From NCBI GenBank assembly GCA_030634545.1, contig DAOWAN010000001.1, forward strand, positions 15,010-79,009: a stretch of 64,000 nt of DNA, in the 5' to 3' direction. Source of the stretch: Candidatus Nanohalarchaeota archaeon. Lineage in GTDB: Archaea > EX4484-52 > B79-G9. How positions within the stretch are numbered: position 1 is the first letter of the stretch; every line of letters starts with the position of its first letter. Below the pieces are notes generated by a model, which saw only the letters and a program-made list of their open reading frames with translations, searched no databases and had not been told where the DNA came from. Positions 1 through 64,000 of the stretch are shown piece after piece. The position numbers and the translations under genes are program-made.

Positions 1-53
1 AACTGTACTCCAATCAAAAAAACATAAATAACTCCCTTTCCAATAAACACAAT

Positions 54-806
54 ATGATAGACGTACACTGCCACCTTGAACAAAAAGATTACAACCCCGA
101 CAGAGACAAAGTCATCAAAAGATGCCAAAAGAAAATGGACGCAGTAGTCACATCATGCGCCCACCCAGACGACTTCGACCTGACCCTCAACCTAAAAAAA
201 CAATATCCCAACTTCATCTACATCTGCATAGGACTCCATCCGGAATACATAAAAGAACTAAAACCAAAACAAAAAACCACACTAATAGAAAAAATAAAAA
301 CCAACAAAGACTCAATATCCGCAATCGGCGAAATCGGTCTAGACTACTATTGGACAAAAGAAGAAGATTACAGAGAAAAACAAAGACAGATGTTTGAACA
401 ATTCATATCTCTTGCAAAAGAACTGAACAAACCAATAGTGATCCACTCCCGCGACGCGCACGAAGACACACTGGACATCCTTGAAAAAACAGAAGCAAGA
501 CAAGTACTACTCCACCTGTGGGGCGCAAACCAACTGGTCCCAAGAATAATCAAAAACAACTGGAACATATCATTTGGTCCCATCCTTCTTCGCTCAAAAA
601 AGCACAAAAAAATATGTCGTGACATGCCTCTTGAAAAAATCATGCTAGAGACAGACTCCCCATGGTTCGGCGAAAACAGACAGAGAAACGAACCGACAAG
701 CGTCGAAAAAGTGATACTAAGAATTGCAGAAATAAAAAAACTAGACCCAAAAGAAATAGACAAAGCCACAACACAAAACGCAAAAAGCTTTTTCACCATA
801 AAATAA
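54..806 (+). CDS. tatD: TatD-family metal-dependent hydrolase (DNase)
   Basis: 250-aa ORF. It has the N-terminal MIDVHCHLE metal-binding motif, then GEIGLDY, IHSRDA and LETDSPW motifs typical of TatD/YcfH amidohydrolase-fold nucleases. Confidence 0.85.
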   Translation: MIDVHCHLEQKDYNPDRDKVIKRCQKKMDAVVTSCAHPDDFDLTLNLKKQYPNFIYICIGLHPEYIKELKPKQKTTLIEKIKTNKDSISAIGEIGLDYYWTKEEDYREKQRQMFEQFISLAKELNKPIVIHSRDAHEDTLDILEKTEARQVLLHLWGANQLVPRIIKNNWNISFGPILLRSKKHKKICRDMPLEKIMLETDSPWFGENRQRNEPTSVEKVILRIAEIKKLDPKEIDKATTQNAKSFFTIK

Positions 807-940
807 GCAGCCTACTTTCTAAAAACCACAGGATAAGCATACTTCACAATATGCCCTCCCTTCCACAAATCAAAAAACAACCAGTCATAAATACACGCCT
901 CATGCTGCATCACAGACACACCGATTTTATAACACAAAAC

Positions 941-1165
941 TTATTCTTTTTCCTTTCTCTCTATCTTTAATATAACTCCGTCAATCTTCCTGATCTTCAC
1001 CTCAATCTCTTCTTCACCACACATTATTTCTACTTCCCATTTACCTTTCTGTTTTTCATATTCAATCTCTTTAACATCTTTTTCACTCACAGAGATTTCC
1101 AGTGCCCGACATGCTTTCAACGCAATCTCTTCAGCCTGCTCTATTGTCTTAACTTCTTCACCCAT
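941..1165 (-). CDS. small hypothetical protein (74 aa, Glu/Lys-rich)
   Basis: Intact ORF with a GGAGG Shine-Dalgarno-like motif (reverse complement of 1174-1178) 8 nt upstream of the ATG. I recognise no family with confidence. Confidence 0.5.
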   Translation of the reverse strand: MGEEVKTIEQAEEIALKACRALEISVSEKDVKEIEYEKQKGKWEVEIMCGEEEIEVKIRKIDGVILKIERKEKE

Positions 1166-1355
1166 TTAAATCGCCTCCTTTATTAAAAATCAAATAATTC
1201 TCCAAGGAAAGACTCCTTCTTTTTCTTCTTGTAATATTTGCCATCTCCCCATGTTTCTTGTAATGTTTACTGCACTCTTCTGCTCTGTCTGAAGAACCAA
1301 TGGATAATTCAATTATAGTTCACGCCGTTACTAAATATACGAATATAACCCAAAA

Positions 1356-1528
1356 CAAATAGGCGTTAACTATCCGGGCAAACGAAGTTTGCTGGATCCC
1401 AAAAATCACAAAGTGATTTTTAATGATCCTAACAAATCACATTGATTTGTTGGATGCTAAAATTGCATCGCAATTTTAAGCATATGGAAAAGTCATATCA
1501 TCAAAATAGTTATGACTTTTACTATATT
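1356..1528. repeat. mosaic hairpin-array intergenic repeat, copy A
   Basis: Positions 1401-1498 are 98/98 identical to 41595-41692. The 5' end (taactatccggg) and 3' end (atagttatgacttttactatatt) are also shared with copy B. It is built of short palindromes such as aaaatcac-aaa-gtgatttt, aacaaatca-cat-tgatttgtt and aaaattgc-atc-gcaatttt. Confidence 0.85.
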
Positions 1529-1650
1529 TTGTCGAGTTCTCCTTTGTCAAGCCATATCCCTCTGCATTTCGGGCAGAAATCAATTTCCACATTTTTCCTT
1601 TCACTTATTGACATATCTACTATCTCACAATTGGGACATTTCGTATTCCT
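1522..1650 (-). pseudogene. zf-TFIIB-like zinc-ribbon mini-ORF without an in-frame start
   Basis: The minus-strand frame reads RNTKCPNCEIVDMSISERKNVEIDFCPKCRGIWLDKGELDKI*. The CPxC...CPxCxGxWLDxGEL pattern is that of small TFIIB-type zinc ribbons. The only SD-preceded ATG (gaggtga-N11-atg) is out of frame. Its stop codon lies inside repeat copy A. Confidence 0.4.
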
Positions 1651-1734
1651 TCACCTCTTTATTCAAATTCTATTATTATATATGTAAACCCTCGCAATAC
1701 ACACATACAATCAACTTGACAATACCCGATGCAT

Positions 1735-3447
1735 CTAGTGATGCGCATATCTTGGATGTTCATGCCCTGCTTCTTTTCGCAATTTCAAATGCTCGATATG
1801 TGCGACCTTTTCCTTCAGGAATCCACTAAAACTTAATTCATTATCTTCAATCATTGTTGATGCATGACATCCACCCAAAAAATGAGGCATTATTACATAA
1901 GTTGCTCCCTCGTCATAGAGTTTCAAAGCTCCATCAATCTGGTGAGAAACAACAGCAATAATAGCTTCCTTATTAGCTTCTTTTATCTTATTGATTAACA
2001 ACAGGTTCGTATCTAGTGCAGGTATAGTCGAAATGATCATCTTTACTTTCGAAAAATTCAAGTCATCAAGAAGTTCCGTATCATTTACATCCCCATATTT
2101 ACAATCATATCCCTGCTTAGATAGTTTTATGATGACCTTTGGATCATAGTCTATTATGAGAAATTTCTTTTTTATCTTTTTTAGTGACGTCGTAATGTCA
2201 AAACCAATCTCATCGTGCCCGAAAAGAATGATATCATAATTCTCATCTTTATGGTACTTATGTTCATCGATTTTTTCCATTTTTCTCTCAAATAAAGTGA
2301 GATATTTCGATAGATAACCATATAGCTTATTTGAATAAAGTATCATGTATGTAGAGCCTGCAATGGTAATTAAAGCTATAAGGGTTATCAAAGAGATGAT
2401 TTCATTACCCAGATGACCTACTTTAACTCCTAATGCAATCAGTATTAAAGAAAATTCACTGATCTGTGCAACAGTAAGACCTGCTAAAAAGCTGTTTCTC
2501 TTGGTGTAACCCCCTAATCCCATCAATGTCATCACAATCAGAGGATTCCCTATAAGGATGAGCAATGAAAATACAATGCTAGGGACGATATATTGAGAAA
2601 TATTAGTAAAAGTCATCTGGGAACCCAACAAGATAAAAAATAATATAAGGAAAAAATCACGTAAAGGTCTCATCTTAGAACTGATTTCATAATGATATGG
2701 AGTCAATGATAAACTAATTCCTGCAAGTAACGCTCCTGCCTCTATTGAAAAATTCAGGTAGTGAAAAAGAGATGCCATTGCAAAACACCAGCTAATAGAA
2801 AAAAGCAACAAAAATTCCTGTGATTTAGCAACCAGTTTGGTTAAAGGAGGAAAAATGTATAAACTGATGATCGCTAATATTATTAGCAAACCCATAGCAG
2901 TCAATATGGACTCAACAGCCAGCCCGGCTATGTTATTCCCATTATTGATGGAGGATATTAGTGTCAGGACAAATATCGCGATAAAATCCTGTACTATGAG
3001 AAAGCCTATAGAAATTCTCCCGTAAAGTGTTTCAAGATCCCTCTTATCTGACAGGAGTTTCATAATTATGATTGTACTGCTAAAAGAAACAGCAATAGCA
3101 AGATAAATCGAAATGATATTCGAGAAACCTAACAGTCTTCCAATAAAAAATCCAACCAGGGATGTAAAGAAAACCTGACCAATACCGGTAACTAAGGATG
3201 TTTTGCCGAGATCCCCGATTATCCGGGGATTAAGATTCAATCCAACCATGAACAAAAGAAATGCTATTCCAATTTGAGCAAAAGTTGTAAACGTATCAGC
3301 AGATTGAACAACATTAAGAACAACAGGACCTGCAATTATCCCTGCCAGAATATAACCTATTATTAGAGGTTGTTTTAAAAAACGCATTACCCCTGAAACT
3401 ATAACAGTCAGAATTAAAATCGCGCTTAGCTCAATGAATACTTCCAT
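1735..3447 (-). CDS. CPA2-family cation:proton antiporter with C-terminal RCK/TrkA-N domain (Kef-type)
   Basis: 570 aa and polytopic. The N-terminus has the Na+/H+ exchanger-type sequence PLIIGYILAGIIAGP. The C-terminal Rossmann-like segment is YDIILFGHDEIGFDI... Confidence 0.8.
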   Translation of the reverse strand: MEVFIELSAILILTVIVSGVMRFLKQPLIIGYILAGIIAGPVVLNVVQSADTFTTFAQIGIAFLLFMVGLNLNPRIIGDLGKTSLVTGIGQVFFTSLVGFFIGRLLGFSNIISIYLAIAVSFSSTIIIMKLLSDKRDLETLYGRISIGFLIVQDFIAIFVLTLISSINNGNNIAGLAVESILTAMGLLIILAIISLYIFPPLTKLVAKSQEFLLLFSISWCFAMASLFHYLNFSIEAGALLAGISLSLTPYHYEISSKMRPLRDFFLILFFILLGSQMTFTNISQYIVPSIVFSLLILIGNPLIVMTLMGLGGYTKRNSFLAGLTVAQISEFSLILIALGVKVGHLGNEIISLITLIALITIAGSTYMILYSNKLYGYLSKYLTLFERKMEKIDEHKYHKDENYDIILFGHDEIGFDITTSLKKIKKKFLIIDYDPKVIIKLSKQGYDCKYGDVNDTELLDDLNFSKVKMIISTIPALDTNLLLINKIKEANKEAIIAVVSHQIDGALKLYDEGATYVIMPHFLGGCHASTMIEDNELSFSGFLKEKVAHIEHLKLRKEAGHEHPRYAHH

Positions 3448-3483
3448 TAGATATCACTTACATCTGATTAAATATTACTGGGT

Positions 3484-4005
3484 CTAATAATTACGTAATA
3501 AATTAAGTATACTACTTGGCGTTACAACACCCACAACTTTCTTGTTTTTATCTAAAACCGGGACATACTGAAAACCTTCCTCATATACCTGCTCTATTGT
3601 CTGATTAATAGGAGTATCAAGGTTTACTGCAGACTTATGTTTATTTACCAGATCTTTCGCTTTTTTATACAAAAATTCTCTTCTATAGCCAATATTCAAA
3701 ATCTTTGTAAGTGGTTCATATCTTACTTGATGCAAAAACAATTTTATCATGTCATCATTACTGATTTCTCCTACAAATCGCTTCTCTTTTGTAACCACAA
3801 TACAAACGTTTATATGCTCTCTCTTTAGTTTTTTTATTATCTTACCTGCACCATCATCCTGGTAAACAAACACTGCCTTAATCATAGCATCTTTTGCAGT
3901 CAGCTTTCTGATATTTTCAGTTTCAGAAATAGTTCTAACTTCCTCTTCTCTCAGTTTTTTAATTGAATCTGTCAGCTCCATCTGATTTATCCCCACAGCC
4001 AGCAA
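3484..4005 (-). CDS. CBS domain pair protein
   Basis: 173 aa with two CBS-like repeats (TAKDAM...VCIVVTKEKRFVGEISNDDMIKLF and VNLDTPINQTIE...VPVLDKNKKVVGVVTPSSIL). It lies directly downstream of the Kef-type gene. Confidence 0.7.
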   Translation of the reverse strand: MLAVGINQMELTDSIKKLREEEVRTISETENIRKLTAKDAMIKAVFVYQDDGAGKIIKKLKREHINVCIVVTKEKRFVGEISNDDMIKLFLHQVRYEPLTKILNIGYRREFLYKKAKDLVNKHKSAVNLDTPINQTIEQVYEEGFQYVPVLDKNKKVVGVVTPSSILNLLRNY

Positions 4006-4110
4006 TCTATTTTTTCATAAATATCTCTATAAATACTAAAATTTTATAGAGAAGAGCATATTTAAATTAGGAATATAAAATCAGAAAAGATAAGGTAAAA
4101 AGAAGGTAAA

Positions 4111-4509
4111 CTATTTGATGATGGAATTACCCAACTCTGTAAGTATAAGATATTTATGATTTCCCCTTACTTCAAAACTAATGTAATGCAAATCAATTAG
4201 ATTACCTAATCTTTTCTTCAGGGTTGGTTTTGTAATCTTCAATCTGGACCTTAAATCTGTTTGATTAATCAAAACACCTTTACATTCAGACTCTTTAACA
4301 ATTTTTAATATTTTCATTAATTCTTCAGGTATTAATCTGTTTATTTTTTGTTCATAAAAAATAGAGAACAGTCTAGATACAACAATGAATAACATTATAA
4401 AAAGCGATAATTGTAATACCGAATGAATAATAGACGGACCTCTTAACGTATAATCCAGAAATTCATCAAAAATCTCAGTGATAATAAAAATAACAAAAAT
4501 CAGGTACAA
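4111..4509 (-). CDS. membrane-anchored winged-helix-like protein
   Basis: 132 aa. Two N-terminal hydrophobic helices are followed by an HTH-like segment (ITKPTLKKRLGNLIDLHYISFEVRGNHKYLILTELG). Confidence 0.45.
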   Translation of the reverse strand: MYLIFVIFIITEIFDEFLDYTLRGPSIIHSVLQLSLFIMLFIVVSRLFSIFYEQKINRLIPEELMKILKIVKESECKGVLINQTDLRSRLKITKPTLKKRLGNLIDLHYISFEVRGNHKYLILTELGNSIIK

Positions 4510-4702
4510 TAAATTGCGCTCATAACCTTCTTTGAATATAATTTATATCTCCTCTTCATATTATCATTTAGAAATTGTTAACCCATTCTTTACACTGTAA
4601 ACCCCACAATCATATATATCTATCTAACCTAAGCAACCAAAACATCTTGATTTTTGACAATACAAAGAAATAGCCAATCAATACAATAATTTAAATTCAC
4701 AA

Positions 4703-5254
4703 TTATCCGGCAAATTCAAGACTCAGTGTCTCATTATCTAGGTTTTTTTCATACAGGTTCAGGTTTTGCGGAGTCTGGATTATTTTAAAATAGAGTTTAT
4801 CTTCAGTATATGCGCGAACTTCACAGGAATTATCAAATTTAAGGATATCTATATTATCCATACAATCTATACCTGGCAAAAGTATGTTTATTTTCAGTTT
4901 TCCCGGCAACTTTGTGATATCTGCTTTAGGCTCAATAGTCTCTTTGGGTATTGGTCTTTTATTAGCAGCCGTCATATCTGGTGCCTGTCTTGTTGACTGC
5001 GCCACAGGTCTCTTGCCGGATGTCATTCTCACTGTGATTCCCTGACGATTTGCGCCCCCGTTTTGTTTGATACTTCCCGCAAGGACCTTAAACAATTTTC
5101 TCATCAGTTGTCTCTCAATACCAGACACTATTTTATCAACAACATCCTTCATTCCATATGAATACATGCTTTTTTTAACCGTCACTTCACCGCAGAACGG
5201 GCAGTACTTCCATTCCTTATTTCCAATATCCTTTTCGCAGGATTTACATTTCAT
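4703..5254 (-). CDS. zinc-ribbon protein with C-terminal HSP20/alpha-crystallin-like domain
   Basis: The N-terminus is CxxC...CPFC (MKCKSCEKDIGNKEWKYCPFCG). The C-terminal ~75 aa (KINILLPGIDCMDNIDILKFDNSCEVRA...LSLEF) resemble the small-HSP beta-sandwich pattern. Confidence 0.45.
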   Translation of the reverse strand: MKCKSCEKDIGNKEWKYCPFCGEVTVKKSMYSYGMKDVVDKIVSGIERQLMRKLFKVLAGSIKQNGGANRQGITVRMTSGKRPVAQSTRQAPDMTAANKRPIPKETIEPKADITKLPGKLKINILLPGIDCMDNIDILKFDNSCEVRAYTEDKLYFKIIQTPQNLNLYEKNLDNETLSLEFAG

Positions 5255-5273
5255 CTGTACATTACCTTCAGTA

Positions 5274-5555
5274 TCATTTGAGATTGAGCTTCTTCAGAAT
5301 TTCAACAGGTTCATTAGGTTCTATTTTAAATCCCTTTGATGTGAGTGACAATATCATCCAAAACACATCAGAGATACATTTTAGTGACGCTACAGCATTT
5401 ACTTTTTTCCCCTGGAATATCAGGGTATCTCCATCATAATCCATTATTATCTGATGGAATTCCTTAGGATTCAACTTAAGTTGCTGGGATTCTGTCCCTG
5501 TGATAGTAAGACTCATCTCTTCAGGGGGCTTAACTTTTATTGTATATTCCGGCAT
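5274..5555 (-). CDS. hypothetical protein (93 aa)
   Basis: Intact ORF co-directional with and 20 nt upstream of the zinc-ribbon/HSP20-like gene. No motif recognised. Confidence 0.35.
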   Translation of the reverse strand: MPEYTIKVKPPEEMSLTITGTESQQLKLNPKEFHQIIMDYDGDTLIFQGKKVNAVASLKCISDVFWMILSLTSKGFKIEPNEPVEILKKLNLK

Positions 5556-5697
5556 TCTAACACCTCGACTGCTTTTTGTATGATTTTTGGCAATATCTGT
5601 ACTTTACACCTATGATAGAGATTATATCATTTGTTATTTATATGGGTTATGGTTATAAAAATTTAAGTGTTCAGAAATATATCTTTTTTGTGAGCAT

Positions 5698-7767
5698 ATG
5701 CGCGAAATTAAAATTCTTGGAGATTCACCGACAATCAAAGACAATCTTGATTTTGATAATTATGCCGATATTTTAATGAGTGCAATAGATAATTTTGATT
5801 CTGAAAGTTCTTTGACCATAGGCATCCATGGCGGGTGGGGATTCGGAAAAACAAGTCTGATGAGAATGCTTGAAAAGAGACTAGAAGATAATGGAACTGC
5901 TACAACTATCTGGTTCAATGCGTGGACATACGGTAAAGAAGAACCAGTTGGACTAGCATTGTTACGGTGCATATTGACAAGGTTCCAAGATGATAGGGGA
6001 CTAAAGGAAAAAAGCAAGAATCTATTTGAAAATATTGGCAAATTTGGTATTGAGGCATTCTTAAGAAAAACCACAACGATTAGTTATGATAAAGCAAAAG
6101 AACTTCTCGAGGGCAGCATTGACATGAAGAAGTCGCTGCGGGAAGATTTTGAGAGCCTTATAGGTAAATGTTTCTCAGATAGACGTTTGGTTATTTTTGT
6201 TGATGATCTAGACAGATGTCTGCCAGAAAATGTAATAGCGATTCTTGAGGTAATAAAACTATATTTAGATGTGCCTAGATGTATATTTGTTCTCGGTGTG
6301 GATCAGGATGTGGTTGAGCAGGCGATTGAAACAAGATACAAACCAGATGAGAAATATGATAAGAAGGCATTAATCTGCGGAAAAGATTATGTCAATAAGA
6401 TAATCCAGATTCCATTCGTTCTTCCACCAATCAGAGTGGATGACATGGCAACATTTATTGAAAATCTGAATATTGATGAAAATGAAAAGAAATACACAAA
6501 AACAGTTGCAAAAGGCACAGGATGTAATCCGAGAAAGGTAAAAATGTTTTTGAATATACTCCGATTAAGGACTGCAATTGTAGAAAAAATGGGCGGGAAA
6601 ATCAGACCGGAATTATCTGCAAAACTTCTGGTTATTGAACACGCGTTTCCGGAGTTCTATGAAGATATCAAGAAATATCTGAAGCAGGATCTCATTTTTA
6701 AACTGGAAAAACATATTAGAAGGAAACCAAAGGCAACTGATGAAGAATTGAAAGAACTACTCAAGTCAGAAACATTCAAGAAGCATTATAATGACGAAGA
6801 TTTGGAGAATTTACTTAATGATAAACCATTTTTCGAAAAGACAAATCTTGAGCCTTATATTCATCTTTGTGGCAGTAAAATACCTGAAAAAACAGATATC
6901 TCAGACTATGTATCAGACAAATCCTTATTTGATGATTTATATAGCAGTAACGAATTGAAGAGGTTGAAAGCGGCAGAAGTAATTAAAAATGGTTCTGATT
7001 CAGATAAAAATAGGTATTTAAACATTTTTTTATCGAAATTAAAAGATGATGATACAAATGTGCGAGAAACTGCGGCATTCGTTCTCGGAGAGATTGGTGA
7101 TATCAGAGCAATTGATTTATTGATTGTGACATTAAATGATAACGTTTCAAGTGTACGTGAGCATTCTGCAATTGCTCTTGGAAAACTACGTGATAGTAGA
7201 GCAGTTAATCCACTAATATTAAAATTAAAAGATCACGTACCTATTGTACGAGCTGCTGCTGCACGTGCCTTAGGTACACTGTGTGATTACAAGGCACCTG
7301 AGTCGTTGATTGAAGCACTAAATGATGAGGATTTCGAAGTACGTGAAGATACTATATCTTCTCTTGGAGAAATAGGTGATCCTAGAACTGTTGAACCATT
7401 GATTGCAAAACTAAAAATACCTCATGCTGATATTTCTTCTCTTGCTTTAGCGCTAGGTCAGATTCGTGATCCAAGAGCAGTAAAGCCATTGATAGCGGCG
7501 TTAGATGATGCTGATGAAGCACAGCGTTATTTTATTGTGATGGCTCTTGGTTCAATCGGTGATTCTAGAGCCGTCGACCCTTTGATAAAGGCATTGAAGG
7601 ATAATGATGCTGATGTGCGCCAGAATGCTATATTTGCTCTTGGGTCTATAGGGAATTCAAAAGCACTTGGACCATTAAATGAATCATTAAATGATGAAAA
7701 TGTCATTACGCGCACAACCACTGAAGAGGCAATCAGAAAAATAAAAGCGAAACAAAAACAAAGATAA
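5698..7767 (+). CDS. KAP-family P-loop NTPase fused to C-terminal HEAT (PBS-lyase-type) repeats
   Basis: The KAP-type N-terminus is DNLDFDNYADIL...IGIHGGWGFGKTSLMRML...FNAWTY, with Walker B LVIFVDDLDRC. From about nt 7060 there are 7-8 repeats of about 31 aa of the form VRxxAAxALGxIGDxRAVxPLIxxLxD. Confidence 0.75.
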   Translation: MREIKILGDSPTIKDNLDFDNYADILMSAIDNFDSESSLTIGIHGGWGFGKTSLMRMLEKRLEDNGTATTIWFNAWTYGKEEPVGLALLRCILTRFQDDRGLKEKSKNLFENIGKFGIEAFLRKTTTISYDKAKELLEGSIDMKKSLREDFESLIGKCFSDRRLVIFVDDLDRCLPENVIAILEVIKLYLDVPRCIFVLGVDQDVVEQAIETRYKPDEKYDKKALICGKDYVNKIIQIPFVLPPIRVDDMATFIENLNIDENEKKYTKTVAKGTGCNPRKVKMFLNILRLRTAIVEKMGGKIRPELSAKLLVIEHAFPEFYEDIKKYLKQDLIFKLEKHIRRKPKATDEELKELLKSETFKKHYNDEDLENLLNDKPFFEKTNLEPYIHLCGSKIPEKTDISDYVSDKSLFDDLYSSNELKRLKAAEVIKNGSDSDKNRYLNIFLSKLKDDDTNVRETAAFVLGEIGDIRAIDLLIVTLNDNVSSVREHSAIALGKLRDSRAVNPLILKLKDHVPIVRAAAARALGTLCDYKAPESLIEALNDEDFEVREDTISSLGEIGDPRTVEPLIAKLKIPHADISSLALALGQIRDPRAVKPLIAALDDADEAQRYFIVMALGSIGDSRAVDPLIKALKDNDADVRQNAIFALGSIGNSKALGPLNESLNDENVITRTTTEEAIRKIKAKQKQR

Positions 7768-7801
7768 ACCACGCCATTTTCTGACTTTCACAGTTGACTT
7801 T

Positions 7802-8965
7802 TCAGAAATACTCTTTCATCTTATCAAAAAAACCCTTACCGACAGTAGCACTTTGCCTTGACTCCACTGCATATTCTTCCATAAGCTGCCTCTGCTTTTT
7901 ATTCAGTGTCTTAGGTATTTCAACAACAACTTTCACAAGCTGGTCGCCTTTGCCCCTGCCATGAACATCAGGCATGCCCTGACCACTCAGCTTAAACACA
8001 GTATGACTCTGCGTACCAGAAGGAATCTTCAGCTTCGCCTTACCTCTAATCGTCGGAATCTCTATCTCATCGCCAAGTACTGCCTGTCCAATCCCTATTG
8101 TTGTCTTACAATAGAGATCATTTTCATAGCGCTCTAATATATCATGAGGCTTGACATGAATAACAATATAGAGGTCTCCACTCGGAGCACCGTTCATACC
8201 TGCTTCACCTTCACCTGCCATTCTCAGGTGGGAATCATTATCAACTCCGGCAGGTATCTCAACATCAATTGTCCTTGTCTTTTTGATTCTTCCATTCCCA
8301 CTGCATTCAGAACATGGAGTTTTTATTATTGTACCTTTACCCTTACACTTGCCGCACATACCAACTGTGACAATCTGACCGAGAAAAGAGCGCCTGACTT
8401 GCCTGACCTGTCCGCTCCCATTGCACTTGTCACATGTTTCTTTAGCTGTACCATCTTTTGCACCAGTACCCTTGCATACGCCGCATTTTTCAAACCGGGG
8501 AACCTGTATCTTCTTGGCAACACCACTATGAGCTTCTTCAAGTGTGATTGTGATATCATACCTCAAATCCGCACCAGGTGCAGAGCTCCTTCTCGTCTCT
8601 TCGCCTCTCATACCAGAAAATGCACTGAATATATCATCAAAACCACTGCCGCTGAATATATCTTCAAAAGACGAGAATCCACCGCCACCGCCACCGCCAA
8701 AACCGCGAAAACCCTGGAAACCACCACCCCCCTGACCCTGCTGAAATGCAGCATGACCAAACTGATCGTACTGGGCTTTTTTTTGCTGATTGCCAAGCAC
8801 TTCAAATGCTTCATTGAGCTCCTTGAACTTCGCCTCTGCGCCCTTATCATCCGGATTGACATCAGGATGATACTTCCTCGCAAGCTTCCTGTAAGCGCGC
8901 TTTATTTCATCAGCAGATGCACTCTTGTCCACACCGACGATATTGTAGTAGTCTTTTTTCGTCAT
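7802..8965 (-). CDS. dnaJ: chaperone DnaJ (Hsp40)
   Basis: It has a J domain with the HPD motif (KYHPDVN), a Gly/Phe-rich linker, and four CxxCxGxG zinc-finger repeats. Confidence 0.95.
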   Translation of the reverse strand: MTKKDYYNIVGVDKSASADEIKRAYRKLARKYHPDVNPDDKGAEAKFKELNEAFEVLGNQQKKAQYDQFGHAAFQQGQGGGGFQGFRGFGGGGGGGFSSFEDIFSGSGFDDIFSAFSGMRGEETRRSSAPGADLRYDITITLEEAHSGVAKKIQVPRFEKCGVCKGTGAKDGTAKETCDKCNGSGQVRQVRRSFLGQIVTVGMCGKCKGKGTIIKTPCSECSGNGRIKKTRTIDVEIPAGVDNDSHLRMAGEGEAGMNGAPSGDLYIVIHVKPHDILERYENDLYCKTTIGIGQAVLGDEIEIPTIRGKAKLKIPSGTQSHTVFKLSGQGMPDVHGRGKGDQLVKVVVEIPKTLNKKQRQLMEEYAVESRQSATVGKGFFDKMKEYF

Positions 8966-9166
8966 TTATTTCACAGAATAAAATTGTATATTTTAGTTAA
9001 TAAATAAGTTTATGATAATAATAAAATAAAAAATCATGAAAATTACGGTTCAATGTGAGTATTCTCAAGCTTTTCGATTGTCGAAGCATACTTTATAACA
9101 ATAAAAAAGAGAAAGGCATTTGTTTATTCTTCGATTAAGCCCAACACTCCTTAATTAAACTCCTCT

Positions 9167-11113
9167 TTATTTTTTACTGCCTTTATCCTTATCTTCATTT
9201 TCCACCTTATAATCTGCATCAACCACTTCTTCATCGCCTTTTTTCTTCTCAGTCTCACCAGGTTTTGCCTGCTCTTTTTGTGCCTGCTCTTTTTGCGCTT
9301 CCTCATACATTTTCGTGGTCAATTCATATATTGTGGCATTCAGTTCCTCTATTTTCTTCTTGATTGTCTCAGTATCTGCCTTTTCGTCTTTCAGTGTCTC
9401 TTTCAGGGCATCTATACCTGTTTTAATTTTTTCCTGCGTACCCTTATCAACTTTGTCACCGTGATCTTTGAGGGTCTTCTCTGCTGTGTAGACTATACTC
9501 TCTGCCTGATTCCTTACCTCAATTGATTCTTTTTTCTTCTTATCTTCTTCACCGTGCTTTTTTGATTCCTCTTCCATTATTTTAATCTCTTCTTCTGAGA
9601 GACCGGATGCAGGCTTGATTGAGATTGTCTGCTCTTTGCCAGTTCCATGATCTTTTGCAGACACATGGATTATCCCATTTGCATCTATATCAAAAGTCAC
9701 TTCAATCTGTGGAATGCCTCTTGGAGCAGGCGGGATTCCTATAAGATCAAACCTGCCAAGTGGATGGTTATCCGCAGCCATTGCACGCTCTCCCTGGAGT
9801 ACATTTATTGTTACAGCAGCCTGGTTATCAGCCGCAGTTGAGAACACCTGCGATTTCTTGGTTGGAATTGTCGTATTCTTCTCAATCAGTTTTGTAAAGA
9901 CACTACCAAGAGTCTCTATACCAAGAGATAATGGAGTCACATCAAGTAAGAGTACATCTTTTACATCACCAGAAAGAACTCCGGACTGGATAGCAGCACC
10001 GATAGCTACTACTTCATCAGGATTTACGCTCTTGTTCGGCTCTTTACCAAACAACAACTGTACTGCTTTTTGGACAGCAGGCATCCTGGTTTGTCCACCG
10101 ACAAGTATTACCTCATGTATATCTGATATCTTCAGGTCTGCGTCTTTGAGAGCTTGTTTGCATGGTGCGATTGTCTTATCTACAAGATCTTCTGTAAGCT
10201 GCTCAAGTTTTGCTCTTGTAAGTGTATAGTTGAAATGTTTCGGACCGGAATCAGTAGATGTTATGAACGGAAGATTTACCTCTGTTTCCTGCGCACTTGA
10301 AAGCTCAATCTTTGCTTTTTCTGCTGCTTCCTTGAGACGCTGGAGTACCATAGTCTCTTTTGATAAATCTACACCTTCCTGTTTTTTGAATTCTTCAACA
10401 AGGAAATGGATAATTTTCTGATCGAAGTCATCGCCGCCAAGGTGCGTATCACCATTTGTAGACTTTACTTCAAATACGCCGTCACCAAGTTCAAGTATGG
10501 ATATATCAAATGTCCCGCCGCCAAGATCAAATACAGCTATTTTTTCATCCTTCTTTTTATCAAGACCATACGACAATGCCGCAGCAGTAGGTTCATTGAT
10601 TATCCTCAAAACTTCAAGACCAGCGATTTTTCCTGCATCTTTTGTTGCCTGTCTTTGGGAGTCATTAAAGTATGCCGGAACTGTGATTACTGCCTTCTCT
10701 ACCTTTTCCCCAAGATATGCTTCAGCATCATTCTTCAGTTTCTGAAGTGTCATTGCAGATACTTCCGGAGCAGAGTATCCTTTGCCATTTGCCTCTACCC
10801 AAGCATCTTTGTTTTTTGCTTCAACTATCTTGAAAGGCATAATCCTGATATCTTTCTGAACTTCCTTATCTGTAAATTTGCGACCAATCAGCCTTTTGAT
10901 TGAGAATAGTGTATTCTCCGGGTTTGTCACTGCCTGCCTCTTAGCTGTAAGACCTACAAGACGCTCTCCTTTCTTTGTGAATGCGATAATCGAAGGGGTT
11001 GTCCTGTTACCCTCTGCATTAGGGATAACCGTAGGCTTCCCGCCCTCCATCACTGCCATACATGAGTTAGTTGTTCCTAAATCAATTCCTATTGTCTTAG
11101 TCATAATATACAC
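9167..11113 (-). CDS. dnaK: chaperone DnaK (Hsp70)
   Basis: Hsp70 signatures are present: [19 protein letters not shown] and [11 protein letters not shown]. The true start is probably the [10 protein letters not shown] Met at 11104. Confidence 0.97.
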
Positions 11114-11121
11114 CTCTGTTA

Positions 11122-11634
11122 TTATTCATTTTTCACTACCTTAACTTTTGATGCTCGTATCAGTTTGTTTTTAAAAGTATATCCTTTCTCAAGTTCCTCA
11201 CACACCACATTATCTTCATGATCTTTTGATTCTATTATCATCATTGCCTCATGCAGATTCGGATCAAATTCAGCACCATCACAATCTATTTTTTCTAAAC
11301 CCTCTTTTTCGAGGATACTGCACAAGCTTTTTTGTGTCATTTCTATACCACAGATCAATGCTTCAATATCATGATTCTTTTTTGATGCAGCAAGTGCGCG
11401 CTCAAGATTGTCAAGTATTGGCAGGAGATTCAACACCAGCTTCTCAAGTTCCCTTTGTGATGCACATTCTCTATCCTTTTCTACCCTTTTTTTATAGTTT
11501 TCAAAATCCGCTTGTGAGCGCTTGATATGATTTACATAATCATTAATTATCTTCCGCATTTTTTCAACATCTTTTTTAAGAGCTTTAATCTCTACCTCTT
11601 CCTTTTTCACCTTGTGTTTTGCTTCAGTCATCAT
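11122..11634 (-). CDS. grpE: nucleotide exchange factor GrpE
   Basis: 170 aa with the GrpE pattern ([13 protein letters not shown]...[12 protein letters not shown]...[16 protein letters not shown]). It sits immediately upstream of dnaK. Confidence 0.9.
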
Positions 11635-11834
11635 ATCACCTTTAACGGAACCATTTTATCGTTTAGTTTTATAACTTTTTGTGTGATGACCGGGAAAAGA
11701 CATGTGACATCCACATCTCTTTGCATTCTTCCAATATCACCAAACAATTCATACAGCACCATCAAATTATACACACCATCCGGATTTTGTTGATAACTTA
11801 TAAACAAAACTTAAATGTTACAGAATCTTTTTAA

Positions 11835-12263
11835 ATGTTTGCATCCATAAATGTACGCATGAGGCGCTTCATACTAGCAGAGATTAAGAAGCCAAGAGAA
11901 AAGGGACTTGACACTGATGTCGAATGGATGTGCGAATGTCTGGGAATAGTCACCCCAAGAGACAGGGACAGGACATCCACAAAAATCCTTATGGTCATGC
12001 TAAGAGCCGCAAAAAAAGACGAAGGTTTGTCAAGTGACGATATTGCAGACAAAGTAGGCGTCACAAGAGGCACGGTAGTACATCACATCAAAAGGTATAT
12101 GAGTTCCGGTGTTGTTGTCAAGCACCACACAACCTACGAACTGCGCACAAACTCCCTACGCGACACTCTAAATGAGATCGAACTTGACATGGAGAGAACA
12201 ATAAGGCGCATGAAACAGATAGCGCAGGAGATTGATGATGAGATGGGCTTAAGAGAGAGATAG
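11835..12263 (+). CDS. winged-helix transcription regulator, divergent from grpE-dnaK-dnaJ
   Basis: 142 aa. The HTH-like segment is LSSDDIADKVGVTRGTVVHHIKRYMSSGVV. It shares the 200-bp divergent intergenic region with grpE. Confidence 0.5.
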   Translation: MFASINVRMRRFILAEIKKPREKGLDTDVEWMCECLGIVTPRDRDRTSTKILMVMLRAAKKDEGLSSDDIADKVGVTRGTVVHHIKRYMSSGVVVKHHTTYELRTNSLRDTLNEIELDMERTIRRMKQIAQEIDDEMGLRER

Positions 12264-12601
12264 TTATTCAATCCCGTCTTCTTTTACCATAGTCATTTAT
12301 TGGACAAATAAAGACAACGCAAATCCATAAACATACAACAAGCCACAACATTAGAAATTCCACTCATCTACTCAATCACATACAGACCTATCATATAGGC
12401 TTTGAAAAGTTTTCCGAAGGAAATTTTGGATGAGCGATAGCGAATCTTAAAGCCCGTGTTAGTTGTCCCTAACCAATTACATAGAATTGTTCGAGCGAAG
12501 CGAGAAAGTTGTCGAGTGGGCGTATGATTATCACATAAGCATTTATTATTTATAAGTAATACTAAGAGTTATATAGTTTTCTGTCTATAATTTATTATAA
12601 T

Positions 12602-13015
12602 GTGATATTGATGAATGATACGATGATTGATGATTTATTTGTAAAAAGCATTGAAAAAGACTCAATAAAGTACACTGATTTTTCAGTTGAATATAAAAGT
12701 AAAGAGGTTCTTGCAAAAAATCATGCTGATTTTTTCCTGAAATATTTAAATGGTTTAGGTAAAGGAGAATATTCTGAAAGTCAAAATCTTCGGAGTGGTT
12801 TTGAAAAAATTAATCCGAATTGTGAATGTTATGATATCAAAAAAGATGGATATGTCTCTCTCAAATCTTTTTTTGTCTTATTTGAACCAGAATCCGTACC
12901 TTCATTTGGTAAGCCTGTTAAAGTATCTATACAAACTATGGGGGGAGAAACAGAAATTTTAGAACAGTATGCTGCCTATTTAACAGATTTAAGTACTGGA
13001 TTTGAACAGGAATAG
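12602..13015 (+). CDS. hypothetical protein (137 aa)
   Basis: Intact ORF with no recognised motif. The start codon is uncertain (GTG at 12602, or a downstream ATG). Confidence 0.4.
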   Translation: MILMNDTMIDDLFVKSIEKDSIKYTDFSVEYKSKEVLAKNHADFFLKYLNGLGKGEYSESQNLRSGFEKINPNCECYDIKKDGYVSLKSFFVLFEPESVPSFGKPVKVSIQTMGGETEILEQYAAYLTDLSTGFEQE

Positions 13016-13051
13016 TGTATTTTTTCGTAGCCCACCCGTTAATTGCAACTA

Positions 13052-13645
13052 TCAACGTTTCTGTATACGCGATTTTTGGAATTTCAACGCATCTTTTACA
13101 GTACGGATATCTCGTTTTTTCATATGCCGATATAACTTGCTAAATACCTCCTTTGTTGCAAGTACATCACCCATGGCCCTGTGAGCCTGTTGATTATTTA
13201 TCTTAAGATTACTGCAGACACTTTCCAGGCAGTATGACGTTAAATTAGGTATCAATCTTCTAGACAGTTTGCATGTACATAGAGCATAGTTTTCTAACTC
13301 ATCGATATCAGTCTCTTTAAAGTAATGATTCAAAAAGTTGTAGTCAAATGTCGTATTGTGGGCAATGATTACATCATCACTTATGAATTCTCTTATGTCT
13401 GCACCAACATCTGTAAAAGTAGGAGCATCTCTCACCAGATTATTTGTTATACCTGTCAGGGATGTTATAAATGAAGGAATCCTTACTTGAGGATTTATCA
13501 ATGTTGAGTATTCATCAATTATATTGAATGTACTAGTATTATTCTCGATATTCACCTTTACAGCAGAGAATTCTGTGATTTTATTCACATATCTTGAGAG
13601 CCCGGTTGTCTCAATATCAAGCACCACAAATATTGCGTTTTCCAT
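13052..13645 (-). CDS. DEDDh 3'-5' exonuclease (DnaQ/epsilon-like)
   Basis: Exo I is VVLDIETTGL, Exo II is IIAHNTTFDYNFL and Exo III is HRAMGDVLAT. Confidence 0.8.
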   Translation of the reverse strand: MENAIFVVLDIETTGLSRYVNKITEFSAVKVNIENNTSTFNIIDEYSTLINPQVRIPSFITSLTGITNNLVRDAPTFTDVGADIREFISDDVIIAHNTTFDYNFLNHYFKETDIDELENYALCTCKLSRRLIPNLTSYCLESVCSNLKINNQQAHRAMGDVLATKEVFSKLYRHMKKRDIRTVKDALKFQKSRIQKR

Positions 13646-13766
13646 ATTATCGCCATCAGCATTCTTTTCTATAATATCTATTCATTGATATAGCACGATA
13701 CTTATTTTAATATCATATTTATATGGATATACTTCTCCCCTCTCTCATCATTATCTTTCTTGCAAA

Positions 13767-14756
13767 TCACAGACCAAGCATATCACCAAAGACTGCAAAC
13801 AGAAGCGCTTTTGCTGTAAAGAATATTACCAGTGCAAGACTTACAAAGACAGGACTGTATTTAACTGCGCCTTTAATATTACCGGACTGTATTTGTGATA
13901 TCAGGATACCTGAAAAGAGAGTCGTTATTATTAGCGCTGCAATTGAAAAGTAATGGAAGACTTCAAGATCAATATCTGGTTTTGAAATTTTCATCATGCC
14001 CTGATCTGCAAATTCTGAATCTATCTCACCCATATCATCCCACATACTTGTTGTTGATGTAACCAGAAATGCAGATATTGCAAAAAGGAATGGCGCGCCC
14101 AGTACAGCAGCCATAAAGATAAACATGACATACATCATTACACTGGACTGAATTTCTTTTTGAAGCATCTCAGTATTCCTGATATCTGCAGCAGTTTCCT
14201 CAAGCAGTTTTGCTACTGCACCGCCGGACCTCAACCCTTCTACCAATAAACCAACAGTTCTTGCAAGTATAGTGGATTTTATTTTTGTTGTAAGACTCTG
14301 GAATGAATCTTCTATTGACTGACCGCCGTATATCTGGAATGCCACTCTTTTGAATTCCTGCCCAAGTTCCCCGAATTCCGGTCTTGCTGAGAAAAGAAGC
14401 GCACGGTCAATAGTCAATCCTGACTTGATATTGGATGCAGTCAAAAGCAGCAAATCAGGCAGGAGCTGTTCCATTGCTTTCCTTCTCGACTCTGCTACAA
14501 GTGAATAGATGACATAAGGTGAGATTAGCCCCACTAATATGATTATAGCCGGAGGTATGATACTGAGCCACAGTGGAGCATTGACAAGACCAATCAGGAT
14601 GAAGAAATCCACAAATGCCATGATATAAAACGCGATGAATAACCTGAATATAAAACTTTCCTTGAAGCTTTCCTGACCAGCAAAACGTGCTTCGCTTTCA
14701 ATGAGTTCCCGGTACCTCTTCGGAAGCATGTTGTAGATTAATATCTCGTAATTCAT
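13767..14756 (-). CDS. type II secretion system F-domain membrane protein (TadC/FlaJ-like)
   Basis: 329 aa and polytopic. The T2SF-type cytoplasmic segment is LPDLLLLTASNIKSGLTIDRALL. It is co-operonic with the ATPase. Confidence 0.75.
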   Translation of the reverse strand: MNYEILIYNMLPKRYRELIESEARFAGQESFKESFIFRLFIAFYIMAFVDFFILIGLVNAPLWLSIIPPAIIILVGLISPYVIYSLVAESRRKAMEQLLPDLLLLTASNIKSGLTIDRALLFSARPEFGELGQEFKRVAFQIYGGQSIEDSFQSLTTKIKSTILARTVGLLVEGLRSGGAVAKLLEETAADIRNTEMLQKEIQSSVMMYVMFIFMAAVLGAPFLFAISAFLVTSTTSMWDDMGEIDSEFADQGMMKISKPDIDLEVFHYFSIAALIITTLFSGILISQIQSGNIKGAVKYSPVFVSLALVIFFTAKALLFAVFGDMLGL

Positions 14757-14762
14757 AATACA

Positions 14763-15632
14763 TTACACCCTGACCGTAGGTCTCTTTGTCTTTATAAGAT
14801 TTATAAATACCAGCTGAAATAATATCAGACCAACAAGAATACTCACAAGGATAACTGGCGGCAAGCCAGTTCCAGTAAAACTTGAAAGTATTATCATAAA
14901 AGTTATACCTAAAGAAGGCATAATTACACCAACCATCATATACATCAAGGTATACGGATTCAATTGTTGACCGTATTTTTTTATTGAAATCAACTGATCT
15001 TTGACAATATCATCAACGATATTACCCAAAGGGGACCCGATATCAGTTCCAGTCTTCATTGCATTCAGCAGCTGCCAGAAGGACCTCCTGTAAGAAAGTG
15101 ACGGATTTATAAGTATACTATCTTCAATTGCTTCGGTCTCTGATTTACCTCCATTGATGTCCTTGACAATTTTCTTAAATTCTTCAGAGACAGCACCATA
15201 CCCTTCTGTAACTGCGACAAGTGACTGATACAGTGGAATCCCGGATCTTACCTCAATTAGAAGGTGGCGCAATGCATTCGGCAGTTCCTGCTCTATCGCT
15301 CTAGCCCTTTTTTTTGCCTGGACCTTAGGTTTAAACATTGACGTGTAAAACATCATAACCGAAACAAGCGGTCCGAAAATGACAAGTATTTTCAATATGA
15401 GCAAAATTTTCAGATTTAATATAAGACCAATTATAATTATACCCGCAAGAAGCATCACAGTCTGATTGACAGTCATATAAATACTGATTGCGATATGCTG
15501 TCTTAATGTAAGATTTGTCTGTGACTGCATGAGATCCATAGTTACAGATGAGAATGTCGGCTCCAGTTTCCCTGCAGTTCGCAGGTATTTTCTGGACTTG
15601 CTGAGAAAATATTTTTTCCTTAATGTCTTCAT
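14763..15632 (-). CDS. type II secretion system F-domain membrane protein (TadB/FlaJ-like)
   Basis: 289 aa. The T2SF-type segment is LPNALRHLLIEVRSGIPLYQSLV. It lies between the ATPase gene and the second T2SF gene. Confidence 0.75.
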   Translation of the reverse strand: MKTLRKKYFLSKSRKYLRTAGKLEPTFSSVTMDLMQSQTNLTLRQHIAISIYMTVNQTVMLLAGIIIIGLILNLKILLILKILVIFGPLVSVMMFYTSMFKPKVQAKKRARAIEQELPNALRHLLIEVRSGIPLYQSLVAVTEGYGAVSEEFKKIVKDINGGKSETEAIEDSILINPSLSYRRSFWQLLNAMKTGTDIGSPLGNIVDDIVKDQLISIKKYGQQLNPYTLMYMMVGVIMPSLGITFMIILSSFTGTGLPPVILVSILVGLILFQLVFINLIKTKRPTVRV

Positions 15633-15649
15633 TTAATCGCATCCGAAAA

Positions 15650-18166
15650 CTATTCATGTGTCTTTTGATTGTCAGAGTCTTCTGATTGAGTAGAGGATTT
15701 TTGTTCAGGGGCGATCTCAGAATACAGTTCCGGACCCAGCAATTCTTCTGGTGATGTAGATGACTTTGCAAGTTTTACAACTGAATTTTCATCGCGATAG
15801 TATTCTGCAAAGACTTTTCCTACAGTATTTATTGTTTTTATCTGATATTTTATCATCCATTCAAGTATTTTTGCCTTATTTACCAGATCAATCTCGATTT
15901 CTTCAGTGCTCATTCCAGTATATAATTGAATCTCTTTGTATATCCTGTAAGATTTATTTACTTTTTCAATTGTGTCTGTCCTTGGATTCCATTGGTATAT
16001 GACATTCAGAGCATCTTCACCTTCTCCTTTAATTATCTCTGCTACTTCAAGTGTCCTCCTTACTCCCTTTCTACGATGCCGATATTGGACGACAATAAGA
16101 TGCAGAGCGCTCAGTGAACTTTTAGGAAGATTTATCGGGGGATTAGTTAACCTTTTTCGGACCTCTTCAGCTTTATCACCATGAAATGTTGCATATGCTG
16201 AGTGCCCTGTTCTGATAGCCTCAAACATGACTTCTGCTTCTTTGGCTCTTCTGATTTCACCGATGATTATTCGATCCGGTCTCATCCTCAACGAATTAGC
16301 AAGTAGGTCAAGCATAGTGACCTGACCCTTACCTTCTGGATTTGCTCCCCGTGATGAAAACGGTACCCAATGCAGGAACTTTGGAAGGTTTATCTCACGC
16401 GTGTCTTCTATGGAGATGATTCTCTGGTTTGGCGGCATGAAAGGCATCAATATGTTCAGCATTGACGTTTTCCCGGAAGCAGTACCGCCAGCAACCAAGA
16501 TATTCAGTTCATATTGTATAGCAAGCCAAAAAAGAGCAGCAACTTCTTTGCTTAGTGTCTTGACTTCAAGGAAGTGGATTATGGTCCATGGAGATCTTGA
16601 GAACTTTCTTATAGTTATTGTATTTCCATTAGTGGATATTGGAAAGAGTGTAGCATTTACCCTATCCCCAGTACTTAGATGCGCATCCATTAGCGGATTG
16701 AGGTTTGTTATTTCACGACCTACCCGTCGACCTATTGACGATGAGAAATTGTATATTTTATCTTCACTCTTGGTGAATACATTTGTTTTGAGCCAGCCAT
16801 AGTGCTTATGATATACCCAGACAGGATCCTTGTGGTTGTTGATTACTATTTCTTCAAGATATGGATCACTTAAAAGCAATTCTATATCTCCAAGCCCAAG
16901 CATTTCGTGTATCAGATTGCCCGATAGTGTCTTTTTCTCTTTATCAGATACATTGGGAAGATAGCGATCAAGCAGATCGTAGGCTTTCTTCATGAATTTT
17001 TCTTTGACAACACTAAGAGCAGAAGGATCTACAAACTCTTTTGTGGTTATCTGGACGAGCATGATAAGCTGCTCTCTTATGGCATTTAGTATCGCAAGTG
17101 TACCGATAGTAACCATAGGTCGTTTTAAATAGTATATTGGAACATATTGAGTAGGCACATTGTATACTGTGACTGTTGCATAGACATCATCTGCATTGAG
17201 GTTATATTTTTCAATTTCAGTGCCAGTACTAACATCTATGTCTCTCTGATCATTTACTTTTTTCAGTATTGAACTTACTGCAATTCTTTTGTTATTATCC
17301 TTTTCTGTAGTTTCGTTTCCGGTTTTGTTATTGCTTTGTATAATTTCTTTGGTTTCTTTTGTCTTTTGATTATCACTTGCAGCTTTTGTCACATCTTTTT
17401 TCAGGACCATCGTTTTATTTTTTTGCAGTTTTGTAGAGACTCCATCAGTATTATCCGATTTATGCACCTTTAGAGTTTGTGTGAGACGCGGAATCATCTC
17501 TTTTTGTGTTGTCGCAGAGGATTTAGTTTTTTGCTGTTCGCTCTTGATTTTCTCCTGCATCTTCTTCCTGATTTCATCTTTAGCCTTCTTCTGGCTTTGC
17601 CCCGTAGACCCTGATTTGCCTTTACTTGAATCATTCACTTTCTGCATTTTCTTCCTGATTTCATCTTTAGCCTTCTTCAGGCTTTGCCCCGTAGACCCTG
17701 ATTTGCCTTTACTCGAATCATTCACTTTCTGCATCTTCTTCCTGATTTCATCTTTAGCCTTCTTCTGGCTTTGCCCCGTAGACCCTGATTTGCCTTTACT
17801 TGAATCATTCACTTTCTGCATCTTCTTCCTGATTTCATCTTTAGCCTTCTTCAGGCTTTGCCCCGTAGACCCTGATTTGCCTTTGCTCGAATCATTCACT
17901 TTCTGCATCTTCTTCCTGATTTCATCTTTAGCCTTCTTCAGGCTTTGCCCGGCAGACTCTACTTTGTCTTTGCGCGAAACATTTTTCTCCTGCATTTTCT
18001 CTCGAATCTCTTCCTTCGCTTTTTTCAGGCTTTGTCCAGTGTCTGTTTTGTTGTTCAGAACATGAGACTTTATATCGCTATGAGAAGTAGCACTCTGATC
18101 TTTCGACTCAGTATCTTCTGTTTTTTTTTTCATAAAATCAAGAATTCCCATAATTACACACATCAA
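15650..18166 (-). CDS. type II/IV secretion-family ATPase (FlaI/TadA/VirB11-like) with long Lys-rich repeat N-terminus
   Basis: Walker A is LVAGGTASGKTSMLN, with the Asp/Walker B region RMRPDRIIIGEIR and then FHGD. About 330 aa of low-complexity N-terminal extension precede the ATPase core. The start may be the MGILDF Met. Confidence 0.85.
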   Translation of the reverse strand: MMCVIMGILDFMKKKTEDTESKDQSATSHSDIKSHVLNNKTDTGQSLKKAKEEIREKMQEKNVSRKDKVESAGQSLKKAKDEIRKKMQKVNDSSKGKSGSTGQSLKKAKDEIRKKMQKVNDSSKGKSGSTGQSQKKAKDEIRKKMQKVNDSSKGKSGSTGQSLKKAKDEIRKKMQKVNDSSKGKSGSTGQSQKKAKDEIRKKMQEKIKSEQQKTKSSATTQKEMIPRLTQTLKVHKSDNTDGVSTKLQKNKTMVLKKDVTKAASDNQKTKETKEIIQSNNKTGNETTEKDNNKRIAVSSILKKVNDQRDIDVSTGTEIEKYNLNADDVYATVTVYNVPTQYVPIYYLKRPMVTIGTLAILNAIREQLIMLVQITTKEFVDPSALSVVKEKFMKKAYDLLDRYLPNVSDKEKKTLSGNLIHEMLGLGDIELLLSDPYLEEIVINNHKDPVWVYHKHYGWLKTNVFTKSEDKIYNFSSSIGRRVGREITNLNPLMDAHLSTGDRVNATLFPISTNGNTITIRKFSRSPWTIIHFLEVKTLSKEVAALFWLAIQYELNILVAGGTASGKTSMLNILMPFMPPNQRIISIEDTREINLPKFLHWVPFSSRGANPEGKGQVTMLDLLANSLRMRPDRIIIGEIRRAKEAEVMFEAIRTGHSAYATFHGDKAEEVRKRLTNPPINLPKSSLSALHLIVVQYRHRRKGVRRTLEVAEIIKGEGEDALNVIYQWNPRTDTIEKVNKSYRIYKEIQLYTGMSTEEIEIDLVNKAKILEWMIKYQIKTINTVGKVFAEYYRDENSVVKLAKSSTSPEELLGPELYSEIAPEQKSSTQSEDSDNQKTHE
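17516..18037. repeat. 87-bp in-frame tandem repeat (about 6 units) inside the ATPase gene
   Basis: The sequence tttcatctttagccttcttc recurs at 17572, 17659, 17746, 17833 and 17920. It encodes the 29-aa unit GQS(L/Q)KKAKDEIRKKMQKVNDSSKGKSGST. The four internal units are nearly identical and the first and last are diverged. Confidence 0.9.
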
Positions 18167-18324
18167 AATATATTAATATAGAAATATACCTACGGTTGTT
18201 AATATAGTTTATCAGGCAGTGGATATAAGTTCTGAATAGACATAGATTTATGAAGTAGACTATTGAACAAATCCAGTACCAATTGAGCCCATCCTACATC
18301 AATTACCAGATTAATCAATAGTTT

Positions 18325-18437
18325 GTCAACAACCGCCGGTCAATAGACCTGCGGCATGCCTTGCATGCCCACAAGTATCACCAAAGTTGTTGACATGCGA
18401 AGATTCCGCATGCCGCCACTCAATAGAGTAGCGGAAT
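18325..18437. other. GC-rich nested-palindrome element (candidate structured RNA or degenerate hairpin-array relative)
   Basis: An outer stem gtcaacaac (18325-18333) / gttgttgac (18386-18394) encloses ggcatgc-ctt-gcatgcc. It is followed by catgcg-N7-cgcatg and attccgc-N22-gcggaat. The region is locally much more GC-rich than its flanks. Confidence 0.4.
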
Positions 18438-18685
18438 GTTCAGCATTTCAATATACTTTCAGTCTTTCCAGCACAGATGAAAATAACAGCACCACTATAA
18501 CTAGAATCGTAAAACAATCTAAAAATCAAAGATAAATATTACATAAAAGAGACAAAACTACAACCATAACAGCCGAGCTCACTTTTTCTTCCTGTGCCTC
18601 ATTTTTTTACTCTTTTTCTTTAGCTTGTGTTGTCTCATTTTCGAGGATTTTCTCTTTTTACCGCAAGGCACATTGTCCACCTGTC

Positions 18686-19447
18686 TTATATTTTAGATAT
18701 TATCTTCCTGATGACACTGTATTTCTTATCGAGAGCTCTGCTTTGCTTCCTGATATCAAGGATATCTTTTTCAATCTCTTCAATTTTACCTGCCATATCT
18801 GAAGGATGCTCCTTACTAATTGCTTTTGATAATCTTTTAATGATTTCGATATCTTTAAATAATCTGTCTTTTTGTGCTTCAAATATCTTCAGATTCTTTT
18901 CTGTTTTTTTAATCTGATCTATCTTGGTTTTGATTATCTGATTGATCGTGAGATTATCTTTTTTTATTTTAGACTCTTCTTCTTCAATCAACTTGAGGAG
19001 TTTTTGCAGATTGTCTTCACGCGCACTGATTTCTTTTAGCTTATTTTCCAGTTTTAATGACTCACCATATTCTCTCTTAATGACATCCTCAAACCTCTCG
19101 ATAGACTTATGTTCTTCACGCATCATTTTTGCTTCTTCTTTTACATTCTGCTCTATACCTGATACTTCACTATCGATTTCATCCCTCAGTCCCTCAACTT
19201 TATTTTTTTTCTCTTTTACATTGCTTACCTTATTAGTCAGTATAAGTTTACCGGAGCGATCGTATTCTACAGAGAGTATGTTTTCTTTGCTCAATATTTC
19301 TGCCCATGTTTCAATAGTCTCAACAGGCAGAGATAACTCTTTAGAGATATCATTAGCACTTATTGACTTTCTTTCTGATACAATTTCCAGCAATTGATCA
19401 ATGCCTGTTTCCAGCATTGCTTCTTTCCATTGAGCCAAAGCTCTCAC
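18686..19447 (-). CDS. coiled-coil protein with N-terminal winged-helix-like segment
   Basis: 253 aa. The N-terminus reads LLEIVSERKSISANDISKELSLPVETIETWAEIL, followed by about 170 aa of Glu/Lys-rich heptad-like sequence. It lies upstream of and co-directional with the ATPase operon. Confidence 0.5.
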   Translation of the reverse strand: MRALAQWKEAMLETGIDQLLEIVSERKSISANDISKELSLPVETIETWAEILSKENILSVEYDRSGKLILTNKVSNVKEKKNKVEGLRDEIDSEVSGIEQNVKEEAKMMREEHKSIERFEDVIKREYGESLKLENKLKEISAREDNLQKLLKLIEEEESKIKKDNLTINQIIKTKIDQIKKTEKNLKIFEAQKDRLFKDIEIIKRLSKAISKEHPSDMAGKIEEIEKDILDIRKQSRALDKKYSVIRKIISKI

Positions 19448-19671
19448 CTCTCGGATAAAACAATAAGTTTGTTGTTATATGCACATATTTATTCTAGGAA
19501 ACATAAATATAATAGTATCCTTTATATTTTATATGGTTGCCTTTATAGTTTTCAGAGATATGTAAAAATGCGAGTTCCATTTTGGACACACATATAATTA
19601 CTAAAACCAGTATTTATACACAACTATAACTATAACAATATAAACTAGTTCTATATATAGAATATATATTT

Positions 19672-20094
19672 ATGCAAAATTTTAAAAGGTTGGGACAAGC
19701 TGCGACAGAATATCTTATTGTAATTGCGATTTCACTTTTGCTCTTGACTCCAGTCATATTGATAGGTAACAATGCAGTAATTGATCTGAAGCGCACTACA
19801 GATAATGTTATTGCGAGAGATGCTGTAGATAAGATTACAGATATGTCACGGATTGTCTATGCTCAGGGACAGCCTGCAAAGATCACAAGTAGTGTGAAGT
19901 TTCCTGGAAATATAATTTCAACTACAATCGCCAACCAGATGATAATTATGACCATATCTGCCGGCACTGCTTCAAATGATATCTTCAATATTATGGATTT
20001 TAATGTAACCGGTAGTCTACCCACAACATCCGGAGTTCATAGTATTTGTGTTGAAGCCATAGATTATGGTGTGAATATCACTATGGCACCTTAA
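19672..20094 (+). CDS. archaeal type IV pilin-like protein (class III signal peptide)
   Basis: The N-terminus MQNFKRLGQAATEYLIVIAISLLLL matches the K/R-G | Q-x-x-x-E-Y-L plus hydrophobic-helix pattern of archaeal pilins. Confidence 0.75.
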   Translation: MQNFKRLGQAATEYLIVIAISLLLLTPVILIGNNAVIDLKRTTDNVIARDAVDKITDMSRIVYAQGQPAKITSSVKFPGNIISTTIANQMIIMTISAGTASNDIFNIMDFNVTGSLPTTSGVHSICVEAIDYGVNITMAP

Positions 20095-20516
20095 GAAGCA
20101 TCATCATACAAATCACAACCATAAGACCCATAGATTCTGTTTTGCAACTTTTAACCCAGGCACTAAAAACAGCAACAATACACACAATTCTCAAATATCA
20201 TGCAACAACAACAGCTTGAACTCGTCAGAAATAATTATTTAATGGTTCTGATTAAAAAATACATGGACTCTTGTCTGATGATGACAAGGAGGTGAGATGA
20301 TCCTATATATACATATATACGGAAATGATTTCACCTACTTATCTGAAAACAAATATCGCTTCTGAGAAGTAAAAATTATTTCGGATGAATTTCGAAACAG
20401 TAGATTGATAGAGCCATTGCTATCTGTAACAATTAAAAAAATCATTTTCCTGTCTGCGACAACAGGTAGACACCACAGAGTAACACTTTAAATAGTTGAT
20501 TATTTATTAAATCCAT

Positions 20517-20990
20517 ATGCCTAACAAAGCGGAATACATAATCGGACGTCTTGACATAATAGAACATTATTATTTCAAAGGTTTGGGCTCAAAATTAAAT
20601 GGATTGAAAGGCGATTTAGAATATTTCCGGGAATTTAGTCGTGAAGATGATTTTGATCCAATAGCGCATGCAAATGAAATGTATTTATGGGTTGCTAAAA
20701 AATATGACAATATTAACAAGGCAAACTTAGCCAAAAATGCTGAAACTAGCTGTTTACAAGATGTACCAGAACTTATTGAGAGACTTGGGAAAAATATAGA
20801 GTATTTAATTCAAGGAAAGGATTCTAATAAAAATATTACCTCAGCATATCAGATATCTTCAGATATAATTGAAAAAGGGCAAGAATTTAGGAAATTCATT
20901 AATGATTATATCAAAGAACTTGAAGAATTAGGTTATGATAAATTAGCTTTAGAATATAAACACAAAACAACGCATAATTTTGGTCAATAA
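20517..20990 (+). CDS. hypothetical protein (157 aa)
   Basis: Intact ORF, soluble and helical-looking. No motif recognised. Confidence 0.4.
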   Translation: MPNKAEYIIGRLDIIEHYYFKGLGSKLNGLKGDLEYFREFSREDDFDPIAHANEMYLWVAKKYDNINKANLAKNAETSCLQDVPELIERLGKNIEYLIQGKDSNKNITSAYQISSDIIEKGQEFRKFINDYIKELEELGYDKLALEYKHKTTHNFGQ

Positions 20991-21056
20991 CACTGCCGCT
21001 TTTGCATTACATCTATCAATACACCAACAACAAGAACCATACCTAGAACAAAATGT

Positions 21057-23117
21057 TTACTTACTAAACCCAAGAACCACATTCTCTTTTTCCAGACTGA
21101 ATCTGCACTTCCTTTTCTTGGTCTTTTTGCCCTTGTACATGATTTGATTTATCCATTCAGGCATAGTCAATTCACATATGAAATTCTTTGGCTTCTGCCT
21201 GAAATCTATCCTGATTTCAATACCATCAGTACTTCTTTCGACTTTTAAATCAAAGATATTATCACCAATAACTTTCCCATGCCTATACATATGTCCCCAA
21301 GCATCAGGTAGTTTCGGCTCAATCGCAAGCATCTTTTTCCCTACATCCGGTCTGATGCCAAAAAGAAAATCATCAACAGCATAAATAAAAAGCGAAGACG
21401 ACCATGCCTGATCCGTTGCACCGAGCAGTTTTCCGGATTTTGCATCAACTATCTCAGATAGTCCCCCCGGCTGAAATTTTTCACAGTCATACGAACAATC
21501 ATCAAGACAATTTATTCCCTCAGAAATCATACCGTATCTCAAAAAAGCCACGGCACCCCATCCAGTAGTCAGCCCCCAACAGGACCCCGTATGATACCCT
21601 GACGAATTGTAATTCCTGCTCATCTTGGATCTGGTTCTGATGCCATAGACACTCTTTAACTCTGTTTTTGTCCTCTCCAATACATGCTGCGCTTTTGCTT
21701 GCGGAGTCAAGCCAAAAAAGAGAGGCACCAATTCATTAGCAGTTATTTCCGGATTAGGTAGTTTCGAGTACGTATCATAATATGTTTTTTTGTTATCATT
21801 CCAGAAATTCTGGTTTAGTTTATTGTTCATTTTCATTGAGAGCTTAGGCTCTATTGTTTTTAGCGCCTCAACCCACATAGCCTGCACCTCAATTGCACTG
21901 CCCGAACGCTCAATTGAATCCATCCATGTTTCATTTGATTCGTGGGCAACAATATAGTCCATAAGTACCAGATTCTTCAGTGAAACAGCGATATTTTTTT
22001 TTAGTTCCTTTCTGAGTGTCAAATCACCGCTCTTTTTCTCATAGTCCAGTAACGTTATCAGAAATAAAGGATCAATATCCACACCGTGATATTCTTTCTT
22101 CCCATCCAGGTGAACGATACAGGGCATTCTTTTGTCCTGAAATTTAGCTATAGTCTGAAATATCTCTCTTGCTACTTTGAATCTACCCATATCTATAAGA
22201 CCAAGAAGACTCCAGAAGATATCCCTTCCCCAGTATTCAAGGAACCAGGGATAACCTGCAAAGATTCCAGTACCGGCATCAGACTTACTTATGAGACCCT
22301 GCAAACTATACTGAGCCCAAAGATACGTCTTATCCAGACGATCATGAGGAGTATTGATATCATGATCATGATATATTTCTATTGATTTCTTTAATTTAGA
22401 GACCATGCCTTTGTCCCAATTTTGAACGCATTTATCGTATATATCTATCAGCACACCCCTGCTTTTGGTTGTCGCGCAGTATACTATAGGTATCTTTACT
22501 TCCTCATTGATACCCAAATCAAATGTAATCTCATATTTTCCCGGAATAAAACAGCACTGCGACGAACCAGGACTGTGGTTCTTGTACTCATTAGATATAA
22601 CATTACAGATTTCAATATCTTTTTCTGTTCTCCCTACCCCATACATACACTCTCCAGCACTTGATTTAACAATAACAGATTTTCTTAGTTCATTGAACTC
22701 TGTTTCGTATTTCCTATCATGAACATTTTCCTGTTTTGTTCTCATATTGACTGCTGCCTCAATATTAATCTTTACTTTTCTTTCTTTCGCAATCATGTTC
22801 TTTATGGAAATTACCGAAATCACAGACGGATAATCATCTGGCGCGAAAACAATTTCAGTAATATTTAAGTCATCCACTAAAAAATGATGTTTAGTACCCC
22901 ATGGCTTTATACTGCATCTTGTACAGTTCTGTTCTGAGAGCCATGTTTCATTAATACGATATGCAAAATATTCAAATGCCTTGATTGGAGGCATCCATAT
23001 ACCGCACCATTTTGTTTTAAAGCCAGTATCTGTATAACGATTAATAAATGAATACATACCGCCAGAGCTATATTGTTTTAAGTTGATTTCCTTTTTTTCA
23101 ATATTCCAGCTTAACAT
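21057..23117 (-). CDS. glycogen debranching enzyme-like (amylo-alpha-1,6-glucosidase, GDE_C type)
   Basis: 686 aa. The GYPWFLEYWGRDIFWSL motif and a later (alpha/alpha)6-barrel-like region are typical of archaeal/bacterial GDE-family proteins. Confidence 0.7.
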   Translation of the reverse strand: MLSWNIEKKEINLKQYSSGGMYSFINRYTDTGFKTKWCGIWMPPIKAFEYFAYRINETWLSEQNCTRCSIKPWGTKHHFLVDDLNITEIVFAPDDYPSVISVISIKNMIAKERKVKINIEAAVNMRTKQENVHDRKYETEFNELRKSVIVKSSAGECMYGVGRTEKDIEICNVISNEYKNHSPGSSQCCFIPGKYEITFDLGINEEVKIPIVYCATTKSRGVLIDIYDKCVQNWDKGMVSKLKKSIEIYHDHDINTPHDRLDKTYLWAQYSLQGLISKSDAGTGIFAGYPWFLEYWGRDIFWSLLGLIDMGRFKVAREIFQTIAKFQDKRMPCIVHLDGKKEYHGVDIDPLFLITLLDYEKKSGDLTLRKELKKNIAVSLKNLVLMDYIVAHESNETWMDSIERSGSAIEVQAMWVEALKTIEPKLSMKMNNKLNQNFWNDNKKTYYDTYSKLPNPEITANELVPLFFGLTPQAKAQHVLERTKTELKSVYGIRTRSKMSRNYNSSGYHTGSCWGLTTGWGAVAFLRYGMISEGINCLDDCSYDCEKFQPGGLSEIVDAKSGKLLGATDQAWSSSLFIYAVDDFLFGIRPDVGKKMLAIEPKLPDAWGHMYRHGKVIGDNIFDLKVERSTDGIEIRIDFRQKPKNFICELTMPEWINQIMYKGKKTKKRKCRFSLEKENVVLGFSK

Positions 23118-23311
23118 TCTATCACTTCAGAGCAATCAATATTTGTTTAGCATAATCCGTCAATTCCATTGAAAATATTTAAACAAAGAGATATATATAT
23201 CTTACAGTGACAAGTAGTAATATAGGATTACCATAGAAAATATTCAGATAAGTCTGATTTGAAACACCAGCGACCATAGGATGATGGGATTCTATTTCGA
23301 AGAGAGACAGG

Positions 23312-25141
23312 GTGAAAGTTATGGATGATGTACTAGCAGAAGCAGATTATTTTTTTGAAGTGTCGTATGAAGTTGCGAATAAGGTTGGAGGCATCTATAC
23401 TGTAATCCGCACAAAATCTGAGCAGATGCTTGGATATTATGGTAAGAATTATTATACTATCGGATTTTATGATCCTAAGCAGGCAAAGGTCGAATTTGAG
23501 GAAAAAGATTCGAAAGCATTTGCTGGCGTCTTTCAGAAGCTTGAGAAGATGGGCATCAAGTGCCACTATGGGACATGGGTCTCTGCAAGAGGCAGACCGA
23601 ATTGTATTCTTTTGGATATTAATGGCTATCGCGGACATTTGAATGATATCAAGACAGAGTTATGGATGAAATATAAGATTGATTCATTGCGATCCGATTC
23701 GTGGTTCGGGGACCCTGTGGTATGGGCATATGCATGCGGGATACTTATCGAGAGACTAAAGGAAGATCTTCACATGAAGAAAGTTGTTGCGCAATTCCAT
23801 GAGTGGATGTCCGGTGCCGGACTTCTTTATCTGAAATCAAGGAAAGTAGAGGTTGCAACTGTATTTACCACACATGCCACAATGCTTGGCAGGAGTATGG
23901 CAAATTGCAGTGATAGCCTTGTCAGGGAGATTGAAGATGGATTAAAAAATGGCAGATCTGTAGATCCAAGAAAGTCTTATGAGTATAATGTTGAGGCAAA
24001 GCATCTTACAGAATGCGCATGCGCTGATAAGTGTGATGCCTTCACAACTGTTTCTGAAACAACAGCACGGGAAGCAGAATACATCCTCTCAAAAAAGCCG
24101 GATGTTGTACTCCCAAACGGGCTTGAGCTTGGAAAATATCCATCCATGGAAGAATGCATTTACCTGCATCGCAAGTGCAAGGAGAAGATTGTGGATTTCC
24201 TCGCAGGATACTTTAAGCCATATTATGAGATTAACCTGCATGACCCCAGAATCATGTTTATCTCCGGCAGATATGAAGTGCGCAACAAAGGAGTAGATGT
24301 ATTTGTCCAGAGTCTTGCAAAGCTCAACAATGAACTCAAAGAGCGCAAAGACAAGACAGACGTATTTGCCTTTATAATGATACCTACAGCCACCAAGAGC
24401 GAGAATCATGAGGCACTTGAAAATCTGTCCCTGTTTTCCGACATCAAGGAATATGTAGATGACTTATCAGTAGACATTAGCACAAATATTATCTCTTCAC
24501 TTACTTCCGGGAAAACAGACATGAGAATATCTGACTCTCTCACAGACTATCAGAAGATAGATATCAAAAAGTTTGCCTCTGCATTCAAATCAAGGAGTGG
24601 CGGTACAGCCCCATTATGCGCATTTGAACTGCAAAATGCAGGGAACGATGTAATATTAAGGATGCTTAGGGAGAACGGACTTTTGAATAGAGAAGAAGAT
24701 AGAGTAAAAGTAGTTTATTATCCTGCATATCTCTCAAATTCAGACCGGATGCTTTCTCTGAGCTATAATTCATTCCTGCTTGGTTGCAGCCTTGGAGTGT
24801 TCCCGTCTTTTTATGAACCATGGGGATATACTCCTCTTGAGACGATTGCTAATGGTGCTTTGACTATAACCACGGACCTTGCAGGCTACGGAAAATTTAT
24901 GGAAAAGCAGATGAAAGGCATGAAAGACACAGGCATTTATATTCTCAAAAGGAATAGCAAGAAAGACGAGGATATTATCGATGATTTAAAATCAATTTTT
25001 TCTGCTGTCGTGAAGATGGACAAGAGCGAGATTCTTTCGAGGAAATATCATGCAAAGAGATTATCTCTGCTTGCAGACTGGAAAAATCTTGCATCTAATT
25101 ATGTGATTGCGCATAACAAAGCACTTGGAAAGATCAAGTGA
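23312..25141 (+). CDS. GT3-type (eukaryote-like) glycogen synthase
   Basis: The N-terminal FEVSYEVANKVGGIYTVIRTKS is the signature opening of GT3 glycogen(starch) synthases. Later HEWMSGAG and PSFYEPWGYTPLE segments fit the same family. Confidence 0.8.
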   Translation: MKVMDDVLAEADYFFEVSYEVANKVGGIYTVIRTKSEQMLGYYGKNYYTIGFYDPKQAKVEFEEKDSKAFAGVFQKLEKMGIKCHYGTWVSARGRPNCILLDINGYRGHLNDIKTELWMKYKIDSLRSDSWFGDPVVWAYACGILIERLKEDLHMKKVVAQFHEWMSGAGLLYLKSRKVEVATVFTTHATMLGRSMANCSDSLVREIEDGLKNGRSVDPRKSYEYNVEAKHLTECACADKCDAFTTVSETTAREAEYILSKKPDVVLPNGLELGKYPSMEECIYLHRKCKEKIVDFLAGYFKPYYEINLHDPRIMFISGRYEVRNKGVDVFVQSLAKLNNELKERKDKTDVFAFIMIPTATKSENHEALENLSLFSDIKEYVDDLSVDISTNIISSLTSGKTDMRISDSLTDYQKIDIKKFASAFKSRSGGTAPLCAFELQNAGNDVILRMLRENGLLNREEDRVKVVYYPAYLSNSDRMLSLSYNSFLLGCSLGVFPSFYEPWGYTPLETIANGALTITTDLAGYGKFMEKQMKGMKDTGIYILKRNSKKDEDIIDDLKSIFSAVVKMDKSEILSRKYHAKRLSLLADWKNLASNYVIAHNKALGKIK

Positions 25142-25555
25142 TGTTTTTGGACATACACGAAGCGAATAATCATTATACCAGACGAGATAAAATATTTATG
25201 AGTAAATTGTTGCTGTTTTTCGAGCAACAGAAATAAATCGTTAAAGGGTAAATGATAAGAGAATGATTTATTCTGTGTGCGAATAGATATGCATTTTATG
25301 ATTTTTGCGCATTGTGTTTCAGGATAGTTTTTTACAATACCGAAATAGCAGTTTCTCTCGTGTATCTGCAAGCATATAAAGTGTTAAGTATTATAGTAAA
25401 ACAGCAGAATCCAATAATACCAAGAAGATATAAATATGTCATATTGTATATATTACATGTGTATATCATGTATGTTGGGATATTGGGACACAATATGTGG
25501 ATTATACGTATTCAGCTATGCGAATTAATGCATAGATGTTCTTGTTGGTGATGAT

Positions 25556-26305
25556 GTGAGTGGGTTGAATCAGGCGAATCAGAAAATCATTGAAAAGATT
25601 TTAAAGCAGCTTCGTATAAGTCCTTCTGATGTCGCCTATGAAAAGAAGCCAAAAAACGTTGTTCTGATTACAGCAGAATACCTACCAAGAGACCTAACCC
25701 CGATTTCACTACAATGCAAGAATCTTGCAGAAGGTCTTGCCCATAGAGGCATCAATACACATGTAGTCTCTTTTGATCCATGGAAAGAGGGTCAGACAGC
25801 AAACATTGGTGGAGCAGAAGTACATTATGTCGGTAATTCTGTTAAATCTTATTCACCCCTTACATGGGCAATTACTTTGAATATGGAAATTGGACGCGTT
25901 GTAGCAGACATATACCACAGCGAAGGCAATATTGATCTGATTCATACACATGAATGGCAGATGTTTCCTGCAGGCATAACACTCCAGAGCGCGCTCAAAA
26001 AGCCGCTGATTTCAAGTTATTACACGCTGCAGGAACAGCGCACACCCGGCATAAACAACGGGTTTACTGAATCTGTGAAACAGATCGAATGGCGGGCATC
26101 TCAGACATCAAATAGCATCCATGTGAATGAAGACTGGATGAAAAGCGCTCTTTTGCAATTTTACTCACCCGCAGAATCTAAAGTAAATGTTCTAAAACCA
26201 GACACATCATCATGGGCAAGGGATGTCGTAAGAGATTATTCATGGGTACTCAAGAATTGGGATGCACCAGTAGAAATATCTGAAAAAGAGAAAAAAGATG
26301 ATTAA
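25556..26305 (+). CDS. glycosyltransferase N-terminal-domain-like protein (no C-terminal GT-B half)
   Basis: 249 aa from a GTG start. VVLITAEYLPRD...LAEGLAHRGINTHVVSF...LIHTHEWQ resembles the N-domain of GT4/GT5 enzymes. The nucleotide-sugar-binding half is absent. Confidence 0.45.
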   Translation: MSGLNQANQKIIEKILKQLRISPSDVAYEKKPKNVVLITAEYLPRDLTPISLQCKNLAEGLAHRGINTHVVSFDPWKEGQTANIGGAEVHYVGNSVKSYSPLTWAITLNMEIGRVVADIYHSEGNIDLIHTHEWQMFPAGITLQSALKKPLISSYYTLQEQRTPGINNGFTESVKQIEWRASQTSNSIHVNEDWMKSALLQFYSPAESKVNVLKPDTSSWARDVVRDYSWVLKNWDAPVEISEKEKKDD

Positions 26306-26314
26306 GGTTTTTTC

Positions 26315-27529
26315 ATGAAAGTACTTCATTTAACATCAGAATACCCGCCTCATAAAGTTGGCGGACTTGGAACACATGTAGAAGAATTGACACGCGCACA
26401 GGTAAAAGCAGGTATTGAACCTATAGTTGTAGTATGCGCTTTCTCAGGGAATCAGGGCTATGAAAATGTCAATGGAGTTCACGTCTTTCGATTTGATGCA
26501 GACAATATCCCCGCAGAAGATTTTCCATCTTGGGCGCTCCAGATGAACGTTCTTATGCAGAAACAGGCAAGTCAGGTAATTGAAGAATTTAAGGATATCT
26601 CATTGATACATGCACATGACTGGCTTGTAGCAACAGCAGCAGTAGGGCTCAAACATATTTTCAGGATACCCCTGATTTCCACAATCCATTCACTTGAAGA
26701 AGGACGACGCGGTGGCATTTATGAAGACAGACAGGAACTGATACATGATATTGAACGCAAGATGACGTATGAATCATGGCGGGTTATTGTATGTTCTAAT
26801 TTTATGAAACAAAGCGTATGTTCTGCATTTTCTACCCCTTGGGAAAAAATGGATGTAATCCCAAATGGAGTGGATTTGTCCAAGTATAGTTCTGATTCCG
26901 GACATTATTCAGAAGTGAGAAGCAGATTCGCTTTGCCGCATGAGAAGATTGTCTTTTTTGTCGGGAGGCATGTATGGGAAAAAGGAGTTGATGTACTTGT
27001 AGGCGCTGTACAGTCAGTCCTTTCAGAAGTTCCTGACGCGAAGTTTGTTATTACAGGAGAAGGATATATGACAGATAAATGTAAGGATATGACCTGGCAT
27101 ATGGGACTTGGAGATAAGGTATTATTTACCGGCTACACTGACGATAAGACCCTTGATGCTCTTTTACATGTATCAGATGTCATTGTTATCCCATCACGCT
27201 ACGAGCCATTCGGGATTGTGGCACTTGAAGGTATGGCTTCGCATACGCCGGTTGTAGCTGCGGATACAGGCGGACTGTCTGAGATAATTCAGCATGACTT
27301 GAACGGCTTGAAAGTATGGTCCGGACATTCAGAGTCACTTGCGATGGGAATAAAAAGGGTTCTTAAGGACGATGGTTTGAGAAATAGTATTGTAAACCAT
27401 GCTTATGATACTGTTACAAGTACATATAACTGGGACAAGATTGCAGGCGATACAAAAAGAACTTATGAAAGAGTTATCGAAGAATATAATTGCGCTGACT
27501 GGAAACCGAGCCCCGGACTTATGTGGTAA
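26315..27529 (+). CDS. GT4-family (group 1) glycosyltransferase
   Basis: The N-terminus is MKVLHLTSEYPPHKVGGLGTHVEEL. The C-terminal half has the PSRYEPFGIVALEGMASHTPVVAADTGGLSEII (E-x7-E) motif. Confidence 0.8.
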   Translation: MKVLHLTSEYPPHKVGGLGTHVEELTRAQVKAGIEPIVVVCAFSGNQGYENVNGVHVFRFDADNIPAEDFPSWALQMNVLMQKQASQVIEEFKDISLIHAHDWLVATAAVGLKHIFRIPLISTIHSLEEGRRGGIYEDRQELIHDIERKMTYESWRVIVCSNFMKQSVCSAFSTPWEKMDVIPNGVDLSKYSSDSGHYSEVRSRFALPHEKIVFFVGRHVWEKGVDVLVGAVQSVLSEVPDAKFVITGEGYMTDKCKDMTWHMGLGDKVLFTGYTDDKTLDALLHVSDVIVIPSRYEPFGIVALEGMASHTPVVAADTGGLSEIIQHDLNGLKVWSGHSESLAMGIKRVLKDDGLRNSIVNHAYDTVTSTYNWDKIAGDTKRTYERVIEEYNCADWKPSPGLMW

Positions 27530-27567
27530 CTTTTGTTCTTTCTACATATCAACAAAATACAAACACC

Positions 27568-28578
27568 TTAATGTGACTGATAATCAAACTTTAAATATTT
27601 AGCAGCCATACTTTCGCAGTAGCTGCATTTATTGCAGTTTTTGTCGCACAGTATAACTTTCGCATGAAAATCCATCAATTGTGCATTATCGATATATGCA
27701 TTGAATCGTTTTTTAAACGCATGTAAATTCGAATCCATCAACTCAAGGACATTGCCATCATATGATTCCTCCAGATAAGCTTTCGCCGCATTTATTATCC
27801 ATTCTTTATCTCTCGTGCGACCGGATATTTTAAATGATGACGTAATTCCCCTGTATTTTCCTGTATCCTCAGGACGTATCCAATTGGATTTAAATATCTG
27901 TGATGGGTCCATCTTATCTATAAGAGAGCAATTATTAAAAAAATGATCCGCAGAACGTTGACTTTCTTTGTTTAAGTGCGCCATATAGTTGAAATGAAAA
28001 ATGCGATAAGGACAGCGATACATACAACCTTCATTCACCATAATCCGAATGTCCGCATCAACTGCCTCCTTTATTTCCTTAAGCACCCCAATGTCCCTAT
28101 TTATATCGCGATCAGGCACAATTACATCTGCCCCCAGTTTATCATAGAACATCGCTCTTTGCACAGAATCAATCTCACCAAGCACAGACGCTGTGATGCG
28201 TATCTGTGGAAGCCGACTCTTCACAGTCTGTATAAGCAAAGGATTCGCGATAGTCAAAGCATCAAGATCACATGTCCTATACAGTTTGGCAATCGATTTT
28301 ATGAGCCTCTCTATTGTTTTCAAGTCATACGCTTTCGCGCCATCACATGTACTGTTCATAACTAGATTTGCACGGATATCATTCTCATGTATTAACTTTA
28401 TAGTATCCACGGTATTGATACCTTTTTTAGGAATCCTGCCGGATCCATATATCGCGGGATCTGAAAAATATATTTCATCAATCTTATTTTTGCAATCTCC
28501 TGTTTCCAGATACTGCATTAACTCATCTATCGTTTCAGAGTTGCCATTATAGGGTATTGAAAATTTAAGTGAACTCAT
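27568..28578 (-). CDS. peptidase-U32-family-like protein
   Basis: 336 aa. The layout is reminiscent of U32 proteins: SIPYNGNSETIDEL...IDEIYFSDP, then DALTIANPLLIQTV...PQIRITASV, then NEGCMYRCPYRIFH. The C-terminus carries a Cys cluster, CDKNCNKCSYCE. Confidence 0.55.
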   Translation of the reverse strand: MSSLKFSIPYNGNSETIDELMQYLETGDCKNKIDEIYFSDPAIYGSGRIPKKGINTVDTIKLIHENDIRANLVMNSTCDGAKAYDLKTIERLIKSIAKLYRTCDLDALTIANPLLIQTVKSRLPQIRITASVLGEIDSVQRAMFYDKLGADVIVPDRDINRDIGVLKEIKEAVDADIRIMVNEGCMYRCPYRIFHFNYMAHLNKESQRSADHFFNNCSLIDKMDPSQIFKSNWIRPEDTGKYRGITSSFKISGRTRDKEWIINAAKAYLEESYDGNVLELMDSNLHAFKKRFNAYIDNAQLMDFHAKVILCDKNCNKCSYCESMAAKYLKFDYQSH

Positions 28579-28581
28579 AAT

Positions 28582-29580
28582 CTACATCATTGTCTTTGTC
28601 ATTTTAATTTCTTTCGAACTTTGCGCACGATGAAACCCCATGTGTTCATTCACATGATTTACTATCTCATTCAATATTCCTTCAACCTCAGTATTTTTCA
28701 GGCTAGAGAATACTTTTTTGTTATCATATATTTCCACAATATACTCTGGTTTTTTATTGTGGTATGAGACACAGAGATTTTTAGATGAACTATTTATTGT
28801 ATCTTTTGAAGCTGTTTTGTCATGAATGACACTTAACGTATTTTGCGGACTATATGGAGCAAACGTAAGATGGACCTCGATTTGCCTGCTTTCTTTACTA
28901 TGCCTATTATTGGTCTGTTGCGTGTACATTCCCTCAAATCTGATGAGAACATGCTTCTTATTTTCATACTCTGTTTTGCAGGTCTTATTGCATATTGTAA
29001 TAAGAGAAAAACGACCTATATTTTTTTTAAGAAGTCGAAGACCTTTGAATAAATGCAATTGTTTCACTGATGGCGAGGATTTTATAATCAGTTCTGCAAG
29101 CGCTATCAATTTTGGATCCTTCTCTCTATTTATGAACTCATTACACACCCCTGGCAACTGATCATATCTTGTTGGCTCAAAAGACAAATTGACTAGCGTA
29201 AAAATTCTCGCGCCTTCTGTCCATGATAAGAAAGAGCATCCCTTCAGAATATGTTCTTTTACAGTGTCAACATATGGAATGTACCCAATATATAAGCCAC
29301 TACCTGTACCGTTTTGTATCTCATCGCATTTTTTAGCAAGTGCTGACATCACCAAAAGCCCCGGTTTTTTAAATTCCTCAATAACATACATGTACCCACT
29401 CGAAGAACCTATCCTTTTGTTTTCTTCTTTTGCAGTGTCATAGAGGAGGCATCCAAGATATACAGAATCCCTATCCGACTCGCAGCCATAGAATAACTCA
29501 CTATGATAATAGCCAGTATCTACTCTTTTTGGTACCTCTGTAAGAAGATTGCTCAATTTATTTATCATATTTTCTGTCAT
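28582..29580 (-). CDS. hypothetical protein (332 aa)
   Basis: Intact ORF 4 nt upstream of the U32-like gene on the same strand. No motif recognised. Confidence 0.4.
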   Translation of the reverse strand: MTENMINKLSNLLTEVPKRVDTGYYHSELFYGCESDRDSVYLGCLLYDTAKEENKRIGSSSGYMYVIEEFKKPGLLVMSALAKKCDEIQNGTGSGLYIGYIPYVDTVKEHILKGCSFLSWTEGARIFTLVNLSFEPTRYDQLPGVCNEFINREKDPKLIALAELIIKSSPSVKQLHLFKGLRLLKKNIGRFSLITICNKTCKTEYENKKHVLIRFEGMYTQQTNNRHSKESRQIEVHLTFAPYSPQNTLSVIHDKTASKDTINSSSKNLCVSYHNKKPEYIVEIYDNKKVFSSLKNTEVEGILNEIVNHVNEHMGFHRAQSSKEIKMTKTMM

Positions 29581-29772
29581 ACACGACCAACCACTGAGTG
29601 TTTATCCTACCTGAATTCAATAATAAGGTAGTGTTCGTAATAATTATTTATTATTTCTATGATTATATATTGTTGTCTACTTATGATTTAATCGAAACAT
29701 ACTCAATTGACAAAATAGGAATCCACATACAATCAAAATATTAGCGGATTCACTACATATACAGGTCACTAT

Positions 29773-31200
29773 ATGAAAGTCGCTCTAATATTCCCACCAT
29801 ACAAACACAAAAAGTTTGCAGAAAACGTGAATGTAGTTGATGAAGAATTCGGGTGTTATCCACCTCTTGCACTTGCCTATACTGCCGCGATTTTAGAAAA
29901 TAAAAAACATGATGTCATCATTATTGATTCTAATGCACTTAGCATCTCTAAAGAAGAGACACTTGAAAAACTAAAAAAATTCAATCCGGATGTCATTAGC
30001 TTTAATCTCCATTCAGTCTATTCCTTCTTTGACACACTCGAATGGATAAGATACTTTAAGCAAAACACAAAACTGCCGATAGTAGCTGGCGGAAACATTG
30101 TACCTGTCTATCCACGCGAAATCATGAAATACAATGTGATTGACTACATTGTTTTGGATAATTCCCTGAAATCCCTGCCAAAACTGCTCTATGCACTGGA
30201 TAACAAAAAGACATACAATAAAATAAAGGGAATAGGCTACAGAAAGAATAACAGCACTATTGTAATCAATAAATCAGATGCAAAAGATTATTACTGCAAT
30301 CTGGACGAACTTTTCATGCCGGCAAGGCATCTTCTGCCAAACGACAAATATTACTCTTTTATATCAAAGAAAAAGAATTTCACGATAATGCTCACTTCAA
30401 GAGGCTGTCCTTACAATTGTGTTTTTTGTGCAATCAGGAAAGACAAGTATTTACAGAGAAACCCAAAGAAAGTAGTGGATGAGATTGAGATATGCATAAA
30501 AAAGCATGGTATCAGAGAAATAGATTTTTTTGATGCAACATTTACTGCAAATAAAAAATGGGTTTCACGTTTCTGCGCTGAAATAAAAAAAAGAAATCTG
30601 GTAGTTGACTGGTCATGCAGGACACGCGTAGATTGTGTAGATGACAAACTTCTCTACACAATGGCAAATGTAGGATGCAAAAGAATATACTACGGCATTG
30701 AATCAGCAGATGAGGAAGTACTTAACTCCATATCAAAAGAGATATCTTTTTCACAGGTAAAAAAAGCCATCATCCTCACAAAGAAACATGGCATCAAAGC
30801 ACTCGGCTTCTTTATGATTGGAAATCCAAATGATACAAAAAAATCAGTTGAAAAGACAATTCAACTTGCAAAAGGACTTAGTCTGGACTATGTACAGTTT
30901 TCAAGGACAATACCAAAACCAGGCACCGATCTGGAAAAGGAATTATCTGGCGCTGACAGTGATTACTGGAGAAATTACATTAAAGGCATTGTACCAGAGA
31001 GAAGAATCAAGACAAATTATTGCAAATTAAGTGACAAAGAAATAGAATACTATACTAAAAAAGCATATATTACATTCTACTTGAGACCAAAATACGTTTA
31101 TCATACACTAGGTGAAATCCGCTCATATCATGAGTTCAAAAGATACATAAAAGCCGGTCTGTTCATGATTATGTCTTTTTTCTCATCTGACAATTCGTAG
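29773..31200 (+). CDS. B12-binding-domain radical SAM enzyme (class B type)
   Basis: An N-terminal Rossmann-like B12-binding segment (KVALIFPPY...HDVIIIDSN) is followed by MLTSRGCPYNCVFCA (CxxxCxxC). Confidence 0.8.
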   Translation: MKVALIFPPYKHKKFAENVNVVDEEFGCYPPLALAYTAAILENKKHDVIIIDSNALSISKEETLEKLKKFNPDVISFNLHSVYSFFDTLEWIRYFKQNTKLPIVAGGNIVPVYPREIMKYNVIDYIVLDNSLKSLPKLLYALDNKKTYNKIKGIGYRKNNSTIVINKSDAKDYYCNLDELFMPARHLLPNDKYYSFISKKKNFTIMLTSRGCPYNCVFCAIRKDKYLQRNPKKVVDEIEICIKKHGIREIDFFDATFTANKKWVSRFCAEIKKRNLVVDWSCRTRVDCVDDKLLYTMANVGCKRIYYGIESADEEVLNSISKEISFSQVKKAIILTKKHGIKALGFFMIGNPNDTKKSVEKTIQLAKGLSLDYVQFSRTIPKPGTDLEKELSGADSDYWRNYIKGIVPERRIKTNYCKLSDKEIEYYTKKAYITFYLRPKYVYHTLGEIRSYHEFKRYIKAGLFMIMSFFSSDNS

Positions 31201-32263
31201 AACCAGACTGCTTGCATTTTACAAGCATTTTATCAGACTTATTCATGAAAAATGCACCGATTATTGCAGGATAGATATAATCTATCACAGATATCAAAAG
31301 ACCTGCACCAAGAAGTGATTCATAAGATGCATAATTTGCGAAGAATATAAGAATCAAGCTTTCTCTTGCTCCGAAACCGGATATTGTAAGTGGCAGTTGA
31401 CAGAGGATAATTGTTATACTCATAAAGAGCACATATTCTATGAATGGTATATAAATGCCAACTGAAAGAAAGATGATATAATAATTTACAATTATCAAAA
31501 GCTTATTCAAAAAACAATATACAGAGATCTTAAATATATTTTTGTATGCACCCCCACATTTCATATTAATTGATGATACATATGATAATTTAGAAACAAC
31601 TTTCTTTAGATGGCACGATTTTTCAATCACATTTAGAATAAACTGTTCTATCCATTTTCTCTTGAGTATGACAATAAAAAACGTAAGAAATAAAATACAG
31701 ACTATTATCAGTTGATTAACTGAGGATACTAAAATAAATGAACTAACAAGAATTATCAGAATTATATTTATTATACCCATGATGAGATGAAGTGTAACAG
31801 ATGCTGCTGAAATTTTTATAGGTATATTATTATATTTTTTGAGATATATGGATTTTACAAAGTGACCCAGTTTTAGCGGTATAACAGTTAGTACAGGGAT
31901 AACTGATGCATTAATGATTATGGATTCCCTGTAAGTTATATTATACCCAAATTGTTTCAATATCTGCATCCACACATGTGAACTAAATATTATATTTGTA
32001 CATACAGATATCACAAGACTAAGTAAAATCAGAAGAATATTTGCACCAGTTACAACTTCTATTGTTTGACCAATATTTACTTTAGAGAATATTATCCAAA
32101 ATATAGCAATTGTTATTAGTAATGTGATTAGTGTTCTATAAATGATTTTTGATTGTCTGGTAATATTAAGCATATGACGACAATCAAAAAGCTTGGGATT
32201 CATAAATTTTAACCAATATCCAATGATTTTTGATTTTTGCAATTGCATTATAAATAACAACAT
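31169..32263 (-). CDS. polytopic membrane protein, flippase-like (lysyl-PG-synthase TM-region/UPF0104-like)
   Basis: 364 aa with about 8 hydrophobic helices. It lies directly downstream of the DPM1-like GT2. The family call is tentative. Its 3' end overlaps the convergent B12-rSAM gene by 32 nt. Confidence 0.45.
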   Translation of the reverse strand: MLLFIMQLQKSKIIGYWLKFMNPKLFDCRHMLNITRQSKIIYRTLITLLITIAIFWIIFSKVNIGQTIEVVTGANILLILLSLVISVCTNIIFSSHVWMQILKQFGYNITYRESIIINASVIPVLTVIPLKLGHFVKSIYLKKYNNIPIKISAASVTLHLIMGIINIILIILVSSFILVSSVNQLIIVCILFLTFFIVILKRKWIEQFILNVIEKSCHLKKVVSKLSYVSSINMKCGGAYKNIFKISVYCFLNKLLIIVNYYIIFLSVGIYIPFIEYVLFMSITIILCQLPLTISGFGARESLILIFFANYASYESLLGAGLLISVIDYIYPAIIGAFFMNKSDKMLVKCKQSGSTNCQMRKKT

Positions 32264-32269
32264 GTGATT

Positions 32270-33010
32270 TCAGTATTGATTATTTTTAAGTAATCTTCGA
32301 ATATACAGTTTCATGAGCATTTTTATGTTCCCAATAAGGTCATTCGTACTGTATTTCGGTCTTCCTGCTCTTCGCTTGCTGAATATAATCGGTATTTCTC
32401 TTATATTACATTTTTTGTCGATGAATTCAAAGAGAATTGCCACCTGAAACGAGAAATCATCAGGAAGCACATCAAGATTTACCTTATTTATTGCGCTTTT
32501 CTTGTATAGCCTATATCCACTTGTGATATCCCTGACATTTGATTTCAAGAAGAATTTATATAGCATTGACCCAATAATAGGAAATATTTTTCTCACATAG
32601 GCATCGTTTCTCTCGCCACCGCGTATAAATCTTGAGCCAATTACAACATCAGAACCATTCTCCATGGCTTTCATAAAGCACATTATTTCCTTCGGATCAT
32701 GAGAAAAGTCTGCATCCATTTCCATGAGATATGTACCTTTTGCTTTTTTAAATCCATATTTATATGCACTGCCAATACCTTCCTTTCTGAGACGCGTATA
32801 TAGCCGTATATTTTGGTCAGTATTGCATTTTGTACTTTTAATAATCTTTTTTACAACATCAGAAGTACCATCTGGCGAATTATCATCAATTATCAATATC
32901 TCATAGCTAATCATCTCACTTTGCATGACTGCCTGTATTTTAGTAATAATCCCTTTGATGTTCTCACATTCATTATATGTTGGAATTATTATAGATATCA
33001 TGGTTTTCAC
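32270..33010 (-). CDS. GT2 polyprenyl/dolichyl-phosphate hexosyltransferase (DPM1-like)
   Basis: Motifs are ISIIIPTYNECENI, IIDDNSPDGT and MEMDADFSHDP, as in dolichol-phosphate mannose/glucose synthases. Confidence 0.85.
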   Translation of the reverse strand: MKTMISIIIPTYNECENIKGIITKIQAVMQSEMISYEILIIDDNSPDGTSDVVKKIIKSTKCNTDQNIRLYTRLRKEGIGSAYKYGFKKAKGTYLMEMDADFSHDPKEIMCFMKAMENGSDVVIGSRFIRGGERNDAYVRKIFPIIGSMLYKFFLKSNVRDITSGYRLYKKSAINKVNLDVLPDDFSFQVAILFEFIDKKCNIREIPIIFSKRRAGRPKYSTNDLIGNIKMLMKLYIRRLLKNNQY

Positions 33011-34002
33011 GTTATGACTCTGACAGGAGTAAGTGCACTAAGTCTGAATGCCATCAGATAGCTTAATTCCAGTGACCCACAGAACCCACACCCACTGCAT
33101 TTGACACCAGGCATATGATCAAACGCTTTCTTAAACCCACCACCCGGTCCAGCACAATTGTATACTTTTTCTGTATACTCTATCCTGTCGCAAGGTATCA
33201 CATCTCCATTTGGCTGTACCATGCAAAATATTCTGCCAGCAGCACAGGTTATATTTTCGTATCGCGGCCAGTTATAGATGTGATTCAACCCATCAACAGT
33301 ATTTCGTATGTGTATATTGCCCTCTCCTTTTAGTTGAATCAGCTTTTCAATGCATTTTTTGAAATCTTCTTTTGATGGAGATATAGAACCCATACCTTTT
33401 TTACCTCTATATAGTTCCTTAAGTGGCTGTAAAGCTACAACTGTATTGAACTGGCGCGCTTTCTCAAGAATAAAGTCAATATGACCAATATTATGCTTCG
33501 TAAGTGTTGTCGCAAATGTGAACCGTATATTATTCTTTTTGCATACTTCAGCAGCCCCTATTACCGCATCATATGTATTCCCGCCCCTGATCATCTCATG
33601 GACATTTTTTGGTCCGTCCAGACTGAGTTTGATAAGATCCAGATTTCTGATCTCTCCTACCTTTTCACTCACAAGCGAACCATTCGAGTTCATACTGACA
33701 GAGATATCCTTAGTCTTACAGTAATCTATGATTTTCCCGATATCTTTCCTAAGCAATGGCTCGCCGCCGCTGAATGATATCCTCTGCGTACCGAGTTTTG
33801 ACATCTCGTCAATGACCGAGAATATTCGTCTTGTTGACAGTTCTTTTGAAGAATCTGCAGGAGCGCACCATAAATTGCAGTACAGACACTGCTGATTACA
33901 TCTGCTCGTCAGATTCCAGCGAACCGCAAGAGGCGTCTTTTTATTGAACACTTTTGCGCCTGCAATTGCCATACCGGACTTTATTTTATTTTTTAGTTTC
34001 AT
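33007..34002 (-). CDS. radical SAM/SPASM-like enzyme, paralog 1
   Basis: Motifs are NLTSRCNQQCLYCNLW (CxxxCxxC) and FSGGEPLL. C-terminal auxiliary Cys motifs are CAAGRIFCMVQPNGDVIPCD and CSGCGFCGS. The ATGA start/stop overlaps the downstream GT2 gene. Confidence 0.8.
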   Translation of the reverse strand: MKLKNKIKSGMAIAGAKVFNKKTPLAVRWNLTSRCNQQCLYCNLWCAPADSSKELSTRRIFSVIDEMSKLGTQRISFSGGEPLLRKDIGKIIDYCKTKDISVSMNSNGSLVSEKVGEIRNLDLIKLSLDGPKNVHEMIRGGNTYDAVIGAAEVCKKNNIRFTFATTLTKHNIGHIDFILEKARQFNTVVALQPLKELYRGKKGMGSISPSKEDFKKCIEKLIQLKGEGNIHIRNTVDGLNHIYNWPRYENITCAAGRIFCMVQPNGDVIPCDRIEYTEKVYNCAGPGGGFKKAFDHMPGVKCSGCGFCGSLELSYLMAFRLSALTPVRVIT

Positions 34003-35587
34003 TCAACCCACCAGATGATTCTGCACCAGGTATTATTTCGTATATCTTATATCTGTCACCAGAGTAATATAGTTCTTTATCATAGTCTTTTATGACTTCA
34101 CAGAAGCGCACATAATAGTTCAATTTACAATGTTCTTCAAATTCATCTTCAAAATCAATAAGATATATGTTGCATTTTGTATTGCTGTTATTGCAGACAT
34201 TTAAAATAGGTATAGCCCCCTCATTGTGGAGCTGCCATGCAGTATGTACGTTTTGTGGTGGATAATCCCGATATAGGAGTTCAAATGCATTCTTTGATTG
34301 CGGGTCAACAAATATCAGATAGCTATATGATTTATTTGTATTATTGAATATCGCATATATCTCTGGTAGTCTTAAGTCAGTCCAGCGCAGTGGTTGAGCA
34401 ACAAAATATTTGCAGTCTCCCATGGGTTTCTGGCACTCTATTGTTATGTATAACGCTGACATGAGTACAATTACTGCCAAAATGAGAGATACAATATTTT
34501 TATATTTTGTTTTAAGGAGTTTTGAAACCGAGTATGATTCTAAAATAATAAATGGCAGTACGAAAAATAAAAAGTATCTGGTCCCGATGTGTTTATTTAG
34601 AATGAAAGGTATCAGAACTATCGAGAGCCACAATATTAAAAAAAGTATCTGTTCACGGATTCTTATAATGACCTTTTTATCTAATAGATATAAGACAGGC
34701 AGAGTCAACATGAGAAATGTTATGTGAAAATTGTATTGAAATATTTCCAGCAGCGAGATAATATTTTTAGTCAGATATGTTGCGCCGAATTGTCCTTCAT
34801 AAAAATTTTCATGCGTTATCTCCGCAATATAAGGCAAAGTAAGTAAAATGCATAAAATAGCATATATACAGATATACATCTTATTTTGCATCTTGATTGG
34901 ACTTTTTTTGTGGATAAAATATAGAATCAACACCAATAGCAGGATAGTTTCTTCTTTTTTTATCAGACCGCAAAAGAGTATTGAAATATATGTCAGAAAA
35001 TACATCTGAGGCTCTTTTGACTTCACAGAAAGCAGGATAAGTATCAGACTGAGCATTATAAAGAAAGATGTAGTTATTTCCACTCCATGCGTACCAGAAA
35101 AGAAGATATGCCATGGAAGCAAACAAAGAATAAGTGCACTCACCATTGCCGCTTTTATATCCTTGAATAACAGATATGTAAGCAGAAACAGCATTATGAT
35201 AGAGAGACTGCCGATAATCATATCAAATAAATGCGATGAGAAGACTATATCCCCAGTCAATGAATATATTGGTGATATGAGAAGCGAGTATCCGCGCGTA
35301 TCCAATGCCGCAGGTATTTTTTGATCTTCTGATATATATATAACAGCATCCCTATGCGACCAGACAGAGACACCGGTAATTGTTTGCATTGGAGAATATG
35401 CGAAGCGCAGGATGAAACCGAAAACAGTTATGATAAGTAAGATAGCCAATGTTTTTTTGCTTATTTTTCTGTACTCGCTTGTAATTATTTTATGGTTTTT
35501 CAAAAGGAAGACAATTAATAGAGAAAAAACAAGGATATAGTAATACATTCTTGTTGCAGGGTCCAGAAAAAAAAGATTATAAGGCAT
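33986..35587 (-). CDS. large polytopic membrane protein, GT-C-like (GT39/ArnT-type candidate), paralog 1
   Basis: 533 aa with about 11-13 TM helices and a soluble C-terminal domain. It is clearly paralogous to 35649..37217 and 38474..40216 (shared FFLD..TRMYYY, TRGYSLL.SP.YSLTG, LLPWHIFFSGT and KSKEP segments). Confidence 0.5.
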   Translation of the reverse strand: MPYNLFFLDPATRMYYYILVFSLLIVFLLKNHKIITSEYRKISKKTLAILLIITVFGFILRFAYSPMQTITGVSVWSHRDAVIYISEDQKIPAALDTRGYSLLISPIYSLTGDIVFSSHLFDMIIGSLSIIMLFLLTYLLFKDIKAAMVSALILCLLPWHIFFSGTHGVEITTSFFIMLSLILILLSVKSKEPQMYFLTYISILFCGLIKKEETILLLVLILYFIHKKSPIKMQNKMYICIYAILCILLTLPYIAEITHENFYEGQFGATYLTKNIISLLEIFQYNFHITFLMLTLPVLYLLDKKVIIRIREQILFLILWLSIVLIPFILNKHIGTRYFLFFVLPFIILESYSVSKLLKTKYKNIVSLILAVIVLMSALYITIECQKPMGDCKYFVAQPLRWTDLRLPEIYAIFNNTNKSYSYLIFVDPQSKNAFELLYRDYPPQNVHTAWQLHNEGAIPILNVCNNSNTKCNIYLIDFEDEFEEHCKLNYYVRFCEVIKDYDKELYYSGDRYKIYEIIPGAESSGGLNETKK

Positions 35588-35648
35588 TATACTTATAATA
35601 GCCTCTCATTTTTTTATATCTCTCATAAAATATTGTATTGATTGCTTT

Positions 35649-37217
35649 TTATTGTGTGATGTTTGCATAATGATATATTTCATATATATCTCCAGAATAA
35701 TATAGTTCTCTTTTACGATCTATAAGTATTTCTTCAGCAAGTTGCAGGTCAATATCATCTTCAAAGAAAATAAGATAGATGTTATAGTTTCCGTATTGGT
35801 TCACAGCTTTATCCTCAATACAGCCCTCGTCAGAGATAGTTTGGCTATTATAGTATTTCCATGCTTCACCATCATCCAATACAATGTATGGATGACAATT
35901 GCCATAAAGAGTAATATACGCTTCCTTTGCCTGATTGTCCAGAAACAAGACCAGCATATCTTCCTTGTTTGTATTATTTAATATCGCATGTATCTTGGAT
36001 AATTTTGTGTCAGTTTTTTCCAGAGGTTGTGCTATAAGGTATTTACAGTTACTGTTTTCTGCGCATTCTGAATAGACATATGTAACAGAAAAAAGAAGCG
36101 CAGCCACTAAAATCAGGGATGTCTGTATTTTATACTTTGTCTTTAAAAGACCTGATATTGCAAATGATCCGAGTATTATGAAGGGCACTAAAAAGAATAC
36201 AAAATATCTGGTATGTATATCTCTATGAATCAGGAAAGGAATTATAGTTATTGAAAACCATAAGACTAAAAATAATATCTTTTCACTCTTTTTGATAATT
36301 ATTTTTTTGTTTACCACATACAGAACAATAGGTGCAAGCATAAGCAATATAATGTAGAAATTGTATTTGAATATTTCTAGTATAGATATTACGTTTTGAC
36401 TTATGTAACCTGATTCTAATAGCCCTTCCTCAATCTTACCATGCAGTGCATCAATTATGAATGGTAAAAATAGCACAGCAGCTGTAAGTAAATATGTAAT
36501 TACATGATATTTTCTTTGCATTTTTACCGGGTTCTTTTTGATAAGAAAATAGATGATAAAAACAATAAGCAAAATCATTTGTTCTTTTCTTACCAGAGCG
36601 CAGAACAATAATGATATAAATGCAAGAAAGTAAATGTCTGGTTCCTTTGACTTAATCGAGAGGAATATCAATATAATAGAGAGCATTCCAAAAAATGACG
36701 CTGTTATCTCCATACCGTGCGTACCTGAAAAGAAGATATGCCATGGAAGCAGGCAGAGTATGAATGCACTAATCATCGCCGCTTTCTGGTCTTTGAAGAG
36801 TAAGTATGTGAGCAGGAATAGCATTATGACAGAGAGACTGCCTACTACAATGTCAAAAGTATGCGCAGACCATACTATGTCCCCAGTTAATGAATATAGT
36901 GGAGACATTAAAAGAGAGTATCCTCTCGTGTGCATTTCTGAGCGTATAATCTGTTCTTCAGATATTTTTACAGCAGCATACCTATTGGACCAGACTGAAA
37001 CATTTGTTATTGTCTGCATAGGTGTAAACGCGAGGCGCAGTATAAACCCAATAAGGACTATGATAATTAGTGCATACCATGTTTTTTTGCTTATTTTCGT
37101 GTATTCAGTTGCGATTAATTTATGATTTTTAAAAAGAAGCATAACTAACAGAATGAAAATAAGCATATAATAGTACATTCTCGTTGAGTTTTCAAGAGAA
37201 AAAAAATCAATTATCAT
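35649..37217 (-). CDS. large polytopic membrane protein, GT-C-like, paralog 2
   Basis: 522 aa with the same conserved blocks as paralogs 1 and 3. Confidence 0.5.
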   Translation of the reverse strand: MIIDFFSLENSTRMYYYMLIFILLVMLLFKNHKLIATEYTKISKKTWYALIIIVLIGFILRLAFTPMQTITNVSVWSNRYAAVKISEEQIIRSEMHTRGYSLLMSPLYSLTGDIVWSAHTFDIVVGSLSVIMLFLLTYLLFKDQKAAMISAFILCLLPWHIFFSGTHGMEITASFFGMLSIILIFLSIKSKEPDIYFLAFISLLFCALVRKEQMILLIVFIIYFLIKKNPVKMQRKYHVITYLLTAAVLFLPFIIDALHGKIEEGLLESGYISQNVISILEIFKYNFYIILLMLAPIVLYVVNKKIIIKKSEKILFLVLWFSITIIPFLIHRDIHTRYFVFFLVPFIILGSFAISGLLKTKYKIQTSLILVAALLFSVTYVYSECAENSNCKYLIAQPLEKTDTKLSKIHAILNNTNKEDMLVLFLDNQAKEAYITLYGNCHPYIVLDDGEAWKYYNSQTISDEGCIEDKAVNQYGNYNIYLIFFEDDIDLQLAEEILIDRKRELYYSGDIYEIYHYANITQ

Positions 37218-37236
37218 CGTATCATCAATCAGCTTA

Positions 37237-38196
37237 TTACTTTTTTAAATACTTTATAAACAAAGCGATTTTTAGTTGAAAAAGCAGATTTAATTCAACA
37301 TTTCCAAAACAATTACATCTGCTGCATACAGGAAAATTAAGTTCTTGAAATCCCTTAAGGAACCCACCTCTGACATTAGGAGGATTCTCTCTGTTATTGC
37401 TTCTACTGCATGCATACATGCTTCCGTCAGGTTCTATCCTGCAAAATATTTTACCTGCACTGCAATTATTGTAATTAAAACCCTCAGGCTTGATAAAATG
37501 TCTTAGGCAATCTGTTGAGTTCATCACATTTTTTTCCTGAGTTAGCTTTCTAATTGCATCTGTAAACTTCTTTTTTTCAGGAATTATGTTTTTAACACCC
37601 TTAGCTGAAAATGTATATGTGTCTACAGGTTGGAAGAGAACACCGACATCCATATCTCTTGCAATTTTCAAGACCTCGTCAAGATGTTCAACATTGTACT
37701 TTGTTATCACAGTTGTGATGTCTACGTTTAAGCCATGCTCTTTTGCAGTCCGGATACCTTCAATTGTTTTTTTGTATGTTCCTTTCCCGCGATGTATTTC
37801 ATGTATCGACTTATCACCGTCAAGACTTATTGAAAGACGATTCAATGGCATTATGTCATCAATTTTTCTCTTCACAAGAGAGCCATTAGAGTTCATTGTG
37901 ACATAAATTTTGCATTCCCTTGCATATTGTATTATTTGTCCTATATCTTCTCTTAATAACGGTTCTCCACCTGTCAGAGAGAGTACTGCTGTCTTTGCAT
38001 TTTTCATTTCTTTGATTAGTCTTAAGATTTCATCTGTTGAAAGTTCATCAGGATTGTTTTTCCATACAGCACAGTACTTGCATGTATAATTACAGCGCCA
38101 CGTTAAAACACAACTGACAATGACAGGAATTTTTTCCTTAAAGAACTTTGCTCTTAGAATTCCTGTCCCTGCACGCAATTTATTTATGAGAGCCAT
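37237..38196 (-). CDS. radical SAM/SPASM-like enzyme, paralog 2
   Basis: Motifs are VLTWRCNYTCKYCAVW and LTGGEPLL. The C-terminal motifs are CSAGKIFCRIEPDGSMYAC and CSRCNCFGN. It is a paralog of 33007..34002. Confidence 0.8.
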   Translation of the reverse strand: MALINKLRAGTGILRAKFFKEKIPVIVSCVLTWRCNYTCKYCAVWKNNPDELSTDEILRLIKEMKNAKTAVLSLTGGEPLLREDIGQIIQYARECKIYVTMNSNGSLVKRKIDDIMPLNRLSISLDGDKSIHEIHRGKGTYKKTIEGIRTAKEHGLNVDITTVITKYNVEHLDEVLKIARDMDVGVLFQPVDTYTFSAKGVKNIIPEKKKFTDAIRKLTQEKNVMNSTDCLRHFIKPEGFNYNNCSAGKIFCRIEPDGSMYACSRSNNRENPPNVRGGFLKGFQELNFPVCSRCNCFGNVELNLLFQLKIALFIKYLKK

Positions 38197-38357
38197 ATCT
38201 TATCTTTATTGTAAGACATATTTAAAATCTTAGCTCTGCTATCTCTTAGACTCTCTTACTTTCAACATCATGATTTCACAGATATAGAATCTATTGACGC
38301 TATGAAATTCAGACATATCACTCAAATTGTCGGATTTACGAGATTTTATGATACAAG

Positions 38358-38441
38358 TCACCCGTAACGATATATCTCATATTTACCCCCGGGATAATAC
38401 ATTCTCGCATGAGTATCCAGAAAAAAGATATCCATTATCAT
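38358..38441 (-). pseudogene. 27-codon relic of a collapsed GT-C-like paralog
   Basis: It translates as MIMDIFFLDTHARMYYPGGKYEIYRYG*. This is the paralog-family N-terminus (FFLD.ATRMYYY) joined directly to the family C-terminus (YSGD.YEIY.Y). Confidence 0.5.
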
Positions 38442-38473
38442 AATATTTGCACCAAAAAACAATAACCATCCAT

Positions 38474-40216
38474 TCATGAGATAAGTTTCTCATAATAGTA
38501 TATTTCGTACTCATCTCCTGAATGGTATATTTCTCTTTTGCGATCTTTTAATATTTTTTTAATGCATCGCAGGTATTCGAAATCATAGAACATTTCAAAA
38601 TCATCTTCAAAGAGAATAAAGTATATATTATATTCCCTGTATCCACTTACAGATTTATGATCAAAGACAGAGCTAGTTGGATAGATTTCTTCGTCATATC
38701 TAAAAAAAAATCCAACGCAATTTTCAAGATCAGACGAATTGAAAGTACAACTAGACAGATTAAAGTCAGTTGTTTTATTGGTTCCATCTGCTCTGTTAGT
38801 TTCAACATTAACTATATTTTCAACACGGGATTCATTAGATATAACACTATTATAAAAATAACATGCCTCATCCACATTCAAAACAATATATCGATTATAT
38901 TTCCCAGAATAAGTAATATATGCCTCTTTTGTATCTCCATCTACAAACAGAACAAGCATACTTTTTTTGTCTGTATTATTTAATATGGTCTGTATCTGTG
39001 CAAATTTTGTAACAATTTCATCTGGAGACTGTGCATAAATGTATTCACAATTGCTGTCTTGCGTACAATCCGAATATACATGAATTGCTGACAAGAGTAA
39101 CGCCGCTATCAAAATAAGGATGACTTTTTCTTCATACTTTGTTTTAAGGAGACCTGATATTGATGATGACCCAAGTATTATGAATGGAACTAAGAAAAAT
39201 ATGAAGTACCTGTTATCTATATCATTGTGAATCATAAAAGGAATTATATTTATTGAATACCATAAAAGTAAGAATAATATCTGTTCTGTTTTTTTTATTA
39301 TGTTTCTTTTGTTTACCAGATATAGAACAACAGGTGCCACTATGAATAGTATTATGTAGAAGTTATATTCAAACATTTCAAGCACAGAGATTATATTCTG
39401 ACTCATATAAACAGAACCGATATCCCCCTCATCGATCTTACCATATAGTGCATCTATAAGAAATGGTATGACAAGAATCACAGCCATAAGCAAATATACA
39501 ATGATATTGATTTTTTTTCGTATTCTTATCGGATTCTTTTTGATAAGAAAGTAAATAATGAGAACCAGAAGCAAAATCATTTCCTCTTTTCTTATCAGGG
39601 CGCAAAACAGCAATGATATAAATGTGAGAAAATAAATCTCTGGTTCTTTTGATTTTATTGAGATGAGTATCAGTATTATTGATAGCATCACGAAGAATGA
39701 TGCTGTTAGTTCTTCTCCCTGTGTACCGGAAAAAAATATATGCCATGGAAGGGCACTTAGTATGATTGCGCTAATAATTGCTGCTTTCTGATCCTTGAAG
39801 AGCAAGTATGTAAGCAGGAAAATCATTATTATAGAGAGACTGCCTATTACGATGTCAAAGATGTGTGCAGACCACATTATATTCCCAGTCAATGAATATA
39901 GAGGAGCGATTAAAAGAGAATACCCTCTTGTATGCGTATCCTGAGGCATCATATGTTCTTCTGAAATAGATACAGCAATATTCCTACTGGTCCCCATAAA
40001 AATCTCTGTTGTCTGCATCTCTAAAAAGGCGAAGCGCACGATGAATCCAAGAATAGTTATGATAAATAACATTAACCATGTTTTTCTATTTATTTTTCTG
40101 TATTCACTTGTGATTAGTTTACGATTTTTCAAGAGAAGTATCATCAATAGCAAAAATACAAATATATAATAATACATTCTAGTTGCAGCATCCAGAAAGA
40201 AGAAATCATAAAGCAT
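38474..40216 (-). CDS. large polytopic membrane protein, GT-C-like, paralog 3
   Basis: 580 aa with the same conserved blocks. It has a longer, insertion-bearing C-terminal soluble domain. Confidence 0.5.
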   Translation of the reverse strand: MLYDFFFLDAATRMYYYIFVFLLLMILLLKNRKLITSEYRKINRKTWLMLFIITILGFIVRFAFLEMQTTEIFMGTSRNIAVSISEEHMMPQDTHTRGYSLLIAPLYSLTGNIMWSAHIFDIVIGSLSIIMIFLLTYLLFKDQKAAIISAIILSALPWHIFFSGTQGEELTASFFVMLSIILILISIKSKEPEIYFLTFISLLFCALIRKEEMILLLVLIIYFLIKKNPIRIRKKINIIVYLLMAVILVIPFLIDALYGKIDEGDIGSVYMSQNIISVLEMFEYNFYIILFIVAPVVLYLVNKRNIIKKTEQILFLLLWYSINIIPFMIHNDIDNRYFIFFLVPFIILGSSSISGLLKTKYEEKVILILIAALLLSAIHVYSDCTQDSNCEYIYAQSPDEIVTKFAQIQTILNNTDKKSMLVLFVDGDTKEAYITYSGKYNRYIVLNVDEACYFYNSVISNESRVENIVNVETNRADGTNKTTDFNLSSCTFNSSDLENCVGFFFRYDEEIYPTSSVFDHKSVSGYREYNIYFILFEDDFEMFYDFEYLRCIKKILKDRKREIYHSGDEYEIYYYEKLIS

Positions 40217-40437
40217 TATATCAATAAGACACTGCTATTTTTTATATTCTTTCTATGATAATATGCTCTAAATTTTATTCCTGATGACACAGCATTAACT
40301 TATTTAAATGTTGAGAGTCACAGAGTTCTATGCATAAGATTATTGATTGTAATCTGGAATTGATTTTGCATACTTAAGCCGCGAAATCGCATTTGTAATG
40401 TATTTCTGGATACATTATAGACTTAGAGAAGATTTTT

Positions 40438-40887
40438 ATGAAAAGTGATGATAAAGCATCTTTTTTGAAAAATGTGGACTTTGATTTAAGTAAAAAAGTT
40501 ACCCGGATTAATTTGAATTCTATGCTTTACCCGCGCACTGTTGTGATGAGAGCAGCATACTCATTTACTGACAGTTTCGATGTCGCTGTCGAAGGAGACG
40601 ATTCATCCAGCATTGTTTTCATCAGGGATAATGGTAATGATAAGCTGACACAAGCGGATTTTGAGGACATTGCCTATCGTTTTTATTCCGAACTGATTCA
40701 TGCAAGTGTTGAAGAGACTCAGGCGCGAAGATACGCAGACACAAGAAATGCACTGATAGGAGCTGCACTGAAATCATTATTTCCTATTACTGGTTCTTTG
40801 AACATACCCAAAGACACAAAATCTCCCCCAATTAAAGAACCTAAATTAAAAAATAATATCAAATCTACAACCAAAAACTGCAAATAA
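40438..40887 (+). CDS. small soluble protein, HxsD-like candidate
   Basis: 149 aa. The pattern YPRTVVMRAAYSFTDSFDVAV...IVFI...FYSELIHASVEE...R.ALIGAAL recalls the His-Xaa-Ser system protein HxsD as I remember that family. It lies directly upstream of the Trp-repeat peptide. This assignment is from memory only. Confidence 0.4.
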   Translation: MKSDDKASFLKNVDFDLSKKVTRINLNSMLYPRTVVMRAAYSFTDSFDVAVEGDDSSSIVFIRDNGNDKLTQADFEDIAYRFYSELIHASVEETQARRYADTRNALIGAALKSLFPITGSLNIPKDTKSPPIKEPKLKNNIKSTTKNCK

Positions 40888-40975
40888 CGATTACAATAAC
40901 AGTTTCCACATAAGAATAAATCCCATAACACTCAATTTATTAGTGCCCTGACAATATAACAAAAAATAAGATGCT

Positions 40976-41299
40976 TTGCAAGTGCGTGGTATTGTGAATA
41001 TTAAAGATAAACTAAAGAAGATAAAGCAAATGGACTTATGGAAACCCGGTGACAATGAAAAGACCGGTGTTGTAAACGGGCTGATTCTCTTGGGTGCTGC
41101 TGTTGGAGCCACGCTGTCTTTCCAGGGTCATGATGCTTGTGCAGATGCACCCCTCTGTAGTAATGATGAATGGGGCAACTGGTCAGACTGGACTAATAGC
41201 TGGAACAACTGGTCAGACTGGACTAACTGGAGTGACTGGAGTGATTGGGAGCATTGGGGCAATTGGGGAAACTGGGGAAATTGGGGAAACGGTGACTAA
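40976..41299 (+). CDS. Trp-Xaa-(Asn/Asp/His) repeat peptide, candidate RiPP precursor
   Basis: The frame is open from TTG 40976, but the most likely start is ATG 41030 (MDLWKPGDNEK...). A hydrophobic helix (GLILLGAAVGATLSF) and HDACADAPLCSNDE are followed by WGN WSD WTN S WNN WSD WTN WSD WSD WEH WGN WGN WGN WGN GD. Synonymous codon variation preserves this frame. Confidence 0.65.
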   Translation: MQVRGIVNIKDKLKKIKQMDLWKPGDNEKTGVVNGLILLGAAVGATLSFQGHDACADAPLCSNDEWGNWSDWTNSWNNWSDWTNWSDWSDWEHWGNWGNWGNWGNGD

Positions 41300-41429
41300 C
41301 CAGTTTGATTGAAATACAGATTATAATAACAAAAGCCTGCAAATGGCTTTATACCGCTACAGACCATGCATGGCAATGTCCTGATTGTATAGTTCAGGTC
41401 GTTACTATCTGGACAAACTGAACCAAAAA

Positions 41430-41767
41430 CCAATAGACCTTAACTATCCGGGCGAATCTCAAAGATTCGCTGGATTTCGCAAATCGTACCGATTTCCTAT
41501 ATCGCCAAAAACGCATGCGTTTTTGCGACACTAAAATTCCCGAGGAATTTTAAGAGTTGCGAAATTAGGAATTGGGTAGCAATTTCGCAATCATAAAAAT
41601 CACAAAGTGATTTTTAATGATCCTAACAAATCACATTGATTTGTTGGATGCTAAAATTGCATCGCAATTTTAAGCATATGGAAAAGTCATATAGTCCATT
41701 TTGAAGACGATAGTCTTCGAAAGCTTGGCATGTAATGCCATGAAATAGTTATGACTTTTACTATATT
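41430..41767. repeat. mosaic hairpin-array intergenic repeat, copy B
   Basis: It shares its 5' end, a 98-nt identical block (41595-41692) and its 3' end with copy A. It shares a 117-nt block (41476-41592, 6 mismatches) with copy C. It ends 2 nt before the radical-SAM gene start. Confidence 0.85.
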
Positions 41768-41769
41768 AC

Positions 41770-43605
41770 GTGAACAATATGTTGAATTCAAAATTATATT
41801 GCGCTTTAGGTTATGCCTGTAATAATAACTGCCTTATCTGTGTTGTTGATTCTGAAAAAAAAGCCAAAGCAAACCTGCAGACCGTTGAAATTATTAACTA
41901 TCTAAAAATACTGGATACAAATCCCGAGATAAAGAATATTGAGTTTTCAGGTGGTGAACCTACAGTCAGACATGATTTATTTTATATACTTGACTGGGTG
42001 CACCAGCATCATCCAAGAATAACTTATACTATTTTCAGTAATGGACGACGCTTTTGCGATATTGATTTTGCAAATAAAATCTCAGGATATCCTGTAAAGG
42101 ATCTTCTTATTGCAATTCATGGCAAAGATGCAAAGACACATGATTTATTGACACAAAGAAAAGGAAGTTTCAATCAGACATTTATGGGCATCAGAAATCT
42201 TTCTGAGAACAAGGTTAATGTTGTCCTGAAGATCATACCCAACCAGCTGAATTATAGACAGATCCCGGACATTGTAAGGATGTTTGTCAGCCATTTCCCA
42301 TATGTCAGGACCATGACTATCAATGGAATTGATATCGGAGGTTGTGCTCTTGATAATATCGATAAAATAGGTCTTCGCCTTACAGATGCGATACCATATA
42401 TCCAGAAAGGACTGGACATCGCAAATGAGCATGGTCTGAAAGTTTGCACTTATTCAATACCAGAATGTCTGTTTGATGCAGAACATAGAAAATATGTGGG
42501 TCCCCAAAAGAGTCCCCTGTACAATTACAAGTCACCATTTCACGAACTGGACGACAAAGGTGACGAGTATGGATTTGGTCCTCTCTGCAGTGCTTGTTCT
42601 GCAAAAGACAACTGTGCCGGCTGCTGGAACACTTACTTAAGTGCTGTCGGGACCGATGAATTAAAACCGATAGTCAGACCAAAAAGCAATCCCTTATCAT
42701 CACCTAAACCCATGCAAAAAAATCGTTATGTTATTGAGATAACCGGTGCCTGTAATAATGATTGTATTTTCTGCCTGTACAACGGCAGCAGAAGTGAATC
42801 TATTTCATATGAAGATATTGTCTCACGCATACAAAGTTTTAACATGAAAAAGGGAGAGCAAGTATCATTATGTGGAGGTGAGCCGACATTAAGCATGGAT
42901 TTTGTAAAGATAATAGACTATGCTGTTTCAAAAGGGTTTCGCATCTCTGTAATATCAAACGGGAGAAAATTTTCAGATAAGCTATTTACAGAACAGGTAA
43001 TTAATGCCGGAGTATCTCATATCACTATTGATATACACGCTCATACAAAAGAACTTCATGACTCCATAACCCAAAAAGATGGGAGTTTTGATGAGACTGT
43101 TCGCGGCATAAGAAACCTGCAATCTACTGGCGTGGCACTCACACTCAAAGTGATAGTCAATAAACTGAATTATAGATATCTAAAAAACATCATTGAATTC
43201 ATTGCTGTAAATTTCACAGGTATAAAATCAGTCGTTTTTGCATCCATCAGTATCAGAGGCAGTGCATTGAAGAACAAAGAACAAGCAATTGTGAAATTGA
43301 ATGAAGCAGCACCATACATACAAAAAGCAATAGATAAAGCACAGGCATCAGGCATTCGTGTTGATCTGGATATGTTTCCATATTGTATTTTTGAACATAA
43401 GTACTTTAAGCAGATCCGTATGAGAAAACAGGACAATTTATTTCTTCTGGATGATAGTTGTGTTGTGAAACCCGACAATGCTTCAAGTGTTAAAGGCAGC
43501 TTTCCATTTTGCAGGGAATGCCGGTTCGCCAATAAATGCCCAGGTGTATGGAAAAACTACAGGGATATTTACGGTGAGAGTGAATTTAAATGTATTCACA
43601 AATGA
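41770..43605 (+). CDS. fused tandem-duplicated radical SAM enzyme (two HxsC-like halves)
   Basis: 611 aa. Half 1 has CALGYACNNNCLICVV, and half 2 (from about residue 315) has EITGACNNDCIFCLY. The halves align over SGGEPT, SNGR.F, TQ.KGSF..T..GIRNL, LK.I.N.LNYR and APYIQK. Each half ends with a Cys motif (CSACSAKDNCAGCW and CRECRFANKCPGVW). Confidence 0.8.
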   Translation: MNNMLNSKLYCALGYACNNNCLICVVDSEKKAKANLQTVEIINYLKILDTNPEIKNIEFSGGEPTVRHDLFYILDWVHQHHPRITYTIFSNGRRFCDIDFANKISGYPVKDLLIAIHGKDAKTHDLLTQRKGSFNQTFMGIRNLSENKVNVVLKIIPNQLNYRQIPDIVRMFVSHFPYVRTMTINGIDIGGCALDNIDKIGLRLTDAIPYIQKGLDIANEHGLKVCTYSIPECLFDAEHRKYVGPQKSPLYNYKSPFHELDDKGDEYGFGPLCSACSAKDNCAGCWNTYLSAVGTDELKPIVRPKSNPLSSPKPMQKNRYVIEITGACNNDCIFCLYNGSRSESISYEDIVSRIQSFNMKKGEQVSLCGGEPTLSMDFVKIIDYAVSKGFRISVISNGRKFSDKLFTEQVINAGVSHITIDIHAHTKELHDSITQKDGSFDETVRGIRNLQSTGVALTLKVIVNKLNYRYLKNIIEFIAVNFTGIKSVVFASISIRGSALKNKEQAIVKLNEAAPYIQKAIDKAQASGIRVDLDMFPYCIFEHKYFKQIRMRKQDNLFLLDDSCVVKPDNASSVKGSFPFCRECRFANKCPGVWKNYRDIYGESEFKCIHK

Positions 43606-43625
43606 TAATATCATGTGATTGATTT

Positions 43626-45047
43626 ATGGATGACAAAACATTTGCACTGAATGAATATTTTACAAAATCTTTAGCAGATAATCGCATTCTTGTAACTACA
43701 CGGCATGGTTCATGGTGTGAACTGGACAAAAGAGAGTATGACTTGCTACAAAGACAGAATTTTGAACACGACAAAGTCCTGTTTAAGAAACTAAAAGACA
43801 TAGGCATTATTCTGACAGAAAGTAATGTTGAATCTGTTGTGAAAAGGACTGCCCTGATGTTTGATGATTACAGGCAGCGCAATTTTACATGCGTGATTAA
43901 CCTCACAAATAAATGTAACCTGGATTGTGCATATTGCCTTGCAGAATCAGGTCCAAATCAGGATGAACAGGATATGTCTATTGAGAATATGTATTCATTG
44001 GTAAAATTTATTAATGGCTCTCCATGGGATAGCATAGATATTGAATTCCAGGGTGGAGAGTCTACCCTGCGATTTGATCTTATCAGGAAGTTTGTTGAAA
44101 TTATTGAGAGTAATCTGGATAAGCATAAGGAAATAAGACATTTTGTACTGGTCACAAATCTCACCTGTTTTAATAAAGAGATTGCAGATTATATTGTCAA
44201 AAAGAATTTTCGGATTGGCTCTTCACTGGATGGACCAGAGAAACTGCATGATTTTCAAAGGGCATTTCCTGACGAAAGTGGTTCTTATGAAAAAGTAGTT
44301 TACTGGGCAGATTACCTGAAAAAACGAGGAGTACATATCGGGTTTTCATCTACAATCACAAAAAAAAGTCTTGAATTCGGTGCGCGCGCAATTATCGATG
44401 AATACATGAACAGAGGTATGGAATATGTTATGCTCCGACCGTTTACATCATGTGGAAGAGGTGAGGACAGGACTGACCTTGTGATGGAACCAGAGGATTT
44501 TTTTAAGTTCTGGAAAGATGCTGTCGATTACCTTGTTGAACTTGCAGATAACGGAATATACATGTCTGAAAAGAATCTTGGACAGATGATAAAAAATATT
44601 TTTACACCTTACAGAACATATATGTGCCTAAAAAGACCATGTGGTGCTGCTATTTCCCAGATGTCCTTTATGCAGGATGGCCCGATATATGCATGTGATT
44701 CCGGGAAAAGGATTGAAGCATTGAAGATCGGCAACTATGTCAGTGGAAAATATGCAGATACATTACTAAATAGTCTGCAACTTAGGACTTTGTCTTCTGA
44801 AGCGCAGCCATTGTGTGATACATGTGTATATACTGCATTTTGCGGTACCTGCATAAGCAGGATGTTTTCAAGCTGGTCTGATTCTGTAGGAAGAACACCA
44901 AGGGATTTTGACTGCAAAGTTCACAAGTGGATGTTCACATACATTTTTAAGAAAATGAATGATCCTCGATATGCGAAACTATTTAGCAGACTAGCTGGCG
45001 CCGGGCGCGGTGATGATACACCATGCAGAACGCATGAGGTCAGTTGA
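43626..45047 (+). CDS. radical SAM/SPASM-domain peptide-maturase-like enzyme (HxsB/anSME-like)
   Basis: Motifs are INLTNKCNLDCAYCLA (CxxxCxxC) and FQGGESTL. SPASM-type C-terminal motifs are CGAAISQMSFMQDGPIYACDSG and CDTCVYTAFCGTC. Confidence 0.85.
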   Translation: MDDKTFALNEYFTKSLADNRILVTTRHGSWCELDKREYDLLQRQNFEHDKVLFKKLKDIGIILTESNVESVVKRTALMFDDYRQRNFTCVINLTNKCNLDCAYCLAESGPNQDEQDMSIENMYSLVKFINGSPWDSIDIEFQGGESTLRFDLIRKFVEIIESNLDKHKEIRHFVLVTNLTCFNKEIADYIVKKNFRIGSSLDGPEKLHDFQRAFPDESGSYEKVVYWADYLKKRGVHIGFSSTITKKSLEFGARAIIDEYMNRGMEYVMLRPFTSCGRGEDRTDLVMEPEDFFKFWKDAVDYLVELADNGIYMSEKNLGQMIKNIFTPYRTYMCLKRPCGAAISQMSFMQDGPIYACDSGKRIEALKIGNYVSGKYADTLLNSLQLRTLSSEAQPLCDTCVYTAFCGTCISRMFSSWSDSVGRTPRDFDCKVHKWMFTYIFKKMNDPRYAKLFSRLAGAGRGDDTPCRTHEVS

Positions 45048-45920
45048 ATGGATCTTTTCTGGCTAATCAAATTACTTAGTATTGTTATTGCCCTTCGTTA
45101 TCTGAGGATATTTAGCATGCATTCTGTTGCAATTTATTTAACCGGGGCATTTGCCATGGTTTTTCTGAAACCAAGAGCGCATTATTTCGTACCAGAATAT
45201 ATTTTAATAATGACAGTTTCATTGTTTTTTGCTTATATTTTATCTCTTTCAGTATATGACTTTTTAAGAAATATCAAAAGTATTAAATTTGAATCCATTT
45301 TGAGTAAAGATATTCTTGAAAGATATGGCGACTTCTTTTTTGCCATGTTTGTGATTTCATCCATATTATCTTTTTTTAATCTCCCATTTATCGGGACAAT
45401 ATTTTTTATGATAGTATTTTTTATTGCTCTTGAGATTATCCGCCTTAATATGCATGGCGAAACACAATGGTTCTTTAATTACAGAATATGGTCCGCTGTC
45501 CTTTTTTTGTATTTTGTGTTCTTTAACCAGTTCCCGGTTCTTCTGATTGTTATTCAACAAAGTATTTTTCTATGTGGACTGTTATTTATCTTCTCATTCG
45601 TACGATACTTCAACGTATATGCCTGCCCATTAGATGAACTCAAGGCAGGAATGGTTCCTGCTGAAACAATCATAAAAAAAGGCAGTACATTTACCAAGGA
45701 AAATGTGCCATATATCTCCCCTTTTGTTTATCTCAGGAAAAAAGTGATTAATAAGATATTTAAAAGACATGAACTGATAACTCCTTTCAGGCACTTGACC
45801 AATGACTCCATCAAGATATTGAGAACTAAGACACATTTCGATATTTTAATGGTACAAAGAACTATAGATATGAGCATTTTTTTAATTTTAGGCATCATTG
45901 CAACCTATTTTGTCAGGTAA
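45048..45920 (+). CDS. polytopic membrane protein of unknown function, translationally abutting the SPASM enzyme
   Basis: 290 aa with about 6-7 hydrophobic helices and a basic soluble C-terminal segment. The ATG follows the upstream TGA directly (45047/45048). Confidence 0.55.
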   Translation: MDLFWLIKLLSIVIALRYLRIFSMHSVAIYLTGAFAMVFLKPRAHYFVPEYILIMTVSLFFAYILSLSVYDFLRNIKSIKFESILSKDILERYGDFFFAMFVISSILSFFNLPFIGTIFFMIVFFIALEIIRLNMHGETQWFFNYRIWSAVLFLYFVFFNQFPVLLIVIQQSIFLCGLLFIFSFVRYFNVYACPLDELKAGMVPAETIIKKGSTFTKENVPYISPFVYLRKKVINKIFKRHELITPFRHLTNDSIKILRTKTHFDILMVQRTIDMSIFLILGIIATYFVR

Positions 45921-45969
45921 TTTATTGTATAGTGAAGGCATGAAATAAATGAGCAAACATCACAAAAAA

Positions 45970-46320
45970 CCAATATGCCTTCGTCTATCCGGGAAAATCT
46001 TCGATTTTCTGGATTTTCGAAATGTTCACCCATTTCGAATTTCGAAAATTGGAAATTTATGATAAATTTTCAAAATTTCGCAAATCGTTCCGATTTCCTA
46101 TATCGCTAAAAACGCATGCGTTTTTGCGACACTAAAATTCCCGTGGAATTTTAAGTGTTGCGAAATTAGGAATTGCGTAGCAATTCCGCAATCCTAAAAT
46201 TGCAAAGCAATTTTAAGGATTCTGGCAAATCCACAGATTTGCTGAATCATAAAAATAACAACGTGATTTTTAATGATATGGCAAGGCACTGTACTCAAGT
46301 TATTAGTGCCTTGACTATAG
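45970..46320. repeat. mosaic hairpin-array intergenic repeat, copy C
   Basis: The 5' end ctatccggg plus hairpin plus tggat matches copies A and B. The 117-nt block 46077-46193 matches copy B. Additional modules include ttcgaaatg-N6-catttcgaa, ggaattgc-gta-gcaattcc, aaaattgc-aaa-gcaatttt and gcaaatc-cac-gatttgc. It lies between convergent genes. Confidence 0.85.
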
Positions 46321-46335
46321 ATACATTGCATCTGA

Positions 46336-48147
46336 CTAACAAGCAGAATCCGTAGTATGTATACCAGTGCATGAATTACCATCACAATCATTATCTTCTA
46401 CTTTATCAATAAGGATATAAAACTGAAGTGTCGGATTCACCCACTGATTTGTGCTAACATCATAATATTTGTATTTTGCATCTGTAATCTTTACAAGAAC
46501 TTTGATATGTTTCAAAGCATAAAAGTGACCATAGGTCACAGTACAGGTTACTTTACGACACTTAATGGGATTGCCATCAGTGCCACAGTCACCATAACCA
46601 CACGTGCAGCTACTCACACTACAATCACTTTTCATATGATCATGATATGTCAGATAAGCATCAGATCCAGTCTCTACATTATCCCCGCCAGTGCATTCAT
46701 CCGTCCCGGAACCGAAAGAGGTATGATCATTTGTATGACCATCTGCACAGTCCATTCTAATACTTACAGGACCAACGAACTCCCACACCAGATCATCAGA
46801 ATTATAAATCGTATTAAGATTAGTTTCAGCACTATTCAGAGCAGATTGAATAATATTTAAGAAATCATTCTCATCATATTTATCCGTATCATCATTAGGA
46901 CACAAAGGTTCACAGCTATCACAACAACCACCCAGACAGTTACCACTACACTCATCGCAACAATCACGCGTTTCACTTTCACGATGATAGTCATCAAGAG
47001 CATTAAGCCCATCAAATACCTTGTTTTTTATGAGTGTATCAAGATTCAACAAAAGATATTCACCTGCATCACTAAGCGCATAATGCCTGACTTTGATCTC
47101 CTCTTCTATCAGCCCGGAACTCGTTATTGTTACAAGATTATCATCCGGTTTTCCAAACAGGTCTTTTACTGAAAGTGTTATGCCATCTTCCTCAGACCAT
47201 ACTATACCTTTTGTGAAACTACCGGGAATATATATACCCTGCAGTGGTTTGATTTCTGTAACGATATCATTTTCCAGTTCGGAATTTTTTTCGGTAAGCA
47301 GCGTTTCCATATTAGCATGATATTTATTAAGATTTTCTGTAAACAGTTCATTTTGTGCATGTATAATATTATTATCATAAATTGTAATACCTATTTGCTT
47401 TATTACTGCAACCTCATCTACTTCACCAATTGAATTAGTACCATTGAACTGTATAGTCAATGGACATTCATTTCCAGCCGCAAGATTACCTGCACCAATA
47501 TCAGTTATTATGTACTCATATGTCCCGTCATAGGTTATTATATTTGGAGTCGGAATTACCGGTTCAATGGTAATCCCAGGACCCCCTGTAATCTGCACTT
47601 CTCCTTTCTTTATCATAATCAGATTGACAACCATGTGCATATCATATACATCATCAGCTAGTTCCTCTATATACTGTTGAAGTTCACCATCCTTATTAGA
47701 CTTAACGCAATAGTTGAGTTCCCCCACCAGAATATTAGGATCTTTAGCTACCAGATATGGCACTCGCATATCTGTTCTCATGCAGCCCGGAAGCGCCCAA
47801 TAAGGTATCGCTGTAGATCCGCTTTCAATTCTCAGTCTGGGTCCTGTACCATCCACATAGCCATCCGCATTCGTATCGACAAGAGTATCCTCTGGAAAGT
47901 TACCACCCGCCATCAACTCTTCATGCGTTTCCATCAATGAATGAAATGCCGCTGTCTTCTCAAAACCCTGCTTTATATTCTGGATGTTTTTGTCCATTGT
48001 AAGGCTGAAGTATTTATTGTAAAGATTAATTGATTCCTTTGTACCCCATATTAATTCACCGCTTACTCTTAGAATCATGACACCAAGTACAACCATTATA
48101 ATAAATACACTTATCATTACCGTCATATTTGCTTTATTATAGTTCAT
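46336..48147 (-). CDS. large Cys-rich surface protein with pilin-like N-terminal helix
   Basis: 603 aa. The N-terminus is MNYNKANMTVMISVFIIMVVLGVMIL. It contains dense Cys clusters (RDCCDECSGNCLGGCCDSCEPLC) and is the last gene of the minus-strand pilin-like operon. Confidence 0.6.
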   Translation of the reverse strand: MNYNKANMTVMISVFIIMVVLGVMILRVSGELIWGTKESINLYNKYFSLTMDKNIQNIKQGFEKTAAFHSLMETHEELMAGGNFPEDTLVDTNADGYVDGTGPRLRIESGSTAIPYWALPGCMRTDMRVPYLVAKDPNILVGELNYCVKSNKDGELQQYIEELADDVYDMHMVVNLIMIKKGEVQITGGPGITIEPVIPTPNIITYDGTYEYIITDIGAGNLAAGNECPLTIQFNGTNSIGEVDEVAVIKQIGITIYDNNIIHAQNELFTENLNKYHANMETLLTEKNSELENDIVTEIKPLQGIYIPGSFTKGIVWSEEDGITLSVKDLFGKPDDNLVTITSSGLIEEEIKVRHYALSDAGEYLLLNLDTLIKNKVFDGLNALDDYHRESETRDCCDECSGNCLGGCCDSCEPLCPNDDTDKYDENDFLNIIQSALNSAETNLNTIYNSDDLVWEFVGPVSIRMDCADGHTNDHTSFGSGTDECTGGDNVETGSDAYLTYHDHMKSDCSVSSCTCGYGDCGTDGNPIKCRKVTCTVTYGHFYALKHIKVLVKITDAKYKYYDVSTNQWVNPTLQFYILIDKVEDNDCDGNSCTGIHTTDSAC

Positions 48148-48176
48148 TTATTCACTTCATATTTTCTTGTATTCTG

Positions 48177-48842
48177 CTAGACTAGGAGATCTTTGCAACA
48201 ACAGTGATTTATGTCACATGCATATTTATCTTTGCATATACCGCCAAATATCTGACACGTCTTTTTTTGTACACAGTACAAATCATCATCCTCTGGACAC
48301 GTCGATTTATCAGTATCTATTTCAAAATTTTTCTTTATTTTCAATACTGCAATAGCAATCCCATTATTTTTTGGTAGAGCTATGTGTTCCTCTTCTATTG
48401 AGATATCACCTTCATCCAGTTCCCATCCAACTGTCAGATAATTCATATCTCCATATTTCACATAAAAATAGTACTCATCAATGTAGAGTCTATCTGCATA
48501 TTCTTCTATGCATTCTCCTATCTGTATGATATCTTCATTGCCATTATATTCTATTTTAATGTCATCATCTGCATCAGGGATTGGACTTTGCGAAAGTGCT
48601 ATTGCGATTACATCTTTGAGTGGCAGTGTTGTATTTGAAGTGCAGTGATTATTGTTCAAAAGCACATATAGATACGTATCCACAGTTGATGTTTCCTCTG
48701 CAAATTTTAATGTTTCAACTGCCTGTTTTGTGAAAAGTACTTGTGCCAGAATTATCACCACAGCACAGACCAGCAGTATTACCATAGTCAAATAGATGTC
48801 AAACATCATTATTCCCTTCTTGTGCGTGTTTCGTGTATTCAT
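48177..48842 (-). CDS. class III signal peptide (pilin-like) protein, Cys-rich C-terminus
   Basis: 221 aa. The N-terminus is HKKG|IMMFDIYLTMVILLVCAVVIIL and the C-terminus is CPEDDDLYCVQKKTCQIFGGICKDKYACDINHCCC. Confidence 0.6.
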   Translation of the reverse strand: MNTRNTHKKGIMMFDIYLTMVILLVCAVVIILAQVLFTKQAVETLKFAEETSTVDTYLYVLLNNNHCTSNTTLPLKDVIAIALSQSPIPDADDDIKIEYNGNEDIIQIGECIEEYADRLYIDEYYFYVKYGDMNYLTVGWELDEGDISIEEEHIALPKNNGIAIAVLKIKKNFEIDTDKSTCPEDDDLYCVQKKTCQIFGGICKDKYACDINHCCCKDLLV

Positions 48843-48844
48843 AT

Positions 48845-50050
48845 TTACACCTGTTTCAACAATACATTCAACTGTGTTGATTGTCCTGATTTATATAGCA
48901 ACGTGCTTTTTTCATAATCTTCATATCCGTCTTTAGTTATCTTCACATTAACATATCCGGATGTAGAACCAGCTATAACTGTTGAGAAATCTATATTTTG
49001 TATCAGATAATCACCATCTTTATCCGATTCAGTGGAGAATAAATTCTCCGGTATTTCGATTAATGCTCCTTTTATTGGTTCTCCTGTAGCATCATCAGAT
49101 ATTGTTCCTGTAAGGTGCGCGTATATTAATTCGTAATTCTCTGCACATCGTCTGTTTGTTTCACAAATTTCAGATTCGCAACTATCCTTTAATTCTCCAA
49201 GGCACGGCTGACCCAGTATCAATTTGTCAGGTATAGAACCCCCCGCACACTTTTGTTCATCTGTGCAGTCAAATGTTTCACATTCACAATCATTGGAACA
49301 CCCATCCCCTGATTTTTTGATATATGTACATTCTTCTGGCTGACATGTTGCATTTGCCTGCCCCGGACCCTTTATGCAATTCTCTAAAAAGCAATTATTT
49401 ACAGCGTATTTGTAGATATGTGATATATGATCTAACTCTGAACCAGCGATTGTTGTTTTACCTTCGCTTTTGTAATCACAGAACATTTCATCCTGAAGTT
49501 TGTCAGTCCATGTATTTGTCTCAATATTCGCACTAAGTATTGCAGTATGATATTCATCCAGCAATACATATCCGAATTCCTCATCCACAGGTTCACTATT
49601 CGTATTTAACTGTATTATCATGTCGAAGTCAGGTTTCATCTTTTCTATTATCAGCGGCTGATAGTTGCTGAATGTCCATCTTTGCCTGCTCTCAAGATCT
49701 TTTATATCTATCCGGTATTTGATATTGCCAATATCCAGACAGGACAATGTAGCACTATTTAATTCAGAAGAGATTCTTATCTGATCCACAATGAATTTCC
49801 TGATTTCCACACGGTCCCCTAGATTATTATTTGTACAGGGCGCTGTAAGATAATTATTAAACATTGCTATTTCAAGGCTTTCCTCAGATAATATATCTTG
49901 TATCTGTTGTTCATCTGATGTACTTACCATGGAAAATATAAGGAAAAACATTAGTAATGATAATGTAATGAATATAACGATCATCTGAATTGTTTCACCA
50001 GCCATAAAATCACTGAAATAAATTAATGTCATTGTGTGACATATTTGCAA
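48845..50050 (-). CDS. pilin-like N-terminus, Cys-rich middle, carboxypeptidase-regulatory-like C-terminal domain
   Basis: 401 aa. The likely start is MAGETIQMIVIFITLSLLMFF at 50005. The C-terminal GTISDDATGEPIKGALIEI...TDKDG-like beta-sandwich pattern is of the CarboxypepD_reg type. Confidence 0.6.
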   Translation of the reverse strand: MQICHTMTLIYFSDFMAGETIQMIVIFITLSLLMFFLIFSMVSTSDEQQIQDILSEESLEIAMFNNYLTAPCTNNNLGDRVEIRKFIVDQIRISSELNSATLSCLDIGNIKYRIDIKDLESRQRWTFSNYQPLIIEKMKPDFDMIIQLNTNSEPVDEEFGYVLLDEYHTAILSANIETNTWTDKLQDEMFCDYKSEGKTTIAGSELDHISHIYKYAVNNCFLENCIKGPGQANATCQPEECTYIKKSGDGCSNDCECETFDCTDEQKCAGGSIPDKLILGQPCLGELKDSCESEICETNRRCAENYELIYAHLTGTISDDATGEPIKGALIEIPENLFSTESDKDGDYLIQNIDFSTVIAGSTSGYVNVKITKDGYEDYEKSTLLYKSGQSTQLNVLLKQV

Positions 50051-50499
50051 CTATTTTGTTTTATGTCACAGCATTCTTCCCCTGCATCACATATTGTTAT
50101 CTGCGGCTTGCATTCAATTATTCTTTTTGATATGCATATCCTTTCTGTGCCTGCCATATTCTCACTATTAATTACATTTTTCTGGTAATGAGGCATTGCA
50201 AACGAGTGTATCATTCCAGATTCATCTGCAAGAGTGTGCGTTTGTTCAATAAATGTCAGACGTACATGCGTCTCGTTCAGTTCATATGCAAAGTTCTTTT
50301 TCAGATCAAATTGCCTTACACCCTGTTCAACTGTCGCTAGATTCACAATTATACTTGTAATCGCACGTGTTGTCTGATCTGTTATTATGTCAAGTTCTGC
50401 ACCAGTAAGTCCAGTCATCATTTTCGTACCAACAACCACTACAAGAGCAGCAACAATTAACGAACCTAAAATAGTGATAATCTCTACAGTTTCTGACAT
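50029..50499 (-). CDS. membrane-anchored/pilin-like protein (156 aa)
   Basis: The N-terminus is MSETVEIITILGSLIVAALVVVVG and the C-terminus is Cys-rich (CKPQITICDAGEECCDIKQNSC). Confidence 0.5.
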   Translation of the reverse strand: MSETVEIITILGSLIVAALVVVVGTKMMTGLTGAELDIITDQTTRAITSIIVNLATVEQGVRQFDLKKNFAYELNETHVRLTFIEQTHTLADESGMIHSFAMPHYQKNVINSENMAGTERICISKRIIECKPQITICDAGEECCDIKQNSCKYVTQ

Positions 50500-50529
50500 A
50501 TATTACAACCTCTCTTCACTTACTACAAT

Positions 50530-50694
50530 CTATTTCTTTGATGCAACATCCACAATTTCTGCCGGTAGGTTAACAAGTCTCAATATATCAAGAACATTTC
50601 CAAAAACCCGGTTTACTGCAATGACAATCACAGCAGCAGCTAACATCGCAATCAATAATCCACGTATCCAGCGCGGAATTTCCATGACACCCAT
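50530..50694 (-). CDS. small pilin-like protein (54 aa, not in the supplied ORF track)
   Basis: It translates as MGVMEIPRWIRG|LLIAMLAAAVIVIAVNRVFGNVLDILRLVNLPAEIVDVASKK. A GGTGA motif lies 6 nt upstream of the ATG. Confidence 0.55.
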   Translation of the reverse strand: MGVMEIPRWIRGLLIAMLAAAVIVIAVNRVFGNVLDILRLVNLPAEIVDVASKK

Positions 50695-50716
50695 TTATCA
50701 TCACCTGTTTTACATT

Positions 50717-52540
50717 TCACTTTTTAATGCATCCATACTCTGATTTTTGCTCATCCAATTCCCATTCACATATACCAGAACATTCGCCACATATTGTTTT
50801 ACTATGACAGCTCACACAGTCTCCACAGCATTGCCGGTATATTATTATTGTTTCTTCTTTTATGTTGTTATCTTCTCTTTGTTTTTCATTGATGACAGGA
50901 TATATTGCAGTATCTATATTATCTATTCTTACTTTTACTGTGTTCAGTTCACTCTTATCGAAACTGCCTGCACTCAATCCATCAGTAGTTATATCGGATA
51001 TATCAACAGTCTCAGATGGGTCAATTGTTACTTCATTTACATGAACAGTCTCTTCATTACCATTTATTGTGACATACAGGTTCTCCCCGTCAAATGATAT
51101 TGCCTCAGCTCCATTGTTTCTGATTTTTACATTAATATATCTTAAACCAACATCCATAGAACTAAATATAGTATTCTCATCACAGTCTTCAACAGCTTTG
51201 CATGGGTGTATGTCCACAATACTTATATCTGGAGGAGCACTGCATTCATGTGTTCCTTCATTTTCTATAATTGTTCCCTCTCGATATACCTTCTCTGGCA
51301 GATGGCATGCACCTTCTGGTTCATCTGTAACAACATGGGTCAATATATTCACACAGCCGGTTTCGTATTCTGTCTTTAGAGAATATTTACAGACGCCATC
51401 AAGAGTGTATTCACCGTCATCTGAGCGACTGGAGAGAATATATTCCCAGTATTTACCATCATCATCAGTCTCACCATAGCAAAGATATTTTTCCAGATTA
51501 GTACATCTCATACTTGCAGAAACTCTCGCTGTACATACACCAACATCACTACCCTCTGCTTCAATAAGAATATTGAACAGAATCTCTTTTAATTCCCCGT
51601 TGATTTTAGGCATAGTGAAATGATAGTACGAATCACCTTCATTATATTTAAGCCCAAGATCATGAGATGATGCAATTCTACAATCTGCAATAATAACGCC
51701 TGTTTCAGGATGCCTGCATCCACCACCGCTTCCACCAAATATAATCTGCACATCTGCTTTCATATGTGAAGACAATGCTGATTTCACTTCTTTTTTGAAA
51801 TTAACTTTTGTTATATCCTTTGTACCCATCTGATTAAAATTTATGCCCTCAGGAAAACTTGCATCATTCACGCAGGTCCATCTTTTAGTGATTGGCTTGA
51901 CTTCTTCTACATTGAATGATATTTCATAAATCTCGGGCTTGAATTTTTCCAGTTCTGCTTTCTTTTCACATGGCAGTTGAAATTCAACATCACTGCAGAT
52001 GCCGTCACATAATTTGTAATAATCATCAACTAATATTAAAGACACTCCGTCTTTATCCCGTATAGCTATCGCTTCAGTATCATCACCGGTCTTGGGTTTA
52101 ATTTTCATACTAGGATTTACGATATCTTCTTTGAGTGTAAGGGTCATTGTTGAGCATGGCTGAAACTCTCCTTTAAGTGCATAATATTCCGTAGTTGAAG
52201 TACCTGTTGAACCACCTCCGGATGCTTCCTGTTCATCATGAATCTCCTTTATTTTTGTAAATATCTCACCACAGGTAAGTTCACTTTCTTCATACGGCAC
52301 TTCGTTGCACTTTAGCCTTTCATCTTCAGTATATGACTCCCCTGGACATTTTGGCATACATAATGCTTCTTCAAGGTACAATGCAGTTAGTTCAGGACTC
52401 ACATCAGGTATTGCTTCTCTTCCCCCTTCTTCACCCTGAGCTGTGAAAACAGCAAAAAGACCAATAGCTACCACAGCAATCACTAACAGTGCAAACAGAT
52501 GAACTTGACCTTTACAATTATTCCTTTGCATATACATCAA
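50717..52540 (-). CDS. large class III signal peptide protein with CARDB-like domain and Cys-rich C-terminus
   Basis: 607 aa. The N-terminus is MQRNNCKG|QVHLFALLVIAVVAIGL. It has a CARDB-like segment (YINVKIRNNGAEAISFDGENLYVTING) and the C-terminus CCGDCVSCHSKTICGECSGICEW. Confidence 0.6.
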   Translation of the reverse strand: MMYMQRNNCKGQVHLFALLVIAVVAIGLFAVFTAQGEEGGREAIPDVSPELTALYLEEALCMPKCPGESYTEDERLKCNEVPYEESELTCGEIFTKIKEIHDEQEASGGGSTGTSTTEYYALKGEFQPCSTMTLTLKEDIVNPSMKIKPKTGDDTEAIAIRDKDGVSLILVDDYYKLCDGICSDVEFQLPCEKKAELEKFKPEIYEISFNVEEVKPITKRWTCVNDASFPEGINFNQMGTKDITKVNFKKEVKSALSSHMKADVQIIFGGSGGGCRHPETGVIIADCRIASSHDLGLKYNEGDSYYHFTMPKINGELKEILFNILIEAEGSDVGVCTARVSASMRCTNLEKYLCYGETDDDGKYWEYILSSRSDDGEYTLDGVCKYSLKTEYETGCVNILTHVVTDEPEGACHLPEKVYREGTIIENEGTHECSAPPDISIVDIHPCKAVEDCDENTIFSSMDVGLRYINVKIRNNGAEAISFDGENLYVTINGNEETVHVNEVTIDPSETVDISDITTDGLSAGSFDKSELNTVKVRIDNIDTAIYPVINEKQREDNNIKEETIIIYRQCCGDCVSCHSKTICGECSGICEWELDEQKSEYGCIKK

Positions 52541-52741
52541 TTAACATTCACTATAGTTAACAAACAAACTTTCTATGATTATGATTTGACCGAAATAAAT
52601 AATCGACCGAACATTTTGAGCATCAACTCAAAAACTTAAGACATAATCTCAGGATTTTCAACAAATATTGAAAAGCTTCAAACGATAATGAGATGATATA
52701 GGAATCCATACACCATTTAACTGTTAGTGGATTCACTGTAA

Positions 52742-53041
52742 TTATACTGGCAGACACTCTACACCTACACCTTCATCCATACAATTTTCACCAGTACCCC
52801 CCTCTGTGGCCCAGTCAGGGCAATCCCCGCCGTGCAGGCTGCGGCATGAATCACAAAGCCGTTTGCACATCTCTATCTTGATAGTGTTACCACCCTGCTC
52901 TATGGGTTCTATTGTACCAGCTTCTGCTCTTTTTGTTGTACTGTACAGCATAGTGATTAATATAAGTGCCACTACAAGACTGACAACTATTACCATCACA
53001 ATCCATATTGTTTGACTCATTCCTTTTCTCATTTTAATCAC
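52742..53041 (-). CDS. class III signal peptide (pilin-like) protein, 8 Cys in C-terminal half
   Basis: The probable start is ATG 53032, giving MRKG|MSQTIWIVMVIVVSLVVALILI. Confidence 0.6.
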   Translation of the reverse strand: MIKMRKGMSQTIWIVMVIVVSLVVALILITMLYSTTKRAEAGTIEPIEQGGNTIKIEMCKRLCDSCRSLHGGDCPDWATEGGTGENCMDEGVGVECLPV

Positions 53042-53049
53042 TACTGAGA

Positions 53050-53217
53050 TTATGCACTTGGAAACTTTATAACACTGGTTACCATTTCTTCTGCTTTACC
53101 ACCAAGGAAAATATAGAACCCTGCAACAATTACAAGCACAACTATTCCCAGAACCAAAAGCATTGTCTGATTGATTGCCAGCGAGCCATGTCTCGTTCTT
53201 TTAGATATCTTATTCAT
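53050..53217 (-). CDS. small pilin-like protein (55 aa, not in the supplied ORF track)
   Basis: It translates as MNKISKRTRHG|SLAINQTMLLVLGIVVLVIVAGFYIFLGGKAEEMVTSVIKFPSA. A GGGGG motif lies about 7 nt upstream of the ATG. It is the first gene of the minus-strand operon. Confidence 0.6.
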   Translation of the reverse strand: MNKISKRTRHGSLAINQTMLLVLGIVVLVIVAGFYIFLGGKAEEMVTSVIKFPSA

Positions 53218-53345
53218 TAATGTCCCCCTAAATAAATATTAGTTTTTTGTAGTATTTATAGTTTGCATTATTTTCGCATCCGTAGTGAAAATTGCACGCA
53301 ATAATACATAATCTATTTATATGACCAAATATAATATATGGATTC

Positions 53346-53477
53346 ATGGTATGGAAAGGTACGACAAAGGTCCAGATTTTTGTTATTTTAGGTTTTATTC
53401 TGGGATTGGTCTTCCTGCTTTTCTTACTTGGATATTCTATGGATATTCTTAATGTTGATTATGGTGATGTAGCTTGA
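53346..53477 (+). CDS. possible small pilin-like protein (43 aa, not in the supplied ORF track)
   Basis: It translates as MVWKG|TTKVQIFVILGFILGLVFLLFLLGYSMDILNVDYGDVA. No clear SD motif is present. Its stop overlaps the next ORF's TTG start (TTGA). Confidence 0.35.
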   Translation: MVWKGTTKVQIFVILGFILGLVFLLFLLGYSMDILNVDYGDVA

Positions 53478-53662
53478 ATAAAATTCTATCTCTAAAATAT
53501 GGTCGATACCGGAAAGGGTTAGAGTTTGGTACAATATGCAAAGTTATACTGTTTATTGTAACTACAGTTCTTCTCTTGATTGTAATTTCATCAATACTTA
53601 ATAGGGGGATAGCAGAGGCACCGATACCAGACCCATTTACTTCATACAGGAATATTGCATGA
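53474..53662 (+). CDS. possible small pilin-like protein (62 aa, TTG start)
   Basis: The N-terminus is YRKG|LEFGTICKVILFIVTTVLLLIVISS. The competing antisense ORF 53449..53730 has no comparable feature. Confidence 0.4.
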   Translation: MNKILSLKYGRYRKGLEFGTICKVILFIVTTVLLLIVISSILNRGIAEAPIPDPFTSYRNIA

Positions 53663-53743
53663 TATTTTGTAGTATCCAAACAACTGGAGATTACGTTACA
53701 CACATGCAAGTTATTTAAGGTCATAAACACTTACTTAAGTAAT

Positions 53744-54289
53744 ATGCATCATAATACTTCTCGCGGATTAAGTCATATTGAATTTATAGGCAACATTATC
53801 CTTGCCCTGCTACTCCTTTCTATTCTTTTATATCTGTTTGGAAGTGTTTTAGGAGACAAACTCAATGATTATGCGGAAAGACTGATCAATGTTAATGAGG
53901 AACAGATTTATGTGAAGGACTGCATACTGCTTGACAGCGATGCAAATGATTTTGAAAAAGACAGCATCAATAATTTTGTTGTTGACATTGGAGAAGTGAA
54001 CGTGAAAGAGATCATACTTCTTGGAATTTTTTTTGACTGGCAGAAGCCCACAGATGGAGCATACATCAAAGAATGGATGACCACATGCCACAATGGTCCG
54101 GATCTTTTTGATTCACCATGGGAAACCGGAGAAGTAAAATACGACACAGCAATACAATTTACCGAATCAAATGCCTACCAGACAGAAGTTGAATGCGAAA
54201 ATAAGATTGATGTTTCTATAACAATAGGTGACCGATTTTTGGCAGGCAGTGATGCAAAAGTTTATCTGTGCTATAAGGCTGACAGATAA
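53744..54289 (+). CDS. class III signal peptide (pilin-like) protein (181 aa)
   Basis: The N-terminus is MHHNTSRG|LSHIEFIGNIILALLLLSILLYLF. Confidence 0.6.
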   Translation: MHHNTSRGLSHIEFIGNIILALLLLSILLYLFGSVLGDKLNDYAERLINVNEEQIYVKDCILLDSDANDFEKDSINNFVVDIGEVNVKEIILLGIFFDWQKPTDGAYIKEWMTTCHNGPDLFDSPWETGEVKYDTAIQFTESNAYQTEVECENKIDVSITIGDRFLAGSDAKVYLCYKADR

Positions 54290-54307
54290 GCAAAGTAAAT
54301 TATATAT

Positions 54308-57300
54308 ATGAGTAGACCCTATATCTTTTGTATGTCTGTTCAAATGTCAACATCATTACTGGGTGGAATCGTTCTGGGTTTGCTTGCTCTTTTAATCTCT
54401 TTGCAGTTAATCGGCGTTCTTGACGTAATGAATGTTGCAGAGTGGGCTATTGAAAGTTTTACTTTTCTGCTGGAAGAACTGTTCAATATTCGTACAGAAG
54501 AGGATAGAATTGCAATAGAATCCACATCGGCTCTTACTTGTGCAACAGATACTGTTGCGAGGATAAACCAGTTAATTGAAGATGGAGAGGTAATCCCTGA
54601 AAATATATTTGATAGTCCTTCCTGCAGTCAAGGTATGCCTGTCGGGCTTGCCATTGCAAGGAATGCGCCAAGACACGGTCTTATGACTGCGAGAGTGATT
54701 GCTGTAACAGATAAGATTACTGGTGCAGGTATAGCTGACATCGAGAACCCTGATGCTGCTTATGAATGCGGATCAGATGATAATGTAAAAGAATGCGGTA
54801 AAATCGATAACGAGATATGTAAGAAAGGCGAACGCTGTGTTGAGGGTATTGGTCTAGCTGGAATTACCGTATGGGACTGCAAAAAGGATGATACCTGTAT
54901 TCCACCAGCAGAACGCGTCAGCAAAGAATTTTTTCCAGATGCATCATCATTATGTTTTGGTAATGATATGCATGTTTGTGTTTTGTGCGGAACACAAGCA
55001 GATTTGACACCAGATAAGGTCTGCTGCAAGTGTAACTTTGGTGGTGCTATTTCCTATTCTTATGGTTTAAAATGTGGTGGATGCTTTGGCATGACGGGTC
55101 TATGTGAAGATGCACCAAATCAAAATAAATGTAAGGATTTGGGCGTTGAGTTTGTACATTCCTGTGCAGCCGAAGTTTATGAAGATGAACGTAGTTTCCA
55201 ATGCGAAGTACTCGGTTTCGAACTCCCACAGAAAGGACTGGTAGAAGACGAATTATTTAAAAGCGACCCCCTGCTGGGACCAATTAATTACATCGCAGTC
55301 ACAGGAGACCCGAAATATGTTGTTTTTAATGAGAAATTCCCTGAAAGCGTGTCTCAAAACTGGAATCTTCTTGGGGAGGACCTAGCCATAATATACATCG
55401 GTACTGCAGCAGGAATTACACTGCTCACCGATTGTGCAATACCCGGGGTTGGAAAAATGCTTGGAAAGGCAAGTGAAGGTGTTGTTAATACCGGCATCGC
55501 AAAAACTCTTAAAAGCCATGTTGATGATACCAAGAACTTTATCGGAGGTTTTCAGGACGGTGCAACCAATAAAATCAGCAGGATTTTTCTAAAGAGAGGT
55601 CTGAATAAAGCCAAAAAAAACAGCCTTAAAAAACAAGCTGAAAAAAACATAGAGGATATTTCAAGGCTCCCTCTTGCAAAGGAAGATATTTATGCCTTGA
55701 AATGGGAACTTCGTGCCGCTTCTGATTTGAGTGAGACTGCAGAAGATTTGACTGATGAAGCTGCAGAGGAATTAGCGTATGAACTTGGAGAACTCTGGCT
55801 TGTGAAAAATAATGCAGACTTAAGTGATGCTGTACGACAGGAAGCAGATGATAAAATAATAGAAAAACTAGGGAAACTGGAAATCTACCCGAATACCGTG
55901 CCGGATGATGAATATATAATGAATCCAATCATTCGTGCATCCGACGGGCTGGTCCAGATTCACCGAGCACGAAGCCACAGACTCCCCGAACTCACAAATT
56001 TTATGAAGACCGGCTCGATAGTGGTAGAAAATCACGATGTTGATGAAAAAGTACTCCAAAAATTAATCTTCGAAACAACAGACATGTTTCCGGATAAATC
56101 AAAGGTCGATATGGCAGTAGAAGTAATTGTAAAACAGGCATCTGAAGGAGATGCCGCTGCAAAGGGATTCATTTCTGCTGCCGGGGCTATTGCTGATGGA
56201 GATGGTAAAGTAAAGGCTGCCACATTTTTAAAATTAATGAGAGATAACGGGATAACAGGCAAATCATTAGACCCAACAACAAAAAAGGGAGCTGCAACAA
56301 TCGGTCTGGGTCTTGCAATGGTTGGCGCAGCAAAAATTGAGAATATGGACTACCTGCGCGATCCAAGCAACTGCGGAACAAACGCACTATGCCTTTTCGG
56401 GCATGATTGGTCACTCGATATTTCAGCAGACATGAAATTTCAGGGAAAAATGGGTGATGATGCACTAAACCTCCCTCTTGAACTCAAAGAAGCAGAAAAC
56501 GGCGGTCAGTTTTATCTTGCAAGCCCATGCAAAGCAGATATTATACTGACACAATCCAAATGCGAGTGCCGTAAGTTCTATGAAGCAGATATTTTTTATT
56601 CAGACATAGTAATAGAAGAATGGGGTATTAAACTTGTACCTGCGCCGGGACTTGCTCCAGTGTTCATATTTACTATTATTGAAACCTTCACAGTTGAAGC
56701 AAAATTCCCCACAGATTCAACTTACGAATTTAAATATGACGGAGATCCAATAACTTTTAAATTTACTCCAGAAGAAGACGAGAAAAATACTGAAGAAATA
56801 ACGCTTAAAGATGGAGATACAATAACGGATCCATTGGTTCTTGAGCATGCGCTCAGAAGCATGGATAAAGACCAATTAAATCACTGGGTTAGACCAAATA
56901 CCAATTATGAAAAGCAACTTCACAACCCACTTAATGATGATGAACCTAATGAATATAAATTTTCGCGCATGATACGCCAAAATTTGGAACAAGGCGTAAA
57001 CTATAAGAAGTGCATTAAGGGAGACTGGTGGGAATTCTGGCAGGAGAATGAAAATCCAGACTGCATAAAAGTTGAGTTGAAAGGTTATGGCGATTACGAT
57101 CCGAATTTTTGCTTTGAGAAAAAATGGGATGAAGCAAGCAGAGCAGAAGCGGCACTTTTCGGAACAGAAATGGTTGTAGGTGCCGCTGCAGCACTATTAG
57201 CAGCACCGACAGGTCCAGGCGCATTAGTTGCATACTGCGGAACATCAATGGCTGTATCTACTGCAGGTGCATGGGTGCTTGCAGGGTACATGGCAGAAGA

Positions 57301-57328
57301 TAAATGGCCAAACGGCATAAACCAGTAA
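54308..57328 (+). CDS. giant (1006 aa) surface protein with N- and C-terminal hydrophobic anchors and a Cys-rich N-terminal third
   Basis: The N-terminal helix is LLGGIVLGLLALLISLQLIG. About 30 Cys lie in residues 100-330. The C-terminus has hydrophobic segments (VVGAAAALLAAPTGPGALVAYCGTSMAVSTAGAWVLAGYM). No family recognised. Confidence 0.6.
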   Translation: MSRPYIFCMSVQMSTSLLGGIVLGLLALLISLQLIGVLDVMNVAEWAIESFTFLLEELFNIRTEEDRIAIESTSALTCATDTVARINQLIEDGEVIPENIFDSPSCSQGMPVGLAIARNAPRHGLMTARVIAVTDKITGAGIADIENPDAAYECGSDDNVKECGKIDNEICKKGERCVEGIGLAGITVWDCKKDDTCIPPAERVSKEFFPDASSLCFGNDMHVCVLCGTQADLTPDKVCCKCNFGGAISYSYGLKCGGCFGMTGLCEDAPNQNKCKDLGVEFVHSCAAEVYEDERSFQCEVLGFELPQKGLVEDELFKSDPLLGPINYIAVTGDPKYVVFNEKFPESVSQNWNLLGEDLAIIYIGTAAGITLLTDCAIPGVGKMLGKASEGVVNTGIAKTLKSHVDDTKNFIGGFQDGATNKISRIFLKRGLNKAKKNSLKKQAEKNIEDISRLPLAKEDIYALKWELRAASDLSETAEDLTDEAAEELAYELGELWLVKNNADLSDAVRQEADDKIIEKLGKLEIYPNTVPDDEYIMNPIIRASDGLVQIHRARSHRLPELTNFMKTGSIVVENHDVDEKVLQKLIFETTDMFPDKSKVDMAVEVIVKQASEGDAAAKGFISAAGAIADGDGKVKAATFLKLMRDNGITGKSLDPTTKKGAATIGLGLAMVGAAKIENMDYLRDPSNCGTNALCLFGHDWSLDISADMKFQGKMGDDALNLPLELKEAENGGQFYLASPCKADIILTQSKCECRKFYEADIFYSDIVIEEWGIKLVPAPGLAPVFIFTIIETFTVEAKFPTDSTYEFKYDGDPITFKFTPEEDEKNTEEITLKDGDTITDPLVLEHALRSMDKDQLNHWVRPNTNYEKQLHNPLNDDEPNEYKFSRMIRQNLEQGVNYKKCIKGDWWEFWQENENPDCIKVELKGYGDYDPNFCFEKKWDEASRAEAALFGTEMVVGAAAALLAAPTGPGALVAYCGTSMAVSTAGAWVLAGYMAEDKWPNGINQ

Positions 57329-57465
57329 GAAACAGATACGAAATAACCTATCAGTTTAGATTTTAGAACGATATAGACGATGCTTAATATAGCTTGATTC
57401 CCATAGATTAAGAACAAAATTTGTACTTTGAGGATGTTAATTTATTTTCATTCCCACGCAGGCGT

Positions 57466-58614
57466 TCATGAATCTTTATCTTTAAGTTTAAAGACGCCCG
57501 AAGCAAAAGACTTATCAGGTGTTCCTTTTGCTCCACTATCTTCACGCGGCGTCATTGGTGATGTTTGAGAGAAAAAATCATGCACAGGTGTTCTAACATC
57601 ATAATGTTCATTTGGTTCAAGATCCCATATATTTTTCCATTCAATATCATCTATGCCTATTACTTTTAAGTCATCCAGATTTTCTGTTCTGCCAGTTGCA
57701 TAAATTCCCATCTTATAATCGCTATATTCTAAAAATTTCTTATTATAAACCACCACATGGTGAAGTGTATCGCCATCGGAAACTATACCTGAACAGATAT
57801 CTGGCTTATTCTTGTCCAAAAAATGGTCATCAGTACCCCCCTCCATATATCCCCAACCCCAATATTCCGTAGACTTTTTAAGCATACTGCAATCTCCCTC
57901 TGGAGTCACAAAATACTTAGGGTCAGTAGAATATGGAATTCCATCCACCATTAGCGGAGATGCTTCGTTTTCAGAATCGCCACCATCACCATGATAATTA
58001 TCATCTACGAACTCACCAAGTTTTGTCAATCCTCCATCGGGATCATCAAATTCCCCGTCAGATATTTCTTTTGTCATTTTACTATTTATACCATCCATAT
58101 CAACAGATATTATCCCCTCAGCCTCTTCAACACACCCGGAAGTCATTATTTCAGCATATACTATTGCCCCTGCAACCATCATATATGCAAGTATTTCTTT
58201 TGGTCCTGCGGAGGCAACAGTATTTGCATATAATGTTCCTGCCGTCATCATGACCATGCCCAGTTCATTTTCCTGTGCAGGAGTAAGCATAGTAGTAATA
58301 TCATAATTATCCACTAAATCCGGAAATGCCTGGGCAAATATGTCGTTATATGCCTCGTGAATTTTAGCATCACTATTTACAGAATCATCAAAAATATCTG
58401 CATCAAATCCCGAAAGGTCTGAAAGAAGTTTAGTTGCTACTAATGCGAGAGAGCCTTTTTTGAAATACCCCGGCATATTATTTAATGTCTTACCTGCTTC
58501 CACAATTGCATCTGTGTACATGCGTTCTATATGTTTATAGTTGGGTCTCGTGCCTTGTCCACTACGTATGAATCTTTCTATATTGAATGAATCCCCAGTT
58601 AGATACGATGCCAT
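57466..58614 (-). CDS. hypothetical protein (382 aa)
   Basis: Intact ORF with one internal hydrophobic stretch (MVMMTAGTLYANTVASAG...MVAGAIVYAEIM). It converges on the 1006-aa gene. No motif recognised. Confidence 0.5.
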   Translation of the reverse strand: MASYLTGDSFNIERFIRSGQGTRPNYKHIERMYTDAIVEAGKTLNNMPGYFKKGSLALVATKLLSDLSGFDADIFDDSVNSDAKIHEAYNDIFAQAFPDLVDNYDITTMLTPAQENELGMVMMTAGTLYANTVASAGPKEILAYMMVAGAIVYAEIMTSGCVEEAEGIISVDMDGINSKMTKEISDGEFDDPDGGLTKLGEFVDDNYHGDGGDSENEASPLMVDGIPYSTDPKYFVTPEGDCSMLKKSTEYWGWGYMEGGTDDHFLDKNKPDICSGIVSDGDTLHHVVVYNKKFLEYSDYKMGIYATGRTENLDDLKVIGIDDIEWKNIWDLEPNEHYDVRTPVHDFFSQTSPMTPREDSGAKGTPDKSFASGVFKLKDKDS

Positions 58615-58704
58615 ATGTTACACCTTCAGTGATTTTTACTGCTTTCATATCACCCGAATTACTATTAACTAGTAATAGCTATCTTTTTATATGTTTCGCT
58701 TTTC

Positions 58705-58781
58705 ATCACTTTTGTGATGAGGTTCCATCACTATAGTGATATTACGGAGGCACACATATAAATACATATCACTTTTGTGAT
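58705..58781. promoter_or_regulatory. three copies of a 14-bp palindrome ATCAC-N4-GTGAT (candidate operator array)
   Basis: The copies are atcacttttgtgat at 58705-58718, atcactatagtgat at 58727-58740 and atcacttttgtgat at 58768-58781. They lie 91-167 nt upstream of the minus-strand ATG at 58614. Confidence 0.45.
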
Positions 58782-59130
58782 ATTTGGGCAGAGAGAACAC
58801 GCCGCAACACCAGACACATCACCCCCAACCGAAATAAGCATACAGAAGAGCATGCCACATCTTTTGGAGTTCTCCCGCACCAAGGACATTCCATAACAAG
58901 AATTCCGGAAAAATATCCATAACAGGTAAAGAAGCCACAACAGAGAAAAGAATACACACACGAGACACAACAGAATAAAATGCATAACAGCAACAGATTT
59001 TGTATTTTATTCTCTTTTTTAGAGGAGAACATAAATAAGGTACCATTAACCCCGAAAGGAAAAGTATTATTGACACCGCAGTCAGATCCCACACAGTTAA
59101 CTATAAAAAAAAGCGCAAAGAAACATAACC

Positions 59131-60180
59131 ATGACCCCAAAAGAAACCAACATCCTGGAACTATCAAAACGCTGCCCAAAAAAAATGAAAAACGGGCCCT
59201 GCGGCTCATCATCCAATGGCAGATGCGAAGTAGGAGGGCTGTGCGTCTGGACTGAAATCTATCACCAGCTAAAAAAAGCAGGCAACATTTCCATACTAGA
59301 CAACGTCCTGGGCGCAGAAAAATACGGATACAGCCCATACAGCGACAAAAAAGCACCCTCATTCATGGACACAAAAGGATTCATAGTAACAACAGAACTT
59401 GACCCACCCAAAGGAACAAACCTCTCAAAGATAAAGACATTCCTGAAAAATATCCACGACATCAGCGCAATAAACGTCGTAGACAACCCACTCGGAAAAC
59501 CATTGATGTCACCGCTCCTCCCATGCTTCTACATCACAAAACACAACATAACACCAATCTACCAGATAACATGCAGAGACAGAAACATTGCCGCCATCCA
59601 GTCAGACATATTCGCAGCATACGCCTCAGGAATCCGCGACATACTCGTACTCACAGGAGACTATGTCACCCGAAACACAAAACCAGTATATGACATTGAT
59701 TCAACAATCCTCGCATACCTAATAAAGACAAAACTACCAGAAGGACAAGACTTCACAGGCGAAAAAACAGACACAAAGATAATAATGAATGTAGGCATTG
59801 CAGTAAACCCAAATGCAGAACCATTAGACATGGAATTGACAGCATTTCGAAAGAAGATGCAATTTGCAGACTTTGCACAGACTCAGGCAATCTTTGACCC
59901 CGACATCCTCGACAGGTTCTCAAGAGAAACAAACCATCACGACAAGACACTCATAGGAATACTCCCGATAACCTCTTACAAGATGGCAGAAGCAATCTCA
60001 AAAGTGCCCGGCATATCTATCCCGGACGCATTTATAGAAGAAATCAGACAAGACAAAAACGCAGGGATAAAGCGCGCAAAAGAACTAATAGCACAGGCAA
60101 AAACACTCGGTTTCAAAGGCGTACATCTGATGACATTTACAGACCATAAACTGCTATCTAAACTAATGAAGAGCGTGTAA
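59131..60180 (+). CDS. metF: methylenetetrahydrofolate reductase-like protein with N-terminal MetV-type Cys-rich domain
   Basis: The N-terminus CPKKMKNGPCGSSSNGRCEVGGLCVW matches the domain usually annotated as the MTHFR C-terminal/MetV zinc-ribbon-like domain. It is followed by a TIM-barrel MTHFR-like body (FIVTTELDPPKG...ITCRDRN...VLTGD). Confidence 0.75.
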   Translation: MTPKETNILELSKRCPKKMKNGPCGSSSNGRCEVGGLCVWTEIYHQLKKAGNISILDNVLGAEKYGYSPYSDKKAPSFMDTKGFIVTTELDPPKGTNLSKIKTFLKNIHDISAINVVDNPLGKPLMSPLLPCFYITKHNITPIYQITCRDRNIAAIQSDIFAAYASGIRDILVLTGDYVTRNTKPVYDIDSTILAYLIKTKLPEGQDFTGEKTDTKIIMNVGIAVNPNAEPLDMELTAFRKKMQFADFAQTQAIFDPDILDRFSRETNHHDKTLIGILPITSYKMAEAISKVPGISIPDAFIEEIRQDKNAGIKRAKELIAQAKTLGFKGVHLMTFTDHKLLSKLMKSV

Positions 60181-60183
60181 CTT

Positions 60184-60864
60184 GTGAGACTAGGCATATT
60201 ATTCTCCGGCGGCAAAGACTCATGCTATGCCTTATATAAAGCGCAAAAGACCGACAAAATCACCTGCCTGATTTCCATCCTCTCAAAAAACAAGGAAAGC
60301 TACATGTTCCACACACCAAACATAGACCTAACCAGACTACAGGCAGAATCAATCAGCATCCCACTCATACAAAAAATCACAGAAGGAAAGAAAGAAGAAG
60401 AACTGCACGACCTGAAAGAAGCCATTTCAGAAGCCAAAAAGACACACAATATTGAAGGCATTGTCACAGGAGCAATTGAATCAGTCTACCAGGCAAAAAG
60501 AGTCCAGAACATATGCAACGAACTGGACTTATGGTGCTTCAATCCACTCTGGATGAAAGACCAGAAAGAGCTATTGCATGAACTGGTAAATCATGGATTT
60601 CACATAATAATCACAGGGATATTCGCATATCCCCTTGACGAGAGATGGCTTGGAAGAAAGATAGACAATAATGTCATTGACGAACTAGCCATTCTAGAAA
60701 AAAAGTACCAGATGAACCCCGCAGGCGAAGGCGGCGAGATAGAGACAACAGTCCTTGACGCGCCTTTTTTCAAGAAAAAAATCAAAATTATTGATTCCTG
60801 CGCCATAGCAGAAGAAAACTCAGGAACACTCACAATAAAAAAAGCAAAACTGGTGAGCAAATGA
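60184..60864 (+). CDS. N-type ATP pyrophosphatase, diphthine-ammonia ligase (Dph6/MJ0570)-like
   Basis: It uses a GTG start. The PP-loop is LFSGGKDSCYALYKA, followed by GIVTGAIESVYQ and a later EGGEIET motif typical of the MJ0570 family. Confidence 0.75.
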   Translation: MRLGILFSGGKDSCYALYKAQKTDKITCLISILSKNKESYMFHTPNIDLTRLQAESISIPLIQKITEGKKEEELHDLKEAISEAKKTHNIEGIVTGAIESVYQAKRVQNICNELDLWCFNPLWMKDQKELLHELVNHGFHIIITGIFAYPLDERWLGRKIDNNVIDELAILEKKYQMNPAGEGGEIETTVLDAPFFKKKIKIIDSCAIAEENSGTLTIKKAKLVSK

Positions 60865-61403
60865 TACTTATAGTTGACATGAATCACAAAAAAGACTCAC
60901 TTGCATTTTCAGAATTTATCCTGCCAATCATATCTGTTGCAAAAAAGACAGACACATGCATAGCAAAACATTATAGCGATATCAACCAAAAAGAAATCGA
61001 AAAATACAGCAAAATCATACTCTCAGGCACTGCGCTAAAAGACAATACCTACCTAAAAGACGCAGACAAATTGGCATGGCTAAAAAAAACAAATACACCG
61101 GTTTTAGGCATCTGCGCAGGCATGCAGATCATCAGCGCCGTATTTGGCTCAGACACAAAAAAATGCATGGAAATCGGCATGACCGAAATAGAGACAGTAA
61201 AAAAGAATCCTTTATTTACAGGCAATTTCAGCGCATACGAACTTCACAACTGGACCGTTGACATACCATCTAATTTTTGCATACTTGCAAAATCAAAGAA
61301 ATGCGCACAGGCAATAAAGCACAAGAAAAAAGATATCTACGGCATCCTCTTCCACCCGGAAGTCAGAAACAGAGAGATAATTGGGCGATTTGCACAATCA
61401 TGA
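60861..61403 (+). CDS. class I glutamine amidotransferase (GMP synthase subunit A-like)
   Basis: 180 aa. The nucleophile elbow is LGICAGMQ and the His-Glu motif is FHPEV. Its ATGA overlaps the upstream gene. Confidence 0.7.
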   Translation: MILIVDMNHKKDSLAFSEFILPIISVAKKTDTCIAKHYSDINQKEIEKYSKIILSGTALKDNTYLKDADKLAWLKKTNTPVLGICAGMQIISAVFGSDTKKCMEIGMTEIETVKKNPLFTGNFSAYELHNWTVDIPSNFCILAKSKKCAQAIKHKKKDIYGILFHPEVRNREIIGRFAQS

Positions 61404-61493
61404 AAGGATACATATCTCATAACAGACCATATCAGCTCAAAAGAGGCATACATCACACATACATAACATATGGTGCCTCTATTGGAACAGAAC

Positions 61494-61955
61494 TTACTGT
61501 TTCTTCATAGAACCCAGCAACATCAGCAAGAGTATCTCCCCAATCCGTATCTCTTTGCCTGTTCCCAGTGCGATGATTACGGCATCAGTAATATCCATAC
61601 CATAAAATTCGCCCCCAACAACCAATCCACCATATAGCTTTCCGCGATTTAACCCATCTTTTTCCATATCTGTAATCACAGCATACTCAATCTTTAATTT
61701 ATTATTCGCAGCAACTTCAATAAATGCAAAAGATGTACTTCCTTTAAAAACATCATCAGATTCTTCGCCAGCAGGATATTTCAGAATTTCTGCATCTTTC
61801 GAAGAAAATATAATTGGAACTGTTAATTCTGAACCATATTTAAGGTTAACCGTAGTACAGAGAGAGAAATCATCATCATCAACACCGCACCGATAAGCAC
61901 TATGAATTTCAACACCTTTTGCAGAGAGATAACCTGAAAATTGTCCGACATCCAT
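61494..61955 (-). CDS. hypothetical protein (weak bifunctional-nuclease/DUF151-like C-terminal pattern)
   Basis: 153 aa. Only MDITDAVIIALGTGKEIRI resembles the D..DAI.LA...G.PI motif of BFN-domain proteins. Confidence 0.35.
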   Translation of the reverse strand: MDVGQFSGYLSAKGVEIHSAYRCGVDDDDFSLCTTVNLKYGSELTVPIIFSSKDAEILKYPAGEESDDVFKGSTSFAFIEVAANNKLKIEYAVITDMEKDGLNRGKLYGGLVVGGEFYGMDITDAVIIALGTGKEIRIGEILLLMLLGSMKKQ

Positions 61956-62076
61956 AATAATTCTCTACCAGTAACAAATAAATAACTATGATTATTACCT
62001 CACATAAGACCATCACAATTCCAACTCCACAACACATATAAAACTTGGCAGAAAAAGAGACATGCGGTGTTTTATC

Positions 62077-64000
62077 ATGGACAAAAATAAAGACAATACA
62101 AAAAAGAAAAAAGTAACATACGACCCCCAGGCAAGAGAGCCGCAACTCCAGCAGTTCTAGGAAAAAGAGCACATATACTGCTTTGAAAAAGACAGCAACA
62201 AACCCGTCTTCAGCATCGACACCCCCCCGCCCACAGTATCAGGCAAGATGCATCTGGGTCACGCATTCTCATACAGCCAGGCAGACTTCATCGCAAGATA
62301 CAAGCGCATGAGAGGTCATAACGTATTCTACCCATTCGGCTTCGACGACAACGGGCTTGCCACAGAACGATACGTCGAAAAAAAAGAAAAAGTACGCGCA
62401 ACAAAAATGCCGCGCAAAAAATTCGTAGAACTATGCCTAAAATCCACAACCGACGCAGAGAAATCACTCAAAGATTCATGGTCACGCTTAGGCGTCAGCC
62501 CAGACTGGAACATCACATACCGCACAATAGACCAGAACTGCCAGAGGACATCACAACTGTCATTCATCAGACTTTACGAGATGGGCAGGGAATACCAGAA
62601 AGAAGCACCCACCATATGGTGCCCGAAATGCCAGACAGCAATTGCGCAAGTAGAACTTAATGACCAGGAATTTGCATCCACATTCAATGACATAATATTC
62701 AGATTTGAAGACAACACAGAATTGACAATTGCAACAACAAGACCGGAACTGCTTCCAAGCTGCGTTGCCGTATTTGTCCACCCGGATGACAAAAGATACA
62801 AAAAACACATAAATAAAGATGTAATCGTACCGCTTTTTAATCAGAAAGTAAAAATACTTGCAGATAAAAGAGCAGACCCAGAAAAAGGAACAGGTGCGGT
62901 AATGTGCTGTACATTCGGCGACCAGACAGACATAGAATGGTACAAAGCGCACAATCTCCCGATGAAGATATCCATCACAAAAGACGGGTACATGAACGAG
63001 AATGCAGGCAGATACAAAGGCATGACAATAAAAGACGCGCGCAAAAACATAATCGACGACCTCAAAAACAAAGACCTCCTCAAAACCCAAAAACACATCA
63101 CACACTCAGTCAACATACACGAGAGATGCAGCACAGAAGTAGAAATACTCAACACAAAACAATGGTTCATCAAATACCTTGACCTCAAAGAAGAGTTCAT
63201 CAAAGCAGGCAAAAAAATCAAGTGGTATCCAGAATACATGCGCATCCGCTATGACAACTGGATAAACGGTCTCCAATGGGACTGGTGCATATCGCGCCAG
63301 CGATATTTCGGTGTGCCATTCCCGATATGGTACTGCAAAAAATGCAAAAAAGTCATGGTAGCAGACGAAAAAGACCTGCCAGTTGACCCCCTTGAAGACA
63401 AACCCAAAATTGCATGCAAATGCGGCTCAAATGAGTTTGATGCAGAAAAAGATGTGCTTGACACTTGGGCAACATCGTCGCTTACACCAGAAATTGCACT
63501 CAAGTGGCAGAAAGATAACAAATTCTTCAAAAGCATGTATCCAATGGACTTAAGACCCCAGGCACACGATATCATCACATTCTGGCTATTCAACACAGTC
63601 GTCAAAGGAATCCTTCATGAAAAAGATATACCATGGAAAAATACAATGATATCAGGTCACGCACTTGACCCAAGAGGAAAAAAAATGTCAAAAAGCAAAG
63701 GAAACGCAATAGACCCTATCGCAACAATCGAAAATCACTCCGCAGATGCCCTGAGATTCTGGGCAGCAGGCTCAAAACTAGGCGATGATCTGGCATACCA
63801 GGAAAAAGACCTCATCACAGGCAGGAAATACATCGTGAAACTCTTCAATGCCACCAGGTTTGCGATGATCCATCTTGAGAACTACAAAGTATCAAGACCA
63901 GAAAAACTAACGACAATCGACAGGTGGGCTTTATCGAAACTAAACAAGCTAGTCAAATTGTCAATCGACGAATTTGAAAGATACGAATACACAAAATCAA
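62077..64000 (+). CDS. valS: valyl-tRNA synthetase (3' end beyond window; 5' end disrupted by two frame changes)
   Basis: Frame 1 is open from 62116 to the window end and reads ...FSIDTPPPTVSGKMHLGHAFSY...KMSKSKGN... (class I HIGH and KMSKS motifs). The conserved N-terminus YDPQAREPQLQQF lies in frame 3, and the only ATG (62077) is in frame 1 before a TAA at 62113. Confidence 0.85.

Follow-up and report, generated by a model that had tools for sequence, protein, structure and literature searches.

The Correia (NEMIS) elements of Neisseria occur in classes of ~107 and ~155 bp, set apart by an internal block of ~50 bp (PMC2229807), and IHF sites, promoters and RNase III processing have been documented for them (PMC2649163). 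RUP, an IS630-Spn1-related MITE of Streptococcus pneumoniae, is AT-rich, measures ~107 bp, and has terminal inverted repeats and TA insertion (PMC2229807, PMC3049150), while the BOX elements of pneumococcus range from 67 to 637 bp (PMC3049150). Palindromic repeats may also lie in frame within genes and leave the reading frame open, as do the RPE of Rickettsia and the palindromic coding repeats of Methanocaldococcus jannaschii (PMC2229807).

Four copies of a repeat, here called A, B, C and D, are present in the window, that is, the whole 64-kb stretch of DNA that was analysed. We consider it highly probable that they are copies of a new modular, TA-duplicating MITE family of uncultivated sediment archaea. 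Full-text literature searches brought up no published description of this family, and literature on MITEs in DPANN or Nanohaloarchaeota yielded nothing specific. The present classes of 103 and 157 nt, 54 nt apart, resemble those of Correia elements, which likewise have terminal inverted repeats (~24-26 bp), a terminal 5'-TA-3' with target duplication, and many intergenic copies that often abut genes, with no known transposase. The present family differs in its archaeal host and its lack of sequence similarity, and in that it grows on, to as much as 392 nt, as short perfect hairpins are added. AT-richness, a similar size, terminal inverted repeats, insertion at TA and nested insertion into other mobile DNA are shared with RUP. 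For RUP, however, a candidate partner with similar ends exists in IS630-Spn1, whereas none was found in the window or the related loci searched here, and RUP is not modular. A modular or mosaic construction, with conserved end modules and a variable number of independently folding internal modules, is shared with BOX and with the enterobacterial BIMEs, but boxB is one module repeated in tandem whereas the present internal modules are diverse hairpins, and BIMEs, which consist of REP units, show no TA duplication and have a link to Y1 transposases. Among archaea, the Sulfolobus MITE SM1 of Redder et al. 2001 is reportedly related to insertion sequences of the IS630 family and is proposed to be moved in trans by an IS-encoded transposase. 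It is likewise an archaeal MITE, but belongs to another phylum and has another sequence. SM elements are internal-deletion derivatives of known insertion sequences, whereas for the present family no parent was found in the window or the loci searched.

Anatomy and distribution of the elements

The element proper reads TAGT...ACTA, with the duplicated TA on either side, and its imperfect terminal inverted repeats of ~28 nt start with TATAGT, some copies reading TGTAGT at the terminus. At each end this hexamer is outermost, and next to it lies a subterminal hairpin whose loop bears a conserved motif (in subfamily 1, ACTA..TGGAC); two end subfamilies can be told apart, in which the left and right ends change in concert. 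The minimal form of 103 nt comprises the hairpins P1 and P4, the common core of 157 nt adds P2 and P3, and bigger copies have acquired additional short, perfect hairpins, located centrally or within the P1 and P4 loops. Size classes of 103, ~157, ~197-223, ~275 and 378-392 nt were recognised, their frequencies being biased because the loci were collected with patterns taken from the element itself. The linkers CTATCCGG, CTGGAT and ATATGG are conserved, as is the P1 loop CCAAAAACCAA. Modules have been swapped between copies, which gives rise to the mosaic pattern. Positions 1396-1498 of A and 41590-41692 of B have 103 nt in common at 98% identity, and the block shared by B and C (125 nt; its counterpart in C is 46075-46199) is 94% identical.

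Table 1. Element copies, here read as very probable MITEs, parts of copy B, and neighbouring genes (window coordinates)
Feature	Position	Strand	Remarks
Copy A	1314-1526	+	213 nt; end subfamily 1
Copy D	38657-38816	-	Decayed 157-nt-type core; core HMM positions 1-156, E=6.8e-16
HxsD-like gene	40438-40887	+	TIGR03976, 40 bits, under curated cut-off; PF27806 on orthologues
Precursor-like gene	40976-41299	+	C-terminus with 13 Trp-Xaa-Xaa repeats; likely Met start 41027; orthologues in L068 and L069
Copy B	41388-41765	+	378 nt; end subfamily 1; nhmmer left end E=1.2e-20
B, left end with P1 hairpin	41390-41447		
B, P2	41452-41470		
B, module block common to C	41474-41598		
B, hairpins after module block	41594-41616, 41625-41645, 41652-41672		The last is P3
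B, right-end hairpin P4	41680-41761		Loop holds two nested extra hairpins, 41699-41722 and 41726-41740
HxsC-type maturase gene	41779-43605	+	Two radical-SAM domains; TIGR03977, 299.8 bits (cut-off 267.9); Pfam
HxsB-like radical SAM/SPASM maturase gene	43626-45047	+	TIGR03978, 300 bits, under 370 cut-off; homologues named HxsB by sources
Membrane protein gene	45048-45920	+	No family match; last operon gene
Copy C	45928-46319	+	392 nt; end subfamily 2; nhmmer left end E=1.4e-19, right end E=2.5e-9
Convergent neighbour gene	46336-48147	-	Synteny holds in L068 and L069; adjoins the operon there, no element between

B and C are each flanked by their own TA...TA, and the outermost TA pair of B, at 41388-41389 and 41764-41765, presumably represents the target-site duplication. 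C, the largest copy found, begins 7 nt past the stop of the membrane-protein gene, and 16 nt separate its end from the stop of the convergent gene. Both are split in short-read data: the public contig L001 corresponds to 41699-46152 of the window and breaks inside B and inside C. Copy A lies between two minus-strand genes and is therefore antisense to both. D is placed in frame within a PMT_2 glycosyltransferase gene (38474-40216, minus strand) and encodes a 53-aa insert that, in protein alignments, is missing in both tandem paralogues and in one homologue from another genome. In this it is like the RPE and M. jannaschii coding repeats; it is the only such case that we met.

A preliminary description of this DNA had reported only B and C, as two hairpin-array repeats bracketing a radical-SAM cassette. 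The hairpins it named exist where it placed them, and its repeats are real and have a mosaic structure; the six differences that it listed in 41476-41592 could be reproduced, including the tac/ttc and cga/cgt loops and the swap of the perfect alternative stem. B and C begin 42 nt further left than it supposed, the left-end hairpin having been missed. B does not fill the whole gap between the precursor and maturase genes but covers 378 of its 479 nt, and the notion of two bracketing copies gives way to one of dispersed mobile DNA, A and D being present in the window as well.

True left and right ends were found at 53 loci in 10 related archaeal MAGs, all from uncultivated marine-sediment archaea that GenBank labels 'Ca. 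Nanohalarchaeota' or 'archaeon'. The terminal-repeat pattern was matched by 68 metagenome contigs, 62 of them from one Guaymas metagenome and many with the match at a contig end. Neither end was present in 13 bacterial or other pattern matches; two pattern scans of viral contigs gave chance matches only, with no left or right end, and the PLSDB plasmids and INPHARED phages gave no match. Elements often lie within 1-40 nt of stop codons, and with respect to the genes beside them they are oriented roughly at random (co-directional in 14 cases, antisense in 9-10, convergent in 7 and divergent in 5); a co-orientation with genes seen in a first small sample (9 versus 1) was gone in the larger one (14 versus 9-10).

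Target sites and the search for a transposase

At six pairs of orthologous sites, one genome carries the element and another has the empty site. The empty site holds exactly one TA in three of the six and a TA with a neighbouring substitution in the remaining three; the first filled/empty pair was ambiguous for target-site duplication, and the five added pairs settled the TA duplication. The preliminary description had proposed a search for further copies and insertion-site polymorphisms, and since both exist (in 10 MAGs and at these six pairs) it came through its own test. Since related genomes differ in their insertions, the family is probably active now or was in the recent past. The sample contained no filled/filled orthologous pair between MAGs in which the divergence of element and flank could be compared, which indicates turnover. 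When an empty site for the window was sought by synteny with locus L063, homology stopped at the element. Some copies are nested in the left end of other copies, and two have direct CA...CA ends. The flanks carry an asymmetric bias: 52 of 67 copies have T at -6, and 46 of 67 have it at +3. Such a bias is unexpected under a symmetric transpososome.

These elements show the generic traits of MITEs: they are short (103-392 nt), non-coding and dispersed, with terminal inverted repeats, TA duplication and filled/empty polymorphism. The 2-bp TA duplication at a TA target is also a trait of IS630/Tc1-mariner elements, and the family would be mobilised in trans by a TA-duplicating DDE transposase, most likely of that type. 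The IS630 assignment takes the TA duplication as its single basis, because no partner or transposase was found, and IS5-group elements with 2-3-bp duplications may be an alternative source of the family. Pfam scans of the window's ORFs revealed no transposase, and neither a transposase nor an autonomous partner was found in ~800 kb of related loci, where all-against-all BLASTP of the ORFs produced no multi-copy transposase-like family. Distant pairs of left and right ends enclose a geranylgeranyl reductase and an ATPase, and no transposase. A 1.69-kb element adjoining a MITE left end in locus L146 was considered as a partner and rejected, for it is an unrelated IS-like element inserted into the MITE, with two DUF1670 ORFs, 19-bp ends and a 9-bp duplication.

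Hairpin arrays and constraint on the stems

With a stem of at least 8 and a loop of at most 5, 16 perfect hairpins were counted in the window, against ~7.3 expected for its entire length from block shuffles, and 14 of the 16 fall inside the 983 nt of A, B and C. When stems of at least 7 are counted, A has 3, B 6 and C 9, versus 0.13-0.19 in shuffles. Folded as single-stranded DNA, B reaches -79.8 kcal/mol (z -11.4) and C -83.4 kcal/mol (z -9.8). By sequence inspection, many hairpins of B and C end in T4-T5 runs, on both strands. The hairpins are mutually different and irregularly spaced (21-47 nt); a CRISPR array was thus rejected, there being no identical direct repeats at a regular period.

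An alignment of 19 core copies bears out the earlier suggestion that the stems are constrained. Compensatory changes occur in 24 of 43 pairs, the covariation being strong in four core stems, and 96% of cells are paired, whereas shuffles give 82% and slid controls 30-44%; none of 500 shuffles attained the observed covariation values. Stems are nearly all Watson-Crick and lack strand asymmetry, the mismatches in 756 cells comprising 12 G.T and 7 A.C. Strand-specific pairing of the RNA type was rejected, as G.T is not clearly commoner than A.C. Near-perfect stems with hypervariable loops are not predicted by neutral MITE decay, and some constraint or templated repair acts on them. As a tentative possibility, the central arrays could be a selected portable structural module (a scaffold of single strands, for example, or an oligo-T/hairpin terminator-insulator working in both directions) that would make insertion between the tightly packed genes of compact genomes tolerable or useful; it would grow by central accretion, its stems kept by selection or by intrastrand templated repair.

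The flanked operon and alternative readings

B and C lie in or beside an operon of Hxs type, in which HxsC scores above its cut-off and HxsB and HxsD below theirs, and in which the precursor carries Trp-Xaa-Xaa rather than His-Xaa-Ser repeats. The ATG of the HxsC-type gene is located 13 nt past the end of B. Collinear HxsD-precursor-HxsC-HxsB-membrane operons with the same convergent neighbours are found in two related genomes, L068 and L069; both elements are lacking there, the gaps being 51 nt and 15-43 nt, and an element search across 35 kb of L068/L069 gave no match. According to the MITE reading, the operon would have existed before B and C entered its short intergenic spacers, each by an independent insertion. 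Their place around the radical-SAM genes is then an insertion accident and not a part of the gene cluster, because the MITE is scattered through the genomes. The specific link to the cassette that had been proposed is not supported, given the collinear operons without both copies, the position of B inside the operon and the different end subfamilies of B and C.

We think it unlikely that the arrays are selected cis-acting signals, with B as an attenuator or processing site and C as a bidirectional terminator. Such roles would suit the position of B between the precursor and HxsC genes, that of C between convergent genes, the constrained stems and the frequent proximity of elements to stop codons. 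Archaeal RNA polymerase terminates at oligo-T, and the T4-T5 runs that follow hairpins on both strands point the same way. However, the orthologous operons work with their short spacers, the element is found in every gene arrangement and orientation, even inside a coding region, and insertions are polymorphic among related genomes. A signal role could be a by-product, but it does not explain how the element arose. Any effect on precursor/maturase transcription would then be secondary and might come about through the hairpins with their oligo-T runs or through a long structured leader. An ancestral attenuator logic is rejected in view of the element-free operons of L068 and L069, and an operon-specific RiPP attenuator or leader RNA was rejected as nothing of the kind occupies the same position there. 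A bacterial promoter/terminator scan used bacterial models on an archaeal host and is uninformative.

It is quite improbable that the palindromes are binding-site arrays for a dimeric DNA-binding protein with half-sites in TAAAAT-N9-ATTTTA, a role also put forward in the preliminary description. The outer TAAAAT/ATTTTA is conserved at fixed spacing in several modules, but the inner N9 is palindromic while its sequence varies (TGC/GCA, TCC/GGA, CAC/GTG, TC/GA), and covariation is free in the stems of P1, P2 and P4. Covarying rather than conserved stem sequences fit pairing and not base-specific recognition, and therefore disfavour such arrays.

We give very little credence to a REP/BIME-like or IS200/IS605-derived origin, with movement by a Y1 (HUH) transposase via single-stranded DNA hairpins. 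The mosaic of short palindromic units would agree with it, as would the hairpin-bearing ends adjoining a conserved terminal hexamer (TGTAGT in some copies) and the stems with no strand asymmetry. REP/BIME elements of the RAYT-associated kind were rejected on account of the TA duplication and the inverted, not direct, 28-nt ends, and IS200/IS605 derivatives on account of the inverted repeats and of a left end with no conserved tetra- or pentanucleotide 5' of it and nothing conserved beyond TA; nor was a Y1 transposase seen in a non-systematic look.

Equally remote is a role of the elements as genes of a structured non-coding RNA family. Although covarying stems and conserved linkers and P1 loop are what such genes would have, Rfam gave no match at the gathering threshold in the whole window and none even at E<=1 in 41300-46400, a tRNA scan found none, orientation relative to neighbouring genes is random, G-U is not in excess over A-C, and copies tolerate translation. 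The TA duplication and the empty sites show DNA transposition and speak against RNA genes.

It is extremely improbable, and already largely refuted, that B and C delimit a mobile cassette with the radical-SAM and membrane genes inside, for example a composite transposon or a recombination module: two same-orientation copies 4.9 kb apart with a common block might suggest it, but the elements are dispersed, each copy has its own TA...TA flanks, B splits the operon so that the HxsD-like and precursor genes lie outside the bracket, genes on both sides are collinear with the element-free genomes, and the outer ends would join a subfamily-1 left end to a subfamily-2 right end.

The tempting reading of these arrays as regulatory or mobility signals of a RiPP operon is accordingly set aside as wrong. 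The end motifs, the TA duplication and the 103- and 157-nt cores supply a model for annotation and masking in a lineage whose short-read assemblies break at such repeats. As the in-frame copy D suggests, the element may also remodel proteins. Modular hairpin growth together with covarying, near-perfect stems makes the family a candidate system for hairpin maintenance in mobile DNA. The hosts are uncultivated archaea with small genomes, and the family also offers a means of asking whether compact genomes obtain terminators or insulators from elements of this kind.

Hairpin arrays in the window and anatomy of the element

A scan of the whole 64-kb window for perfect hairpins (stem of at least 8, loop of at most 5) returned 16, compared with about 7.3 in composition-matched block shuffles of all 64 kb, and 14 of them are confined to three stretches totalling 983 nt. 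Counting stems of at least 7, there are 3, 6 and 9 hairpins per element, against 0.13-0.19 when each element is shuffled. Strings of short perfect palindromes are indeed present at both places named in the preliminary description, between the stop of the precursor-like gene (41299) and the ATG of the first radical-SAM gene of the cassette (41779) and 3' of the membrane-protein gene stop (45920). These are copies B and C of a MITE, a small non-coding mobile element. The pair reported there was an incomplete set, since the window holds two others, A and D, and both B and C start 42 nt further left than had been proposed. As single-stranded DNA, B folds at -79.8 kcal/mol (z = -11.4) and C at -83.4 kcal/mol (z = -9.8). 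The two perfect hairpins with stems of at least 8 located outside MITE copies are AAAAAATCA-tgc-TGATTTTTT, whose style resembles MITE modules, and the palindrome ATATCATGATCATGATAT.

Copies of the MITE and other features of the window
Feature	Coordinates	Strand	Remarks
MITE copy A	1314-1526		subfamily 1 ends
MITE copy B	41388-41765		subfamily 1 ends
MITE copy C	45928-46319		subfamily 2 ends
MITE copy D	38657-38816	-	decayed; inside PMT_2-family gene
PMT_2-family gene with copy D	38474-40216	-	glycosyltransferase
Three tandem PMT_2 genes	33007-40216	-	paralogues, 50-63% identical
Radical-SAM genes	33007-34002, 37237-38196		one after each of two PMT_2 paralogues
HxsD-like gene	40438-40887		Hxs-type system
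Precursor gene	40976-41299		13 Trp-Xaa-Xaa repeats
HxsC, two-domain	41779-43605		exceeds curated cut-off
HxsB-like maturase	43626-45047		Hxs-type system
Membrane-protein gene	45048-45920		Hxs-type system
838-aa ORF	15650-18166	-	contains the 87-nt repeats
Tandem 87-nt repeats	17468-18127		at least 6 units of 29 codons, up to 98% identical
Outside perfect hairpins	12715-12735, 22357-22374		stems of at least 8

Complete copies fall into size classes of 103-104 nt (30 copies), 155-166 nt (23), 197-223 nt (13), 272-278 nt (2) and 378-392 nt (2), the last being B and C, the largest found. The 157-nt core comprises, in order, TATAGT, hairpin P1, CTATCC, hairpins P2, P3 and P4, and TATA. P1 is a stem of 12 bp around an A-rich loop (~36 nt), P2 is exemplified by GGGTGAATC-ttc-GATTCACTGG, P3 reads GGATCC-TAAAATTGC-ata-GCAATTTTA-AGGAT, and an example of P4 is GAAAAGCCAT, a loop of 14 nt and ATGGCTTTTAC. 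P1 and P4 are joined directly in the 103-nt form; longer copies carry additional hairpin modules between P2 and P3/P4 or within the P1 or P4 loops. The outer ~28 nt on each side form imperfect inverted repeats of two subfamilies (TATAGTTAAGGTCGTTACTAAATGGAC and TATAGTCAAGGCATGAAATAAATGAG), and the left and right ends of one copy belong to the same subfamily without exception.

B and C have in common a 125-nt internal block (41474-41598 and 46075-46199; 94% identity), whose six differences are as originally listed, including the switch of which alternative stem is perfect, and A and B have 103 nt in common at 98% identity. Internal modules thus move between copies, making the element a mosaic. 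The 54-nt P2+P3 block that distinguishes the 157-nt from the 103-nt form has TA at each border, and the 103-nt form retains TATA at the P1/P4 junction, an arrangement like the scar that a nested unit would leave on excision or insertion. A further hairpin module (tttttcatcg...cgatgaaaaagctt) recurs at some left ends, lying just upstream of the end in three related loci (L010, L042, L051) and within the P1 loop in two (L012, L049); a weakly similar sequence occurs at window 32183-32234.

Dispersal, target sites and mobilization

The repeat proposed from the window proved to be dispersed among related genomes. When its commonest module (TAAAATTSCNNNGSAATTTTAAG) was scanned against one genome per species, 66 loci were obtained, 53 of them from 10 archaeal MAGs (Guaymas B72_G9, AB_03_Bin_104, AB_03_Bin_175, CSMAG_1788, CSMAG_321, CSMAG_1486, CSMAG_1430, MEGAHIT-group-1.727, SFP3_US_04_2 and SRR21487743_concoct_152). 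In all 53 the module lies within a larger unit with conserved left and right ends; the other 13 loci, bacterial or other, have neither end and were discarded as chance palindromes. Scanning metagenomes for the end motif yielded 68 contigs, 62 from one Guaymas metagenome, with many matches located at contig ends. Similarly, a public short-read contig identical to window 41699-46152 terminates within both B and C, and short-read assemblies break in such fashion at multi-copy repeats. The MITE had no match in IMG/VR viral contigs, PLSDB plasmids, INPHARED phages or Rfam. The window itself is ordinary chromosomal DNA of a small-genome archaeon; it aligns with contigs of the host MAGs and metagenomes at 71-82% nucleotide identity across several kilobases, and its genes include DnaJ/GrpE, pilus T2SSF, glycosyltransferases, diphthamide synthase and MTHFR, with no transposase among them.

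Insertion-site polymorphism was found at six orthologous sites, filled or empty between related genomes, with flanks 84-95% identical. Three of the empty sites are exactly TA when the element is written as TATAGT...ACTATA, and the remaining three (TAT, TTA or GT) are each accounted for by an adjacent substitution. These pairs establish the element proper as TAGT...ACTA with a duplicated TA target. TA is found at both ends in 61 of 70 copies, and direct CA...CA in two. Dispersed copies, inverted ends, TA duplication and empty sites together define a MITE. One site (L018 at about 6330 against filled L019 2955-3111) we read as a deletion remnant and not a clean empty site, since just 7 nt of one element end are retained and a few flank bases are missing. 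In no case was a site occupied in two different MAGs, which points to turnover and counts against ancient fixed elements.

Three copies (one at L080 122-224) are nested in another copy's left end at GTTAC|TA|(A/T)ATGGAC, which looks like a self-targeting hot spot. Flanks of 67 copies favour T at -6 (52/67), A at -2 (41/67) and T at +3 (46/67), an asymmetry around the duplicated TA that is unexpected from symmetric cut-and-paste insertion. A second dispersed repeat of ~150 nt, unrelated to the MITE, occurs in L123, L124, L052, L089, L119, L039 and L044; at L123 3303-3405 a MITE is inserted in mid-palindrome (ttttgaac|TA..TA|ggttcaaaa).

Transposases of the IS630/Tc1-mariner type characteristically duplicate a 2-bp TA. 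RUP and IS630-Spn1 provide an example (PMC2229807). Because no partner element was found in the window or in the related loci searched, it is by inference that we assign mobilization of the MITE to a transposase of this type. The sole IS-like element touching a MITE (L146 95-1781, 1.69 kb) has a tandem pair of DUF1670 ORFs of 280 and 267 aa, 19-bp perfect inverted ends (AGTGTCATATGACCCCTAC) and a 9-bp duplication (ATCGCAGAT); it is unrelated to the MITE and lies inserted in a P3-like hairpin of one copy. It is multi-copy in the Guaymas metagenome, its ends recurring in L089, L092/L003, L119 and L124.

Constraint on the stems

The stem constraint suspected from B and C was borne out by a covariation test on 19 core copies with a consensus structure of 43 pairs. 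Paired cells amounted to 96.1%, versus 82.4% in shuffles and 30-44% in slid registers, and compensatory double changes occurred at 24 pairs, versus 14.2 and 3-6, respectively; neither figure was attained in any of 500 shuffles. Sequence conservation is seen in the linkers and the P1 loop, the 3-nt loops being free to vary. Wobble pairs are rare, without a clear G.T excess (G.T 12 versus A.C 7 in 756 cells), and orientation relative to flanking genes is near random (14 co-directional, 9-10 antisense, 7 convergent, 5 divergent), indicating that complementarity is maintained on both strands. A requirement that acts on DNA or is symmetric between strands, or else templated correction inside hairpins, fits these data better than a strand-specific RNA.

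Insertions into genes and operons, and relation to known elements

The operon around B and C encodes an Hxs-type (His-Xaa-Ser maturation) system. Its precursor (41027-41299, forward strand) ends in Trp-Xaa-Xaa repeats such as WGN, WSD and WTN where the system's namesake repeats are His-Xaa-Ser; precursor orthologues in the related loci L068 and L069 retain the N-terminal part. Both loci (HxsB 73% and 64% identical, respectively) match the window in gene content and order, down to the four convergent genes that come next, and no MITE copy occurs in either (35 kb altogether). The precursor-HxsC spacer is 51 nt in L068, and the membrane-protein gene lies 15 nt (L068) or 43 nt (L069) from the convergent gene. 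It follows that B and C were inserted, in this lineage specifically, into short spacers of an operon that predates them. The same MITE-free operons exclude the suggested attenuator as an ancestral role. B now separates precursor and maturases by ~378 nt of hairpins in which several T4-T5 runs occur, and C lies between convergent genes; both may change transcription locally. That the two copies bracket the radical-SAM/membrane cassette, as boundaries or as a composite transposon, is very unlikely: besides being absent from the orthologous loci, they have different end subfamilies and their own TA flanks, and B interrupts the operon, so that HxsD and the precursor are not enclosed.

A PMT_2-family glycosyltransferase gene carries copy D in frame and gains from it 53 aa that neither of the tandem paralogues has, nor a homologue from another genome; beyond the insert the frame stays open and enters the conserved C-terminus. 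A short public contig encodes a 99%-identical protein that stops within the insert, probably at an assembly break. The PMT_2 and radical-SAM genes here are a locally amplified pair.

The nearest analogue is Correia/NEMIS of Neisseria, with ends of ~24-26 bp, duplicated TA termini and ~107- and ~155-bp classes ~50 bp apart, whose transposase is not known (PMC2229807, PMC2649163). Pneumococcal RUP (107 bp, TA insertion) is tied to IS630-Spn1, BOX elements are modular (67-637 bp; PMC3049150), and the likeness to RPEs concerns the in-frame copy D (PMC2229807). The present family differs from all four in its archaeal hosts, lack of sequence similarity, unusually diverse internal hairpin modules and very well preserved stems. 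TA duplication and inverted ends speak against a REP/BIME or IS200/IS605-type identity, and full-text literature searches turned up no earlier description. The original observation of hairpin arrays thus holds and extends well beyond the window, its cassette-specific reading being without support: the repeats are a new family of TA-duplicating, modular MITE, which matters chiefly for the annotation, assembly and mobile-element biology of uncultivated archaea.

Follow-up and report, generated by a model that had tools for sequence, protein, structure and literature searches.

Within the 64,000-nucleotide stretch of DNA that we analyzed (the window), eight minus-strand genes (m1 to m8) and four plus-strand genes (p1 to p4) flank a 128-bp spacer at 53218..53345, and the ORF listing thereby bears out the two divergent operons described in the original prediction. 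The spacer, which has no strand assignment, is AT-rich and contains candidate archaeal TATA-like boxes for both operons; TTTATA-like elements, judged by eye and unscored, lie ~25-45 nt upstream of each operon's first start codon. The order of the 12 genes is kept whole across about ten syntenic metagenomic or MAG loci at 25-60 % identity. The organism is archaeal, as had been predicted, and genomes carrying the locus are labeled Candidatus Nanohalarchaeota (kingdom Nanobdellati, DPANN). Save for one borderline CarboxypepD_reg domain, none of the twelve products has relatives in Pfam, PHROG, or the PDB, and none of these protein families has been annotated so far. Since the cluster proteins have neither PHROG matches (0) nor IMG/VR relatives, we conclude that the cluster is not viral.

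All twelve products carry a single N-terminal hydrophobic segment that begins 0-8 residues from the motif position. Such a segment is present in 7/7 cluster ORFs of >=100 aa versus 9/43 outside the cluster, the latter being mostly polytopic transporters or glycosyltransferases. A short basic leader ending in G or A ahead of this helix had been predicted for all twelve proteins, and the seven N-terminal strings quoted in support are all present verbatim; the helix does recur in 12/12, whereas a [K/R/H][G/A] pair directly ahead of it is found in nine (m1, m2, m3, m4, m7, m8, p1, p2, and p3) and is missing from m5 (156 aa), m6 (401 aa), and p4 (1006 aa). Eight of the nine carry the strict motif (m2, m3, m4, m7, m8, p1, p2, and p3), and m1 has His at -2, which is Lys in its orthologues. 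According to published work on what archaeal prepilin peptidases accept, class III substrates combine G, A, or S at -1 with a charged -2 residue, and the peptidase PibD shows low stringency at +1 and +3 (PMC4371748); the nine cluster proteins fit this pattern. Because the [KRH][GAS] pair before the helix is kept in orthologues (loci L002-L015) that are otherwise just 25-60 % identical, we read it, judging from sequence, as the archaeal class III (prepilin) signature in these nine products; the predicted class III architecture stands for them and falls for m5, m6, and p4. In an automated count that included the motif-less families, 37/53 N termini had the motif against a G+A+S background of 19 %. 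Curated pilin N-terminal families (e.g., Pfam Pilin_N and Class_IIIsignal) matched 0/54 N termini, and since the canonical pilin at 19672-20094, used as a control, was likewise unmatched, this search has low power and is uninformative. In the large proteins, the helix is 28-37 % conserved versus 37-54 % for the ectodomain, a pattern that a plain membrane anchor would also give. In m1 the helix is at least as conserved as the tail (55 % versus 50 %), and in m2 it is more conserved than the remainder of the protein (67 % versus 45 % identical), a pattern that filament-core subunits should show.

The first gene of the minus-strand operon, m1 (53050..53217, minus strand), encodes a 55-aa helix-only mini-pilin, RTRHG|SLAINQTMLLVLGIV... 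(the bar marks the putative cleavage site), whose orthologues share KG|S-x-x-(I/V)-(N/S)-Q. A globular domain is missing, as in the major pilins Epd/Flp, and we consider m1 a candidate core or major subunit. The small pilin-like protein m2 (52742..53041, minus strand; 99 aa), MRKG|MSQTIWIVMVIVV, has 6 Cys in its C-terminal part; RK[GA]|xSQ(T/S)IWI is conserved in 7 loci, and the protein weakly resembles a ~110-aa pilin-like family (KG|QGLSLNTIII) of the distant clusters described below (E 1e-5, small database). m3 (50717..52540, minus strand; 607 aa) is a giant Cys-rich modular pilin-like protein, NNCKG|QVHLFALLV, with 29 Cys; more than 20 Cys columns are invariant among 7 orthologues, [KR][GA] is conserved in the orthologues, and N-X-S/T sequons number 0 versus 3.7 expected. 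We found no Pfam or PDB match for m3, and a family profile search of the PDB gave nothing significant. The CARDB-like segment that had been assigned to m3 was not recovered: PF07705 returned nothing at E<=0.1 with the window protein or at E<=1 with seven family members, and the family alignment holds only a CARDB consensus-like pattern (N.G....TI.G..ETV...IP.GE...IDN.DT..YPV.DE..R..NN).

Downstream, the tiny pilin-like m4 (50530..50694, minus strand; 54 aa) begins RWIRG|LLIAMLAAAVIV, and genes at its position in L002-L004 begin KKKG|, RRKG|, and KRKKA|. The N-anchored m5 (50029..50499, minus strand; 156 aa), MSETVEIITILG..., is without a basic leader in the window; the N termini of its orthologues vary (KKG|T, RTG|S, or a bare MG|IEIIK), and whether it would be cleaved is uncertain. 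Its ectodomain, with 6 Cys, is 54 % conserved. m6 (48845..50050, minus strand; up to 401 aa, with a probable start at 50032 or 50005) is N-anchored and Cys-rich, and the [KR][GA] motif occurs in 0/7 of its orthologues. The CarboxypepD_reg-like domain claimed for m6 holds up, at the C terminus (PF13620; residues 313-398, E 8.7e-8, 32.8 bits versus a Pfam cut-off of 32.3), and precomputed annotations record it on m6 orthologues as well. The pilin-like m7 (48177..48842, minus strand; 221 aa), THKKG|IMMFDIYL, ends in an 8-Cys C-terminal knot, and K[GAS]| is conserved in its orthologues. An AF2 model of m7 (pLDDT 73.9) predicts a 43-residue helix (residues 9-51) leading into a compact alpha/beta domain; in a pilin fold, a long N-terminal helix packs against a head that contains a beta-sheet. 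Foldseek searches of the globular domains had been proposed as a check; the m7 model yielded nothing in the PDB at E<=1e-3, pilins included (best 0.04, ribosomal uS3). The last gene, m8 (46336..48147, minus strand; 603 aa), encodes a giant pilin-like protein, MNYNKA|NMTVMISVF, with six homologues among 5.8 G proteins and [KR][GA]| conserved; in two of these homologues, additional FN3-like/Big_7 modules bring the length to about 1010 aa. Its AF2 model (pLDDT 48) was too poor for use.

The plus-strand operon begins with two tiny pilin-like genes, p1 (53346..53477; 43 aa; MVWKG|TTKVQIFVILGF) and p2 (53474..53662; 62 aa; RYRKG|LEFGTICKVILF), whose 4-nt overlap suggests translational coupling. The place of p1 is taken in L002 by a 43-aa gene with RRA|GVVNISIIV, and an identical gene is called in L015; the positional orthologues of p2 (62-69 aa) have RKG|, RKA|, or KSKG|. 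The pilin-like p3 (53744..54289, plus strand; 181 aa), NTSRG|LSHIEFIGNIIL, has [KR]G| in 7/7 orthologues, and a profile of its N terminus gives a weak match (E 6e-7, small database) to small pilin-like proteins encoded in the distant clusters. The hallmark of the locus type is p4 (54308..57328, plus strand; 1006 aa), which on its predicted topology is a polytopic membrane protein and not a pilin: an N-terminal helix and a Cys-rich ectodomain precede a second TM helix at ~359-378, after which come a cytoplasmic helical region that is rich in K/E and contains no Cys, another ectodomain, and finally TM helices at the C terminus. Its Cys are confined to the predicted outside segments (20 in residues 46-358, 0 in 379-680, and 8 in 689-945). 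Beside p4 and convergent on it lies a gene for a 382-aa protein (57466..58614, minus strand), a possible partner that matches no family; a homologue is likewise convergent beside p4 homologues in L020, L022, and L015, and none was found in L002-L010.

The p4 family is rare, with 74 representatives among 1.84 G proteins, and its conserved motifs include FELPQ, NDPxYxVYYExFP, LASPCKADL, and a C-terminal KWP. Distant homologues come from Woesearchaeota and Nanoarchaeota contigs, most of them begin MxKK[GA]|, and they sit within runs of 10-20 genes whose products nearly all start with MxKK[G/A] plus a helix. In these distant clusters a Gln at +1 is frequent after MxKK[GA]|, as in known archaeal pilins; one such locus encodes a protein bearing the pseudopilin domain T2SSG (Pfam), and a VWA neighbor occurs at another. 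Because the relatives of p4 lie inside these gene runs, we propose that the window cluster belongs, as a divergent member, to a "multi-pilin" locus type that recurs in DPANN and is so far unannotated.

The cluster proteins also carry extracytoplasmic signatures. Cys content is 3.1-6.1 % in the eight larger proteins and 1.6-6.1 % across the nine that contain Cys. N-glycosylation sequons are depleted in the cluster (6 observed versus 21.9 expected) and in its orthologues (20 versus 63.4), compared with 109 observed versus 88.3 expected elsewhere in the window. Extracellular, adhesin-type features are plausible given this depletion, the outside-only Cys, the CarboxypepD_reg domain, and the FN3-like/Big_7 extensions.

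Candidate assembly machinery is encoded on the same contig, 26 kb away, where the original prediction had correctly placed an ATPase, two platform proteins, and a canonical pilin. The FlaI/TadA-like ATPase (15650-18166, minus strand) matches Pfam T2SSE at 3.9e-31 and NCBIfam FlaI at 1.7e-81, the latter under the family cut-off, and it also matches the BasE model of the bindosome, with a lower score than for FlaI. The two TadC/FlaJ-like platform proteins (14763-15632 and 13767-14756, minus strand) match Pfam T2SSF at 1.5e-13 and 1.3e-16, respectively. One ATPase with two platform genes is the "system 1" layout, which occurs in DPANN with many pilins and stand-alone pilin loci. The pilin (19672..20094, plus strand; 140 aa) has no Pfam match; read directly, its sequence contains an EppA-type signal, KRLG|QAATEYLIVIA, whose +1 Gln and +5 Glu match EppA substrates (PMC4371748). 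From this layout, we infer that the set at 13.7-18.2 kb may serve the 12-gene cluster; however, none of the roughly 40 related loci has an ATPase or platform gene closer than about 10 kb. As had been noted, no prepilin peptidase is visible: we found no A24 enzyme in window ORFs of >=100 aa, nor in the 4 kb upstream of the window. A 290-aa membrane protein (45048-45920) was considered as an A24 peptidase, which would need two catalytic Asp residues kept among orthologues, the second in a GxGD-type motif, and was rejected, its candidate residues D71 and D95 being replaced in orthologues; its sole match is a sub-threshold, non-catalytic Arc_PepC domain (E 0.035), and it has none in NCBIfam.

This membrane protein belongs to an HXS-like radical-SAM operon (40438-45920) that converges on m8 and encodes an HxsD-like protein, a Trp-repeat peptide, HxsC, an HxsB-like enzyme, and the 290-aa protein. 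HxsC is over its cut-off (300 bits versus 268), and HxsB (300 versus 370) and HxsD (40 versus 50) are under theirs. The small peptide has Trp-x-x repeats instead of the His-x-Ser repeats of an HxsA effector, and it contains no peptidoglycan-binding domain. The operon is adjacent to the cluster in L002-L004, L006, L007, and L011-L014, which are all the clade loci reaching that far; in some it is internally rearranged and the adjacency is still kept.

Among known systems, the closest comparison is with Epd, or "system 1," of Methanococcus maripaludis and relatives (PMC4858521; PMC3875500; bioRxiv 10.64898/2026.04.22.720090). Shared with it are one FlaI/TadA-like ATPase with two platform genes, many class III signal proteins including at least five minor pilins, a major pilin (here the candidate m1) without a globular domain, large adhesin-like components, extra stand-alone pilin loci apart from the ATPase, and reported occurrence in DPANN. 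The number and sizes of the cluster proteins had been called unusual, which overstates the case, as archaeal T4P loci with at least five minor pilins, large adhesins, and conserved cysteines have been described (PMC4858521). Unlike in Epd, the 12 structural genes of the window are grouped in a separate locus, 26 kb away from the ATPase; they match no Epd pilin or adhesin family or Pfam model and encode no DUF2341/PilY-like domain; residues other than Gln mostly occupy +1, the locus has no dedicated EppA-like peptidase, and the 1006-aa polytopic p4 has no described counterpart. A single very large protein encoded alongside a set of non-paralogous pilin-like proteins recalls the tip complexes of bacterial T4P and T2SS with PilY1 or GspK, where the minor-pilin set is thought to prime assembly, sit at the fiber tip, and mediate adhesion (PMC7541494). 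However, we detected no sequence or fold relation to these complexes, the signals here have an archaeal-type charged -2 without a conserved +5 Glu, and p4 spans the membrane with a cytoplasmic domain, unlike a secreted beta-propeller adhesin.

The large proteins are also comparable to Streptococcus sanguinis PilB and PilC, whose small pilin part, a class III signal with its helix, is joined to much larger functional modules; such modular pilins are documented at several hundred residues and have been proposed to be tip-exposed adhesins (PMC8179133). PilB and PilC are bacterial, with the IPR012902 N-methylation motif and recognizable modules (vWA, lectin), whereas the modules here are unannotated and Cys-rich, with recognizable FN3-like/Big_7 domains only in some m8 orthologues and the CarboxypepD_reg domain on m6, which is without the cleavage motif. 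Substrates of the Sulfolobus bindosome (Bas) are likewise large class III-signal ectodomain proteins held at the cell surface, and archaellum proteins of the ArlF/ArlG type offer a precedent for an uncleaved pilin-like N-terminal helix, as appears to hold for m5, m6, and p4. Unlike either system, the cluster has no solute-binding domains, ABC transporter, or archaellin genes, and no sequence similarity to them was detected.

We favor the reading that the two divergent operons are structural genes of a type IV filament (an archaeal TFF, Epd/Tad-like), to which we assign a probability of roughly 55 %. In its favor are the conserved motif, the kept gene order, the context of the p4 family, the helices of m1 and m2, the shape of the m7 model, the machinery on the same contig, and the extracytoplasmic signatures; against it stand the lack of a fold match for m7, of an A24 peptidase in the window or the 4 kb upstream, and of ATPase or platform genes near the related loci, as well as the weaker helix conservation in the large proteins and the three products without the motif. 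A different view is that the products are ordinary type II signal-anchor envelope proteins whose uncleaved helix holds a Cys-rich coat or complex independent of type IV filament machinery, the basic and small residues reflecting the positive-inside rule. The greater conservation of ectodomain over helix in the large proteins, the lack of pilin family or fold matches and of a peptidase in the window, the absence of an ATPase near any related locus, and the fact that m5, m6, and p4 clearly function without the motif are all consistent with this view. Yet the G/A/S that follows the last basic residue, kept in nine independent, non-paralogous families and their orthologues, is not a feature that the positive-inside rule predicts, and the stereotyped MxKK[GA]| starts of the distant p4-type clusters, often with +1 Gln, are just those of known archaeal pilins. 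Helix-only proteins of 43-62 aa would also be ill-suited as a surface coat, and we regard the signal-anchor view as fairly unlikely.

Class III substrates could instead form a short, cell-proximal pseudopilus or bindosome-like assembly, with ectodomains serving substrate capture, envelope architecture, or secretion and not adhesion. Bindosome substrate-binding proteins also use archaeal class III signals, and FlaFind positives mostly lack a known role in pili (PMC4371748); the BasE score of the ATPase, the lack of a clear, abundant major pilin with a globular domain, and the resemblance of p4 to a membrane base point the same way. But the ectodomains match no solute-binding protein or enzyme family, the locus has no ABC transporter, and m1 is like the helix-only major pilins of true pili (Epd/Flp), which together leave this arrangement improbable in our judgment. 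The conserved HXS-like adjacency raises the further idea of an envelope defense or barrier module, in which the two units would work together and cross-links made by the radical-SAM enzymes in the Trp-repeat peptide, possibly also in the Cys-rich tails, would give a modified surface structure that keeps viruses out: bacterial HXS is an envelope-located anti-phage system (PMC13128918), and maturases of Cys-rich peptides rank second among the matches to the HxsB-like enzyme. Against this, the cluster and the HXS-like operon are transcribed separately and converge, a small precursor peptide is already encoded within the operon, radical-SAM neighbors are absent from the distant p4-type clusters, and adjacency in one clade may be inherited synteny. 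We give a defense role little credence.

Under the favored type IV filament reading, the cluster most likely encodes the building blocks of a pilus-like surface fiber, an already-known kind of structure, with very large, Cys-rich sticky subunits. The 55-aa m1 and 99-aa m2, with their conserved helices, would be the best candidates for the fiber core, and the nine putative precursors would include three tiny helix-only class III proteins (43, 54, and 62 aa). The 181-, 221-, 603-, and 607-aa proteins, with Cys-rich ectodomains, could be minor or "modular" pilins displaying binding modules; m5, m6, and p4, as non-cleavable N-anchored or polytopic proteins, would probably anchor or organize the structure at the membrane. 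Assembly could begin with membrane insertion by Sec/SRP, after which cleavage behind [K/R][G/A] would fall to an A24 class III signal peptidase whose gene would lie elsewhere in the genome. The FlaI-like ATPase and two TadC-like platforms (13.7-18.2 kb, or another set) would then extract the helices and polymerize them into a surface fiber or short pseudopilus. Large disulfide-stabilized, non-N-glycosylated modules could finally attach to a target, plausibly a host cell in a DPANN-type archaeon, in which case the cluster may have the host attachment role first suggested for it.

A broader reading, which we put forward tentatively and consider rather doubtful as a whole, is that the window cluster, together with the MxKK[G/A] clusters found in Woesearchaeota and Nanoarchaeota, represents an undescribed, DPANN-wide organelle, derived from type IV filaments and centered on the p4 family. 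If so, the p4-type protein (polytopic, ~1000-1500 aa, with a pilin-like N terminus and a large cytoplasmic domain) would be a dedicated base coupling the cell interior to a short fiber. This fiber would bear giant, disulfide-locked, deliberately non-glycosylated adhesins and would constitute the episymbionts' host-contact apparatus. Within the clade of the window, an archaeal HXS-like system for a Trp-cross-linked peptide would act at the same envelope and be inherited together with the organelle.

The cluster at 46336-57328 consists of two divergent gene strings whose common origin is an AT-rich spacer of 128 bp (53218-53345) with TATA-like elements on each of both strands. Numbered outward from this spacer, the minus-strand ORFs m1 to m8 encode proteins of 55, 99, 607, 54, 156, 401, 221 and 603 aa, and the plus-strand ORFs p1 to p4 encode proteins of 43, 62, 181 and 1006 aa. 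Intergenic gaps are short or negative (p1 and p2, for example, overlap by 4 nt), the exception being a gap of ~200 nt between m2 and m3. Each product contains a single N-terminal hydrophobic segment, with additional segments in p4 only, and Cys content reaches 3-6% in the larger products. We found no paralogy when the twelve proteins were compared with one another. Among non-overlapping window ORFs of at least 100 aa, an N-terminal hydrophobic segment was present in 7/7 inside the cluster vs 9/43 outside, where the nine were mostly transporters or glycosyltransferases. These data confirm the divergent layout and hydrophobic N termini described in the original prediction, and the seven N-terminal strings it quoted are all correct. 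No RNA genes came up when the window was scanned for tRNAs and against Rfam.

The substrates of archaeal prepilin peptidases must carry G, A or S at -1 and a charged residue at -2, with the H-domain following the cut directly; PibD is hardly stringent about +1 and +3, and EppA needs Gln at +1 (PMC4371748). Nine of the twelve window proteins display a signal of this class III type: m1 (RHG|S, the bar marking the predicted cleavage site), m2 (RKG|M), m3 (CKG|Q), m4 (IRG|L), m7 (KKG|I), m8 (NKA|N), p1 (WKG|T), p2 (RKG|L) and p3 (SRG|L). Just six homologues of m8 were present among 5.8 billion proteins searched; taking advantage of these homologues and a genome scan, we reached about ten syntenic loci (L002-L004, L006-L015), which contain the same twelve genes in the same order at 25-60% identity. 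Throughout these loci, a basic residue followed by G, A or S directly before the helix is kept in all nine families, while the flanking residues vary. An automatic count found the motif in 37/53 N termini compared with a G+A+S background of 19%, a crude figure that takes in families without the motif as well. The positive-inside rule covers the basic residue alone and does not explain the small residue after it. The decisive evidence is comparative, the motif being kept across orthologues, and we read these nine families as class III. The proposal that all of the proteins share this architecture therefore stands for nine; m5, m6 and p4 do not fit, since the basic leader is absent from every orthologue of m6 (whose orthologues start MN-E-I-I-E...) and of p4, and is present in only some orthologues of m5.

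The window is archaeal, encoding diphthamide synthase, a NOB1-type Zn ribbon and FlaI/FlaJ-type proteins, and the GTDB genomes carrying the locus are labelled Candidatus Nanohalarchaeota (kingdom Nanobdellati, i.e., DPANN). Affiliation by itself makes it plausible that the organism is a small episymbiotic archaeon, as originally proposed. The same locus, with protein N termini nearly identical to those of L002, occurs in a contig labelled Methanosarcinales archaeon (L010, JAIWAJ010000064.1); this contig is probably mis-binned, all other genome matches being labelled Nanohalarchaeota. Proteins identical to those of the window were found only on short contigs of its own population (Logan SRR13892604; ENA ZHAN22-2 scaffold_3325). 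The ENA ZHAN22-2 metagenomes contain two related populations in one sample series, one (L011-L014) with the window's own version of the locus and the other (L015) with a diverged version whose m7 is 65% identical. In the diverged version, FN3-like/Big_7 modules lengthen the m8 orthologue to 1006 aa, and the Hxs-like region described below contains an inserted HEPN/nucleotidyltransferase pair.

The cluster proteins contain few N-X-S/T sequons (6 observed vs 21.9 expected), and the same was true of their orthologues in L002-L004 (20 observed vs 63.4 expected), a depletion of about 3-4-fold; the rest of the window showed no depletion (109 observed vs 88.3 expected). Sequons number zero in every orthologue examined of the 607-aa (m3) and 1006-aa (p4) families. 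This suggests selection against N-glycosylation of the cluster's predicted surface proteins. Such depletion is sensible only where the N-glycosylation machinery is met outside the cell, which argues that the cluster proteins are surface-exposed, and it is unusual because archaeal pilins are, as a rule, N-glycosylated (PMC4371748).

Domain and fold searches tied none of the large cluster proteins to an intracellular family and none to a known pilin fold. The sole Pfam match in the cluster is CarboxypepD_reg, right at threshold at the C terminus of m6; a domain of this kind had been expected. The "CARDB-like" segment of m3 was not borne out, as neither the window protein nor six orthologues gave a Pfam match; a CARDB-like consensus pattern is visible in the m3 alignment as a resemblance, not a test result. 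Orthologues of m8 of ~1010 aa gave weak FN3-like/Big_7 matches. PDB sequence and profile searches with m8, m3 and p4 returned nothing significant. A Pfam scan of 54 N termini identified no pilin family, and because the control pilin at 19672-20094 failed too, this test was powerless. The AF2 model of m8 (six sequences) had a pLDDT of 48, was unusable and was kept out of the fold search. For m7 (five sequences, pLDDT 73.9, head domain 73-92), residues 9-51 of the model form a helix, after which comes a compact alpha/beta domain, and Foldseek against the PDB gave chance-level matches only, with none at E<=1e-3. A virus or mobile-element origin was rejected on the grounds that p4 and m8 have no IMG/VR relatives, the cluster proteins have no PHROGs match and chromosomal synteny is conserved.

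Among 1.84 billion representatives, a full HMMER search identified 74 relatives of p4, mostly of ~850-1500 aa, which share the motifs SMxALxCAxN, CxVxxFELPQ, NDPxYxVYYExFPxG, RFYLASPCKADL and NYCID and end in a TM helix followed by a conserved KWP. Where members are named, they derive from MAGs of Candidatus Woesearchaeota and Nanoarchaeota and carry the annotation "hypothetical." In p4 there are 20 Cys in residues 46-358, 0 in 379-680 and 8 in 689-945, with hydrophobic segments between; judged by its sequence, this pattern fits a polytopic protein which would have two ectodomains and a large K/E-rich cytoplasmic domain. Distant p4 relatives mostly start MxKK[G/A]| plus helix; p4 itself does not. 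Scanning metagenomes for p4 homologues yielded 31 loci, and in all of the long ones the homologue lies in the middle of a run of 10-20 consecutive genes, nearly all starting MxKK[G/A/S]| plus helix and many with Gln at +1 (e.g., KG|QGLSLNTIIIAAI and KS|QMEIMG). These sister "multi-pilin" clusters (metagenome contigs L023, L024, L026, L033-L035, L037, L042, L045 and L048) comprise at least twelve conserved families, none with a Pfam match. A genuine T2SSG pseudopilin domain occurs in a protein of one locus, and a second locus has a VWA neighbor. The window p4 matches the sister clusters at E 1e-39, and m2, p3 and m1 are the only others similar to their small pilin-like proteins, weakly and in an N-terminally driven manner. 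Because p4 homologues sit in sister runs of class-III-like genes, the window cluster belongs, as a divergent member, to a DPANN locus type that recurs and of which we found no description in the literature searched (which does not prove that none exists). A GTDB genome scan with p4 alone gave no match, and a third homologue search, with a 34-sequence p4 alignment, gave close relatives only.

The genes flanking the sister clusters are usually an RPA-like OB-fold gene and a YdjM membrane hydrolase gene, and some clusters have an embedded APH-like membrane kinase with AbrB/MazE-like and Lrp-type regulators. A 611-627-aa membrane protein of the distant clusters was considered as an EppA-like peptidase and rejected, being APH-type kinase-like instead. 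Convergent on p4 in the window is a gene (57466-58614, minus strand) for a 382-aa protein without a family match, homologues of which adjoin p4 homologues in the same position in L020 and L022; the distant clusters have in its place a ~200-235-aa protein with an N-terminal TM helix and no detected homology.

The ATPase, platform and pilin genes originally described are present at 13.7-20.1 kb of the window; they encode a FlaI/TadA-type ATPase of 838 aa, two TadC/FlaJ-like platform proteins and a pilin of 140 aa (19672-20094) with an EppA-type signal (G|QAATEYL). One ATPase with two platform genes is the layout of the Epd-type "system 1," reported from methanogens and DPANN; this system has numerous pilins, a major pilin that is helix-only, and pilin loci that stand alone. 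In none of the related loci does an ATPase or platform gene lie within about 10 kb of the structural genes, and for this reason we infer, rather than observe, the pairing of cluster and ATPase. Inside the ATPase gene (15650-18166), an 87-nt unit is tandemly repeated (17555-17983, minus strand; 4.9 copies, 95% identity), encoding 29-aa Lys-rich units (GQSLKKAKDEIRKKMQKVNDSSKGKSGST) within a ~330-aa N-terminal extension of the FlaI-like ATPase. No prepilin peptidase of the A24 family was found in window ORFs of at least 100 aa, in agreement with the original prediction, or in the 4 kb upstream. The 290-aa polytopic protein adjoining m8 has a sub-threshold match to the non-catalytic Arc_PepC domain, and was rejected as a divergent prepilin peptidase because its candidate catalytic Asp residues vary among relatives.

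This 290-aa membrane protein is conserved and is encoded by the last gene (45048-45920) of an HXS-like radical-SAM operon (40438-45920, plus strand) convergent on m8. It is preceded by genes for an HxsD-like protein (40438-40887), a ~90-aa peptide (40976-41299), a double-domain HxsC above the NCBIfam cut-off (41770-43605) and, fourth in the operon, an HxsB-like enzyme (43626-45047). The peptide combines a hydrophobic segment with a C-terminal array of Trp-x-x repeats (NWSDWTNSWNNWSDWTNWSDWSDWEHWGNWGNWGNWGNGD) where HXS has His-x-Ser. HXS is an envelope-acting anti-phage system found to about 99.7% in Pseudomonadota (PMC13128918), and an archaeal variant with Trp in place of the His-x-Ser repeats is notable by itself. 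The operon accompanies the cluster in all clade loci reaching that far (L002-L004, L006, L007, L011-L014), even where it is internally rearranged, and is absent from the distant p4-type clusters; a functional tie between the two is possible but weakly supported. Farther upstream, a ~10-kb block (29773-40216) between a U32 peptidase pair and the operon contains three paralogous PMT_2-type glycosyltransferases (522-580 aa), three radical-SAM genes, a GT2 and an LPG-synthase-like membrane protein. Because U32 lies close to the Hxs-like genes in L002, L004 and L007, cell-surface glycosylation genes seem to have been inserted here as a block. The window also encodes a 689-aa fusion (5698-7767, plus strand) of a KAP-family P-loop NTPase with a long HEAT/PBS-lyase repeat array, an architecture frequent in conflict or defence contexts.

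The data best support reading the cluster as an island of structural genes for a type IV filament. In the main rival reading, its products would be plain signal-anchored envelope proteins. This rival is favoured by the low helix conservation of the large proteins, by the failure to match any pilin and by the lack of a peptidase in the window and the 4 kb upstream; conservation of the motif across nine families and the stereotyped MxKK[G/A] starts of the sister clusters speak against it. The present data do not distinguish a true pilus from a short bindosome-like assembly. For the filament, we infer cleavage, polymerisation, the choice of ATPase and host adhesion. The pilus or host-attachment apparatus originally put forward is partly supported, by the nine families but not by the three misfits or by CARDB.

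In such a filament, m1 and m2, which are small and first in the operon, are candidate core subunits. Conservation in the helix vs the remainder is 55% vs 50% for m1 and 67% vs 45% for m2, and m1 is helix-only, as are Epd/Flp pilins. The tiny m4, p1 and p2 are pilin-like; m3, m7, m8 and p3 would be minor or modular pilins (a concept taken from PMC8179133) displaying Cys-rich modules; and m5, m6 and p4 would act as uncleaved anchors or a membrane base.

The kind of system, an archaeal type IV filament, is known; new would be a structural locus for it whose families are unannotated, whose hallmark is a giant polytopic protein and whose distribution extends more widely across DPANN. Little is known of how DPANN archaea recognize and hold on to hosts, and reports mostly list the pilin genes of these archaea as "not annotated" (PMC9563170; PMC4858521). 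If the products were plain anchors, the locus would still be a conserved cell-surface module, though a less remarkable one. The p4 family (FELPQ, NDPxYxVYYExFP, LASPCKADL) provides a searchable marker that finds related multi-pilin loci in other DPANN lineages, and the locus provides a concrete, conserved set of candidate subunits, all of them annotated as "hypothetical proteins."
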